Shown: positions 1 to 39,612 of the stretch, one piece after another
Layout of the letters: each line of letters opens with the position of its first letter
Position numbering within the stretch: position 1 is the stretch's first letter
Source of the DNA: a virus
Lineage: Duplodnaviria; Heunggongvirae; Uroviricota; Caudoviricetes
Length of the DNA stretch: 39,612 bases
Strand: one strand, 5' to 3'
IMG/VR virus record: IMGVR_UViG_3300022758_000169
Translations under genes and position numbers: made by a program
Notes under the pieces: generated by a model
What the model was told of the DNA's origin: nothing
The model's input: only the letters and a program-made list of their open reading frames with translations
The model's database searches: none

Positions 1-357
1 TGGATATCACGCAGGCATTTGCTCACACCGACGATGTAGCAGAACATGGTGGTCAGCTCCGCCGCCGCGCCCGATACGTCGTGCCCGTCGTCCTGTAACT
101 GGTTCAGCAGATTCATCAGCAGTGAGTTCTCCGTCAGGCCGAGAACACCAGATGGGGAATGAATCAGGCTGCGGTAGCCGGGCTTCAGTGGGGCACTGTA
201 GGTTTTGTTCTCTATCTTCATCGCCTGCATTACTGCTGACGCCGTGGCGTTGGCTACCTGGTCGGCAACCATCTTTATGCGTTCTTCTTGCGGGAGCGAG
301 TTTTTTATGTAACTTCCGGTGCGGCGGATCTGAGGAAGAACCTCACCTGTAACCCAT
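1..357. repeat. inverted repeat, left copy (antirepressor C-terminal module); reverse complement of 39256..39612
   Basis: Direct comparison: window start tggatatcacgcaggca is the reverse complement of the window end; about 98 percent identity over 357 bp with roughly 8 mismatches. Confidence 0.9.
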
Positions 358-668
358 TTACGAAAGCGGTAGGGGATAGTGCCTGGTGTCACTGCGTCGC
401 GGCAGCGGAGGATCAGTGTGTAGAGGCCTGACTCGGAGATGATGTTGATCTCTTTTACTCGGCTGTCAAAAATTGCACGATGTTCATGCCCTATGTTGAA
501 CATAGACCTTTCATCATCATCCAGTTTTTCAAGTGCTTGGGTGACGTTTTGGATACGCAGCGCACTACAAACGTCTTGGGCTACAAACCATGGTTGGCCA
601 TCGATAATGATGGAACGGATAGGGTTAACAGATTCAAATTTGAAGATGGAAGTTTGAGCATTAGCCAT
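1..668 (-). CDS. antirepressor, BRO-N-type N-terminal domain plus shared C-terminal module; 3' end cut by window edge
   Basis: ATG at 668..666 preceded by GGAGAT; translation MANAQTSIFKFESVNPIRSIIIDGQPWFVAQDVCSAL...ISESGLYTLIL...FRKWVTGEVLPQIRRTGSY is a BRO-N-like pattern; reading frame open to the window start. Confidence 0.75.
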   Translation of the reverse strand, partial: MANAQTSIFKFESVNPIRSIIIDGQPWFVAQDVCSALRIQNVTQALEKLDDDERSMFNIGHEHRAIFDSRVKEINIISESGLYTLILRCRDAVTPGTIPYRFRKWVTGEVLPQIRRTGSYIKNSLPQEERIKMVADQVANATASAVMQAMKIENKTYSAPLKPGYRSLIHSPSGVLGLTENSLLMNLLNQLQDDGHDVSGAAAELTTMFCYIVGVSKCLRDI

Positions 669-823
669 GGTGGTTATCTCCACTTAGTGATTTTAATCAC
701 CACCGCAACGCCAATTACTGGTGGTGAACTGGACAAGGTTGGCGTACCGGCCTAAGTGGTACCGGCGTCCTTTCGGACCCCTGCCCAGCCCACCATAATT
801 CGGATATAGCTGTGCTTAACGCA

Positions 824-945
824 TAAAAAAACCACGTCTGGCGTGGTATGCGCCACTTAGTAACCCGGGACGCCAATCCCGGCACTGGATTTTGCCAGTG
901 CCCGATTACTATGGCACAAGAGGAGTGCGATGTAAATTTACCGAA
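824..945 (-). ncRNA. candidate structured antisense small RNA (c4-like), copy A
   Basis: Promoter TTGATT-N17-TATTAT on minus strand, predicted three-way-junction fold, hairpin loop UUGGCGU, terminator hairpin CCACG/CGTGG followed by U7; homologous to 38686..38806. Confidence 0.45.
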
Positions 946-952
946 AAGGTAA
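938..952. promoter_or_regulatory. operator-like palindrome TTACCGAAAAGGTAA
   Basis: TTACC-N5-GGTAA overlapping the predicted start of sRNA copy A. Confidence 0.5.
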
Positions 953-1099
953 TAATAGACGAAGATAAATATCAAAATCAACCATATTTGGTTAAGGTGT
1001 ATAAAAGAGCCACCAGCGAGAAATTGTACCGCGATGTAAAATAACGAGCATCTGCTGGCTTACAACCAGCGATGTTTCAAACTTGTCACTACTATCAAC

Positions 1100-1498
1100 G
1101 TGCCATTCCACGGCGTAGAACTTTATGTTGTCAATCACAACGGCGAACCGTACACCCCAATGAAACCTATCGTTGAGGGAATGGGTCTAGACTGGAAATC
1201 TCAACATAAGAAGATTTCTCAACGCTTCTCGAAGGGTATGGTGGAAATCACCATACCTTCTGCCGGAGGGGTGCAAGCCATGATTTGTATGGCTTTACGA
1301 AAATTGGCAGCTTGGTTGAACAGCATCAGTCCAAACAAAGTCCGCCCTGAAATCCGCGATAAGGTAATCCAGTATCAGGAAGAGTGTGATGATGTGCTCT
1401 ACGAGTACTGGACTAAAGGCCATGTGGTTAACCCGCGCAAAGCTAAAAAGGTGTTGCCGGGTAAAATCACGACTGAACAGCAGGAGGTATACACTTAA
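1100..1498 (+). CDS. antirepressor-like protein (recalled P22 antirepressor N-terminal domain pattern)
   Basis: ORF with motif GEPY...EGMGLDWKSQHKKI; divergent from sRNA/antirepressor copy A. Domain assignment from memory. Confidence 0.45.
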   Translation: MPFHGVELYVVNHNGEPYTPMKPIVEGMGLDWKSQHKKISQRFSKGMVEITIPSAGGVQAMICMALRKLAAWLNSISPNKVRPEIRDKVIQYQEECDDVLYEYWTKGHVVNPRKAKKVLPGKITTEQQEVYT

Positions 1499-1523
1499 CA
1501 CTTGATCACATTAGCACAAAATA

Positions 1524-1538
1524 TTACCTTTAAGGTAA
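1524..1538. promoter_or_regulatory. operator-like palindrome TTACCTTTAAGGTAA
   Basis: Perfect TTACC-N5-GGTAA about 20 bp upstream of the ORF at 1559; the same site and leader recur at 38586..38600. Confidence 0.5.
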
Positions 1539-1558
1539 TGTTATTGTGAGGAAAAGCA

Positions 1559-2086
1559 ATGGAAGTTTTCTTAATCATCGTCGGCATCGTGATTATTAAT
1601 TTTGTTTTTTTATTTATTGCAAAAAAACAAAAAAGTAACGATATGCATGTTTCTACAACTGATGATCTTACCTTTGTAGAGCATGCACTGAATGTATCAG
1701 GATATAAACTCACCCCATACGGAGCTGGTGTATCACTCATGTCTTTAAGTAACGGTTTTTCAAAAGAAGAAACATTTTCACATATAGCTTTGATGGCTCT
1801 TTCTCAACACGCCAAAGTCGCAGGTAGTGACGCAATTGAGCTTAGTAAAGTTAGCATTCGTGCGATGTCGATAGCTGAAAACTTAACTAAATTATTCAGG
1901 AAAGGTCTTATTCGATCAGAAATATATAAAAATGATTTGAATGCTATCATGGCTGTCAGCACAATTAATGAAAACCAAGAGGATTGGATTTCCATAGTTC
2001 TGGAAAGCAATAGCACATCTAACAAGGATACTATTGCTTTGCCGATAAGTGCAGAAGCTTCTTTAGAAGCCATAAACAGCCATTGA
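1559..2086 (+). CDS. membrane-anchored hypothetical protein (moron), AT-rich
   Basis: SD GAGGAAAA then ATG; N-terminus MEVFLIIVGIVIINFVFLFIA is a predicted TM helix; AT-rich codon usage; leader and first 13 nt of CDS shared with the gene at 37837..38565. Confidence 0.6.
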   Translation: MEVFLIIVGIVIINFVFLFIAKKQKSNDMHVSTTDDLTFVEHALNVSGYKLTPYGAGVSLMSLSNGFSKEETFSHIALMALSQHAKVAGSDAIELSKVSIRAMSIAENLTKLFRKGLIRSEIYKNDLNAIMAVSTINENQEDWISIVLESNSTSNKDTIALPISAEASLEAINSH

Positions 2087-2107
2087 AAGAACTCCAATAA
2101 ATATTGA

Positions 2108-4771
2108 TTAACGCATCACCGGATCCACTTGGTTTATTAGTGGCGCAATCCAGAACAGGTTATTGCCGGGTATCAGGGTTCGGACATTATGCACAATACG
2201 ATCACCGGCATCACCATTCAACACTCCTGAGGTCACATCAATGATGCTATCCGCAAGACCAAATGACGGTCCGAATAGAGATCCTACGAATCCACGACTG
2301 GCATACCTGGACTGTGTGCCAGTGCCAAATAAAGCCCCCAGCCCAACAGCACCACCAGTCGCCTTTTCAGCCATGTTGTTATATTCCATCAATGGCCCAA
2401 GAATACCGGATCTATCTATACCCTCAAGCACCAGCTTCTCTGGTGACCAGTCAACATTTTTCCCTTTCGATGCTTCTTTAAGCGCATAGACCAGTGAGCC
2501 AAGAGCAATCTGAAATGCAGTGCCATAATAAAATTGCGCAGTTCCTTCCTGTAACCCACCAAGTAGCGCACGGTTGTATGAAGCCGTTGTGAATGATTTA
2601 AACTGAAATATCGTTCGCCCCATTGGAGTACTCGCCCATAAAGGTGTGTCACCAATACCGGGGGTGATGATAGTGTTATTAACGTCTTTCAGAACCGCTG
2701 ACTGGAATACTCCGGCAACGTACTGATCGTCCCATTTATCAAAGTTACCAATGTGCCATCCATCAATTACCTCACCATGTTTCTCGAACTCACTGCGAAT
2801 ACGCGCAGCCATATTGTCGTTGATACCGAGTTTTGCCATGCGACGTGCAGAAAACGCACCGGACAAAATACCGTCTGACGTGAGCATTCCGTTCATGGAT
2901 TTGTTTATGTCATTAAATCGATCCATGAGTGTCAGCTTGCCGAAGGCATCAGTAATTCGCTCCATTCCTGCTTCGACTGCTGTTGTCCTGGAAGAACTGT
3001 CAACAAGATCACCAATTGCACGAGAACGTGAATGTAGTACAGCTTCCAATCCAATCCCCATCTTCAACATATCTTCTTTGCTGGCCTTAAATGCCGGTGA
3101 TTGGGATATCTGAGAAGCATAGCCTTTCATGGTGTTACGGAAACCATTAACCATAACCCCTCTGGCCAGATCTGGAATAGCTGATACTGTCATTCCACCG
3201 AGTTTGGTCGTGAAGTTCACATCCCGCAGAAAAGCGCCAGCACGAACAAAAAACGAAGACGGATCATCAGGCATCCCATATGTACCAACAAGACGATCGC
3301 GTAATGCTGTTATGTCTCTGAGATCATTTGCTCTTGATTTTGAAAGTCTGGACTGTTCTTTCCGTAATTCCTTTTCGTACTTTCGCATTAATGAATCGAG
3401 TTTACCCTGAGGAACAACTTCACCATTGCTCTCATAACGTGCTTTCAGATTTGCCACACTTTCGTCATATTTCGCCTTTATTTTTTCAGGCACTTCCCGT
3501 AACAGACTGTCATATTCGTCCTCAATTAATTGCAGACGCTCTGTCATAGTTCGTTTGCCAAATGTTCTCGTCAACTCAATTTCTGCTGCCGCTTCACGGA
3601 TATGACGTTGTAGAACGTAATTCACATCACTTTCGAGATAATCCCTGATAAGACTATCAGGCACATTTAATGTTCTTTCTTTCGTACTACCTGCGGCTTT
3701 TACAGAAAATACGCTGACAAAATCCTGTGGAACCTTAGCACCAGTAATTTTATTAATTACGATATCCGCTGCAATTTCAGCATCCTCAGGATCCAGTGTT
3801 TTATTGCCTCTCGACCACCAGTCAACCAAAATACGTCGAAATTTATCGCGTTCACTGATTATTTTTCCAACTTTATATATACGTGGGAAATAGCTTGCCT
3901 GGCCTAATGCTTTCAGTTCTTCATCTGGAGGCAATAAACCAAGCTTTTGCATTTCAACCTTCACCCGATTTAATACAGTTCGCATCGCCTGCGCCGTTTC
4001 CTGAACAACAGGATTAGCATGCACATCACCGCTTCGCATAGCATTCCCAACCTGCTGACGAAATGAATCAAAACTCATGTCACCACCATCAGCTTTATAC
4101 TTTGCGTATGCCTGTTTATTTCCGACAACAACAGCAGCTTCTTCACGCTGCCATCCACGTGTACGGGTTTCTACAGCTACCGGTGTTTCAATCCCCCTTT
4201 CATTTCCTTTAAGGGTGAAATTATTTTCGGCTAACTCCAGCGTTGTTTTTCGCACTGTCTTGGACGGAGACTCCATTAACCTTGTCAAAGGAGTAAGATA
4301 GCTCCCTGCTTTCCATGCAGCCTTTCCAACCACCCCACCGGAAACAGGGGTTAAATCATCCAGAGTCGCTGTATCAATTTTCATAGCACCAACACTACCA
4401 CCATCAGAAAGCGAAGCGGCAGCCCTGTCAGTCGCTGATGTAATGCTCATATTATCAAGAGCATCAGCAACCTCACGCGTGGCTGCAGCCCGGACGGATG
4501 GCGAAAGCGCAACACCAGCACTGGCAAACACGCCGCTCATCATCGCACCCGCTGCAATGTGAGCGGCACTTTCACCCCATGAGCGTGTTATTTGCTGATT
4601 ATTCAGCACAACCTCGCTTAATGCTGTACCGGCTGCACCAATCGCAATCTGTGAGCCAATACGCGCCAGTGCCCCTCCTTGAGCACCGGGGATAAACATT
4701 GACGCAACAGTAACCGGATCCATTCCCGCAGCAATACTGGCAAGGGTTCCAACTACGCCAGCATCAGACAA
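2108..4771 (-). CDS. large internal virion / ejection protein (887 aa)
   Basis: Long ORF at the distal end of the virion operon, Gly/Ala-rich N-terminus; position analogous to T7-like internal core proteins. Confidence 0.55.
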   Translation of the reverse strand: MSDAGVVGTLASIAAGMDPVTVASMFIPGAQGGALARIGSQIAIGAAGTALSEVVLNNQQITRSWGESAAHIAAGAMMSGVFASAGVALSPSVRAAATREVADALDNMSITSATDRAAASLSDGGSVGAMKIDTATLDDLTPVSGGVVGKAAWKAGSYLTPLTRLMESPSKTVRKTTLELAENNFTLKGNERGIETPVAVETRTRGWQREEAAVVVGNKQAYAKYKADGGDMSFDSFRQQVGNAMRSGDVHANPVVQETAQAMRTVLNRVKVEMQKLGLLPPDEELKALGQASYFPRIYKVGKIISERDKFRRILVDWWSRGNKTLDPEDAEIAADIVINKITGAKVPQDFVSVFSVKAAGSTKERTLNVPDSLIRDYLESDVNYVLQRHIREAAAEIELTRTFGKRTMTERLQLIEDEYDSLLREVPEKIKAKYDESVANLKARYESNGEVVPQGKLDSLMRKYEKELRKEQSRLSKSRANDLRDITALRDRLVGTYGMPDDPSSFFVRAGAFLRDVNFTTKLGGMTVSAIPDLARGVMVNGFRNTMKGYASQISQSPAFKASKEDMLKMGIGLEAVLHSRSRAIGDLVDSSSRTTAVEAGMERITDAFGKLTLMDRFNDINKSMNGMLTSDGILSGAFSARRMAKLGINDNMAARIRSEFEKHGEVIDGWHIGNFDKWDDQYVAGVFQSAVLKDVNNTIITPGIGDTPLWASTPMGRTIFQFKSFTTASYNRALLGGLQEGTAQFYYGTAFQIALGSLVYALKEASKGKNVDWSPEKLVLEGIDRSGILGPLMEYNNMAEKATGGAVGLGALFGTGTQSRYASRGFVGSLFGPSFGLADSIIDVTSGVLNGDAGDRIVHNVRTLIPGNNLFWIAPLINQVDPVMR

Positions 4772-4797
4772 TAAACGTCTGTCTTCATTTTCATCAT

Positions 4798-5127
4798 CTA
4801 TCTGCTGCTTAATCCACGCCGTTTCCTCTGGCGATCGGGAATCTGCAAATTTCGCCCCCAGTATTCATAACCGTGCAACTCATTTTTATCAGCATATGGG
4901 TTATAACCTTCGACCGGTTCAAACTGTCTGGCAGGACGGAAAAAACCAGCCAGAATATTGTTCTGTCGTATTGCTGCGGCAAGCAATGAAGGCTCTTTGG
5001 GACGAGGTTCAGGGTTCTTACCTTCTGGCGGATGCACATCAAAACTCTGTTCATCAGGTTCAGGAATGGCGAGACCAGCAGAAATAAATCCGTTATTGTT
5101 TGATTCAGATACAGGATAGAACGGCAT
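4798..5127 (-). CDS. small virion-operon protein, translationally coupled
   Basis: ATG overlaps the upstream stop in TAATG at 5129..5125; 109-aa Pro-rich ORF. Confidence 0.4.
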   Translation of the reverse strand: MPFYPVSESNNNGFISAGLAIPEPDEQSFDVHPPEGKNPEPRPKEPSLLAAAIRQNNILAGFFRPARQFEPVEGYNPYADKNELHGYEYWGRNLQIPDRQRKRRGLSSR

Positions 5128-7835
5128 TATTTAGATCCCCACGAAAAGTAATCTTTAAATTTGTCCATACGTTCGTTATGCAGGCGCTGATACTGCTCAT
5201 CCAGAGCGCGATGCTTGTCTTTGAAGTTTCGTATAGCCTGTCCACGCATAATTTCTTCCTGCTCGTGCTGCTCCCGTTCCTGCTGCATTTTCTTATAAGG
5301 TTCCCAATCTTCTAGTGATGGCCCCCAGCGCATCTGTCTTCCATGCTTGTCATAAAATAAATCATCCCTCGTAATACCATCTTTATCTTTTGTTCTGATC
5401 ACAACTGAATAAAGCTTATCTCTCGGAGTTGATAAGTCAGGAACGAGAATCAACTCACCTCCAACCAGTGAGCGTGGCTTATTCAGTCCCAATGCACCAG
5501 CCTCAGTTGAAGGTCGGTTAAATGAAGGAGCCGGTTTATGTAAGTCATCGCCATACATGATTTTTTCTTTTTCAGCCTTCCATTGCGCTGCAATCCAGCC
5601 TGACGGCCCATATTGATAAAGCGCCTCCGGTGCATATTTCATAAACTGTGCTTCCCCGTTGACCTCGCTGATACTCCAAGTGCGGGCTATCTGCTGGTTG
5701 GTCATTTGCTTCGCTACGTCAGCGTTACCACCAGCAAGGCGATAGTTAACGTCATACAGCATCTGATAGTCATTGCGAAAGAGCGCTGCTTCCGGTGTCT
5801 GGTCATCCGCAGACGGATCCCAGCGAAGCCAGTGAGTCATATTACTGACAGCAGAATTGGCTGCGCTGTCACGCTCTTTTTTGTATTCTCTTGTACTCTG
5901 AACAGATGAGAGCTGCGCCCTTAGTGCATCTGTCTGGTTGTATGTCTTACTCTGCGCTTCCACAATAGCAGCATCTGAAGACATCCCTGCATCAGTTAGT
6001 TGCTTAACAGTCAGATAAAAACCCTGCATATCCTTCGGCATATTTCCAATAGATGCATTGTCTGTTTCATATAACCGACTAAACAGTTCCGCCGCATTTT
6101 TAACCACTTCCTGATTGCTGGATCGGGATACTGCTGAAAGCTGCGTGATGACCTGCGAAGGCATTATGCCAGTCTGAGCCACAAGCCGAACAACCCCATC
6201 ATGAGTGGAGGCATCATTAATACGAAAGTTCTGCGCCATTTCTGTGTAATCAGCAGCTTTCTGCATTGACTTGTTGCTTGGGTCTAATTTTTCACCTATT
6301 GTCAGCGCCTCATTAAATCTGCGTGAATCCCGTTGCGCCTGAATTGCTTCATTTGATCTCTGAAGCAATGCAGACAATTTTCCGTAAGCATCGAGTTTTA
6401 ACGCATAGTGAGGATCGTTAACCTCAGGCTTCACTTTCTGCATTTCTTCTTGCTGCTGAGAAGGAGGCAAATACTGAATTGTCTGGAATATTCTCGCGTT
6501 ATCAATCGCTATATCCAGTTGATTGATTATTTTATCTGCGTTTTTTCCATACCCCCTGATGATGGTCTCCTGAGCCGGTATATAATCTGGAACCTCACCG
6601 TTATATAGCTGGGCCATGGTGTTATTAATAGCTGGCTCAAGCTGTTCTAATATTAACTTCCTTTGCTTTTCTATCTGACTATTAGCAAGGTTATCTATTT
6701 GATAAATAGTCAGCGGATCCATTCCAGTTTTATTTTTTCTATATCGGGAAAGCCACCCTTGTGTTTCTGATGGAAGATTTCGGATAAATTCTTCTTCTGA
6801 TATTTCACCTTTACGTGGATCACCGACTTTGGCGATCAGTTTATCCACGTTACCCATCCCCCAGTTATATGCTGCTCCGGTCAATATTTCGGAACCGTAC
6901 TTACCATACAGTTGATTTACATAGTCACTGGCGAGCATTTCATGCTGTTGTTCGTCCGTAGGGTTGTATTCAACGCCACGTTTGGCCGCCAGTTCTTTCC
7001 CTGTGCCCGGCATTAACTGGTATTTCCCCTGGGCCCTCTCTCCAGAAGATGTTTTCGGTCCTTCAAGAATACTACCATCAGGATTAAAATGACGATCACC
7101 TGATTCAACAAGGCGTATGGCACGCATGTCCATGCCTCCAGAATCATTTTTCTGAAACTGACCATTTAACCATCCTTCCGGATTAGCAGCGGCATAATTC
7201 TTCGCCCGCATTTCTGTGGCACTGCGATCATCACTTTCTATTTCTTCCAGAATGCGTTCTTGTGACCATCCCCTGGCTGCTCCATATCTGGCAATGGCTA
7301 CCATTCTGGAATTTCTGGCTAAAGTGGCAGTTTGCGGGTCATTCCAGGCATCCGCTTCATTTTGTATCCATAATTTTCTCGTTGCCTGATATTGCTCATC
7401 TTCATAGGCATTTGTCTGCCCTATCTCATGTCTGAGAACTCCAGTACTGAACTGAATTTTCTGTGTTCTGGCTTGTTGCAAAAACATATTTCTTGCTGCT
7501 TCATCAGTCAATGAAGCAGCTATTTCTTCCACATCCTGATCAAATCCAGATATGTACTCTTGCCCCTTACCAATCGCATTTTTGCCTTGTTGTGCATAAA
7601 AACCGGTTTGAGGGTTATAAAGACGTTCATTGCTGCGCTGATTAAGCTGAAGGATGGCATCCTGAGACAATGCAACATTCGCTTTCTGCCTGGCTTCACC
7701 ATATGCCACCGCATACTGATCTGCGACATTCGCCAGCACCTGACCTGCCTGAGGAACATCGAAGGTTTGAAAACCACCGGTTTGCACACCACGACTTTGC
7801 ACCTGGCGTCCGGATGTAGTAGGAACAACAGGCAT
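5127..7835 (-). CDS. internal virion protein with lytic transglycosylase (SLT-like) motif
   Basis: 902-aa ORF; motif GERAQGKYQLMPGTGKELAA...AAYNWGMGNV resembles the SLT catalytic region. Confidence 0.7.
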   Translation of the reverse strand: MPVVPTTSGRQVQSRGVQTGGFQTFDVPQAGQVLANVADQYAVAYGEARQKANVALSQDAILQLNQRSNERLYNPQTGFYAQQGKNAIGKGQEYISGFDQDVEEIAASLTDEAARNMFLQQARTQKIQFSTGVLRHEIGQTNAYEDEQYQATRKLWIQNEADAWNDPQTATLARNSRMVAIARYGAARGWSQERILEEIESDDRSATEMRAKNYAAANPEGWLNGQFQKNDSGGMDMRAIRLVESGDRHFNPDGSILEGPKTSSGERAQGKYQLMPGTGKELAAKRGVEYNPTDEQQHEMLASDYVNQLYGKYGSEILTGAAYNWGMGNVDKLIAKVGDPRKGEISEEEFIRNLPSETQGWLSRYRKNKTGMDPLTIYQIDNLANSQIEKQRKLILEQLEPAINNTMAQLYNGEVPDYIPAQETIIRGYGKNADKIINQLDIAIDNARIFQTIQYLPPSQQQEEMQKVKPEVNDPHYALKLDAYGKLSALLQRSNEAIQAQRDSRRFNEALTIGEKLDPSNKSMQKAADYTEMAQNFRINDASTHDGVVRLVAQTGIMPSQVITQLSAVSRSSNQEVVKNAAELFSRLYETDNASIGNMPKDMQGFYLTVKQLTDAGMSSDAAIVEAQSKTYNQTDALRAQLSSVQSTREYKKERDSAANSAVSNMTHWLRWDPSADDQTPEAALFRNDYQMLYDVNYRLAGGNADVAKQMTNQQIARTWSISEVNGEAQFMKYAPEALYQYGPSGWIAAQWKAEKEKIMYGDDLHKPAPSFNRPSTEAGALGLNKPRSLVGGELILVPDLSTPRDKLYSVVIRTKDKDGITRDDLFYDKHGRQMRWGPSLEDWEPYKKMQQEREQHEQEEIMRGQAIRNFKDKHRALDEQYQRLHNERMDKFKDYFSWGSK

Positions 7836-8194
7836 CAGTAACCTCCTATTTTGAATCGGGAGTCAGAATTCATAAAACCTGAGTTAGATAACATTGGCGT
7901 TCCACCACCAGATGCACTTCCTTTAGAGAACGGACTCCACGTCCCACCAAACATCTGGTACGCACCGTATGCCTTCAGAGGCGCAGTGAGCAATGTTGTT
8001 GCTGCTCCCACATTCCCCTGTTTACGGGCTGAACTGGCTTCTGCTTTATAGTTGGCAGCCTGAACCTGATAACCGTAAGCCTCGCGTTGCGCGTTATTCA
8101 CCGTCGTCAGCGAATCAAGAGCGCCAAACTGAGCAGTGTCACCAAATATATCCAGCGCGTTACCTGTAGATAAATCGGCGCCGGTCGCCCCCAT
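7835..8194 (-). CDS. virion-operon protein; possibly the C-terminal part of a frameshifted gene
   Basis: 119-aa ORF; its frame stays open upstream to about 8272 and overlaps a 47-aa ORF (8265..8408) that starts in TAATG after the upstream gene. Confidence 0.4.
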   Translation of the reverse strand: MGATGADLSTGNALDIFGDTAQFGALDSLTTVNNAQREAYGYQVQAANYKAEASSARKQGNVGAATTLLTAPLKAYGAYQMFGGTWSPFSKGSASGGGTPMLSNSGFMNSDSRFKIGGY

Positions 8195-8407
8195 TGTCGC
8201 CGCCTGTGTACCAAGCCGCTGTCGGGTCTCTCTGCGCCGTTGCTCAGCTTCAGCGTTACCCTGTTTATTGCATCATTGCCTGAGCTGTGGCTATATCTGC
8301 GTTCGCTTCTGCAACCTTCGAGGCATACCTTCCCTGTTGGTACTGGGTGTATGCCTGAATGCCACTCATGGCGAGCATTGCGCCACCAGCAATAACCGGA
8401 TCGCACA

Positions 8408-8872
8408 TTATTTTCTCTCCATGTGAAATCTGTGGAAATTAAGACCAAGAGCACCATAAGGCGCGGCTTCTTCAAGCCTGAATCCAAGCCAGTGCAGCCA
8501 TGCTTTGGCAACATGGTTTCGCTCGTCGACGTAGTTTTCCAGGCGCGGATAAACTGCCAGCATCTGCTGCAATACAGGGCGGCAGTGGCGAAGAAATGTC
8601 TTCTGATATTTTTCAATACGGCTGGTCCCGACCAGCCAGGGCGTACCATTGCCACCGATCATTGACGCCGGAGATACACCAAACATGGTTACCAGTTCTC
8701 CGTTCGCGAACCCTGACCAGGCCATAGTCGCAGTGCGAAGACCAACACGCAGCGCATCTTCGGTAGTCATCAGCGATACCGCATACAGTTCGTCAATATC
8801 AGCCTGACGAACATCCGGCAAAATCATCTGAAGATGCTCTTCGGTAGCGGGAATAATTCGAACATCGATCAT
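8408..8872 (-). CDS. virion-operon protein (154 aa)
   Basis: ORF between the tail tube gene and the internal protein genes. Confidence 0.45.
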   Translation of the reverse strand: MIDVRIIPATEEHLQMILPDVRQADIDELYAVSLMTTEDALRVGLRTATMAWSGFANGELVTMFGVSPASMIGGNGTPWLVGTSRIEKYQKTFLRHCRPVLQQMLAVYPRLENYVDERNHVAKAWLHWLGFRLEEAAPYGALGLNFHRFHMERK

Positions 8873-11343
8873 CAGAATCCCCCAACAGTAAGGCGAGGAA
8901 TAACGGCAAGAACAGACAGTGGCAACGGGTCAAGCTGACGGATTCTTACACGTCCGTTTTTGCCCCAGTTACTGTCCAGTTTCACTTCTACTTTTCCGGT
9001 AGCATCATCAACAGGATCATCGTAGAACTCGAATTCACGCTGTGGATATTCGTACCATTTACCGCCGGGCGTAGTCGCCCAGATGCCGCGACTGGCATTC
9101 ACAACCAGAGTAACGGACGGGATCACCTGTTTTTTGTCCAGCAGCGTTTCCTGTCCGTTAATGTTGATATCCAGTGTTTCGAATTCAGCAGTTATTGGCA
9201 GGCCGATGTGCACAACAGCCCCAGGTGATTCCAGCGTGACGGCACCTCCGGAAACCACTTTCTGTGGTTCCACGTTCGCATCAGAGAGAATGTTTACGGT
9301 CTGGCCTTCAAGATGAGACAGGCCTCCAAATGTCCGGCGCGCCATCTGCCAGTTCGTGGTGGCCACATTCCTGAGGGATGGCGGGACGTTCCTGTTAGCA
9401 CGAACCACTACAGCGGTGTTGCTGGTTACAGAAATAATGTCGCAACGTAATTCTTTTGACACCTCATCGCCAGTATCAGGATCAGTTCCGGTATAAGGGA
9501 ACTGTAGTTGCGCGCCGACATCACTACTGGTGAAGTACGCACCACCAGAAACACTGATTGTATATTCCGCGCGGTAATCCCATTCGCCAGAACCACCAGT
9601 GATGATCATCGTTCTGTCAGACGTATTTCTTCCATCATAGCTAAGGCCAGAATCAACAAAGAAAGCATCTTCATCGCTGGTAAATAAACGGCTGGACAGT
9701 CGCTCGATGTATCTCACTGTTTGCCCTTTAACGGTTCGGTTAACGACGAAATACACCGCATCTTCATTGCCTTCGCTGATACTGCATGTGCTTTCATATT
9801 TTCCGGTACTGGATTGTGGTGCCCATGCAAAAACCTGCTGATCACGCAAATAGGTCATCACCAGTAATTTACCGTCATCACGAATGCAGAAGGCACTGGA
9901 GTAAGGGACAATAGAGAAGCACCAGTCAACAATGCTGTGCTTCTGAAAAAGATGATTGGCAAGGATAGTAAGGTCGTTCCCCTGATAGCCGTCAACATCG
10001 AATGAGTAGGCCAGATCACGGACAACACTGCCTTTCTCCTGGACGAACAGAGCAATATTCGCCACGGCAATTGGTGGGACATTGCTCGAGCCATTTGATC
10101 CCTGAGAGCTGAATGCAAATGATGATGGGGTTAACACTTTGTTCTGGTCGCCGGTGATGACGTACTCACCTCCGGAAGTCAGCGCCACCAGCGAACCAAC
10201 ATCAATCAGGTGGCGGATCTCATTAACCTGACGCCCGGCATAGGTGTAGATAATTCTATCGTCATCCTGCGTAGGATTGCTTTTGCCAAAATCCTTATAA
10301 TCCCCAGTACGGCTGGCCCAGATAGTCTGAGGGAACGCAGTCGATGCGGCGAAGTAAAGACGCTGTTGATAATAAACAACAGTGCCAGGATAACCATTAA
10401 CACTGTTCCAGGCATATTTAGCCCATTTATAGCTGGCATTATCCTCGCCAACGACCTGCGAAGGAATATAGGAAATCACCTCGGCAGTTGCAGTAGTTCC
10501 ATTTGCAGCAGTGATACGGGCAATGCCAAAACCACTGTGCAGATATTCCCACTCAATGCCAGTATCATCATCACCGGATCCACCCCAGCCATCCCATGAT
10601 GTGCCTTCTGTATGCGAAGGGCGCAAAGTACCTGTTTTGCCTGCTGTAACGGCGCGATAGTAGTTACTGTCTGCACGGCGAATATCGCCAATTGACGTAC
10701 TCTTACTGGTTTCCCATACCGGCACAGAATCCACTGCAGGCTGTTCCAGATAGAACAATTTGCCTACCTGCTCCGCGCCAAAAATAGAGGCGCTTGCCGT
10801 TAACGTAATTGTCCCGGTGCTGGCGCTGGCATAAACCGTCACTGACTCGTCAATATTGATATCTTCAAATGGCCCGTTCTTCGTTACCACATCAACCAGT
10901 TGCCAGTTGTCATGCGCGTAGCGGCGCAACTCTTTCGGCGGGTATGCCGGGTGAACCAGCGTAAGCACGTCGGCGCTTTGCGTGAATTTAATTCGGAACA
11001 GATCGGCTTCAGTATATGGCGTGGCAATTTCATAAATAACATTGCTGCTGTTCAGCACCAACGCACCATCTTTGATAACGCGCATGTACTGGTGCCCGAA
11101 CTCCAGAGCATAGGTCTGAACCGTCGAGAACTGGAACGGGATCAGGCGGCATTTCCGATTTGGGTATTTGGCGGCACCGACAAAACGCGTACCAGGTCGA
11201 TTCTCAACTCCGCCATACTGCCGCACGATAAAGTTATCGCACTTGCGCAATGCCACCTGGTACTTCGCCATGTCAATACGACCGTACAACGACGGTCCAA
11301 TCTCACCACCGGCAAAGCTGGGCTGGATCCAACTGATAGCCAT
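8872..11343 (-). CDS. tail tube / nozzle protein (T7 gp12-like position and size)
   Basis: 823-aa ORF immediately downstream of a gp11-like gene; start overlaps upstream stop. Confidence 0.55.
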   Translation of the reverse strand: MAISWIQPSFAGGEIGPSLYGRIDMAKYQVALRKCDNFIVRQYGGVENRPGTRFVGAAKYPNRKCRLIPFQFSTVQTYALEFGHQYMRVIKDGALVLNSSNVIYEIATPYTEADLFRIKFTQSADVLTLVHPAYPPKELRRYAHDNWQLVDVVTKNGPFEDINIDESVTVYASASTGTITLTASASIFGAEQVGKLFYLEQPAVDSVPVWETSKSTSIGDIRRADSNYYRAVTAGKTGTLRPSHTEGTSWDGWGGSGDDDTGIEWEYLHSGFGIARITAANGTTATAEVISYIPSQVVGEDNASYKWAKYAWNSVNGYPGTVVYYQQRLYFAASTAFPQTIWASRTGDYKDFGKSNPTQDDDRIIYTYAGRQVNEIRHLIDVGSLVALTSGGEYVITGDQNKVLTPSSFAFSSQGSNGSSNVPPIAVANIALFVQEKGSVVRDLAYSFDVDGYQGNDLTILANHLFQKHSIVDWCFSIVPYSSAFCIRDDGKLLVMTYLRDQQVFAWAPQSSTGKYESTCSISEGNEDAVYFVVNRTVKGQTVRYIERLSSRLFTSDEDAFFVDSGLSYDGRNTSDRTMIITGGSGEWDYRAEYTISVSGGAYFTSSDVGAQLQFPYTGTDPDTGDEVSKELRCDIISVTSNTAVVVRANRNVPPSLRNVATTNWQMARRTFGGLSHLEGQTVNILSDANVEPQKVVSGGAVTLESPGAVVHIGLPITAEFETLDININGQETLLDKKQVIPSVTLVVNASRGIWATTPGGKWYEYPQREFEFYDDPVDDATGKVEVKLDSNWGKNGRVRIRQLDPLPLSVLAVIPRLTVGGF

Positions 11344-11948
11344 CAGGACAACCTCGCAATGGCAAACTCGTCAACCGGTGGCAGTGGTTCCTGTGATTCA
11401 TTCTGGCTATGCGAGCCAGCACTAAGAATCACGCGATTGTACATATTGAGGGCAAACGTACCGAGGTCTGCATTCCCAGTCAGCGCCATGTTAATAGCTG
11501 CCGCAAGACGCCAGGCCAACGCCTCCATAAAAATGGCATCAAACATGTTCACATCTGTAACGCGAGATACATACTTGAGCCATGCCTGCGGCTGGTCTGT
11601 GTAGATCAACTTTCCTGTTCCGTTGGTGTCTGCACCAACTTCGTACTGAACGCGCATTGCTGCTGTTGGATTGCGTACACCAGGAAGCATAATTTCAGTA
11701 ATGCGCAGACAATCGGACGGGTACTGGTACGCATATTCCCAGTCAGGCGGTGGATTGCTCGTATCTGCAAGCGCCACGCGTTTGGTAGCAAAGTTCCAGT
11801 CAAAATCAGAAAGCACAGCATCACGGCAGGCCTCAAAGTGCAGCGAACATTCCCCCGCTTCCTTGCTGGCTTCCGTCAGGCTGTTAATACTGCGGCTGTT
11901 GCCAATATTGGACAGCGCACGATTGCAGATCTCTACTACAGAGGCCAT
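11343..11948 (-). CDS. tail adaptor protein (T7 gp11-like)
   Basis: 201-aa ORF; N-terminal pattern resembles T7 gp11 by recollection; position after capsid genes. Confidence 0.45.
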   Translation of the reverse strand: MASVVEICNRALSNIGNSRSINSLTEASKEAGECSLHFEACRDAVLSDFDWNFATKRVALADTSNPPPDWEYAYQYPSDCLRITEIMLPGVRNPTAAMRVQYEVGADTNGTGKLIYTDQPQAWLKYVSRVTDVNMFDAIFMEALAWRLAAAINMALTGNADLGTFALNMYNRVILSAGSHSQNESQEPLPPVDEFAIARLS

Positions 11949-12004
11949 AAGTTTCTATACTCCTGCAATAAAGGGGCCGAAGCCCCTTGTCTGATTCGCG
12001 AGGC

Positions 12005-12349
12005 TTACACGCCAAGTTCTTTACGCTTATCTGCGATCTTCTCGCGTAGCGTTTCGGCTTTGGCGTTATGGTGTGGCTTCTCGTTAAAGAGCAATTCGTA
12101 CTCTTCACGGAGCTTATCCAGTTCACCATCATCTGACACATCGTTGATGATTTTGGTGCTGGTTGCTGCCATTGACACCTTTCCTGCAACTTTTGCTTTT
12201 GCCTGTCTGGCTGCATCGTTAACAGGTTCCAGTGCGCTACCAGGCTCACCTTCGTATTCGATTTCTGCCCCCTCCGGCCACAGAGTGTTATGGATATGAG
12301 AGAGGCGCAGAACGCGGTATCTTGGTTTCTCACCTGACATCGATATCAC
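12005..12349 (-). CDS. hypothetical virion-operon protein
   Basis: 114-aa ORF; a stable hairpin AAGGGGC-cgaa-GCCCCTT follows at 11971..11988. Confidence 0.4.
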   Translation of the reverse strand: MISMSGEKPRYRVLRLSHIHNTLWPEGAEIEYEGEPGSALEPVNDAARQAKAKVAGKVSMAATSTKIINDVSDDGELDKLREEYELLFNEKPHHNAKAETLREKIADKRKELGV

Positions 12350-12350
12350 C

Positions 12351-12788
12351 TTAACCAGTTACTTTTGAGCGGATCGGGTACGGCGTATTGGCATCAACAT
12401 CCAGACTGATACCCGCAGTGAATTTGCCAGCCGTTAGTGGGCCAGTTGCGACGGAGTAGTTAACACGCAGATATCGCTGAACACCGGCAGGCACCTTTGC
12501 AGAAACAACTCGTTTACCTGCTGTCAGGGCGGTCTTTGCCAGTGCGCCACTATCATAAATAGTGGTCCATGAGCTGTTATTCTCACTCGTCTGCAACTGG
12601 ATGTTTACAGTTGCATCACCGCTTGCCGCGGCGGCTGCGTTAACCAGCGCCCAAAACTCAAGCGGGTAACCCACGCCGATATCACGACGTTTTCCGTCAA
12701 TTGGACCGAGATCGATTACGTCAGTAGAAGCCGCGGTATTCGTAACCGCCTGAGCTTCGGAGAACATCAACAGTTTGTCGGTGATCAT
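12351..12788 (-). CDS. possible capsid decoration protein
   Basis: 145-aa ORF directly after the major capsid gene, with SD GGAGAAAG. Confidence 0.4.
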   Translation of the reverse strand: MITDKLLMFSEAQAVTNTAASTDVIDLGPIDGKRRDIGVGYPLEFWALVNAAAAASGDATVNIQLQTSENNSSWTTIYDSGALAKTALTAGKRVVSAKVPAGVQRYLRVNYSVATGPLTAGKFTAGISLDVDANTPYPIRSKVTG

Positions 12789-12839
12789 CTTCTTTCTCCA
12801 TTAGTGGGTCTGTTACGACCCACAGGTTAATAACAGGCG

Positions 12840-13832
12840 TTACACCACGCGGGCTTCTGTTTCCAGAAGCGCATCAGTTTCACGGATTGGTACACCACGG
12901 AATGAAGTCCACCACTCGCCTTCAGTCTCTTTTACGCTGATAGCCAGAGATGTTTTCTCCAGAGATTGCAGATCAAGAGCCTGGCCTACAGTGCGGTTCA
13001 TGTAGAACACCGGGCGGCCCATGCCACGGTTTGGAATGCGATGCAGTGCCTTAACCATCAACTTGGCAATATTTGCGGCAGAGGATGGTTCTGAAAGATT
13101 GCTGACATCGATGTTTGCAATGCGAACAACATAACGCCAGTCACGCAGAGCAAGTCCGTTGTCCCATTTGTAATGGGTGCGATAACCTTCGTACTTGCCG
13201 CCATTAGCATCTTCCAGTGTCACCTGGCCTTTATCTTCCATCTGGATGCCAGCCTTCTTCCCTTTCGGGAAGATGCCATGCACGGTGTTTTCGCCCCACA
13301 CCACTAACCAGATTGAGGTGTTATCTGTACCCGTGCCACCAGCATCAATGATGTTCTGAGCATTACCCGCAGACAGGCTGGAATAGCGGGAGGACAGTCC
13401 CATAAACTGCTGAGGGTTAACGCTGGAATCACCATAAAACAGCGTCTGCGCCATCTGCTGATTCATCGCTTCAATAAATGCGCGGTCTTCAGACAGGCGG
13501 AATTCAGCGGTATTGCCGTTCAGATCAGCCAGTGACTTATCGACTTCAGCATAGGTTTCCAGCATGCCAACGGAATCGGTTACCTGCACTGTGGTTGATT
13601 TGCTTGGCTGTACGCCATAGTTCAGCAAACGCCAGGTAGCTGAAGGTAAACCAGAACGAATGGTGGTTCGGTGTCCGGTAGGAAGGTTCCCTTCGACAAA
13701 GGGCATATCCTGAAGGATCGGGTTAGTTTGACCGAGAAGCTCGATAATCTTATCGACTTTCCCGTTTGGATCGACGCGCTTACCCCAGTCAGCCAGCGTT
13801 AGCGCAGTTAAGCCTTTAACAGCCATTGTCAT
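12840..13832 (-). CDS. major capsid protein
   Basis: 330-aa ORF with strong SD AGAGAGGAA, immediately downstream of the scaffold gene; stem-loop 12804..12823 follows. Confidence 0.7.
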   Translation of the reverse strand: MTMAVKGLTALTLADWGKRVDPNGKVDKIIELLGQTNPILQDMPFVEGNLPTGHRTTIRSGLPSATWRLLNYGVQPSKSTTVQVTDSVGMLETYAEVDKSLADLNGNTAEFRLSEDRAFIEAMNQQMAQTLFYGDSSVNPQQFMGLSSRYSSLSAGNAQNIIDAGGTGTDNTSIWLVVWGENTVHGIFPKGKKAGIQMEDKGQVTLEDANGGKYEGYRTHYKWDNGLALRDWRYVVRIANIDVSNLSEPSSAANIAKLMVKALHRIPNRGMGRPVFYMNRTVGQALDLQSLEKTSLAISVKETEGEWWTSFRGVPIRETDALLETEARVV

Positions 13833-13840
13833 TTCCTCTC

Positions 13841-14536
13841 TTATTTGCCATAGAGCACTTCGGCCGCACTACGCTGGCCTTCATTACCACCGGTGACCAT
13901 GCCATCTTCAGACATCGCCTTTCCGATTTTCACGAACGTTTTGACCAGATCAGGGTGATTACCCAGCCCGGTGGTGTTCAGATATTCTTTGAGTTCAGGT
14001 GTCCCAAACTGGTCAAGCGCACGCTGTGCGGCGCTAAGGTTAGAAATCAACTTGTCGCCACCGATTTCTTTGTCAGCTTTTACATCCGCAGCCCACTGCT
14101 CGGTTGTTTTCTGCCAGGCTTCTGCCTGGCGCTGCTGAACACCTGCCAGAATCTTCGGATAAGCATCAACCAGCTTTTGCGCTTGTTCGTTGGTCAGGTT
14201 AAGTTCTCGCGCCACCGGCTCGAATTCCTTCAACGCTTCTGTATCCAGCTCTACGCCTTCGGCAGCCTGAAACTCGTACTTCTCAGGCGCCCCCTCTGGT
14301 TTATCGCCGTCCTTTTTTTCATCCTGCTTATCGTTTTCAGGCTTTTTGTCATCAGCAGGTTTATCGCCATCAGCAACAGGTTGTGGCTTATCACCTTCCT
14401 GTTGTGATGGATCACCAACTGGAGCAGGGTTATCACCTGCAGGCGCTGACGGTTCTGACGCAGCCGGAGCTGCTCCACCATCGACTGGTTGCTCATTGCA
14501 AAGACGGCGATACAGCAAACGCTCAAATAAATTCAT
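13841..14536 (-). CDS. scaffolding protein
   Basis: Highly acidic, Lys/Asp/Glu-rich, predicted helical ORF between portal and capsid; ATG at 14536 with SD AGGAG. Confidence 0.65.
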   Translation of the reverse strand: MNLFERLLYRRLCNEQPVDGGAAPAASEPSAPAGDNPAPVGDPSQQEGDKPQPVADGDKPADDKKPENDKQDEKKDGDKPEGAPEKYEFQAAEGVELDTEALKEFEPVARELNLTNEQAQKLVDAYPKILAGVQQRQAEAWQKTTEQWAADVKADKEIGGDKLISNLSAAQRALDQFGTPELKEYLNTTGLGNHPDLVKTFVKIGKAMSEDGMVTGGNEGQRSAAEVLYGK

Positions 14537-14538
14537 GA

Positions 14539-14835
14539 TCACTCCTGTTCACTGGCCTCTTTGGCCATCTTCAAATACTGTTCAGGGCAATGCGCCATAA
14601 CGCGCTGAAACAGTTCCAGCGCCAGATTGCGTTGCCCCTCATTAAATGCCATTGCCATAGCGTCCATCGGTGAGATAGCGGAAAACACACGGCCTTTCTC
14701 CAGCACCGACCAGACAACGCGACGCCCCTGTTCACTGCTCATGACAAAGCGAATGTCATCAATTTCGCGCTGCGCCATGTCACGTTTCTTACGGGCGTTT
14801 TCTTCTTTCAGTTGATCGTCTTCGTAATCTGTCAT
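14539..14835 (-). CDS. hypothetical protein
   Basis: 98-aa ORF overlapping the portal stop and scaffold start. Confidence 0.45.
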   Translation of the reverse strand: MTDYEDDQLKEENARKKRDMAQREIDDIRFVMSSEQGRRVVWSVLEKGRVFSAISPMDAMAMAFNEGQRNLALELFQRVMAHCPEQYLKMAKEASEQE

Positions 14836-16511
14836 TGTGATTGCCCACCCTGACCACTAACTGCATTCGCCATAGCTGACAAAACACTCGGATCCGAAGT
14901 TTTAGCTTCGCTTAGCGTCTTGGCACCCTGTGCCGCCGCCATCCCCATCGCCATCATTTGTTGCTGCTGTTGCTGCTGTGCCCGTTGCTGGCGAGCCTGC
15001 TCAACCTGTTCCTGCGGAACAATGACGGTTGGAGACACTCCAGACATATCAGCGAATGCATCGATCGCCTGATCAACGTTGAGTTTGTCGAGAGCTTCTG
15101 GTTTCGCTTGCGCAAGTTGACCAATGAAGTTGACCGTAGACGCCAGACTGGACAGGCCGATAGACTTCTGCGCCTGAGCCATGACGGAAATGTATTCGAC
15201 CTTCAGGGGCATGCCTTCCATCGCGTCAGGCGGTGGCGGCAACATGTTTTTACGCACCATCATCGAGAAAGCGCGGTCAATGAGAGGATTAAGACATTCG
15301 TCGTTCAGACGCTCCAGAACCGGCCCCAACATCAGAAGTTTTTCTTCTTTCATTTCGATCACCGCTTCAACAGGCATCGAGCGGGTATTGATGTTCTGCA
15401 ACATCATGAACAGATCGACAAAGTAGGCGCTGTTAATGATTTGCCGAGTGTCCTGAATGTCTGCTACCAGATCTGCTGTACTGGGGTTAACCAGATAAGC
15501 AGGCCTGAAGCCATCCTGACCAGTAATCTGATCGATATACGTGATGTCGCCAGGAAGAAGGGAGGCGCGCTGATTCTTGAGGGAAGTCGGAGCAACCATC
15601 GGCGGATTGGTGGCTTTATCAATCAACTGCGACTTGCGCTTCTGGAGAAGCTGCAATGCCTTAACAGGTCCAAGCGCCAGCATACCCGGGCATGATGATC
15701 CATAAACATCTTCGCCGTTAACTTCCCAGCGCGGAGCCATAATTGGAAACTCATCGAATCCGGACTCACGCAACAACTTGTCGTTATCGCCACCAACCTC
15801 GTAATAAACCGATTTGAATGGCTTGTTCTTGCTATCCAGCTTCGATGTATCGCGGTCAATGTTCGGGTAAACCGAATGCATCACTTCAATCCACTTCTCG
15901 TAGGTGCCGCTTTCCCACATGCTTTTTACGGATTCGCTGACGTTATTTAGCCCGAACTCCTGAACAAGCTGACGAACAGTCATAGAGAACTTGCGAAAAC
16001 AGGTGTCCACACTGCCACGAGGTGAGTTAGCCAGGTAGTAACTGCCTATCGGGAATGGCATTGTGCGAATGATGTCCTCGTCATCCTCCAGTACCGCCAT
16101 TGCACCAGTGCTGTATGTGCCGAGGCTTCCGTATAACTGCGGCAGCGACTGATAGAGATTCGACTTATTGAACATATCGTTCATGCGGTTCTGCACCGCC
16201 TCAAGCCACAACTTAACAGGGCCATAATCCATCATTTCAGGATCTGGCGTAGCCAGGCGAAACCACGGACGCGCTGGGCTTGTGATGCCTGACATCATGC
16301 CGCTGGCGAGAGTGCGCGCCGCCATAGTCCCGGTCGAATCAATAATGCGTGTATTGCGTCGATCGTTACGGTTGACCTCAGAAGTCAGAAAGCGGGAACC
16401 ACGCGGGTTGATGTAATCACTCAACTCGCGCCAGTGCGGCTCGAACGACTGACGCTCGCTTTCAAGTTGTGCGAACTGTTTGTTCAATCGCTCTTTAGTT
16501 GTTTCCGCCAT
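14832..16511 (-). CDS. portal protein
   Basis: 559-aa ORF between large terminase and scaffold; SD GGAG; Gln-rich C-terminus. Confidence 0.7.
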   Translation of the reverse strand: MAETTKERLNKQFAQLESERQSFEPHWRELSDYINPRGSRFLTSEVNRNDRRNTRIIDSTGTMAARTLASGMMSGITSPARPWFRLATPDPEMMDYGPVKLWLEAVQNRMNDMFNKSNLYQSLPQLYGSLGTYSTGAMAVLEDDEDIIRTMPFPIGSYYLANSPRGSVDTCFRKFSMTVRQLVQEFGLNNVSESVKSMWESGTYEKWIEVMHSVYPNIDRDTSKLDSKNKPFKSVYYEVGGDNDKLLRESGFDEFPIMAPRWEVNGEDVYGSSCPGMLALGPVKALQLLQKRKSQLIDKATNPPMVAPTSLKNQRASLLPGDITYIDQITGQDGFRPAYLVNPSTADLVADIQDTRQIINSAYFVDLFMMLQNINTRSMPVEAVIEMKEEKLLMLGPVLERLNDECLNPLIDRAFSMMVRKNMLPPPPDAMEGMPLKVEYISVMAQAQKSIGLSSLASTVNFIGQLAQAKPEALDKLNVDQAIDAFADMSGVSPTVIVPQEQVEQARQQRAQQQQQQQMMAMGMAAAQGAKTLSEAKTSDPSVLSAMANAVSGQGGQSQ

Positions 16512-16525
16512 TTCAATGACTCCGG

Positions 16526-16732
16526 TTACTGACCAAGCAGCGTTTTACCGCTGGTATTAGCAGTTGATGTGTCGCCCTGAGAACCGGTAAGCAGCGTAGA
16601 ACTACGACCAGCAGCAACGCGACGGCGACGAGTTTCTTCGTCGCGGGCATCAACAACGGCGGCATCCTGCTCCTGTGGTGCTGCCTGAACTTCTGGTGTT
16701 GCAGGCACTGATGGTGAGCTACCCATGCACAT
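16526..16732 (-). CDS. small hypothetical protein
   Basis: 68-aa acidic ORF; its RBS context CGGAGTCATTGAT-ATG is nearly identical to the portal RBS. Confidence 0.35.
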   Translation of the reverse strand: MCMGSSPSVPATPEVQAAPQEQDAAVVDARDEETRRRRVAAGRSSTLLTGSQGDTSTANTSGKTLLGQ

Positions 16733-16822
16733 ATCAATGACTCCGTACGCAATTAAATTATTACCAATTTAACCACATATGATTTATTTATCGTAGACAG
16801 TTGACATTTAACGCGCGAATTA

Positions 16823-16837
16823 TTACCTTTCAGGTAA
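16823..16837. promoter_or_regulatory. operator-like palindrome TTACCTTTCAGGTAA with TTGACA 17 bp upstream
   Basis: Perfect TTACC-N5-GGTAA; TTGACA at 16801..16806. Confidence 0.5.
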
Positions 16838-17159
16838 CCAAAGAGTTCATTCCGGTTACTAACCTGACTGGCTTGTCGTTAAATTGAACAGGTGGAGTGA
16901 GCTTTTATTTTGAGCAGTACGGCGTATGGCACATGCGCCGATAGCGGTCTGGATGCGTTTAAGGGGCACCCTCCCTGGCTGTGGCAAACGAACCAGGTAG
17001 CCGGAATGTGCAAGTCGAGCGGTTTTATTCCGCGCACGGGGATTCACCATCCCGGCGATTCGGTGTGACGCCTCGGAAGAGACGAGGGTACAACGATGAG
17101 AGCATTTATGGAGCCGCGACAAAGTGTGGCGCCTTAACAGGCTAAGTGCTCTCAGCGTT

Positions 17160-17236
17160 GTGGCATTAGCTCAGTTGGACAGAGCAACCGCCTTCTAAGC
17201 GGTTGGTCGCAGGTTCGAATCCTGCATGCCACGCCA
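17160..17236 (+). tRNA. tRNA-Arg (anticodon UCU), phage-encoded
   Basis: Manual cloverleaf: acceptor GTGGCAT/ATGCCAC, D-stem GCTC/GAGC, anticodon stem ACCGC/GCGGT with loop CTTCTAA, T-arm GCAGG-TTCGAAT-CCTGC, discriminator G, encoded CCA. Confidence 0.85.
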
Positions 17237-17398
17237 GAATCACGCCTAAGGACCGTGATGCCAGAAGTTCCAGGTGCTTGGCGGTGATGGTTTCCCTTGA
17301 AGGACTATCACCGCCCTTTTACAGCAGGACGCCATTGCGATGACTTCATGCTGTAAACCAGTACAGCCACGGAAGGCATAACTCATTGCTTCCAGTTC

Positions 17399-17421
17399 GC
17401 CCGGTTCGCCGGGCATTTTTT
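17399..17421 (+). terminator. intrinsic terminator or attenuator (UUCG tetraloop hairpin plus U6)
   Basis: GCCCGG-ttcg-CCGGGC followed by ATTTTTT, ending just before the SD of the ORF at 17434. Confidence 0.5.
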
Positions 17422-17433
17422 AAAGGTGAGATC

Positions 17434-17856
17434 ATGAAGACAATTGATATGTTGGCTAAGTATCTAAATGAATGGCCATTAAAATATTCTCGTATCGTTC
17501 AGGCTGAAGACTGCATTTTTTATGGCGTTTTTGCTGGTAATGAAATGCATTACGAAGTAATTCAGAGTGAGGGACTGGCCGGGTTAACTCTTAGCGAAGA
17601 CCATGGTACTAGCGTTACGTACCATGACTGGATTTCAGCGCAGAAAACTGAAATGGAAAAAGGCAATGTGTTTGATATTTCTCGCGCTGTATACGCCAAA
17701 GAAAAAAGTGATGATGATTACATGCGCGAAAACTTATACAACATGAAGTTACAATGCCTGGCTGAAGTGCTTAGTAAAAGATCTTTACTTGATGTGGTTG
17801 GTGCTGAGCAGGACGCCAAGGCAATCAACGCCGCATTCGATAAAATAACCTTCTAA
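17434..17856 (+). CDS. hypothetical protein (moron, opposite strand to virion genes)
   Basis: SD AAAGGTGAG then ATG; 140-aa ORF; flanked by tRNA upstream and terminator downstream. Confidence 0.6.
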   Translation: MKTIDMLAKYLNEWPLKYSRIVQAEDCIFYGVFAGNEMHYEVIQSEGLAGLTLSEDHGTSVTYHDWISAQKTEMEKGNVFDISRAVYAKEKSDDDYMRENLYNMKLQCLAEVLSKRSLLDVVGAEQDAKAINAAFDKITF

Positions 17857-17876
17857 CGCCGTGACATGTCACAATC

Positions 17877-17901
17877 AGCCCGCCGATTCGCGGGCTTTTT
17901 T
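17877..17901 (+). terminator. rho-independent terminator
   Basis: AGCCCGC-cgattc-GCGGGCT followed by TTTTT. Confidence 0.6.
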
Positions 17902-25819: not shown

Positions 25820-25972
25820 ATGCAGTGGAAAATCATCAACGGTTGGTACTGCGTTACTGCATGCGGATTCATGAGCTGGAAGTTCCGCACCTTACAGGAA
25901 GGCATTAAGTGGGCTTTCGTCAGCAAAGAAGCTCGCGATGTGGCCAACGATAACGAGATATGGGAGGGCTGA
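25820..25972 (+). CDS. small hypothetical protein (50 aa)
   Basis: SD GAGGTAA then ATG; below the ORF-track size cutoff; stop abuts the next start. Confidence 0.3.
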   Translation: MQWKIINGWYCVTACGFMSWKFRTLQEGIKWAFVSKEARDVANDNEIWEG

Positions 25973-25974
25973 TA

Positions 25975-26274
25975 ATGAACGTTAATCAGCAGAAAAATCT
26001 TCAAAAAATCATGCTGGCATTCGACAAGGACTACCGCCTGTCAGAACAGCTATATGACCGACAAGTTGAACTGATCGATAGCATCCGGCTTCATCAACTG
26101 GCCTCAACTTTTGACGCTGTAACAGGCAAAGGAGTTCGCCAGGAAGTACTGGAGGCTGCTAAAGACAGCCCTGAGTTCGAAGAACTGATGGATGCCTACC
26201 GGCGAGAGGCAATGGCAATTATCGCCCGCTGGGATCTGGCGGATCGGATTGATGGGCAGAGGGAAGCGGCATGA
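25975..26274 (+). CDS. hypothetical protein
   Basis: ATG at 25975; 99-aa ORF; stop overlaps the exonuclease start. Confidence 0.45.
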   Translation: MNVNQQKNLQKIMLAFDKDYRLSEQLYDRQVELIDSIRLHQLASTFDAVTGKGVRQEVLEAAKDSPEFEELMDAYRREAMAIIARWDLADRIDGQREAA

Positions 26275-27092
26275 AACCGGGAATTTATTTCGACATCAGC
26301 AATGAGGACTACCACGCCGGTGACGGCGTGAGTAAGTCGCAACTGGACATGGTTGCCAAGAATCCGGCGCTTCTTAAATGGGTTCAGGCAGCACCAGAAG
26401 ACGAAGAGAAAAAGTCTGCACTGGATATGGGAACCGCATTGCACTGCCTGCTTCTGGAGCCTGGAGAGTTCGACAAACGCTTCATTGTTTCACCGAAATT
26501 CGATCGTCGGACGAAACAAGGTAAAGCTGACGAAGAAGCATTTCTTCGTGATGTAGCGGATATGGGGATTACGGTACTTGATGCCGAGCAGTGGCGGAAA
26601 CTGGAGCTGATGCGTGATAGCGCAATGGCTCACCCGGCGGCACGCTGGATGCTGGAAGCACCTGGTTACTGCGAAGCATCAATGTACTGGAATGATGAAG
26701 AGACTGGTGAGTTGTGCCGCATTCGTCCAGACAAATGGCTGAACGAGCACAACGTGATCGTCGACGTGAAAAAGGTTGCAGATATGGACCGTTTTGCACG
26801 CCACATCGAGGAATTCCGCTACCACGTGCAGGACGCAATGTACCGCGAAGGCGCAATGAGGGTTACTGGTCAGCCGCATGGTTTTTTCTTTCTTGCCGTG
26901 AGCGAAAGCATTGATTGTGGTCGGTATCCGGTACGCGTGTTCGAGCTGGATGCGCCGGATGTCGATGCCGGGCACGCTCTGTTCCGCCGGGATCTGAATA
27001 CCTATCACGAATGCCGCATCAACGATGAGTGGGGCGGAGTGGAAATTATTAAACGCCCTGACTGGGCACGTAAACAGGATATGTACGTATGA
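26271..27092 (+). CDS. RecE-like exonuclease (PD-(D/E)XK)
   Basis: Strong similarity to the recalled RecE catalytic domain: PGIYFDISNEDYHAG...GTALHCLLLEP...RIRPDK...VIVDVKK...YHVQDA. Confidence 0.75.
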   Translation: MKPGIYFDISNEDYHAGDGVSKSQLDMVAKNPALLKWVQAAPEDEEKKSALDMGTALHCLLLEPGEFDKRFIVSPKFDRRTKQGKADEEAFLRDVADMGITVLDAEQWRKLELMRDSAMAHPAARWMLEAPGYCEASMYWNDEETGELCRIRPDKWLNEHNVIVDVKKVADMDRFARHIEEFRYHVQDAMYREGAMRVTGQPHGFFFLAVSESIDCGRYPVRVFELDAPDVDAGHALFRRDLNTYHECRINDEWGGVEIIKRPDWARKQDMYV

Positions 27093-27463
27093 GCAATGAT
27101 ATCGCAATCACATCACAACCAGGCGCAACTGTAGGTACTGCTGCGGCAATCTTCAGCCCGGAGGGCATGAATCAACTGGTGCGTTTCGCGGAGTTGATGT
27201 CACAAAGCAAAGCGACTGTACCGAAACATCTTGAAGGCAAACCTGCCGATTGTCTGGCGGTGACCATGCAGGCGGCACAGTGGGGAATGAACCCTTTCGC
27301 CGTGGCGCAGAAAACGCATGTGGTAAACGGAACGTTAGGCTACGAAGCACAGTTGGTAAACGCGGTCGTATCCTCTTCCAGCCTGCTAGCGACACGCCTG
27401 AATTATCGCTGGAGCGGTGACTGGTCGAATGTTAACGGCAAACAGATAAATCACCGAATCTGA
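27089..27463 (+). CDS. single-strand annealing protein (Bet/RecT-like), N-terminal fragment
   Basis: Motif WGMNPF; ends in a stop while the adjacent frame continues the homology. Confidence 0.5.
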   Translation: MSNDIAITSQPGATVGTAAAIFSPEGMNQLVRFAELMSQSKATVPKHLEGKPADCLAVTMQAAQWGMNPFAVAQKTHVVNGTLGYEAQLVNAVVSSSSLLATRLNYRWSGDWSNVNGKQINHRI

Positions 27464-27471
27464 CGGTAACT

Positions 27472-27969
27472 GTGTCAGCAGTTCTTAAAGGAGAAGCAGA
27501 ACCCCGTGAGCTTACCATCAGTATGGCGCAAGCCGGAGTGCGTAACTCTCCATTGTGGGAACAGGATCCGCGCCAGCAGCTTGCCTATCTTTGCACGAAA
27601 CGATGGGCTCGCCTGCACGCTCCTGATGTGCTTCTCGGTGTTTACACCCCTGACGAATTACAGGAAACGGCACCGCGCGTTGAGCGAGACATTACTCCGC
27701 AAACGACTACTGCTGCGGGAATGAACAGTCTGATCAACGCTAAACCAGTGAAAAAGCATGATGAGCAAACGCGTAAAGCGGATAGCCGTGATCCAGAAGA
27801 AATGCTGATGGCCTTTACCAGCGCAGCGATGAATTACAGCACTGTCTCCGAACTGGATAAGGCTTACAAATACATTGCACAAAAACTTTCAGATGATGAC
27901 GAACTGCTGGCAAAAGCCACCGACGTTTACAGCGTTCGTCGGGAAGAATTAAACGAAACATCTATGTAA
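27472..27969 (+). CDS. single-strand annealing protein (Bet/RecT-like), C-terminal fragment in a different frame
   Basis: Contains ERDITP and surrounding similarity to recalled lambda Bet; frame is open upstream to 27436, overlapping the previous ORF. Confidence 0.5.
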   Translation: MSAVLKGEAEPRELTISMAQAGVRNSPLWEQDPRQQLAYLCTKRWARLHAPDVLLGVYTPDELQETAPRVERDITPQTTTAAGMNSLINAKPVKKHDEQTRKADSRDPEEMLMAFTSAAMNYSTVSELDKAYKYIAQKLSDDDELLAKATDVYSVRREELNETSM

Positions 27970-28018
27970 CCACCACCGCGGCGCCACACGCGCCGCACTG
28001 CAACCAAGAGAGGTATTT

Positions 28019-28267
28019 ATGAAAGGTGCATTAGGTAAGAAGGAACTCCTGGCGGTGGTGCCACTGTCATGGAGCACTATCGACCGTATGGAGCGCGCAG
28101 GGGAATTTCCTAAACGCTGGTATATCACTGACAAACGCTGCGCATGGAACCGTGACGAAGTTGAGCGTTGGCTTGATGAACGTCAGGCAGCAAGCCCGGC
28201 AGAGTTCCAGGGTAAAAAACCTCCTGTTCAGCAACGTGTATATCGTCCCGTGAGCAACGCTGCATGA
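28019..28267 (+). CDS. AlpA-family small DNA-binding protein (excisionase-like)
   Basis: SD GAGAGG; 82-aa ORF with pattern STIDRMERAGEFPKRWYITDKRCAWNRDEVERWL. Confidence 0.65.
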   Translation: MKGALGKKELLAVVPLSWSTIDRMERAGEFPKRWYITDKRCAWNRDEVERWLDERQAASPAEFQGKKPPVQQRVYRPVSNAA

Positions 28268-28424
28268 GTGCGCTGCTAAGGCACTGGATCAAATGGTCAG
28301 GATGGTACTTATTCCTGGCCTCTGTTTCAGCATGGCTTTATCTGCTGGCATTAATTTTCAGAGAGGGTTGGATTAAGTGAGAAAGTTAAGCCGACTTGAA
28401 AAATATCACATGAATAAGGTTTCA

Positions 28425-28676
28425 ATGCGCAGTCCGTCAAAGATTGTCGCCGTTACTCCTGCGGCGATAGAGATCGAAAAACGCGCGATTGAAAGAGAGA
28501 AAAAAGGGCAGTTCCGCATTGCCGCTCACCTTTGGCTTCAGTGTATGGATGTTGCTTCTGGTGATGTTGAGCGTGCAAGGATCGCGGTTCGCAGGGACCA
28601 ATGTATCACAAAAGGTAACGGCCTTCGCCGTGGAGACTATAGCGGTATAGGATGTTGCGGGGTGGTTTATGACTAA
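28425..28676 (+). CDS. hypothetical protein
   Basis: ATG at 28425 with AAGG upstream; stop overlaps the methyltransferase start. Confidence 0.4.
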   Translation: MRSPSKIVAVTPAAIEIEKRAIEREKKGQFRIAAHLWLQCMDVASGDVERARIAVRRDQCITKGNGLRRGDYSGIGCCGVVYD

Positions 28677-29319
28677 GAAATACACACTAATCTATGCAGA
28701 TCCACCCTGGGTATACCGGGACAAAGCCGCAGATGGTAATCGCGGTGCCGGTTTTAAATATCCGGTTATGAGTGTGATGGATATCTGCCGCCTTCCTGTG
28801 TGGGATTTGGCCGATGAAAACTGTCTGTTGGCCATGTGGTGGGTGCCAACACAACCACTCGAAGCACTAAAAGTTGTTGAAGCCTGGGGGTTCCGTCTGA
28901 TGACCATGAAGGGCTTCACGTGGATAAAATGTGGTAGTCGACAACCAGATAAACTGGTTATGGGTATGGGACACATGACTCGCGCCAATAGTGAAGATTG
29001 CCTGTTTGCAGTTAAGGGAAAACTACCTCCGCGCATTAATGCAGGGATCGTTCAGTCATTTACCGCACCGCGGCTTGAGCATTCAAGAAAACCAGATGTC
29101 GTTCGTGAAAAACTTGTGCAATTGTTAGGCGATGTTTCTCGCATTGAACTGTTCGCCCGCCAGACGTCTCATGGCTTCGATGTTTGGGGTAATCAGTGCG
29201 AAGACCCGGCAGTGCAACTACACCCCGGATACGCGTTGGATATTGGCGGATTAACAAATGCATTCAGCAATGCTCCGCTGTCACCAACAGACAACCAGGG
29301 ACGGGAGCGTGCAGCATGA
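28669..29319 (+). CDS. MT-A70-family N6-adenine DNA methyltransferase
   Basis: Catalytic motif IYADPPW near the N-terminus; 216 aa. Confidence 0.75.
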   Translation: MTKKYTLIYADPPWVYRDKAADGNRGAGFKYPVMSVMDICRLPVWDLADENCLLAMWWVPTQPLEALKVVEAWGFRLMTMKGFTWIKCGSRQPDKLVMGMGHMTRANSEDCLFAVKGKLPPRINAGIVQSFTAPRLEHSRKPDVVREKLVQLLGDVSRIELFARQTSHGFDVWGNQCEDPAVQLHPGYALDIGGLTNAFSNAPLSPTDNQGRERAA

Positions 29320-29564
29320 AGCAGATTATGGTTGCACACAACGGCGTCAGGTTTGAAGTCGTCATGGTTTTGACTAAGTTCCACAATGATGAGGTATTGC
29401 ACAGAAAAGAAACTGTAACTTACCGTTATAAACACCGCAGTTCAGCTGTTAGAAAATTACGGAAGATTGCGGAAGAACTAAAAAATGATCCTCATCGTGT
29501 TATTGAGGTAAAAGGCAACCCATATAAAATCAAAACTTCAGTGGAGCTAAGACATATGCAATAA
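29316..29564 (+). CDS. hypothetical protein
   Basis: ATGA overlap with the methyltransferase stop; 82-aa ORF. Confidence 0.45.
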   Translation: MKQIMVAHNGVRFEVVMVLTKFHNDEVLHRKETVTYRYKHRSSAVRKLRKIAEELKNDPHRVIEVKGNPYKIKTSVELRHMQ

Positions 29565-29888
29565 AATCACGCCTGACGAATCGCGATTATCTCGCTATTG
29601 GTATTGCAGAGATTGCTGGACTCAATGGCGCATGATTTGACAATGCCGCCAGAGCTATCGCATACTGACCGCACTAGAAAACAAACAGCGGTCATCCGCA
29701 CCCGATAGCTTTGCGGCTTTTTTATGCCTGCAATCTGGCATAGTCACATCCGTACAAAGGTCGGGTGGAGAGGCGTAATACAACACCCGAAAGGGGAATA
29801 TGCCCGGAGCTACTGTTTGTGCTCTAGTTGACACCCGATCACCAGCTACTAACTGGTTTTCGTAACTAAAAACAAACAGGAGGTCATC

Positions 29889-30545
29889 ATGACCAGTCAA
29901 CTCATCCCCGTATTCAACGGCACTATATCTAACGAAACAGCCCTACTTTGTAATGCCCGCGATCTGCACGCTTTTTTAGGTGTTAAAAAGGTGTTTGCAG
30001 CATGGATTACAAATCGCATATCAGAATACGAATTCATTGAAAATCAAGACTATATTTTGCTTTCCAATTTGGGAAAGCAAACATCTGGTAGAGGCGGCCA
30101 CAACCGCAAAGAGTACCACCTCACCCTTGATACAGCCAAAGAGCTGGCGATGGTCGAGCGTAACGAAAAAGGTCGCCAGGTGCGACGCTACTTCATTGAA
30201 TGCGAGAAACGTTTAAGACAACAAGAAACAAAAGTGGAGAAGGTCTTGTCAGGCTTCATGCCCGCCATTATGGAGGCGATCAAGCTGGAAGACAAAAAAG
30301 AATACAGTGCCCCACTGAAGCCCGGCTACCGCAGCCTGATTCACTCGCCGTCTGGTGTTCTCGGCCTGACGGAGCACTCACTGCTGATGAATCTGCTGAA
30401 CCAGTTACAGGACGACGGGCACGACGTATCGGGCGCGGCGGCGGAGCTGACCACCATGTTCTGCTACATCGTCGGTGTGAGCAAATGCCTGCGTGATATC
30501 CAGACTCACGCGGAGTACATCAACGACAAGGCAGGGTTCTTCTGA
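29889..30545 (+). CDS. antirepressor (AntA/KilA-N-like N-terminal domain plus shared C-terminal module)
   Basis: Strong SD AGGAGG; C-terminal 68 aa nearly identical at DNA level to the two terminal copies. Confidence 0.7.
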
Positions 30546-30578
30546 CAGAACGGCGGCACAGGGATGTGTCGGGCAAAA

Positions 30579-31829
30579 TTATTCCCCCGCTATCCACTTC
30601 TCAAACTTCGACGGGGAGAACGGAATCAGATCTGTATGCTCCCCGTTAATCCAGGAATCAATCATATCGGCCCACTGCTGCAACATGTAGGCGCGCTGTC
30701 TGGCGTATTCCGCTTTGTTATATACGGCGCGCACACCTTTCTGCTCATGTGCCAGAGCCTTTTCAATCCAGTCTGAAGGATAACCAGCCTCATGCAACAA
30801 CGTACTGGCTGTACGGCGCATATCATGTACAGTGAAGTCCTGAATATGCTCACCATCTTCATTTATTATTTTCACCGTTCTGTCGATCAGAGAGTTCAGC
30901 GCGGCATTAGATAATGGCTTCCGGAAATTGTAACGACCAGGAACCAGATATTCACTTCCACCAGCGCACATCTGCAACCCGACCAATATATCCTGTGCCT
31001 GTTTAGGCAGGTAAATAACGTGCGCCCGGCTTCCCTTCATGCGGTCTGGAGGAATTGTCCATGTCCATTTTTTAAAATCTATTTCATCCCACGTTGCATT
31101 GGTGAATTCGCCCTTACGAACCATAGTGATAAGCACCAGTTTTAAAGCCATTTTCATAGTGCCCATAGCACCAATGGCATCCAGCGTACGGAAGAACAGG
31201 CCAATTTCTTCTGGTGTCAGTGTTCGCTCTCGTGGTTTAAATATGGCGATAGACGAAGGTTTAATGTCAGCCGCAGGATTAAACAAACCATGACCACGGT
31301 CATTGGCGTGACGGTATACGCTGCTGATGATCTCCCTTGCCTGTACTGCTGTTGCCCGACCACCGCGTTCGACAATCCGGTCACACAAATCACGAACCAT
31401 CGATGTGGTAATTTCAGCCATCATTTTGTTGCCAAGAACCGGAAGTATGTCACGGTCGATCACTGCCTGCTTCATTGCGCGGGTACTTTCAGCCAGGATG
31501 ACGTGTTTCATATAACTGTCGGTATGTACCGCAAACGTCTCGGCACCACGAATCTTTTTGATACCGTCACGTTTAGCCGCAGCCGGCGACTGGCCTGCTT
31601 TAAGCAGCTTCTTTGCAGCAATCAGTTCTTCTCGCGCTTCTGCCAGGCTGATACCGTCACGCCCATACTGCCCGATTACCAGTGTTTCGCGGCGACCGTT
31701 GATACGGTAGTCATAGCGAAACGAGGCCGTGCCTGACGTAAGCACAGCTACATACAGCCCGTCACGATCGGAGACCTTGTACAGTTTGTCCTGCGGCTTG
31801 AGGTTTTTTAATTTTGTATCGGTAAGCAC
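30579..31829 (-). CDS. int: tyrosine integrase
   Basis: 416-aa ORF; N-terminus MLTDTKLKNLKPQDKLYKVSDRDGLY; catalytic motifs HDMRRT and AVYNKAEY near the C-terminus; apparent GTG start. Confidence 0.85.
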   Translation of the reverse strand: MLTDTKLKNLKPQDKLYKVSDRDGLYVAVLTSGTASFRYDYRINGRRETLVIGQYGRDGISLAEAREELIAAKKLLKAGQSPAAAKRDGIKKIRGAETFAVHTDSYMKHVILAESTRAMKQAVIDRDILPVLGNKMMAEITTSMVRDLCDRIVERGGRATAVQAREIISSVYRHANDRGHGLFNPAADIKPSSIAIFKPRERTLTPEEIGLFFRTLDAIGAMGTMKMALKLVLITMVRKGEFTNATWDEIDFKKWTWTIPPDRMKGSRAHVIYLPKQAQDILVGLQMCAGGSEYLVPGRYNFRKPLSNAALNSLIDRTVKIINEDGEHIQDFTVHDMRRTASTLLHEAGYPSDWIEKALAHEQKGVRAVYNKAEYARQRAYMLQQWADMIDSWINGEHTDLIPFSPSKFEKWIAGE

Positions 31830-31871
31830 AATTCACCCGTATAGAAACCATTTTCATGACGGTATGAGAGT

Positions 31872-31886
31872 ATACCTTTAAGGTAA
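31872..31886. promoter_or_regulatory. operator-like palindrome (imperfect) ATACCTTTAAGGTAA upstream of int
   Basis: About 45 bp upstream of the integrase start. Confidence 0.4.
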
Positions 31887-31937
31887 TACCGTCACCTGTA
31901 CCGCAGAAAAATATGGTGTAGAGTGAATAGAAATGAA

Positions 31938-31974
31938 TACATAAAAACAAAAACCCTCTGTAAAAACAGAGGGT
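31938..31974 (-). terminator. rho-independent terminator after the lysis cassette
   Basis: 9-bp stem AACCCTCTG/CAGAGGGTT followed by a U-rich tract on the minus strand. Confidence 0.55.
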
Positions 31975-32123
31975 TGAATTAGTATCTGAATAGGAATGAC
32001 TTGCTATGAGTTAGCTGTTAATCATTCCCACTCAATTATTTACGACAACCATAACCAATTGACTGATAACATTTTTCCAAACCTCAACTTTTCCCGTACC
32101 GTTTTATATACCGTCACCGGAAA

Positions 32124-32621
32124 TCAGTGCCACGATTTTTTCTTCTTCAGTGAATCGTATTGCTGCTCGCAGAATTCCCCTGCGATACGATACTTTTCAG
32201 CCTCAGCTGCTGTTGCGTTGTAAACTCGGTTGCTTTCTTCAAGCATGTCGGCGAGCACACCGATGACCTTGCTGGCTGGCGTGCCAGGGGGGAAAGATCC
32301 GGTATAGTGTTCGGCGAGCCGCCTGGTTTTGTCAAGCTCGGCGCGCATGCTGTCAGCAGCGGAATTAGCATACTCAGCATCAGCACGCGCCGCATCGATA
32401 CGGGATTGTGCTTCACGTTCAATTTGTGTTTTCTCCTGCTCACGCTGTGACCTTAACTTATCATCAGCCTGTTTCTGATCTTCCTTCGCCTGCGCATACC
32501 CGGCATCGTACTGACGGATGCCGTGCACATTCCAGGCAACAACTCCTGATATGACCAGAACAGCAAGCATCGCCACGATAAGTAACTGTTTACGGTATGC
32601 TTTTACAAATGCCCAGATCAT
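32124..32621 (-). CDS. i-spanin (Rz-like)
   Basis: N-terminal TM helix, long charged coiled-coil body; immediately downstream of endolysin with ATGA overlap. Confidence 0.6.
32147..32395 (-). CDS. o-spanin (Rz1-like) embedded in a different frame
   Basis: Lipoprotein signal with lipobox LLTAC, Pro-rich mature part, fully inside the i-spanin gene. Confidence 0.5.
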   Translation of the reverse strand: MRRVLMLSMLIPLLTACAPSLTKPGGSPNTIPDLSPLARQPARSSVCSPTCLKKATEFTTQQQLRLKSIVSQGNSASSNTIH

Positions 32622-33247
32622 ACCGCCAGTACCTTACTTGCTGTGATGTACCGCGCACGCCGGTCGTCGATACCGTTTCTGCCACCATTGATAATCAGAG
32701 TTACACGTACAATATCGCCGGTATACTTCATGCATCCTTTGCTGGCGAAGAACCACGCCGCGCTACGAGCCGCATATTCGTCCTGCGCCAGCAGTTCAGG
32801 GCTCTCCAGCAGGTCAACCTTCAGACCGTTTCCGCAATCACGATAGTTATTCAAACCGGTAATCTGGATAAGTCCGCGCCCTCGGTAATTCCAGCCATCA
32901 CCAGGGGCATTGTTCCCCATGCGTTTGCTGTATACCAGATTTGCGATCGCGCGCTGGCGCTCAAGTGGCAATGGTGGTTCACCAGCACGGCGCCCCAGTG
33001 CATTAGCCTGCCCCTGAGTGAGACGCCCAGCCCGAACGAAGTTAGCCAGTCCGCTGACACTGTAGTTGAAATTCTCCTGCAACCTGGTGAAGCTCCCAGA
33101 CTCATGCCCGACTTGAGCAATAAACATTGCCTGATCTTCTGCTTTGCTGATACCAAACTCTTTCATCGCAGAAGTTATATGCGAGAACCAGCGTGCGGCC
33201 AGTGCCTCGCTGATACCAGCAGCTCGCTGGAATTGTTTAATCTCCAT
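32618..33247 (-). CDS. endolysin, glycoside hydrolase family 19-like
   Basis: Start MEIKQFQ at 33247; motifs [10 protein letters not shown] and [11 protein letters not shown]. Confidence 0.75.
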
Positions 33248-33545
33248 GTTTAGACCTCGATACTTTAAAAATTTGAACGACGTTACCGCGCGTTTTAATA
33301 ACCGCAGCCAGCATGACAGCGTTGATAATGACCTCAGATAAATCCACAGCCATTGGCGTACGTAACCAGATTGCATAGGCGACTCGAACAGGAATACTGG
33401 CCGCAGCAACAATCAGGAAATAAGCAAGCCATCCTCCCCACCTTCGATGTTGAGAGCCGTTACGCCGGAATGTGACAACGCGAATTGCTATGCCAGTGCA
33501 AATAACTGCATTGGTGATAAGCAAAAAAAACTCATGCGTTACCAT
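33237..33545 (-). CDS. membrane protein (holin or antiholin candidate)
   Basis: 102-aa ORF with predicted TM segments between holin and endolysin. Confidence 0.45.
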
Positions 33546-33936
33546 CGTCTTTTCTCCCCGGAATTAACTCGCGTGGATTATCGGAACGGTGATAGAGCCA
33601 TATACCAATACGCACAGCGACAATTGCTGACACGAATGCGCCTGCAGAGAAAACAATCCCTTTTTCAAAAGAGTCCTGCGTGATGGTAGGGATCAGGCTG
33701 GCTATGCCGATAAGAATTGATGCTGCTGGTTTGTAAAAGAGAAGGCCACAAAGAAAGCTGAGCATCGAAAGGAGCACCCGGCGACGGATGGGGTACTCTA
33801 CTGCAGAGGTAACAAAAATTACCGCCCCAGCCAAAGCCCCTAAAGCAACCTCCGGAGGGACACCTGCAATAACCGCAGCAAGAGAACCAAAACTAAGCAA
33901 CTGATTTAATTGCTCACTTGTTACTTGAGCAGACAT
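33532..33936 (-). CDS. holin candidate
   Basis: SD AGGAGAAAG; 134-aa ORF with several predicted TM helices; first gene of the lysis cassette. Confidence 0.55.
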   Translation of the reverse strand: MSAQVTSEQLNQLLSFGSLAAVIAGVPPEVALGALAGAVIFVTSAVEYPIRRRVLLSMLSFLCGLLFYKPAASILIGIASLIPTITQDSFEKGIVFSAGAFVSAIVAVRIGIWLYHRSDNPRELIPGRKDDGNA

Positions 33937-34217
33937 ACTTTCTCCTGTTTACTATCTATAAGCCAGTCAATTATTGATGACTAACCCCGCATAGTAAACC
34001 ATATATGAATCATTATTGTTCCATATCATATATCTCAATAAAAGTACTAATGATTTTACAGAACGAGCCAGCAGAGTGGGGGCAGTTGTACAGGAACCAT
34101 AGACTTAATTTTGTATTTAATAATGCTATGGTGTAATAAACCTGAACATGTATTTAAAATACGTACTGATTCATGATAGAATTCAAAGATAACTTTTCAC
34201 CAACTCCGTTTTTGATA

Positions 34218-34244
34218 CCCGCAATATTTTGCGGGCTTTTTTTT
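34218..34244 (+). terminator. plus-strand intrinsic terminator with no annotated upstream plus-strand gene
   Basis: CCCGCAA-uauu-UUGCGGG followed by U8; overlaps the tailspike stop codon on the other strand. Confidence 0.45.
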
Positions 34245-37200
34245 AACGTTCTTCCAGAGACTGAACCCGCTCTTTTATCTTATCCATTTCTCTGCGCTGC
34301 CATGCTGCCTCGATATAGAATAAGAGATCAGGTCTGACCCCCCATCTAGATCCTGCTGGCGTTATTTCAACGCGCTCAATGATGTCTTCTATTACCATCA
34401 CTGGATTATCATCCTCATCAACAATGATGCTCCCGTCATTATCAGTCAGCGGCATTTCCCTTTGGCCAGTAATGACGTCATCATATACTGCGGGATAATC
34501 GTCATAGCAAAGAAAGGCATAGCGGCATGTTGTGCTTTCTTCTTCCATGAGTCCGTGAGAAATAAGAACATCACGAAGTTGCTGCGCGATTACACCATGA
34601 TGTATCCTCGCCCCTTCTTCCCCCTTTATAGCGACAGCGTTCAGCCATTTATAAGCGATATACCTGACGTCACCCCAGGCATCCAGCAATGCTTCGTCAG
34701 GAGAGACCGGCTCTGTCTTTAATGTTCCGTCACTGGTAACCACAGGATTGGAGCCAAGATAAACTGTCGAGAACCTGTTTCCCGGACCACCAAGAGCATT
34801 TACATTATCAAGATAAGGTTTAACATCTCCGTTCTCAAAAAGATGTTCGAGTGCGTTATATACCGCGCGACGTGGAGTACTGCTTCCGGAACCATGCAAC
34901 GTTATCATTGCACCATCTGCTGAAGACGTTGTTTCACCGCCGCTAACGATTAATCTCTGAGCGGTAACATCATCAGACGGTACTTTCTTCGCAATAATGG
35001 CGTAATTACCCTCAAGTTTGACTTCCGCGCGAACTTGTCCTGATGTACCTGCATGGACAGTCAGTGACTGGACGGCAACATCATCTGTGAAATCAACGGG
35101 TACAGGAACCGTCCTCACGCCTGACGTCGACATAAAAGTAGGAAGCGTTCTGTTAGGAGTGGCTCCGTAGACAAAATCCCTTGAAACAAATTCTTCCTGT
35201 TTAATTTTCACCCTGAAACAATACAAATCAGCCGGGTGACCATCGTGAACATAAGGATATTTTCTGTTGTTATCCCCTATGCTCCATGGGTTTAGAAAGT
35301 CTTCCCCACCGAAAATGTAGTACAGCCAGTTGTCTTTGATACAAACTGAACCAACACCAACCGCAGAGTTAACTATTCCGCCCTGATAAATCTGATCAGT
35401 AACATTAACCCACTCTACATTATCCAGACTCCACTCATTGACGTTAACTCTGGTCATAAATGTTCTTGGATAATTTCCTGCATAACGGTTATCAGGTTCT
35501 CCTCCTTCCCACTCACCAAATGCGCGCTCACTGCCAAAAATAATCAGCTCATCGCCAACTTTGGCAAAAGGAAGGTTTGAGTGATGAACATTATTTGGGA
35601 AGCGAAGAGAATTCCATGATGTACCTAAATCAGAGCTTCTGTGCAATGAACTACCGGGTTGAGTACTTAATGTCCCCCTGGTCGTCAGATACAGAATGCC
35701 ATCATAATATTTTACACATGGCTCAGATGCATTCGCCTCATATTCTGCAGGTATGCGTCTGCGAACAAAGCTACCAGGAGAACCGAAAGCATCAGAGAAA
35801 TAGAGTATCCCAAGCTCGCGTGGACCAATATCACCATTATGGTAGCCAACAGCAAAACTGTTATCGCTAATCGTCGCAAAACTGTGAATCTCAGTAACAG
35901 GAGTGCTTCCGTCAACAAAAGAAGGAATAGTTCCAAGACTGGTTTTTCTCCATGGTGACGAGTGAAATGATGTACCAAAACTCCAGTATCTACCCTCGTT
36001 ATTCTGATCCACATCCTGGGTATTTTGCGTCGTAACTGTAAAAGTATTTTTATCAATAACAGTAGTCACCGTCATATTCCCGGTAACACCTGTAACACCA
36101 GAGTTTGAGAAGTTGACAAAATCACCAGCAAATAATCCGTGATCAGTAATGCGAATATAAGCGACTTGCTGATTTGCTGCTTTCGTTATACCACCATAAA
36201 CGCGAAGGCTGCGACTCATTGGGCGATCCCACAACTCTGCAACCTGCAGTTTATTTCCGCTCACGGTCCGCGTCTCAATTACAGCAAAAAGGCGATTTCT
36301 GACAACCCCCATACTCATGCAGTGATAGTTAACTGTGGGATAGTTTTCATGTAAATCTGTAAGCCATTCCGGCGTTGTCCAGGTCTTCCCGTCATCTCCT
36401 GAGCGAACCCATGCAACATGGAGGTTATTTACACCATGGCGGTCTCCAGCCATAAAAGGCGCATAGATGACATTGTCATATACAAACGTTTTATCCTGCG
36501 TCCAGGCGTTGTACCACGGTGTATCTGTAATTTTAAATAACTCTCCCTGGATAAAATCTTCAGAAGCATAAAAAAGAGGCTGACCCGGTATTCTCTCAAA
36601 TAAAAAACGAGCATTTTTAAATCGACTGACATCCGGAAGAGTTGATACTTTAAAAGTAAGCCCTAATCCGTCAATTTTATAACCTGGAGATGAGGCTTCA
36701 AGGCACGCGCTTATTGCAGTGGAATCGTCATTTATACCATCACCAACAGCTCCAAAATCTTTGGGGCTAATAGCATCACGCATTTTATCCTGGAACGTTC
36801 GGTACACAGCCCCAGAACCATACTGAATAAACCAACCAAAACCACCAACAACCCCGGCGATTGCAGCATCGACATAATTACGCATTGAGCGATTATTTAC
36901 AGCGTCCTGCTCAAATGATGGATCTGCAAGGTTAGAAATTTTGTTTTGCTTTGCATCGTAATATTTTGCAAGCAAAGATGGTTTCATCAATGCACGTCTG
37001 AACCACCCAAAACATTGCTGGATCAGCATCGTCAGGTAGTCAAAGGCATCTTCATGCACTTCGGGGAAAAATTTTCCCTGATTGCGAAGGTCTGTCTCCT
37101 GCACTACATCAAGCACACGATCTATCGTAATTCGCCATCCAGTAGCAAGCGGAGACGGAAGAACCACAGAACCGCCACTATAAGTGCCCGCCCCAGTTAC

Positions 37201-37362
37201 CGTATAACCGGTATCCAGAACCAATTCTGTTACGTTTCCGTTCAGGTCAGACACCTGAACAACCAGGTCTGATTTTCTGAAAATTCGAAAAGTATACGGA
37301 AACGATGTCGTAACGCCGTTACCGGTGTATTCGTTGTGGTCAACTTCGGTTGAGACCGTCAT
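34243..37362 (-). CDS. tailspike with Asp-box (BNR) motifs and C-terminal self-cleaving chaperone-like domain
   Basis: 1039 aa; N-terminus MTVSTEVDHNEYTGNGVTTSFPYTF; Asp-boxes SGDDGKTW and SDLGTSW; C-terminal VVTSDGTLK with the Ser codon at 34732..34734. Confidence 0.8.
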   Translation of the reverse strand: MTVSTEVDHNEYTGNGVTTSFPYTFRIFRKSDLVVQVSDLNGNVTELVLDTGYTVTGAGTYSGGSVVLPSPLATGWRITIDRVLDVVQETDLRNQGKFFPEVHEDAFDYLTMLIQQCFGWFRRALMKPSLLAKYYDAKQNKISNLADPSFEQDAVNNRSMRNYVDAAIAGVVGGFGWFIQYGSGAVYRTFQDKMRDAISPKDFGAVGDGINDDSTAISACLEASSPGYKIDGLGLTFKVSTLPDVSRFKNARFLFERIPGQPLFYASEDFIQGELFKITDTPWYNAWTQDKTFVYDNVIYAPFMAGDRHGVNNLHVAWVRSGDDGKTWTTPEWLTDLHENYPTVNYHCMSMGVVRNRLFAVIETRTVSGNKLQVAELWDRPMSRSLRVYGGITKAANQQVAYIRITDHGLFAGDFVNFSNSGVTGVTGNMTVTTVIDKNTFTVTTQNTQDVDQNNEGRYWSFGTSFHSSPWRKTSLGTIPSFVDGSTPVTEIHSFATISDNSFAVGYHNGDIGPRELGILYFSDAFGSPGSFVRRRIPAEYEANASEPCVKYYDGILYLTTRGTLSTQPGSSLHRSSDLGTSWNSLRFPNNVHHSNLPFAKVGDELIIFGSERAFGEWEGGEPDNRYAGNYPRTFMTRVNVNEWSLDNVEWVNVTDQIYQGGIVNSAVGVGSVCIKDNWLYYIFGGEDFLNPWSIGDNNRKYPYVHDGHPADLYCFRVKIKQEEFVSRDFVYGATPNRTLPTFMSTSGVRTVPVPVDFTDDVAVQSLTVHAGTSGQVRAEVKLEGNYAIIAKKVPSDDVTAQRLIVSGGETTSSADGAMITLHGSGSSTPRRAVYNALEHLFENGDVKPYLDNVNALGGPGNRFSTVYLGSNPVVTSDGTLKTEPVSPDEALLDAWGDVRYIAYKWLNAVAIKGEEGARIHHGVIAQQLRDVLISHGLMEEESTTCRYAFLCYDDYPAVYDDVITGQREMPLTDNDGSIIVDEDDNPVMVIEDIIERVEITPAGSRWGVRPDLLFYIEAAWQRREMDKIKERVQSLEER

Positions 37363-37466
37363 GTTAAATCTCCAGATAGTCGCAGCACCCGTTGCGCCGC
37401 ATATCTGGTTATTCTATTACCTGGAAAACCACATATGGATAGAAAGGCTGTAAATACGAATAGATA

Positions 37467-37481
37467 TTACCTTTCAGGTAA
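37467..37481. promoter_or_regulatory. operator-like palindrome TTACCTTTCAGGTAA
   Basis: In the divergent intergenic region between the tailspike start and the ORF at 37557. Confidence 0.5.
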
Positions 37482-37556
37482 TTTGCAAAACGTGCTGGAT
37501 AGCAAACAAATTATTTGATACTGTATAAATATCAGTTATTGCATGGAGAAGATAAG

Positions 37557-37814
37557 ATGCAGCAGTATCACTATCCACTGGAAGACGGATTTACCGAAAG
37601 GATTCACACGCCGGGAGGCGTCAGGTCACTGGTGGAGGGATCGCACTTGATGAAATTACTCCGGGATCTCGATAAGGATGGATTTAATGTCGATGGCCCA
37701 CTTGCCGAACTGACTGCACTGATTAACTACGTCACCAGCTCACAGATGTCTATGCAGGATCTGCAAACACATCTCGACTATTGTGCCGAACAATTACGAA
37801 AACAAACCCGGTAA
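37557..37814 (+). CDS. hypothetical protein (85 aa)
   Basis: SD GGAGAAG then ATG; convergent with the gene at 37837..38565. Confidence 0.45.
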   Translation: MQQYHYPLEDGFTERIHTPGGVRSLVEGSHLMKLLRDLDKDGFNVDGPLAELTALINYVTSSQMSMQDLQTHLDYCAEQLRKQTR

Positions 37815-37820
37815 ATTTAA

Positions 37821-37838
37821 AGGCCGCAAGAGCGGCCT
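37821..37838. terminator. hairpin between convergent genes
   Basis: AGGCCGC-aaga-GCGGCCT. Confidence 0.35.
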
Positions 37839-38565
37839 ATCGTTTCGCTTTGTGCTCGTCCCAGCACGTTTTGCACCATGCCATTAAGCCGTCCGCATTT
37901 TGATTATTAGGGTAAAAGCTGGTCCGTTTTCTGCGGACATTACAAATTGGGCACCACTTCATATGGCGTGTATTCTTTGGGCCATCGAGACACCTTGCAC
38001 ACCACTTAGTCAATCCATCTGGATTTTTTGACGATTTCCGGAATTTGTCATATGGAAGGTTTATTCTGCATCGCAAACACTGCTTGCGGCCACTTGAAAC
38101 TCTGTTAGCTGATTCTTCTTTTGGCGGCGATACAGAAGGTATTCTTGCTGGCTCTGATACTGCCTGAGGTGCTTTTTTAGATGACTGAGACGATATGTCA
38201 TCACCAGGGAATCTTCCATGATATGCCGGACGCGTTGACACTCCAGGTGGAAGCTCAGCTGTAAACGGCTTTGGCTGAATCAGTTGCCTCTCTTTTGCTA
38301 ACTCCTGCTGTTTATAATATGTCTGGATTACCGCACTATCATAAGCAGGAGGTACGGAAATATCAGGCGCGTTACCTCCAGTTTTTTGAAAATGAGTAGA
38401 TGTGTGTTCTATCACCTGTGTACGACTAATCGTTACCTCCCCATCTTCGGTCTTTATCGTTTTGTTCTGATTAACGACCGTACGATCAGAGATCTTAGTC
38501 TTGTTCTGGTTGATAACGTAAATAATCACCGCAACCACACCAACAACTATCCAGAAAACTTCCAT
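37837..38565 (-). CDS. membrane-anchored protein with C-terminal double Cys4 repeats (moron)
   Basis: N-terminus MEVFWIVVGVVAVIIYVI is a predicted TM helix; C-terminal repeats CLRC...WCARC and CPIC...WCKTC; promoter, leader and start shared with the ORF at 1559. Confidence 0.55.
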   Translation of the reverse strand: MEVFWIVVGVVAVIIYVINQNKTKISDRTVVNQNKTIKTEDGEVTISRTQVIEHTSTHFQKTGGNAPDISVPPAYDSAVIQTYYKQQELAKERQLIQPKPFTAELPPGVSTRPAYHGRFPGDDISSQSSKKAPQAVSEPARIPSVSPPKEESANRVSSGRKQCLRCRINLPYDKFRKSSKNPDGLTKWCARCLDGPKNTRHMKWCPICNVRRKRTSFYPNNQNADGLMAWCKTCWDEHKAKR

Positions 38566-38585
38566 TGCTTTTCCTCACAATAACA

Positions 38586-38600
38586 TTACCTTAAAGGTAA
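38586..38600. promoter_or_regulatory. operator-like palindrome TTACCTTAAAGGTAA
   Basis: Upstream of the minus-strand gene at 38565; mirror of the site at 1524..1538. Confidence 0.5.
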
Positions 38601-38678
38601 TATCTTGCTTTCAGGTGATCAAGCGTTAAACGCAATCAACCAAATACGGTTGATTTTAATATTTCTTCGCGTTTATCA

Positions 38679-38693
38679 TTACCTTTGCGGTAA
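38679..38693. promoter_or_regulatory. operator-like palindrome TTACCTTTGCGGTAA overlapping the sRNA promoter
   Basis: Promoter TTGATT (38651..38656) - N17 - TATCAT (38674..38679); the site covers the predicted start. Confidence 0.5.
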
Positions 38694-38806
38694 ATTTACA
38701 TCGCACTCCTCTTGTGCCATAGTAATCGGGCACTGGCAAAATCCAGTGCCGGGATTGGTCTCCCGGATTACTACAGAGGCACATATGCCGCATAAGCGGT
38801 TTTTTT
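38686..38806 (+). ncRNA. candidate structured antisense small RNA (c4-like), copy B
   Basis: Predicted fold: outer stem 38713..38718/38778..38783, stem 38721..38727/38766..38772, hairpin 38729..38750, hairpin 38751..38764 with loop UUGGUC, then terminator hairpin plus U7 (38800..38806). Confidence 0.5.
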
Positions 38807-38960
38807 ATGTGTAAAGCGCACCTATTCTATGGTGGGCTGTGTGGGGGCACCGAAAGGTGCGCCGGGTTCCTTTGTAGCCGGTAAGACCAACTCTGCACAG
38901 TTCACCACCATCTGATTGGTCTCAGCGGTGGTGATTAACCTAACTACAAAGGTGATCGCC

Positions 38961-39612
38961 ATGAATACCAAACCTTCCATCTTTTCCTTTGAGTTATCCT
39001 GCCAGATCCGTATGTTCATGATTGACGGAGAACCTTGGTTTGTCACCAAAGATGTGTGCAATGCTTTGAATATTGATGTTACACAAGCGAGAAAACTTGA
39101 TAAAAAAGGGCTGGAACAAAAAGGGGGTCTGTATTCAATACAGACCCCTGGTGGAATACAAGAACTATCCATCGTTTCAGATCAGGTCTCTACATCCTTA
39201 TTCTGCGTTGCAAAGAGGCAATGACTGAGGGAACGAGAGCATTCAGATTTCTTGAATGGGTTACAGGTGAGGTTCTTCCTCAGATCCGCCGCACCGGAAG
39301 TTACATTAAAAACTCGCTCCCGCAGGAAGAACGCATAAAGATGGTTGCCGACCAGGTAGCCAACGCCACGGCGTCAGCAGTAATGCAGGCGATGAAGATA
39401 GAGAACAAAACCTACAGTGCCCCGCTGAAGCCCGGCTACCGCAGCCTGATTCATTCGCCGTCGGGTGTTCTCGGCCTGACGGAGCACTCACTGCTGATGA
39501 ATCTGCTGAACCAGTTACAGGACGACGGGCACGACGTATCGGGCGCGGCGGCGGAGCTGACCACCATGTTCTGCTACATCGTCGGTGTGAGCAAATGCCT
39601 GCGTGATATCCA
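38961..39612 (+). pseudogene. antirepressor (BRO-N plus shared C-terminal module), frame-disrupted by a 1-nt deletion near 39182; 3' end cut by window edge
   Basis: BRO-N frame (MNTKPSIFSF...) stops at 39224; homology continues in the +2 frame (SGLYILILRCKEAMTEGTRAFRFLEWVTGEV...); copy A has GAGTCAGGC where this copy has GATCAGGT. Confidence 0.55.
39256..39612. repeat. inverted repeat, right copy; a third direct copy of the last ~200 bp lies at 30302..30501
   Basis: Direct comparison with 1..357 and with 30302..30501 (about 3 mismatches over 200 bp). Confidence 0.9.

What the first reader, a model, noticed from the sequence alone, without database searches (positions are those of the whole stretch)
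34243..37362. Tailspike combines sialidase-type Asp-boxes with a C-terminal self-cleaving chaperone signature
The protein has two Asp-box motifs (SGDDGKTW, SDLGTSW) typical of sialidase-like beta-propellers. Its C-terminal 163 residues start at VVTSDGTLK, matching the serine-lysine autoproteolysis site of the intramolecular chaperone domain found in endosialidases and some tail fibres. It may be an endosialidase-like capsule depolymerase and so predict the host surface polysaccharide. The gene has its own operator-bearing promoter region, separate from the rest of the virion operon.
Basis: partly seen in the sequence, partly recalled or inferred. Interest (0 to 1): 0.55.

Follow-up and report, generated by a model that had tools for sequence, protein, structure and literature searches.

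The report
Known K1 endosialidase tailspike of prophage

Summary
It has all four endosialidase Pfam domains plus Peptidase_S74, and is about 70% identical by eye over aa 205-876 (phmmer E=0) to the crystallised phage K1F endosialidase. All five K1F catalytic residues and the Ser877/Lys882 self-cleavage pair are present. An MSA-based model finds endosialidase structures first. The protein is a mosaic. Residues 1-165 are the epsilon15-type virion-attachment domain. Residues ~232-1025 differ at only 5 positions from the experimentally verified endosialidase of prophage CUS-3. The whole gene is 99.8-99.9% identical to ORF7 of the published Uetakevirus vB_EcoP_ZX5, whose paper names the same three domains. 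It is equally close to prophage genes in 72 complete E. coli genomes, including strains I know to be K1, such as IHE3034 and APEC O1. So it is already known. The operator remark is partly right. A 17-bp palindrome upstream is the phage repressor's operator, found at 13 intergenic sites and annotated in epsilon15. However, it lies in a shared control region with a divergent antirepressor gene. A tailspike promoter is supported only by sequence conservation.

The parts
34243..37362 (-). Tailspike gene, 1039 aa (115.6 kDa precursor; predicted 97.0 kDa mature protein plus 18.6 kDa released domain)
   Evidence: ORF listing. 99.8% nt identity to ZX5 ORF7 and 99.8-99.9% to RefSeq 'endosialidase catalytic beta-propeller domain-containing protein' genes. 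3 aa differences from each of ZX5 and IHE3034. Masses.
36751..37362 (-). N-terminal virion-attachment (adaptor) module, aa 1-204, of the epsilon15/Uetakevirus type
   Evidence: aa 1-165 are 72% identical to epsilon15 gp20. aa 1-209 match PDB 28lx Dpo31 tailspike, E 1e-35. nt 1-582 are 98.5% identical to the otherwise different tailspike of phage EC.W1-9. Many prophage tailspikes with other catalytic domains share it.
36550..36750 (-). Endosialidase N-terminal extension (PF12218), aa 205-271; contains the 5' recombination junction with the CUS-3-type module at about aa 228-233
   Evidence: Pfam; windowed identity to CUS-3; megablast match to CUS-3 starts at nt 699.
35200..36549 (-). Six-bladed beta-propeller catalytic domain, aa 272-721, with Asp-boxes at 36379-36402 and 35614-35637 and catalytic residues H309, R515, E547, R562, R613
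   Evidence: PF12217, E 1.4e-233. Residue mapping to K1F H350/R549/E581/R596/R647. These residues are invariant in 17 homologues. Model pLDDT is mostly 75-96 over aa ~200-610, lower beyond.
35968..36216 (-). Beta-barrel domain inserted in the propeller, aa 383-465
   Evidence: PF12195, E 3e-46.
34735..35199 (-). Stalk (tail-spike) domain, aa 722-876, ending ...GSNPVVT
   Evidence: PF12219, E 8e-78; aligned to the end of the K1F crystal construct.
34246..34734 (-). C-terminal intramolecular chaperone domain (Peptidase S74), aa 877-1039; nucleophile Ser877 and Lys882 at 34717-34734
   Evidence: PF13884 41.4 bits against a 22-bit cut-off. PDB 3gw6, E 2e-93 for the full-length query and 1.6e-69 for the C-terminal fragment, with S877/K882 aligned to the mutated S911A and K916. 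S and K are conserved in 17 endosialidases and most S74 tailspikes.
37466..37482 (.). Repressor operator, perfect palindrome ATTACC-N5-GGTAAT, in the tailspike/ant intergenic region
   Evidence: 16 copies with <=2 mismatches against 1.2 expected. All 13 copies with <=1 mismatch are intergenic. The homologous site is annotated 'protein_bind: repressor' in the epsilon15 record. Conserved in 8 Uetakeviruses.
37411..37439 (-). Candidate tailspike promoter: TCCATA, 17 nt, TAGAAT, with an operator half-site GGTAAT abutting the -10
   Evidence: Weak by consensus (absent from the stricter scan). However, T1, A2, A4 and T6 of the -10 hexamer are invariant across 8 diverged phages, and most have TTCATA as the -35. 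Inference only.
37372..37408 (-). GC-rich stem-loop in the predicted 5' leader; its base pairs with the GG of the Shine-Dalgarno
   Evidence: RNA fold -20.9 kcal/mol, z -3.9. A comparable hairpin folds in all 8 relatives, with z from -1.4 to -4.4. RNAalifold supports only the invariant 4-bp core and shows no covariation.
37557..37814 (+). Divergent antirepressor gene (85 aa), with a degenerate SOS box at 37521-37535
   Evidence: 88% identical to SPC32H Ant; PDB 5d50_E, E 4e-47. The SOS box CTGT-N8-ACAG is intact in ZX5 but has a 1-nt deletion in the window.

Best explanation
The gene encodes the receptor-destroying tailspike of a temperate epsilon15-like podovirus (genus Uetakevirus) that infects K1-encapsulated E. 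coli. Residues 1-~200 anchor the trimer to the tail. Residues 205-876 form a GH58 endo-alpha-2,8-sialidase: an N-terminal cap, a six-bladed propeller with two Asp-boxes and an inserted beta-barrel, and a stalk. This enzyme binds and depolymerises the polysialic-acid capsule so the virion can reach the outer membrane. Residues 877-1039 are an intramolecular chaperone that drives trimer folding and then removes itself by Ser877/Lys882 autoproteolysis between Thr876 and Ser877. That leaves a 97-kDa mature spike and an 18.6-kDa fragment. The gene is a mosaic: a Uetakevirus attachment module joined, within the first ~30 residues of the endosialidase cap, to the catalytic-plus-chaperone module that is also found, nearly identical, in the P22-like K1 prophage CUS-3. 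Shown here: domain content, catalytic and cleavage residues, fold, mosaic junctions and near-identity to known genes. Inferred: enzymatic activity, cleavage, and transcription from a promoter of its own next to a repressor operator shared with the divergent antirepressor gene.
For: Pfam gives five endosialidase/S74 domains above threshold. PDB sequence search gives E=0 to K1F endoNF over aa 205-876, 1.6e-271 to the phi92 endosialidase, and 2e-93 to the K1F chaperone domain. Residues H309, R515, E547, R562 and R613 match K1F H350, R549, E581, R596 and R647, which PMC13564897 reports as catalytic and mutation-intolerant. These residues and S877/K882 are invariant in 17 homologues down to 53% identity. 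The Ser-Lys dyad mechanism is described in PMC3742443. The MSA-based AlphaFold model has pLDDT mostly 75-96 over aa ~200-610, and Foldseek ranks endoNF first (TM 0.75 by target length), then phi92 endoN, the chaperone domain, and GH33 sialidases. aa ~232-1025 differ at 5 residues from CUS-3 siaK1, whose record cites direct-assay evidence for endo-alpha-sialidase activity. aa 1-165 are 72% identical to epsilon15 gp20. The whole gene is 99.8% identical to that of phage vB_EcoP_ZX5, and the ZX5 paper describes the same three domains. 72 complete E. coli genomes carry the full gene, among them IHE3034 and APEC O1, which I know to be K1.
Against: No biochemical data exist for this exact protein. 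The stalk (aa 720-870) and the N-terminal module are modelled at low confidence, as expected for a monomer model of an intertwined trimer. The single-sequence model was uninformative, with pLDDT 32. NCBIfam has no model that matches. The ZX5 paper did not report the K type of its host or an activity assay for ORF7. No sigma-70 site upstream of the gene passes the standard consensus scan.
Confidence: 0.93

Rival explanations
1. The operator-bearing intergenic region controls only the divergent antirepressor gene. The tailspike has no promoter of its own and is transcribed by read-through from upstream (late-operon or moron transcripts), as gene 9 of P22 is read through the immI region.
For: The operator and an SOS box lie next to the ant gene, whose product is the SPC32H-type antirepressor. 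No consensus-grade sigma-70 site faces the tailspike. The 242-aa gene immediately upstream is on the same strand. The P22 precedent is from my own knowledge.
Against: The -10-like TAGAAT keeps exactly the positions expected of a -10 element (T1, A2, A4, T6) in 8 phages that are otherwise 72-75% identical here, and most have TTCATA 17 nt upstream. In epsilon15 a rho-independent terminator is annotated at the end of the late operon and the divergent gp19 lies in between. In the window, read-through would have to cross about 4.4 kb containing opposite-strand genes and a terminator-like hairpin at 37838-37821.
Confidence: 0.3
2. The enzyme is active but its natural substrate is not plain K1 polysialic acid. 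It could be, for example, the alternating alpha-2,8/2,9 K92 polymer or an O-acetylated form, so the host prediction 'K1' would be imprecise.
For: Specificity was not assayed here. Many hosts also carry CUS-3; from my own knowledge its neuO gene O-acetylates the K1 capsule. One search shows only the annotated neuO repeat region.
Against: There are only 5 substitutions relative to the CUS-3 enzyme across the catalytic and stalk parts, none at the catalytic residues. The genomes carrying the gene include strains I know to be K1, and several also hold the K1-associated prophage CUS-3.
Confidence: 0.05
3. The protein is a catalytically dead, binding-only polysialic-acid adhesin or a decaying prophage gene.
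For: The gene resides in prophages, where decay is common. No assay exists for this allele.
Against: The reading frame is intact. All catalytic and cleavage residues are conserved. There are 3 aa differences from the gene of ZX5, which forms infectious particles on its host.
Confidence: 0.02

Closest known systems
ORF7 tail protein of Escherichia phage vB_EcoP_ZX5 (MW722083; Li et al. 2022, PMC9782041), with the RefSeq prophage proteins such as WP_000218919.1 of E. coli IHE3034
   Same: The gene, its length and its neighbours (ant upstream; holins, endolysin and spanin downstream) are the same. Nucleotide identity is 99.8-99.9%, with 3 aa differences. The paper already names the three domains.
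   Different: Only point substitutions within the gene. Around it, the window has a different moron (the 242-aa Cys-rich membrane protein) and a 1-nt deletion in the ant SOS box.
CUS-3 endosialidase tailspike SiaK1 (CP000711, ABQ88383; P22-like Lederbergvirus prophage of E. coli K1 RS218)
   Same: Catalytic propeller, barrel, stalk and chaperone domain: aa ~232-1025 differ at 5 residues, and the DNA is 99.6% identical. The record carries direct-assay evidence for activity.
   Different: The N-terminal module is the P22 head-binding domain (PF09008) rather than the epsilon15 type. The last ~14 residues differ. Downstream lies neuO in CUS-3 and the lysis cassette here.
Endosialidase NF of coliphage K1F (PDB 1V0E, 3GVL, 3JU4; chaperone domain 3GW6), glycoside hydrolase family 58
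   Same: Same domain order, both Asp-boxes, catalytic H/R/E/R/R, the GSNPxVT|S cleavage site and the Ser-Lys dyad. About 70% identity by eye over 672 residues (phmmer E=0).
   Different: K1F has a T7 gp17-type N-terminal domain. The window protein has a 7-residue insertion (FVDGSTP, about aa 482-488) in a propeller loop.
Epsilon15 gp20 tailspike and its upstream control region (AY150271)
   Same: The N-terminal 165 aa are 72% identical. The gp19(ant)/tailspike intergenic layout is the same, with the same 17-bp repressor site, the -10-like TAGAAT and the leader hairpin.
   Different: The receptor-binding part of epsilon15 gp20 is unrelated and acts on Salmonella O-antigen.
Rep/Ant lysis-lysogeny switch of Salmonella phage SPC32H (PDB 5D50)
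   Same: The window's repressor (E 4.5e-42) and its 85-aa antirepressor (88% identity) are homologues, and ant lies divergent from the tailspike in both.
   Different: This concerns the neighbour and the shared control region, not the tailspike protein. The window's SOS box carries a 1-nt deletion.

Membership tests
Phage endosialidase (endo-N-acetylneuraminidase, GH58) | Six-bladed beta-propeller catalytic domain carrying two Asp-boxes | tested here: met
   PF12217 774.9 bits against a 24-bit cut-off. Two strict Asp-boxes against 0.0014 expected. The model's top fold matches are endoNF and phi92 endoN.
Phage endosialidase (endo-N-acetylneuraminidase, GH58) | Active-site residues equivalent to K1F H350, R549, E581, R596 and R647 | tested here: met
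   H309, R515, E547, R562 and R613 are aligned and present, and invariant in 17 homologues. The residue list comes from PMC13564897.
Phage endosialidase (endo-N-acetylneuraminidase, GH58) | Beta-barrel domain inserted in the propeller, followed by the stalk domain | tested here: met
   PF12195 (aa 383-465) and PF12219 (aa 722-876) are above cut-off. The stalk is only poorly modelled as a monomer.
Phage endosialidase (endo-N-acetylneuraminidase, GH58) | [quoted passage not shown] | not testable with these tools
   Inferred from 5 aa differences to CUS-3 SiaK1, whose record carries direct-assay evidence.
Peptidase S74 / C-terminal intramolecular chaperone domain | Domain profile match immediately after the stalk | tested here: met
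   PF13884 41.4 bits against a 22-bit cut-off at aa 877-937. 3gw6, E 2e-93 for the full-length query and 1.6e-69 for the C-terminal fragment, extending to the C-terminus.
Peptidase S74 / C-terminal intramolecular chaperone domain | Serine nucleophile at the scissile bond with a lysine five residues downstream | tested here: met
   S877 and K882 align with K1F position 911 (Ala in the 3gw6 mutant) and K916. They are conserved in the alignment. The dyad role is described in PMC3742443.
Peptidase S74 / C-terminal intramolecular chaperone domain | Autoproteolytic release after trimer assembly | not testable with these tools
   Prediction: the 115.6-kDa precursor gives 97.0 kDa plus 18.6 kDa.
Uetakevirus (epsilon15-like) tailspike | Conserved N-terminal tail-attachment domain and gene position between ant and the lysis cassette | tested here: met
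   72% identity to epsilon15 gp20 over aa 1-165. The window is collinear with ZX5 over most of its length. The same layout occurs in epsilon15, SPC32H and phiV10.
Rep operator of epsilon15/SPC32H-type phages | 17-bp palindrome ATTACC-N5-GGTAAT recurring at regulatory regions, including both sides of the repressor gene | tested here: met
   annotation in epsilon15. Binding by the repressor was not tested here.

The most novel reading that the evidence does not exclude
The tailspike gene, and perhaps the lysis cassette behind it, would be a separate transcription unit wired directly to the Rep/Ant/LexA switch. The wiring would run through one Rep operator, an IHF site and a half-site over the -10, shared with the divergent SOS-controlled antirepressor gene. 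Endosialidase synthesis would then be released by repressor inactivation itself rather than by the late-gene programme. In this genome the 1-nt deletion in the ant SOS box would make that release LexA-independent.
Probability: 0.3. Interest if true: 0.35.

Novelty: already known. Interest (0 to 1): 0.12.

Why it matters
The gene identifies the phage's receptor as the K1 polysialic-acid capsule, a virulence factor of neonatal-meningitis, urinary and avian pathogenic E. coli. That is useful for host prediction and as a source of capsule-stripping enzyme. All of this is already established for CUS-3, K1F and ZX5. The modest added value is descriptive. The same catalytic-plus-chaperone cassette sits on two unrelated podovirus chassis that co-reside in the same K1 strains. 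The crossover lies inside the conserved cap of the enzyme. The tailspike also shares its control region with the antirepressor gene.

Tried and rejected
- **Single-sequence AlphaFold model:** pLDDT was 32, which is uninformative and not evidence against the fold. It was replaced by a 36-sequence MSA model.
- **NCBIfam scan:** no family matched.
- **Generic BNR_2 sialidase profile:** it scored below its cut-off (17 against 31 bits), so the protein is not filed under GH33 exosialidases. Those appear only as distant fold matches.
- **Shared late-promoter motif:** I compared the regions upstream of terS, the tailspike, the holin, the integrase and the 242-aa gene. Only the repressor palindrome recurred.
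- **Consensus sigma-70 scan:** it gave nothing facing the tailspike in 37363-37556. A relaxed scan gave only TCCATA-17-TAGAAT.
- **Covariation test of the leader hairpin:** only an invariant 4-bp core was supported, with no compensatory pairs, so the long stem rests on individual folds.
- **Hairpin after the stop codon as a tailspike terminator:** rejected. The T-run is on the plus strand, so it terminates antisense transcription, not the tailspike.
- **Primary papers:** those on SPC32H (PMC3807360), epsilon15 (PMC2698709) and endoNF processing (PMC2666599) are not held in the library.
Full report
**Observation**

The minus-strand ORF 34243-37362 encodes 1039 aa. It contains SGDDGKTW at aa 321-328. 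Both fit the strict Asp-box S-x-D-x-G-x-[TS]-W, and 0.0014 such matches are expected by chance in a protein of this composition. VVTSDGTLK is at aa 874-882. The 163 C-terminal residues start at Ser877, so VVT belongs to the mature part.

**What the protein is**

Pfam places five domains in endosialidase order, all far above their curated cut-offs:

| Domain | Residues | Note |
|---|---|---|
| End_N_terminal | 205-271 | |
| End_beta_propel | 272-721 | E 1.4e-233 |
| End_beta_barrel | 383-465 | inserted in the propeller |
| End_tail_spike | 722-876 | |
| Peptidase_S74 | 877-937 | |

The generic BNR_2 profile stays below threshold, so this is the phage GH58 type and not a GH33 exosialidase.

Against PDB sequences, aa 205-876 align end to end with the K1F endosialidase (1V0E/3GVL, E=0) and with the phi92 endosialidase (E 1.6e-271). 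aa 757-1038 align with the K1F intramolecular chaperone construct 3GW6 (E 2e-93).

I checked the chain numbering through the R647A mutant 3GVJ. With it, K1F H350, R549, E581, R596 and R647 correspond to H309, R515, E547, R562 and R613 here, and all are present. A deep mutational scan of the K1F spike lists exactly these residues as catalytic and intolerant to change (PMC13564897).

The cleavage site aligns as ...GSNPVVT|SDGTLK against K1F ...GSNPIVT|(S911A)NGERK. That puts Ser877 and Lys882 on the K1F Ser911/Lys916 pair. The Ser-Lys dyad mechanism is summarised in PMC3742443.

In an alignment of 17 endosialidase homologues down to 53% identity, all seven residues are invariant.

**Fold**

A single-sequence AlphaFold run was useless, with pLDDT 32. 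With a 36-sequence alignment, pLDDT is mostly 75-96 over aa ~200-610 and 72-91 over most of the chaperone domain. The N-terminal module and the trimer-dependent stalk stay low.

Foldseek against the PDB ranks the matches in this order:
- endoNF entries first (E 3e-81, TM 0.75 by target length);
- then the phi92 endosialidase;
- then the chaperone domain;
- then trans-sialidases and NanA-type sialidases.

**Mosaic origin**

Megablast finds the whole gene at 99.8% identity in phage vB_EcoP_ZX5 and in two unannotated Phi05 contigs. nt 699-3091 match the CUS-3 endosialidase gene siaK1 at 99.6%. nt 1-582 match the otherwise different tailspike of phage EC.W1-9 at 98.5%.

At protein level the picture is:
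- aa ~232-1025 differ from CUS-3 SiaK1 at five positions (A266V, G826R, T866I, A891T, I991M);
- aa 192-231 are only loosely similar;
- the N-termini are unrelated;
- the last ~14 residues diverge.

The CUS-3 record carries direct-assay evidence for endo-alpha-sialidase activity. aa 1-165 are 72% identical to the N-terminus of the epsilon15 tailspike gp20. The same N-terminal module heads many E. coli prophage tailspikes that have pectate-lyase-like, peptidase G2 or esterase bodies.

The protein is thus a Uetakevirus attachment module joined to the CUS-3-type catalytic-plus-chaperone cassette. The crossover lies inside the cap domain, next to the GDG-x-x-DD motif that many tailspike types share (weak PF12708 and P22/Sf6 tailspike hits at aa 185-228). 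Modular exchange of tailspike bodies in these genera has been described (PMC10408124, listed, not read).

**Genome context**

The window is collinear with ZX5 (39,565 bp, genus Uetakevirus) at 98-99% identity over most of its length. It differs in 953-7928, 29320-30579 and 37815-38672.

On the minus strand the order is: virion genes from terS (~19965) down to 2108; a regulatory and accessory block; the tailspike; two holin-like genes; a GH19 endolysin; a DUF2514 spanin-like gene; and the integrase. In E. coli IHE3034 the same tailspike-plus-lysis block ends the prophage next to yfgI. This fits the guaA integration reported for ZX5.

72 of 5,426 complete E. coli genomes hold the full gene, annotated by RefSeq as an endosialidase catalytic beta-propeller domain-containing protein. 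The list includes IHE3034, APEC O1 and APEC O18, which I know to be K1 strains. At least IHE3034, APEC O18, EC69, N1, N21 and N54 also carry the CUS-3-type tailspike elsewhere on the chromosome. The two chassis with near-identical cassettes therefore co-reside.

**Prior description**

The ZX5 paper states that ORF7 has an N-terminal T7-like tail-fibre domain, a central endosialidase-like part and a C-terminal intramolecular chaperone of endosialidase. It also links the protein to K1 polysialic acid (PMC9782041). The window protein differs from ZX5 ORF7 at three residues and from the IHE3034 protein at three residues. The finding is therefore already known, both as a family and as this very gene.

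**The operator and promoter remark**

The 194-nt region between the tailspike start (37362) and a divergent 85-aa gene (37557-37814) holds a perfect palindrome ATTACCTTTCAGGTAAT at 37466-37482. The pattern ATTACC-N5-GGTAAT occurs 16 times with at most two mismatches, against 1.2 expected.

All 13 copies with at most one mismatch are intergenic:
- on both sides of the repressor gene 25083-25667;
- just before terS;
- in the early-right region;
- before the two isrK/C4 modules and the two small membrane-protein genes.

A further copy with two mismatches lies before the integrase gene (31871).

ZX5 has the same set. The epsilon15 GenBank record annotates the homologous 17-mer, ATTACCTGTAAGGTAAT, as a repressor binding site, with an IHF site beside it. 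The record also annotates a rho-independent terminator closing the late operon upstream. The window's repressor matches the SPC32H Rep structure 5D50 chain A (E 4.5e-42). The operator is therefore real.

It is not private to the tailspike, however. The divergent gene is 88% identical to the SPC32H antirepressor Ant (5D50 chain E, E 4e-47). An SOS-box-like CTGT-N8-ACAG sits just before that gene in seven related phages and in ZX5.

An alignment of eight Uetakeviruses from Escherichia, Salmonella, Enterobacter and Klebsiella shows four conserved blocks in this region:
- the SOS box;
- the operator;
- GGTAATAGAAT;
- a GC-rich core followed by GGAG.

Within TAGAAT, positions 1, 2, 4 and 6 are invariant. 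Most phages have TTCATA 17 nt upstream, where the window has TCCATA. This is the conservation pattern of a real but weak sigma-70 promoter with an operator half-site abutting its -10. By consensus alone it does not pass the standard scan.

The predicted leader forms a stable hairpin (-20.9 kcal/mol, z -3.9) whose base includes the GG of the Shine-Dalgarno. Comparable hairpins fold in all eight phages, but alignment folding supports only the invariant core.

I conclude that the region is a divergent ant/tailspike control region bearing one Rep operator. An independent tailspike promoter is likely but inferred. I give read-through transcription a probability of about 0.3.

**Verdict**

The host prediction (K1 polysialic acid) is well founded by near-identity to an assayed enzyme and by the strains that carry the gene. 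The gene and its domain reading are already published and annotated. Interest is low; what remains is descriptive detail about module exchange and the shared control region.

Noticed in passing
window 37521-37535 (compare L001/ZX5 2368-2383): The SOS (LexA) box in front of the SPC32H-type antirepressor gene is CTGTATATTTATACAG in ZX5 and CTGT-N8-ACAG in seven related phages. The window has lost one T (CTG-ATATTTATACAG), so the half-sites are 9 rather than 10 nt apart. LexA control of ant may be weakened or lost in this genome, or this may be a sequencing error.
   Followed up: partly
window 937, 1523, 16822, 19967, 19985, 22659, 22721, 25011, 25723, 25785, 37466, 38585, 38678 (17-mers starting there): The repressor palindrome ATTACC-N5-GGTAAT is scattered over 13 intergenic sites. 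Two tandem copies directly abut the terS start. Further copies precede both isrK/C4 modules and two small membrane-protein genes, and a two-mismatch copy lies before the integrase (31871). This is a P1-like dispersed-operator layout. I did not find it described in the ZX5 paper.
   Followed up: partly
window 717-901 (-) and 38730-38912 (+); ends 1-431 and 39182-39612: Two isrK + C4-antisense-RNA + BRO-N antirepressor modules lie in inverted orientation at the two ends of the window. Both ends stop at the same homologous position of the ant gene, about 43 nt before its stop in ZX5. The arms are 92% complementary. The right-hand copy has a frame break after about 87 codons. This looks like a contig broken at a convergent repeat, so the true junction is missing.
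   Followed up: partly
window 37837-38565 (-), with 1559-2086 (+): The accessory-gene slot between the isrK module and ant holds a 242-aa protein with an N-terminal transmembrane helix and C-terminal Cys-rich repeats (weak endonuclease VII / Lar-like zinc-ribbon hits; phrog_6762, function unknown). It is preceded by a perfect repressor operator. The IHE3034 prophage has a YafO toxin pair in this slot. A 175-aa gene at 1559 shares the same promoter/operator and first ~30 residues.
   Followed up: partly
window 34153-34244 (+): A promoter-like site (TTTAAA/TAGAAT with TG) is followed about 35 nt later by a strong plus-strand terminator (CCCGCAATATTTTGCGGG + T8). It is antisense to the last codons of the tailspike gene. 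This may give a ~50-nt antisense transcript, or the hairpin may only stop antisense transcription entering the tailspike gene. There is no Rfam match.
   Followed up: no
window 953-7928: The distal virion genes, an 887-aa internal-virion-protein-like gene and a 902-aa gene with an SLT lytic transglycosylase domain, are not similar at DNA level to the corresponding ZX5 genes. The rest of the structural operon is 98-99% identical. This looks like a second module swap in the ejection-protein region.
   Followed up: no
E. coli IHE3034 NC_017628.1 2717383-2718053 and 2884245-2887364 (also APEC O18, EC69, N1, N21, N54): The same strains carry both the P22-like CUS-3 tailspike and this Uetakevirus tailspike, about 167 kb apart in IHE3034. 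Their catalytic cassettes are 99.6% identical. Co-residence gives an obvious opportunity for exchange between the two prophages.
   Followed up: partly
window 17160-17236 (+) and 29759-29848 (+): A tRNA-Arg(TCT) lies between the portal and terminase regions on the opposite strand. An Rfam sRNA-Xcc1 match lies near the attP/integrase end.
   Followed up: no

What the first reader, a model, noticed from the sequence alone, without database searches (positions are those of the whole stretch)
38640..38965. Structured small RNA between an operator-bearing promoter and the antirepressor gene (c4-like antisense candidate)
Between the promoter TTGATT-N17-TATCAT and a hairpin plus U7 terminator (38800..38806) lies a roughly 110-nt non-coding unit. 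I fold it by eye into a three-way junction: an outer stem GUGCC/GGCAC, an inner stem AGUAAUC/GAUUACU, and two hairpins. Hairpin 2 has loop UUGGUCU (38755..38761), which is perfectly complementary to AGACCAA (38884..38890) in the leader of the downstream antirepressor mRNA. That leader also contains a hairpin CACCACC...GGUGGUG (38902..38932) whose loop carries the same sequence as the sRNA loop (GAUUGGUCUC), so the sRNA could compete with an intramolecular leader pairing near the ribosome-binding site. This architecture is reminiscent of the P1/P7 c4 antisense RNA that controls ant, but here it sits in a podovirus with lambdoid early genes.
Basis: partly seen in the sequence, partly recalled or inferred. 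Interest (0 to 1): 0.85.

Follow-up and report, generated by a model that had tools for sequence, protein, structure and literature searches.

The report
P1-type C4 antisense antirepressor switch
The interval holds an unannotated copy of a well-known phage RNA switch: a C4 antisense RNA, an IsrK-like RNA carrying copies of its targets, and an antirepressor gene whose ribosome-binding site C4 can cover. It is therefore a new example of a known system, not a new kind of regulator.

Summary
Rfam places two known families in the interval.

The layout matches phage P1 immI: an operator with tandem promoters, a1/b1, a terminator, C4 (b', a'), a2 in a hairpin loop, b2 over the Shine-Dalgarno, then a Bro-N antirepressor. 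Across 113 viral and 105 genomic units, both contacts co-vary at all three positions, with 6 "a" classes and 23 "b" loops.

Gifsy-1 IsrK-"orf45"-anrP is the same module. C4 hits "orf45", and the published compensatory mutants are a1-a' pairs.

Most likely C4 blocks ant translation, and the IsrK-like RNA, which has the same sense as the targets, competes for C4.

The window carries a second, orthogonal copy (901-668, minus strand). A third, sRNA-Xcc1-type module sits at 29639-29888.

Verdict: a new member of a known kind, of modest interest.

The parts
38586..38600 (.). Operator-like palindrome TTACCTTAAAGGTAA, 21 nt upstream of the divergent minus-strand gene (37837-38565).
   Evidence: TTACC-N5-GGTAA occurs 16 times in the window (12 perfect) against 0.77 expected; 0 of 100 shuffles reach 16.
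38650..38679 (+).
   Evidence: 9/12 consensus match. An equivalent -35/-10 is kept only in the epsilon15-like subset of alignment A1.
38679..38693 (.). Operator-like palindrome TTACCTTTGCGGTAA. It lies between the -10 of the upstream promoter and the -35 of the conserved promoter.
   Evidence: An operator-like palindrome abuts the -35 at a fixed distance in 85 of 113 related units. This is analogous in position to Oc4 in P1.
38695..38723 (+). Conserved promoter-like site TTTACA-N17-CATAGT (TG-extended). The predicted start is about 38730, the 5' end of the isrK model.
   Evidence: The -35/-10 positions are kept across all clades (TTGACA/TTGATG ... TATGGT/TATGAT). In Gifsy-1 the published +1 falls at the equivalent base.
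38730..38806 (+). IsrK-like / c4-a1b1 sRNA: hairpin 1 (38730-49), hairpin 2 (38750-65), a single-stranded linker, and an intrinsic terminator (38787-38806).
   Evidence: RF01394 74.7 bits (threshold 50). RF03163 c4-a1b1 39.9 bits, E 9e-9. Hairpins 99-100% paired with compensatory changes. A U-tract is present in 113/113 units.
38755..38761 (+). a1 site UUGGUCU, in the loop of hairpin 2. It is a sense copy of a2.
   Evidence: Perfect complement of a'. Three-way concordance in 110/113 viral units and in all 76 genomic units where the three sites could be read.
38771..38779 (+). b1 site CUACAGAGG, in the linker. It is a sense copy of b2 with one A-to-G change, giving a G.U pair with b'.
   Evidence: Duplex with b' -11.9 kcal/mol. 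The own-loop complement is >=7 nt in 75% of units against 2% for non-self pairs.
38825..38912 (+). C4 antisense RNA. By analogy with the P1 annotation the mature RNA is predicted at about 38831-38909. It has a 17-bp outer stem, two inner hairpins and a conserved 3' CACCA.
   Evidence: RF01695 78.6 bits (threshold 45). The minimum-free-energy fold equals the Rfam structure, z -4.5. The outer stem is 99.9% paired with 9 covarying pairs. AUGG (38829-32) and C38906, C38908 and C38909 are invariant.
38869..38877 (+). b' site CCUUUGUAG, in the loop of C4 hairpin 2. It pairs with b2 over the Shine-Dalgarno and with b1.
   Evidence: 23 distinct loops, each matched by its own flanks. Pair counts.
38884..38890 (+). 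a' site AGACCAA, in the single-stranded junction of C4.
   Evidence: It corresponds to P1 a' (CUGUCAA) and to Gifsy-1 nt 158-164.
38903..38933 (+). Hairpin presenting a2 (UUGGUCU, 38916-22) in its loop. Its 5' strand CACCACC is shared with the 3' strand of the C4 outer stem, so the two folds are mutually exclusive.
   Evidence: 96% paired with 4 covarying pairs.
38944..38952 (+). b2 site CUACAAAGG, overlapping the Shine-Dalgarno (AAGGUG). The ant ATG is at 38961.
   Evidence: Duplex with b' -12.0 kcal/mol. The site ends 7-11 nt before the ATG in most units. Own-loop complement 97% against 9% for non-self pairs.
38961..39612 (+). Antirepressor gene (Bro-N type), copy A. It is truncated by the window end and carries a 1-nt deletion at about 39181.
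   Evidence: Bro-N 24.6 bits on the 87-aa fragment. 11 related loci encode an intact 230-aa ORF and a 12th is cut by its locus end; all 12 read TCAGAATCAGG where the window reads TCAGATCAGG.
668..981 (-). Second complete module (copy B), minus strand.
- Promoter-like sites: 981-952 and 936-908. Operator: 938-952.
- isrK 901-825, with a1 876-870 and b1 860-853.
- C4 800-717, with b' 759-752 and a' 745-739.
- a2 714-708 and b2 687-680. The ant ATG is at 668.
- Specificity differs from copy A: a = UUGGCGU/ACGCCAA, b = CUAAGUGG/CCACUUAG.
   Evidence: isrK 67.7 bits and C4 66.0 bits. Coordinates. Cross-module duplexes are -3.4 to -4.9 kcal/mol against -9.2 to -12.6 within a module.
3..668 (-). Antirepressor gene, copy B (Bro-N). 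It runs off the start of the window.
   Evidence: Bro-N 71.6 bits (threshold 25.6).

Best explanation
This is a P1 immI-type RNA immunity module that gates a Bro-N antirepressor.

Shown by family matches and covariation:
- Transcription would start at a promoter next to a repressor-type palindrome.
- The first product is a 77-nt IsrK-like RNA ending at an intrinsic terminator. It displays a1 in a hairpin loop and b1 in a single-stranded linker.
- Read-through continues into a C4 RNA, then a2, then b2/Shine-Dalgarno, then ant.

Inferred from P1:
- C4 is cut out of the read-through transcript. Its invariant AU|GG 5' junction and its acceptor-like stem followed by ACCA fit an RNase P substrate.
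- Its two exposed patches, a' (AGACCAA) and b' (CCUUUGUAG), pair with a2 and b2. This covers the ribosome-binding site and blocks ant translation.

Inferred from Gifsy-1 genetics and from sequence logic:
- The IsrK-like RNA carries the same a and b sequences as the mRNA. It therefore competes for C4 as a target mimic.
- It can do this in cis on the read-through transcript or in trans as the terminated sRNA. Either way it tips the balance toward ant expression.

The two-site code is combinatorial and sets the specificity of each module. The two modules in this phage do not cross-pair.
For: Family matches above threshold:
- C4 78.6/45 and isrK 74.7/50, plus a second pair at 717-901.

Structure:
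- 95.5% of 6494 cells pair in the combined intramolecular plus C4-to-a1/b1 structure. 27 pairs show changes on both sides, 0/500 shuffles reach the observed values, and slid controls give 33-44%.
- C4-to-a2/b2 plus the a2 hairpin: 90.4% paired, slid controls 30-50%.

Alignment-free tests:
- The a sites agree three ways in 110/113 viral units, and in 6 classes in an independent set of species-representative genomes.
- The b' loop has a >=7-nt exact complement to its own b2 region in 97% of units (non-self 9%) and to its own b1 region in 75% (non-self 2%).
- b2 ends 7-11 nt before the ATG.

Comparison with P1:
- The P1 record annotates the same order: Oc4, P2c4/P1c4, a1, b1, C4, a2, b2.
- The P1 a1b1 region matches both c4-a1b1 (51 bits) and isrK (35 bits).

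Comparison with Gifsy-1:
- The isrK, c4-a1b1 and C4 models all pass their thresholds there.
- The published compensatory mutants G28A/C162U and G31A/C159U fall on a1-a' pairs.
- IsrK in trans raised anrP translation 139-fold, and an ~80-nt processed RNA (STnc1160) arises from 'orf45'.
Against: - There are no transcript, processing or reporter data for this phage. Start sites, read-through and RNase P cleavage are all inferred.
- RNAcofold gives about 0 kcal/mol net gain for full-length C4 with either partner. It cannot model loop-loop kissing, so this is uninformative rather than contrary.
- P1 has icd between b2 and ant. Here b2 sits directly on the ant ribosome-binding site.
- The Gifsy-1 authors explain activation through translation of orf45 coupled to anrP, not through C4 titration. 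Constitutive STnc1160 did not relieve IsrK toxicity.
- The ant gene of copy A is frameshifted in this genome, so module A may no longer control a working protein.
Confidence: 0.8

Rival explanations
1. One reading: the promoter-proximal ~110-nt RNA is itself the c4-like antisense repressor. Its loop UUGGUCU pairs with AGACCAA in the ant leader and so controls translation.
For: The complementarity is real and co-varies. The extended three-way-junction fold is stable, z -4.6.
Against: AGACCAA lies inside a C4 RNA, not in a plain leader. The upstream RNA has the same sense as the sites at the ribosome-binding site (a1 = a2, b1 ~ b2), so it cannot mask the Shine-Dalgarno. In Gifsy-1 the homologue activates rather than represses. 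In P1 the repressor is the downstream C4 RNA.
Confidence: 0.05
2. The Gifsy-1 'orf45' model: the stretch between the terminator and ant encodes a leader peptide. Its translation is unlocked by IsrK and is coupled to ant translation.
For: In Gifsy-1, start-codon and stop-codon mutations in orf45 reduce activation of anrP, and the orf45 stop overlaps the anrP start as AUGA.
Against: - In the window, the ORF starting at the conserved AUG of the C4 5' end stops after 27 codons in copy A, about 50 nt before the ant ATG (and the sequence).
- In copy B it stops after 14 codons, by hand translation of the sequence.
- Across 113 units the ORF length ranges over 3-36 codons or runs off the extract, and only 11 of 87 stops touch an ATG.
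- The Gifsy-1 authors themselves note that the nucleotide sequence is conserved but the amino-acid sequence is not.
Confidence: 0.07
3. A P4 CI-like model: the processed C4 RNA acts mainly on transcription. It pairs with a1/b1 or a2/b2 on nascent RNA and promotes termination, either at the isrK terminator or by Rho, rather than blocking ribosomes.
For: A conserved intrinsic terminator sits 8 nt after b1 in 113/113 units. The Gifsy-1 authors raise this analogy, and IsrK in trans raised anrP transcription 8-fold. From memory of Biere, Citron and Schuster 1992: in P1, translational repression of icd by c4 leads to transcriptional polarity on ant.
Against: b2 overlaps the Shine-Dalgarno at a fixed short distance from the ATG in nearly all units, which points to ribosome occlusion as the primary event. 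The translational effect in Gifsy-1 (139-fold) far exceeds the transcriptional one (8-fold). In the predicted fold of the 77-nt RNA the terminator forms regardless of b1.
Confidence: 0.08

Closest known systems
Phage P1/P7 immI region (c4 antisense RNA, a1/b1, a2/b2, icd, ant1/2)
   Same: - Same order on one strand: a repressor operator at tandem promoters, an a1/b1 element with two hairpins and a terminator-like hairpin, C4, a2 a few nt after C4 in a hairpin loop, and b2 over a Shine-Dalgarno.
- Same C4 fold (P1 68.8 bits, window 78.6 bits).
- Same logic of a two-site specificity code. From memory of Citron and Schuster 1990, this is the basis of P1/P7 heteroimmunity.
   Different: - There is no icd gene, so b2 covers the ant ribosome-binding site directly.
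- The antirepressor is a Bro-N protein.
- The operator is a 15-bp palindrome (TTACC-N5-GGTAA), not the asymmetric 17-bp C1 operator.
- The host phage is an epsilon15/phiV10-like podovirus (Uetakevirus), not a P1-like myovirus plasmid prophage.
- The genome holds two orthogonal copies.
Salmonella Gifsy-1 isrK-orf45(STnc1160)-anrP-isrJ locus (Hershko-Shalev et al. 2016, PMC4825925)
   Same: - Same three elements in the same order upstream of an antirepressor. isrK scores 79.3 bits there and 74.7 here; C4 scores 69.0 there and 78.6 here.
- a1 UUGGCGU and a' ACGCCAA are the same class as the window's copy B.
- A short terminated sRNA plus a read-through mRNA.
   Different: - In Gifsy-1 an ORF from the C4 AUG reaches the anrP start (45 codons, AUGA overlap). 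In the window it stops early in both copies.
- The published model does not mention c4.
- Gifsy-1 is a lambdoid prophage, and its module sits next to the Q antiterminator.
Rfam c4-a1b1 motif (RF03163; Weinberg et al. 2010, PMC2864571)
   Same: It models the same two hairpins with a1 in the second loop. The window matches at E 9e-9, and P1 and Gifsy-1 match above threshold.
   Different: The window scores 39.9 bits, below the 46.7 gathering score. The isrK model additionally covers b1, the linker and the terminator, and fits better. Rfam does not place isrK in the C4 clan.
Phage P22 immI (sar antisense RNA, arc, mnt, ant)
   Same: A small RNA limits antirepressor translation in a temperate podovirus.
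   Different: From memory: sar is transcribed from the opposite strand across the ant ribosome-binding site, and Arc and Mnt proteins control the promoter. Here the regulator is made from the same strand and acts through short loop contacts. The only opposite-strand promoter-like site (39046-39018) is a 9/12 match of the kind expected by chance.

Membership tests
C4 antisense RNA (RF01695) | Covariance-model score at or above the gathering threshold (45 bits). | tested here: met
   78.6 bits at 38825-38912 and 66.0 bits at 800-717.
C4 antisense RNA (RF01695) | A long outer stem enclosing two hairpins and a single-stranded junction, supported by compensatory changes. | tested here: met
   The minimum-free-energy fold equals the model structure. 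The outer stem is 99.9% paired with 9 covarying pairs, and all 5 pairs of hairpin A co-vary.
C4 antisense RNA (RF01695) | Two exposed patches (a', b') complementary to a2 and b2 at the ribosome-binding site of the next gene on the same transcript. | tested here: met
   a' 38884-90 pairs with a2 38916-22, and b' 38869-77 pairs with b2 38944-52 (ATG at 38961). The pairs co-vary across units.
C4 antisense RNA (RF01695) | A second set of the same target sites (a1, b1) upstream of the RNA. | tested here: met
   a1 38755-61 and b1 38771-79.
C4 antisense RNA (RF01695) | Excised from a longer transcript by RNase P to give a ~77-nt RNA. | not testable with these tools
   Only compatible features are seen: an invariant AU|GG at the predicted 5' end and a conserved stem plus ACCA at the 3' end. 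Processing is known for P1 (Hartmann et al. 1995, cited in PMC11143913). An ~80-nt species is reported for Gifsy-1.
C4 antisense RNA (RF01695) | Represses antirepressor synthesis in vivo. | not testable with these tools
   Needs reporter fusions or phage genetics.
P1 immI operon | An icd gene between b2 and ant, whose translation is the direct target. | tested here: not met
   b2 is followed directly by the Bro-N ant ORF, with no intervening ORF.
P1 immI operon | A prophage-repressor operator at tandem promoters. | tested here: inconclusive
   Two promoter-like sites flank a palindrome that recurs 16 times in the genome. Binding and promoter activity were not tested.
isrK (RF01394) | Covariance-model score at or above the gathering threshold (50 bits). 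| tested here: met
   74.7 bits at 38730-38806 and 67.7 bits at 901-825.
isrK (RF01394) | Two 5' hairpins, a linker and a Rho-independent terminator, located upstream of an antirepressor gene. | tested here: met
   The U-tract is present in 113/113 units. Bro-N ant lies downstream.
isrK (RF01394) | Binds Hfq, and acts in trans to activate translation of the downstream antirepressor. | not testable with these tools
   Shown only for Gifsy-1 (PMC4825925).
c4-a1b1 (RF03163) | Covariance-model score at or above the gathering threshold (46.7 bits). | tested here: not met
   39.9 bits, E 9e-9, at 38717-38769. The same element in Gifsy-1 (48.1) and P1 (51.0) passes, so the shortfall reflects divergence of the 13 nt upstream, not a different structure.
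P22 sar-type cis-antisense control | A regulator transcribed from the opposite strand across the ant start. | tested here: not met
   No Rfam match on the minus strand. There is only one weak promoter-like site, within chance expectation.

The most novel reading that the evidence does not exclude
The IsrK sRNA family and the 'a1b1' element of P1 are one and the same thing. It would be a terminated sense-strand target mimic that titrates the processed C4 antisense RNA, so antirepressor expression is set by a three-RNA competition between mimic, antisense and mRNA.

On this reading, Gifsy-1 'orf45'/STnc1160 is a C4 RNA. sRNA-Xcc1 would be a further class built on the same plan. Single phages such as this one would then carry up to three orthogonal RNA-gated antirepressors, with a combinatorial two-site address code.

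I found no paper in the held library that states the IsrK = a1b1 or orf45 = C4 identity. Rfam keeps isrK and sRNA-Xcc1 outside the C4 clan.
Probability: 0.5. Interest if true: 0.55.

Novelty: new member of a known kind. Interest (0 to 1): 0.3.

Why it matters
For this window the result is mostly annotation. Records of epsilon15/phiV10-like phages label this stretch only as a terminator, a hypothetical protein and an anti-immunity protein. In fact it holds a complete RNA immunity module.

The wider value is in joining two literatures. The P1 c4 work and the Salmonella IsrK work describe the same module in different terms. Reading them together assigns a function to the a1/b1 sites, which the P1 record itself calls only "putative" targets, and it reinterprets "orf45".

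The two-site code has at least 6 "a" classes, 23 "b" loops and 32 observed combinations. That makes it a natural set of orthogonal RNA switches, and it probably determines which prophages can induce one another.

Tried and rejected
- RNAcofold of full-length C4 with the IsrK-like RNA or with the leader gave no net stabilisation. I set this aside because the program cannot represent loop-loop contacts, and used site-level duplex energies instead.
- A search for TTACC-N6-GGTAA found nothing because the spacer is 5.
- I looked for Gifsy-1 among the IMG/VR and species-representative loci using the published numbering and found none. The Gifsy-1 record was then fetched directly.
- The P1 genome paper and Citron and Schuster 1992 are not held. 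P1 facts therefore rest on the GenBank annotation, on secondary citations, or on memory where marked.
- I considered an antiterminator hairpin between the 3' end of b1 and the 5' strand of the terminator (GGCA/UGCC in copy A, GUGG/CCAC in copy B). I did not pursue it, because the predicted fold always forms the terminator and the register differs between copies.
- I rejected protein-coding readings of the ORFs at 38605-38814 (+) and 38822-39172 (-), because they overlie RNAs with covariation support.
Full report
**What is in the interval**

- isrK (RF01394) at 38730-38806, 74.7 bits against a threshold of 50.
- C4 antisense RNA (RF01695) at 38825-38912, 78.6 bits against a threshold of 45.
- The same pair on the minus strand at the other end of the window: isrK at 901-825 (67.7 bits) and C4 at 800-717 (66.0 bits).

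The proposed target AGACCAA (38884-90) is the single-stranded junction of that C4 fold.

**Checking the observation**

Confirmed features:
- The hexamers TTGATT (38650-55) and TATCAT (38674-79) are present, but the spacer is 18, not 17.
- The terminator hairpin with U7 lies at 38787-38806.
- The loop UUGGUCU lies at 38755-61.
- The downstream hairpin carries GAUUGGUCUC in its loop.

- It is the minimum-free-energy fold of 38686-38806 (-48.9 kcal/mol, z -4.6).
- Its two hairpins are the isrK hairpins, and hairpin 1 is supported by compensatory changes.
- The two enclosing stems pair in 85% of alignment cells, mainly within the closest clade.
- Their 5' strand overlaps the -10 of a second promoter-like site, TTTACA-N17-CATAGT (38695-38723).
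- That second site is the one conserved across all clades. It would start the RNA at about 38730, exactly where the isrK model and the published Gifsy-1 IsrK begin.

The 12-nt loop of the second C4 hairpin contains CCUUUGUAG (38869-77). This is complementary to two sites.
- CUACAAAGG at 38944-52, which overlaps the Shine-Dalgarno 8 nt before the ant ATG at 38961.
- CUACAGAGG at 38771-79, in the isrK linker, with one G.U pair.

**Comparison with phage P1**

The P1 record annotates the following in order: the C1 operator Oc4, tandem promoters P2c4 and P1c4, "putative a1" and "b1" target sites, the C4 RNA, a2, b2, icd, then ant1/2. Reading the P1 sequence gives these equivalences.
- a = TTGACAG. 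It sits in a hairpin loop upstream, and again 3 nt after C4.
- b = GTTAGTGA, over the icd Shine-Dalgarno.

In P1 terms the window therefore has a1 38755-61, b1 38771-79, b' 38869-77, a' 38884-90, a2 38916-22 and b2 38944-52.

An Rfam scan of P1 found C4 (68.8 bits) and RF03163 "c4-a1b1: a1, b1 targets of C4 antisense RNA" (51.0 bits, same clan as C4). The isrK model matched the same stretch at 35.1 bits (E 2e-5). The window matches c4-a1b1 at 39.9 bits, E 9e-9, just under its threshold. The c4-a1b1 motif was published by Weinberg et al. 2010 with P1 in the seed alignment (PMC2864571).

**Covariation**

One pattern scan of IMG/VR gave 113 distinct units.

Alignment-based counts:
- The intramolecular structure plus the C4-to-a1/b1 contacts pairs in 95.5% of 6494 cells. 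27 pairs change on both sides, no shuffle out of 500 reaches the observed values, and slid registers give 33-44%.
- The C4-to-a2/b2 contacts plus the a2 hairpin pair in 90.4% of cells, against 30-50% when slid.

Alignment-free counts:
- The three a positions agree in 110 of 113 units, in three classes.
- A separate scan of species-representative bacterial genomes adds three more a classes, all concordant. Those genomes span Enterobacterales, Aeromonas, Vibrio, Xanthomonas, Thalassospira and others.
- There are 23 different b' loops. Each has a >=7-nt exact complement in its own b2 region in 97% of units (9% for non-self pairs) and in its own b1 region in 75% (2% for non-self pairs).
- a and b classes recombine freely, with 32 combinations observed.

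**Link to Gifsy-1 IsrK**

What Hershko-Shalev et al. 2016 (PMC4825925) reported:
- IsrK is a 77-nt sRNA ending at a terminator.
- Read-through gives an isrK-orf45-anrP mRNA that is not translated.
- IsrK supplied in trans raises anrP translation 139-fold.
- G28A/C162U and G31A/C159U behave as compensatory pairs.
- An ~80-nt RNA (STnc1160) is processed from "orf45".
- The orf45 nucleotide sequence is conserved but its amino-acid sequence is not.
- The paper cites the P4 CI RNA as an analogy but never mentions c4.

What I found in the Gifsy-1 record:
- isrK scores 79.3 bits, c4-a1b1 scores 48.1 bits (above threshold, on the same element), and C4 scores 69.0 bits across "orf45".
- Numbering from the IsrK +1 reproduces every published position.
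  - G28 and G31 lie in a1 (UUGGCGU, nt 26-32).
  - C159 and C162 lie in a' (ACGCCAA, nt 158-164).
  - AUG107 is the AUG of the invariant C4 5' end (UAUGGUGGG).
  - AUG119 follows 12 nt later.
  - The anrP start overlaps the orf45 stop as AUGA.

The IsrK system and the P1 c4 system are therefore the same module. A 2025 review still treats them as separate (PMC12197685). Papers that list both Rfam hits side by side do not connect them.

**How it most likely works**

Shown here:
- The family memberships, the folds, the two-site complementarity at both flanks, and the position of b2 on the ribosome-binding site.
- The terminator between a1b1 and C4 is present in 113 of 113 units.
- The 3' strand of the C4 outer stem and the 5' strand of the a2 hairpin share CACCACC, so the two folds exclude each other.

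Inferred from P1:
- C4 is cut out of the read-through RNA. The invariant AU|GG junction and the stem followed by ACCA fit an RNase P substrate (Hartmann et al. 1995, cited).
- C4 then blocks ant translation by pairing at a2 and b2.

Inferred from Gifsy-1 genetics plus sequence logic:
- The IsrK-like RNA has the same sense as the targets. It therefore cannot mask the ribosome-binding site, but it can compete for C4, in cis or in trans, and so favours ant expression.

The leader-peptide version of the Gifsy-1 model does not transfer to this phage.
- In copy A, the ORF from the C4 AUG stops after 27 codons.
- In copy B it stops after 14 codons.
- Across units the ORF length varies from 3 to 36 codons or more, and only 11 of 87 stops touch a start codon.

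**Control of the promoter**

The palindrome TTACC-N5-GGTAA occurs 16 times in the window against 0.77 expected. One copy lies between the two promoter-like sites of each module: 38679-93 for copy A and 938-952 for copy B. It abuts the -35 at a fixed distance in 85 of 113 related units. Binding was not tested.

**Two modules in one phage**

Copy A and copy B differ at both sites.
- Copy A: a = UCU class, b = CUACAAAGG.
- Copy B: a = CGU class, b = CUAAGUGG.

Site duplexes are -9.2 to -12.6 kcal/mol within a module and -3.4 to -4.9 kcal/mol across modules. In related loci with two copies, the copies differ in at least the b site in 5 of 6 cases, counting the window.

The two ant genes face outward at the window ends and converge in related contigs. 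The window therefore looks like a ~40-kb genome opened between them. Close relatives are epsilon15/phiV10-like podoviruses (Uetakevirus). Their records annotate no RNA here.

**Verdict**

The c4 analogy is right. The assignment of roles is reversed.

Every component belongs to a family already in Rfam, and the architecture has been known since the P1 work, the 2010 motif survey and the 2016 IsrK study. I rate it a new member of a known kind, with modest interest.

The most novel defensible reading is the unification of IsrK with a1b1 as a C4 target mimic, possibly extended to sRNA-Xcc1.

Noticed in passing
window 29639-30545: A third antirepressor-type module.
- sRNA-Xcc1 (RF02221, 64.8 bits) lies at 29759-29848, just upstream of a 218-aa ORF (29889-30545). 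The C-terminal half of that ORF matches the C-terminus of ant copy A.
- The RNA is built like C4: an outer stem followed by ACCA, and two inner hairpins.
- Its loop CUGUUUGU is complementary to ACAAACAG abutting the GGAGG Shine-Dalgarno (29872-79). It is also complementary to a second ACAAACAG (29681-88) that precedes a terminator. These are the only two copies of that 8-mer in the window.
- In 100 related units from IMG/VR, the variable core has a >=7-nt complement upstream in 89% (non-self 25%) and downstream in 71% (non-self 21%).
- Rfam puts sRNA-Xcc1 in no clan, yet it may be a C4-type processed antisense RNA.
   Followed up: partly
window 39177-39186: The copy-A antirepressor gene has a 1-nt deletion (TCAGATCAGG, where all 12 related loci read TCAGAATCAGG). 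This truncates it after 87 aa. 11 of those relatives encode an intact 230-aa protein and the twelfth is cut by its locus end. It is either a pseudogene or a sequencing error.
   Followed up: yes
window, 16 sites: 938, 1524, 16823, 19968, 19986, 22660, 22722, 24624, 24962, 25012, 25724, 25786, 31872, 37467, 38586, 38679: The 15-bp palindrome TTACC-N5-GGTAA is about 20-fold over-represented. It often occurs in pairs 18-62 bp apart, with a cluster at 24.6-25.8 kb. It looks like the operator set of the phage repressor, scattered around the genome much as the C1 operators are in P1.
   Followed up: partly
window 1-700 and 38961-39612: The window ends are inverted copies of homologous antirepressor C-termini, facing outward. 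In related contigs the two modules converge about 3 kb apart. The window is therefore probably a whole ~40-kb phage genome opened between two convergent ant genes.
   Followed up: partly
window 1100-1498 (+): Next to copy B, and divergent from it, lies a 132-aa ORF with a strong P22_AR_N antirepressor N-terminal domain (149.6 bits). This phage therefore encodes at least four antirepressor-like proteins.
   Followed up: no
L354 (Gifsy-1, NC_010392) 34131-34329: In Gifsy-1 the isrK and c4-a1b1 models both pass their gathering scores on the same element, and C4 passes across 'orf45'. Rfam lists isrK outside the C4 clan CL00128, which looks like a curation gap.
   Followed up: yes
window 34243-37362 (-) and 17160-17233 (+): A 1039-aa tailspike-like ORF lies just upstream of the module region; I judged this by eye from the translation and did not test it. 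A tRNA gene (73.3 bits) lies mid-genome.
   Followed up: no

What the first reader, a model, noticed from the sequence alone, without database searches (positions are those of the whole stretch)
38961..39612. Antirepressor copy B is disrupted by a single-base deletion
Copy B reads GATCAGGT where intact copy A has GAGTCAGGC, which is the conserved ISESGLY region of the BRO-N domain. The BRO-N frame therefore terminates at 39224 and the shared C-terminal module continues in the +2 frame, with an ATG at 39221 overlapping the stop. This is either a sequencing indel at a TT dinucleotide, a decayed gene, or a genuinely split gene.
Basis: seen in the sequence. Interest (0 to 1): 0.45.

Follow-up and report, generated by a model that had tools for sequence, protein, structure and literature searches.

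The report
Frameshifted antirepressor copy: likely sequencing error
One of two mirror-image antirepressor genes in this E. coli K1 phage contig really is broken by a missing base, but the contig carries about a dozen similar one-base slips that also break essential genes, so the break is most likely a sequencing or assembly error.

Summary
Copy B (38961-39612, +) loses its BRO-N frame at 39180/39181, stops at TGA 39222-39224, and its C-terminal module continues in the +2 frame. All three indels are private: 119 of 119 complete E. coli genomes, phage EC.W1-9 and 33 IMG/VR contigs carry one intact 230-aa gene, and exact-pattern scans of three public collections find none of the variants.

The break is not specific to this gene. 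The window has 14 private 1-2-nt indels, clustered, lying in sequence otherwise almost identical to relatives. They also frameshift a 1006-aa ejection protein, a gp14-like core protein, a Cro-like gene and RecT. Good-quality relatives show 0-1 such indels. The window is a whole phage-form (attP) contig whose ends are a perfect 127-nt inverted repeat, the mark of a k=127 assembly break.

Most likely (about 0.7) the frameshift is a sequencing or assembly error. A real pseudogene (about 0.2) or a functional split gene (under 0.05) is less likely. Interest is low. Side finds: SPC32H-type Rep/Ant switch, Ant-like domains in four genes, isrK/C4 leaders.

The parts
38961..39224 (+). Copy B, 5' part: ATG to TGA, 87 codons. 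It holds the first ~73 residues of a BRO-N domain followed by 13 out-of-frame residues.
   Evidence: Pfam Bro-N scores 24.6 bits, just under the 25.6 cut-off, and matches profile positions 2-40 of 96 only. tblastn with the intact orthologue switches frame at 39182.
39182..39612 (+). Copy B, 3' part in the +2 frame: the rest of BRO-N, a linker and an Ant-like C-terminal domain. It is open to the window end, and its first ATG is at 39221.
   Evidence: It is 99.3% identical to residues 74-216 of WP_001093358.1. In that intact orthologue, residues 149-225 match the SPC32H Ant chain 5D50_E at E=1.6e-13.
39180..39181 (+). Site of the frame-breaking 1-nt deletion (GAA to GA within the ...SIVSESGLY... 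motif).
   Evidence: with 37 of 37 relatives agreeing. 119 of 119 complete E. coli genomes have the longer version. The deleted 33-mer is absent from the viral, metagenome and genome collections, while the intact 34-mer is in 33 IMG/VR contigs.
39108..39128 (+). Two further private insertions: +G in the GGG run at 39108-39110, and +GT at 39127-39128. They sum to +3 and recode 5 residues.
   Evidence: The patterns are absent from public collections.
39124..39148 (.). An 11-bp perfect palindrome, GGGGTCTGTAT-TCA-ATACAGACCCC. In relatives the left arm lacks the T, so the inserted T perfects it.
   Evidence: (hairpin scan), compared with the alignment.
38730..38912 (+). Leader of copy B: isrK-like RNA (38730-38806) and C4 antisense-like RNA (38825-38912).
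   Evidence: Rfam gathering-threshold matches at 74.7 and 78.6 bits.
3..668 (-). Copy A: an intact BRO-N / Ant-like gene, inverted relative to copy B. Its 3' end lies beyond the window start.
   Evidence: Pfam Bro-N scores 71.6 bits. No private indels in it.
717..901 (-). Leader of copy A: C4-like RNA (717-800) and isrK-like RNA (825-901).
1..127 (.). Left arm of the perfect 127-nt terminal inverted repeat. Its partner is 39486-39612. This is the assembly break point.
   Evidence: exactly 127 identical bases, then the first mismatch. The wider repeat, 1-431 against 39182-39612, is 92% complementary.
29889..30545 (+). Third gene with the same C-terminal module: an AntA-type N-domain fused to the Ant-like domain.
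   Evidence: Pfam AntA scores 91.8 bits. Its last 149 nt up to 30502 are identical to the window's last 149 nt, the end of copy B.
37557..37814 (+). Stand-alone 85-aa antirepressor, the orthologue of SPC32H Ant.
   Evidence: 5D50_E at E=4e-47; phrog_450.

Best explanation
Copy B is a normal isrK/C4-led gene. It encodes a BRO-N domain fused to an antirepressor (Ant-like) domain, in an epsilon15/SPC32H-like temperate phage of E. coli K1. The frameshift recorded in this contig is most likely not in the phage DNA. It is one of about 14 small insertion/deletion errors introduced by indel-prone sequencing and a k=127 de Bruijn assembly, concentrated in a few poorly supported, mostly AT-rich stretches.

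Shown: the indels exist, are private to this contig, are clustered, and break essential genes. Inferred: that they are technical. In the real phage the gene would then encode a 230-aa protein like WP_001093358.1. By homology of its C-terminal domain to SPC32H Ant, that protein would bind the Rep repressor.
For: 1. All three copy-B indels are private. 119 of 119 complete E. coli genomes have the 179-nt version with zero substitutions over 181 nt. 37 of 37 fetched relatives agree. Exact-pattern scans of the viral, metagenome and genome collections find none of the three variants.
2. Indels match or outnumber substitutions locally. Region 38566-39400 differs from its best relative by 2 mismatches and 3 gap openings. 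Region 24840-25060 is identical to relatives except for four 1-nt insertions. The RecT kilobase is identical to L041 except for one deleted A.
3. The excess is contig-wide. There are 13 private indels by a strict criterion, plus one at 4854, and none is a multiple of 3. The same test gives 0-1 in phage ZX5, FDAARGOS_1301, A_5, A3176 and A357.
4. They frameshift five genes: the 1006-aa ejection protein (G6 to G5), the gp14-like core protein (two deletions), the Cro-like gene, RecT and copy B. Yet the contig is in phage (attP) form, with integrase next to the lysis genes and colinear with circular phage ZX5. Virion or replicating DNA should not carry lethal frameshifts.
5. The indels are clustered: 6 adjacent pairs lie under 200 nt apart (P=3e-5 for uniform placement), and most sit in runs of 1-4 bases rather than the longest runs. 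They are enriched in low-GC stretches. This fits local low coverage or quality.
6. The ends are a perfect 127-nt inverted repeat, so this is a raw SPAdes-type contig.
7. An identical tailspike protein is on record in 242 blocks of public assemblies. The frameshifted BRO-N (87 or 102 aa) and RecT (124 aa) products are on record in none, and the BRO-N neighbours shown next to that tailspike are 228-231 aa, i.e. full length.
Against: No reads are available, so the call is indirect. The +1 and +2 insertions in copy B restore the frame between them, which could reflect selection, though two random indels sum to a multiple of 3 about one time in three. The inserted T perfects a quasi-palindrome, a known natural template-switch mutation signature. 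Copy B is redundant with copy A, copy C and the 85-aa Ant, so real decay would be tolerated. Most events are in short runs, which is not the classic long-homopolymer profile of 454 or Ion Torrent. The sequencing platform is unknown. The window has no near-identical (>99.5%) relative across its length, so a private lineage cannot be excluded.
Confidence: 0.7

Rival explanations
1. The deletion is real. Copy B is a recently inactivated pseudogene, tolerated because the phage has an intact inverted paralogue (copy A), an AntA-type fusion (copy C) and the stand-alone SPC32H-type Ant. The other frameshifts would then mean the element is a decaying, defective phage.
For: Redundancy is shown: four genes carry the Ant-like domain. 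A truncated P22_AR_N antirepressor remnant lies nearby at 1100-1498, annotated as a partial pseudogene in E. coli A_5, so antirepressor decay does happen at this locus. The quasi-palindrome-perfecting T and the frame-restoring +1/+2 pair look like natural events.
Against: There is no decay downstream of the shift: the C-terminal part is 99.3% identical to the intact orthologue. The allele occurs in no other sequence, including the 119 complete genomes with this gene and three large collections. A defective element with broken core, ejection and cro genes is hard to reconcile with an attP-form contig. Indels match or outnumber substitutions locally, unlike ordinary mutation spectra.
Confidence: 0.22
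2. The deletion is real and the gene works as a split gene. The 87-codon upstream ORF ends in TGA, which overlaps ATG 39221 as ATGA. Termination-reinitiation there would produce a 144-aa protein carrying the whole Ant-like domain without a complete BRO-N domain, functionally like the 85-aa stand-alone Ant.
For: The ATGA overlap and an AAGAGG motif just upstream of the ATG are in the sequence. An Ant domain alone is a complete antirepressor in SPC32H (5D50_E is 86 aa; Rep-Ant mechanism summarised in PMC9638917). AUGA coupling is documented for the isrK-orf45-anrP antirepressor operon of Gifsy-1 (PMC4825925).
Against: The ATG is simply internal Met-87 of the intact protein, and the TGA exists only because of the shift. 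No relative has this arrangement. The AAGAGG ends only 2 nt before the ATG, which is poor spacing. The reading also depends on the deletion being real.
Confidence: 0.04
3. Programmed -1 ribosomal frameshifting joins the two frames into one protein.
For: None beyond the two overlapping frames.
Against: There is no X XXY YYZ slippery heptamer between 39181 and 39222 (sequence). Any shift downstream of the deletion would garble the conserved ESGLYILILRC segment. All relatives encode the protein in one frame.
Confidence: 0.01

Closest known systems
BRO-N domain-containing protein WP_001093358.1 (E. coli epsilon15-like prophages; also WYA78248.1 of phage EC.W1-9)
   Same: It has the same position between the 242-aa Cys-rich protein gene and the small downstream genes, and the same leader. 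DNA identity is 97.5-98.7% over 713 nt, and the C-terminal part is 99.3% identical at protein level.
   Different: The window copy has +G, +GT and -A, so it cannot encode the 230-aa protein in one frame. The window copy is also cut by the contig end.
Antirepressor Ant of Salmonella phage SPC32H (PDB 5D50 chain E; Kim & Ryu 2013, cited through PMC7380047 and PMC9638917)
   Same: In the intact orthologue of copy B, C-terminal residues 149-225 are homologous to it (E=1.6e-13). The window also has the SPC32H-type Rep (5D50_A, E=4.5e-42) and an 85-aa Ant orthologue (E=4e-47).
   Different: SPC32H Ant is an 86-aa stand-alone protein. Here the domain is fused behind a BRO-N domain and a ~60-residue linker. 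Binding to Rep is inferred, not tested.
P1/P7 immI (c4 antisense RNA controlling ant) and Gifsy-1 isrK-orf45-anrP
   Same: Rfam isrK and C4 matches above gathering score lie directly upstream of both BRO-N copies. This is the RNA-controlled antirepressor arrangement described for Gifsy-1 (PMC4825925).
   Different: No orf45-like leader ORF ending on the ant start codon was found. The downstream protein is a BRO-N/Ant fusion. The regulation was not tested.
Convergent BRO-N gene pairs in E. coli A_5 (NZ_CP195580.1) and CP115343.1 prophages
   Same: They have two inverted BRO-N/Ant genes between the tailspike module and the ejection-protein module, flanking a 1.1-1.3 kb spacer. This explains the inverted-repeat contig ends.
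   Different: In A_5 both copies are intact, and the copy-A-type N-domain sits on the tailspike side, swapped relative to the window. The window's spacer is not assembled.

Membership tests
BRO-N domain proteins (Pfam PF02498) | Match to the Bro-N profile at or above the gathering score (25.6 bits) over most of the 96-position profile | tested here: not met
   As written in the window, the 87-aa product scores 24.6 bits and covers profile positions 2-40 only. The intact orthologue scores 51.4 bits over positions 2-96, and copy A scores 71.6 bits. The gene is a family member by descent, but its product as written is not a complete domain.
BRO-N domain proteins (Pfam PF02498) | Conserved (I/V)SE(S/P)GLY core motif in one reading frame | tested here: not met
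   The frame breaks inside the motif, giving SIVSD|Q then SGLYILILRC in the +2 frame. It is intact in copy A and in all relatives.
SPC32H-type antirepressor (Ant) domain | Significant sequence homology to the solved Ant chain 5D50_E | tested here: met
   E=1.6e-13 for residues 149-225 of the intact copy-B orthologue. The window's +2 frame is 99.3% identical to that protein over residues 74-216, as far as the window runs.
SPC32H-type antirepressor (Ant) domain | Binds and disassembles the cognate Rep tetramer | not testable with these tools
   A Rep homologue is present at 25083-25667. The interaction was not tested.
C4 / isrK RNA-controlled antirepressor modules | Rfam C4 (RF01695) and isrK (RF01394) matches above gathering score immediately 5' of the gene on the same strand | tested here: met
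   Upstream of copy B, C4 scores 78.6 bits and isrK 74.7 bits. Upstream of copy A they score 66.0 and 67.7 bits.
Programmed ribosomal frameshift genes | Slippery site at the frame junction, and the two-frame arrangement conserved in relatives | tested here: not met
   No slippery heptamer is present. All relatives are single-frame.
Genuine pseudogene | The disruption is supported by reads or by independent sequences of the same lineage | tested here: inconclusive
   No other sequence carries it. Reads are not available.
Sequencing/assembly indel artefact | A contig-wide excess of private, non-triplet indels over the level in good-quality relatives, in otherwise identical sequence, hitting essential genes | tested here: met
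   14 private indels against 0-1 in relatives. Five genes are frameshifted. Local identity is otherwise 99-100%.

The most novel reading that the evidence does not exclude
The deletion is real, and the ATGA stop/start overlap at 39221-39224 lets ribosomes reinitiate. This would turn a BRO-N/Ant fusion into a free Ant-like antirepressor under isrK/C4 RNA control, caught in the act of domain fission. It would mirror the stand-alone 85-aa Ant encoded 1.4 kb away.
Probability: 0.04. Interest if true: 0.35.

Novelty: not a real feature. Interest (0 to 1): 0.08.

Why it matters
Mainly as quality control. An annotator would call copy B a pseudogene or two small genes, and would also mis-call a core protein, an ejection protein, Cro and RecT. 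All of these are most likely intact in the phage. It also shows that the contig's inverted ends are an assembly break inside a convergent pair of antirepressor genes, so about 1.2 kb of the genome is missing from the contig. If the frameshift were real it would still be an ordinary loss of a redundant paralogue. The locus itself is more informative than the frameshift: four Ant-domain genes, two of them behind isrK/C4 leaders, beside an SPC32H-type LexA-controlled Rep/Ant switch.

Tried and rejected
- I first took the direct repeat at 29889-30545 for 'copy A'. It is an AntA-type gene sharing only the C-terminal module.
- I looked for the frameshifted allele elsewhere. Exact-pattern scans of viral, metagenome and genome collections for the deletion and for both insertions found nothing. 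Exact-product look-ups for the 87-aa and 102-aa ORFs and the truncated RecT also found nothing.
- Mismatch-repair-deficient slippage as a natural cause is not favoured. Only 2 of 14 events are in runs of 6 or more, although the window has 50 such runs, and the events are spatially clustered.
- Programmed frameshifting is rejected: no slippery site and no conservation.
- I considered that the indels reflect selection on the lysis-lysogeny switch, since 9 of 14 fall in cro, the operators, the sequence just downstream of rep, the LexA box or the BRO-N gene. I rejected this as incoherent: a broken cro together with a broken LexA box, plus lethal virion-gene frameshifts. Low GC explains part of the enrichment.
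- I looked for an orf45-like coupled leader ORF upstream of the BRO-N genes and found none.
- The primary SPC32H paper (PMC3807360) is not held in the library, so it is cited through secondary sources.

Full report
**What is in the sequence**

The region 38961-39612 (+) starts with an ATG preceded by AGGTGA. It reads MNTKPSIFSF...ELSIVSDQVSTSLFCVAKRQ and stops at TGA 39222-39224. From 39182 the +2 frame is open to the window end. It reads SGLYILILRCKEAMTEGTRAFRFLEWVTGEVLPQIRRTG.... ATG 39221-39223 overlaps the TGA.

The string GATCAGGT is at 39180-39187. 'Copy A' is therefore the gene at 3-668 (-), which is open for 222 codons and contains NIISESGLYTLILRC. A DNA alignment of the two copies shows the single-base gap exactly there.

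**What the gene is**

- Copy A and the intact orthologue of copy B are BRO-N proteins: Pfam PF02498 at 71.6 and 51.4 bits against a cut-off of 25.6. PHROGs files them under anti-repressor Ant families.
- In the intact orthologue of copy B, C-terminal residues 149-225 are homologous to the solved antirepressor Ant of Salmonella phage SPC32H (5D50_E, E=1.6e-13).
- The window also encodes an 85-aa orthologue of that Ant at 37557-37814 (E=4e-47) and the matching repressor Rep at 25083-25667 (5D50_A, E=4.5e-42).
- A third gene, 29889-30545, joins an AntA domain to the same C-terminal module.
- Both BRO-N copies are preceded on their own strand by Rfam isrK and C4 antisense-RNA matches above the gathering scores. 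This is the RNA-controlled antirepressor layout known from P1 immI (my own knowledge) and from Gifsy-1 isrK-orf45-anrP (PMC4825925).
- In SPC32H-type phages a LexA-controlled Ant inactivates Rep by direct binding (PMC7380047; PMC9638917).

Copy B is therefore, by descent, an accessory antirepressor gene of an epsilon15/SPC32H-like (Uetakevirus-like) phage. The phage has an endosialidase tailspike at 34243-37362.

**Comparison with relatives**

- Phage EC.W1-9 and 118 complete E. coli genomes cover 80% or more of the 713-nt query at 97.5-98.7% identity. Where inspected, the gene is annotated as one 693-nt CDS of 230 aa, WP_001093358.1.
- The three-way alignment shows that the window differs by three indels within 75 nt: GG to GGG (39108-39110), GGGG to GGGGGT (39127-39128) and GAA to GA (39180/39181).
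- In a 181-nt query around them, all 119 complete genomes that have the segment give the same result: 179 nt, no substitutions, four gap columns.
- 37 of 37 fetched relatives agree.
- The first two indels add 3 nt and recode KKGWNKKGLYS to KKGLEQKGGLYS. The third breaks the frame. The lost base is an A of an AA pair, not a T.
- Exact-pattern scans found the deleted version in none of IMG/VR, the metagenome collection or the GTDB genomes. They found the intact version in 33 IMG/VR contigs, and the two insertion variants nowhere.
- The exact 87-aa and 102-aa products are not on record among public gene calls. The window's tailspike protein is on record, residue for residue, in 242 blocks, and the BRO-N neighbours shown beside it are 228-231 aa, i.e. 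full length.

**The contig as a whole**

- The first 127 nt are the exact reverse complement of the last 127 nt, and position 128 is the first mismatch. The wider repeat, 1-431 against 39182-39612, is 92% complementary. A perfect 127-mer at both ends is what a k=127 de Bruijn assembler leaves where two inverted copies collapse. So the window is a whole contig, and both BRO-N genes are truncated by the assembly.
- E. coli A_5 and CP115343.1 show the expected real structure: two convergent BRO-N genes around a 1.1-1.3 kb spacer.
- The contig is in phage form. The integrase gene (30579-31829) lies next to the lysis genes, as in the circular phage ZX5 record. In the FDAARGOS_1301 prophage they lie at opposite ends.

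**Private indels**

I compared the window with 40-odd related loci and kept only indels on which at least 90% of three or more covering relatives agree against the window. This gave 13 events, all 1-2 nt: 8260, 8275, 17316, 24861, 24978, 25010, 25033, 25705, 27439, 37532, 39108, 39127 and 39180. A 14th at 4854 (C6 to C5) is seen against all relatives of the same sequence type.

The same test applied to phage ZX5, FDAARGOS_1301, A_5, A3176 and A357 gives 0-1 events each.

tblastn with relatives' proteins switches frame in five genes:
- the 1006-aa ejection protein
- the gp14-like virion core protein
- the Cro-like protein
- RecT
- copy B

The surrounding sequence is otherwise almost identical to relatives:
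- The RecT kilobase matches L041 with 0 mismatches and 1 gap.
- The 221-nt cro/rep control region is identical except for four 1-nt insertions.
- Region 38566-39400 has 2 mismatches against 3 gap openings.

The events are clustered (P=3e-5), lie mostly in runs of 1-4 bases, and lean towards low-GC stretches.

**Interpretation**

An attP-form genome should not carry frameshifts in two virion genes and in cro. Indels that match or outnumber substitutions locally, that are private, and that cluster in a few stretches are what an indel-prone data set with local low coverage produces. I therefore put about 0.7 on a technical origin for the copy-B frameshift.

About 0.2 remains for a real, recent inactivation of a redundant paralogue. 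In its favour:
- the locus does hold a decayed P22_AR_N remnant at 1100-1498;
- the +1/+2 pair restores the frame;
- the inserted T perfects an 11-bp palindrome at 39124-39148, a natural template-switch signature.

A functional split through ATGA reinitiation is possible on paper, but no relative supports it. Programmed frameshifting is excluded by the lack of a slippery site and of conservation.

**Verdict**

The frameshift most probably is not a biological feature. The gene belongs to a common, already annotated family, and interest is low.

Noticed in passing
window 1-127 and 39486-39612: The contig ends are a perfect 127-nt inverted repeat, with a mismatch at position 128. This is a k=127 assembly break inside two convergent BRO-N/Ant genes. 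The spacer between them is missing from the contig; it is about 1.1-1.3 kb in E. coli A_5, where it holds a YafO-family toxin gene, and in CP115343.1.
   Followed up: yes
window 4854, 8260, 8275, 17316, 24861, 24978, 25010, 25033, 25705, 27439, 37532: Eleven further window-private 1-nt indels. They frameshift a 1006-aa ejection protein (2111-5127, -), a gp14-like core protein (7838-8408, -), a Cro-like gene (24697-24925, -) and RecT (27089-27966, +). Good-quality relatives have 0-1 such events.
   Followed up: yes
window 37519-37536: A LexA-box-like palindrome, TACTGTATAAATAT-CAGT, lies upstream of the 85-aa ant gene. 27 of 27 relatives have TACTGTATAAATATACAGT (CTG-N10-CAG). The window lacks one A, which would break the box if real.
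   Followed up: partly
window 37557-37814 (+) and 25083-25667 (+): Orthologues of the structurally solved SPC32H antirepressor Ant (5D50_E, E=4e-47) and its repressor Rep (5D50_A, E=4.5e-42). The phage therefore has an SPC32H-type switch.
   Followed up: yes
window 3-668 (-), 29889-30545 (+), 37557-37814 (+), 38961-39612 (+): Four genes carry the Ant-like (phrog_450) domain: alone, behind BRO-N (twice) and behind AntA. The stretch of copy C ending at 30502 is identical to the window's (copy B's) last 149 nt, which suggests gene conversion among the copies.
   Followed up: partly
window 717-901 (-), 38730-38912 (+), 29759-29848 (+): Rfam isrK plus C4 antisense-RNA matches lie upstream of both BRO-N copies, and an sRNA-Xcc1 match lies upstream of the AntA-type gene. 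Each accessory antirepressor gene has an RNA leader.
   Followed up: partly
window 39124-39148: An 11-bp perfect palindrome sits inside the BRO-N coding sequence, followed on the minus strand by CTTTTTG (terminator-like). Relatives have a one-base bulge, and the window's inserted T removes it.
   Followed up: partly
window 1-952 and 38638-39612, compared with L004 (E. coli A_5): In A_5 the copy-A-type N-domain with its leader sits on the tailspike side and the copy-B-type on the ejection-protein side, the reverse of the window. The N-domain cassettes appear to be exchanged between the two inverted sites through the conserved leader and C-terminal module.
   Followed up: partly
window 1100-1498 (+): A 132-aa ORF consisting only of a P22_AR_N antirepressor N-terminal domain (149.6 bits). 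The A_5 homologue is annotated as a partial pseudogene missing its C-terminus. It is a remnant of yet another antirepressor.
   Followed up: partly
window 37837-38565 (-): A 242-aa protein (phrog_6762, unknown function) with weak C-terminal matches to Cys-rich zinc-finger-type families (Stc1, endonuclease VII, HNH). It is conserved between ant and the BRO-N gene in many relatives.
   Followed up: no
window 24861-25705 and 37532-39180: Nine of the 14 private indels fall in immunity-related sequence: cro, the cro/rep operator region, downstream of rep, the LexA box and the BRO-N gene. Low GC explains part of this (P about 0.001 per event, 0.04 per cluster).
   Followed up: partly
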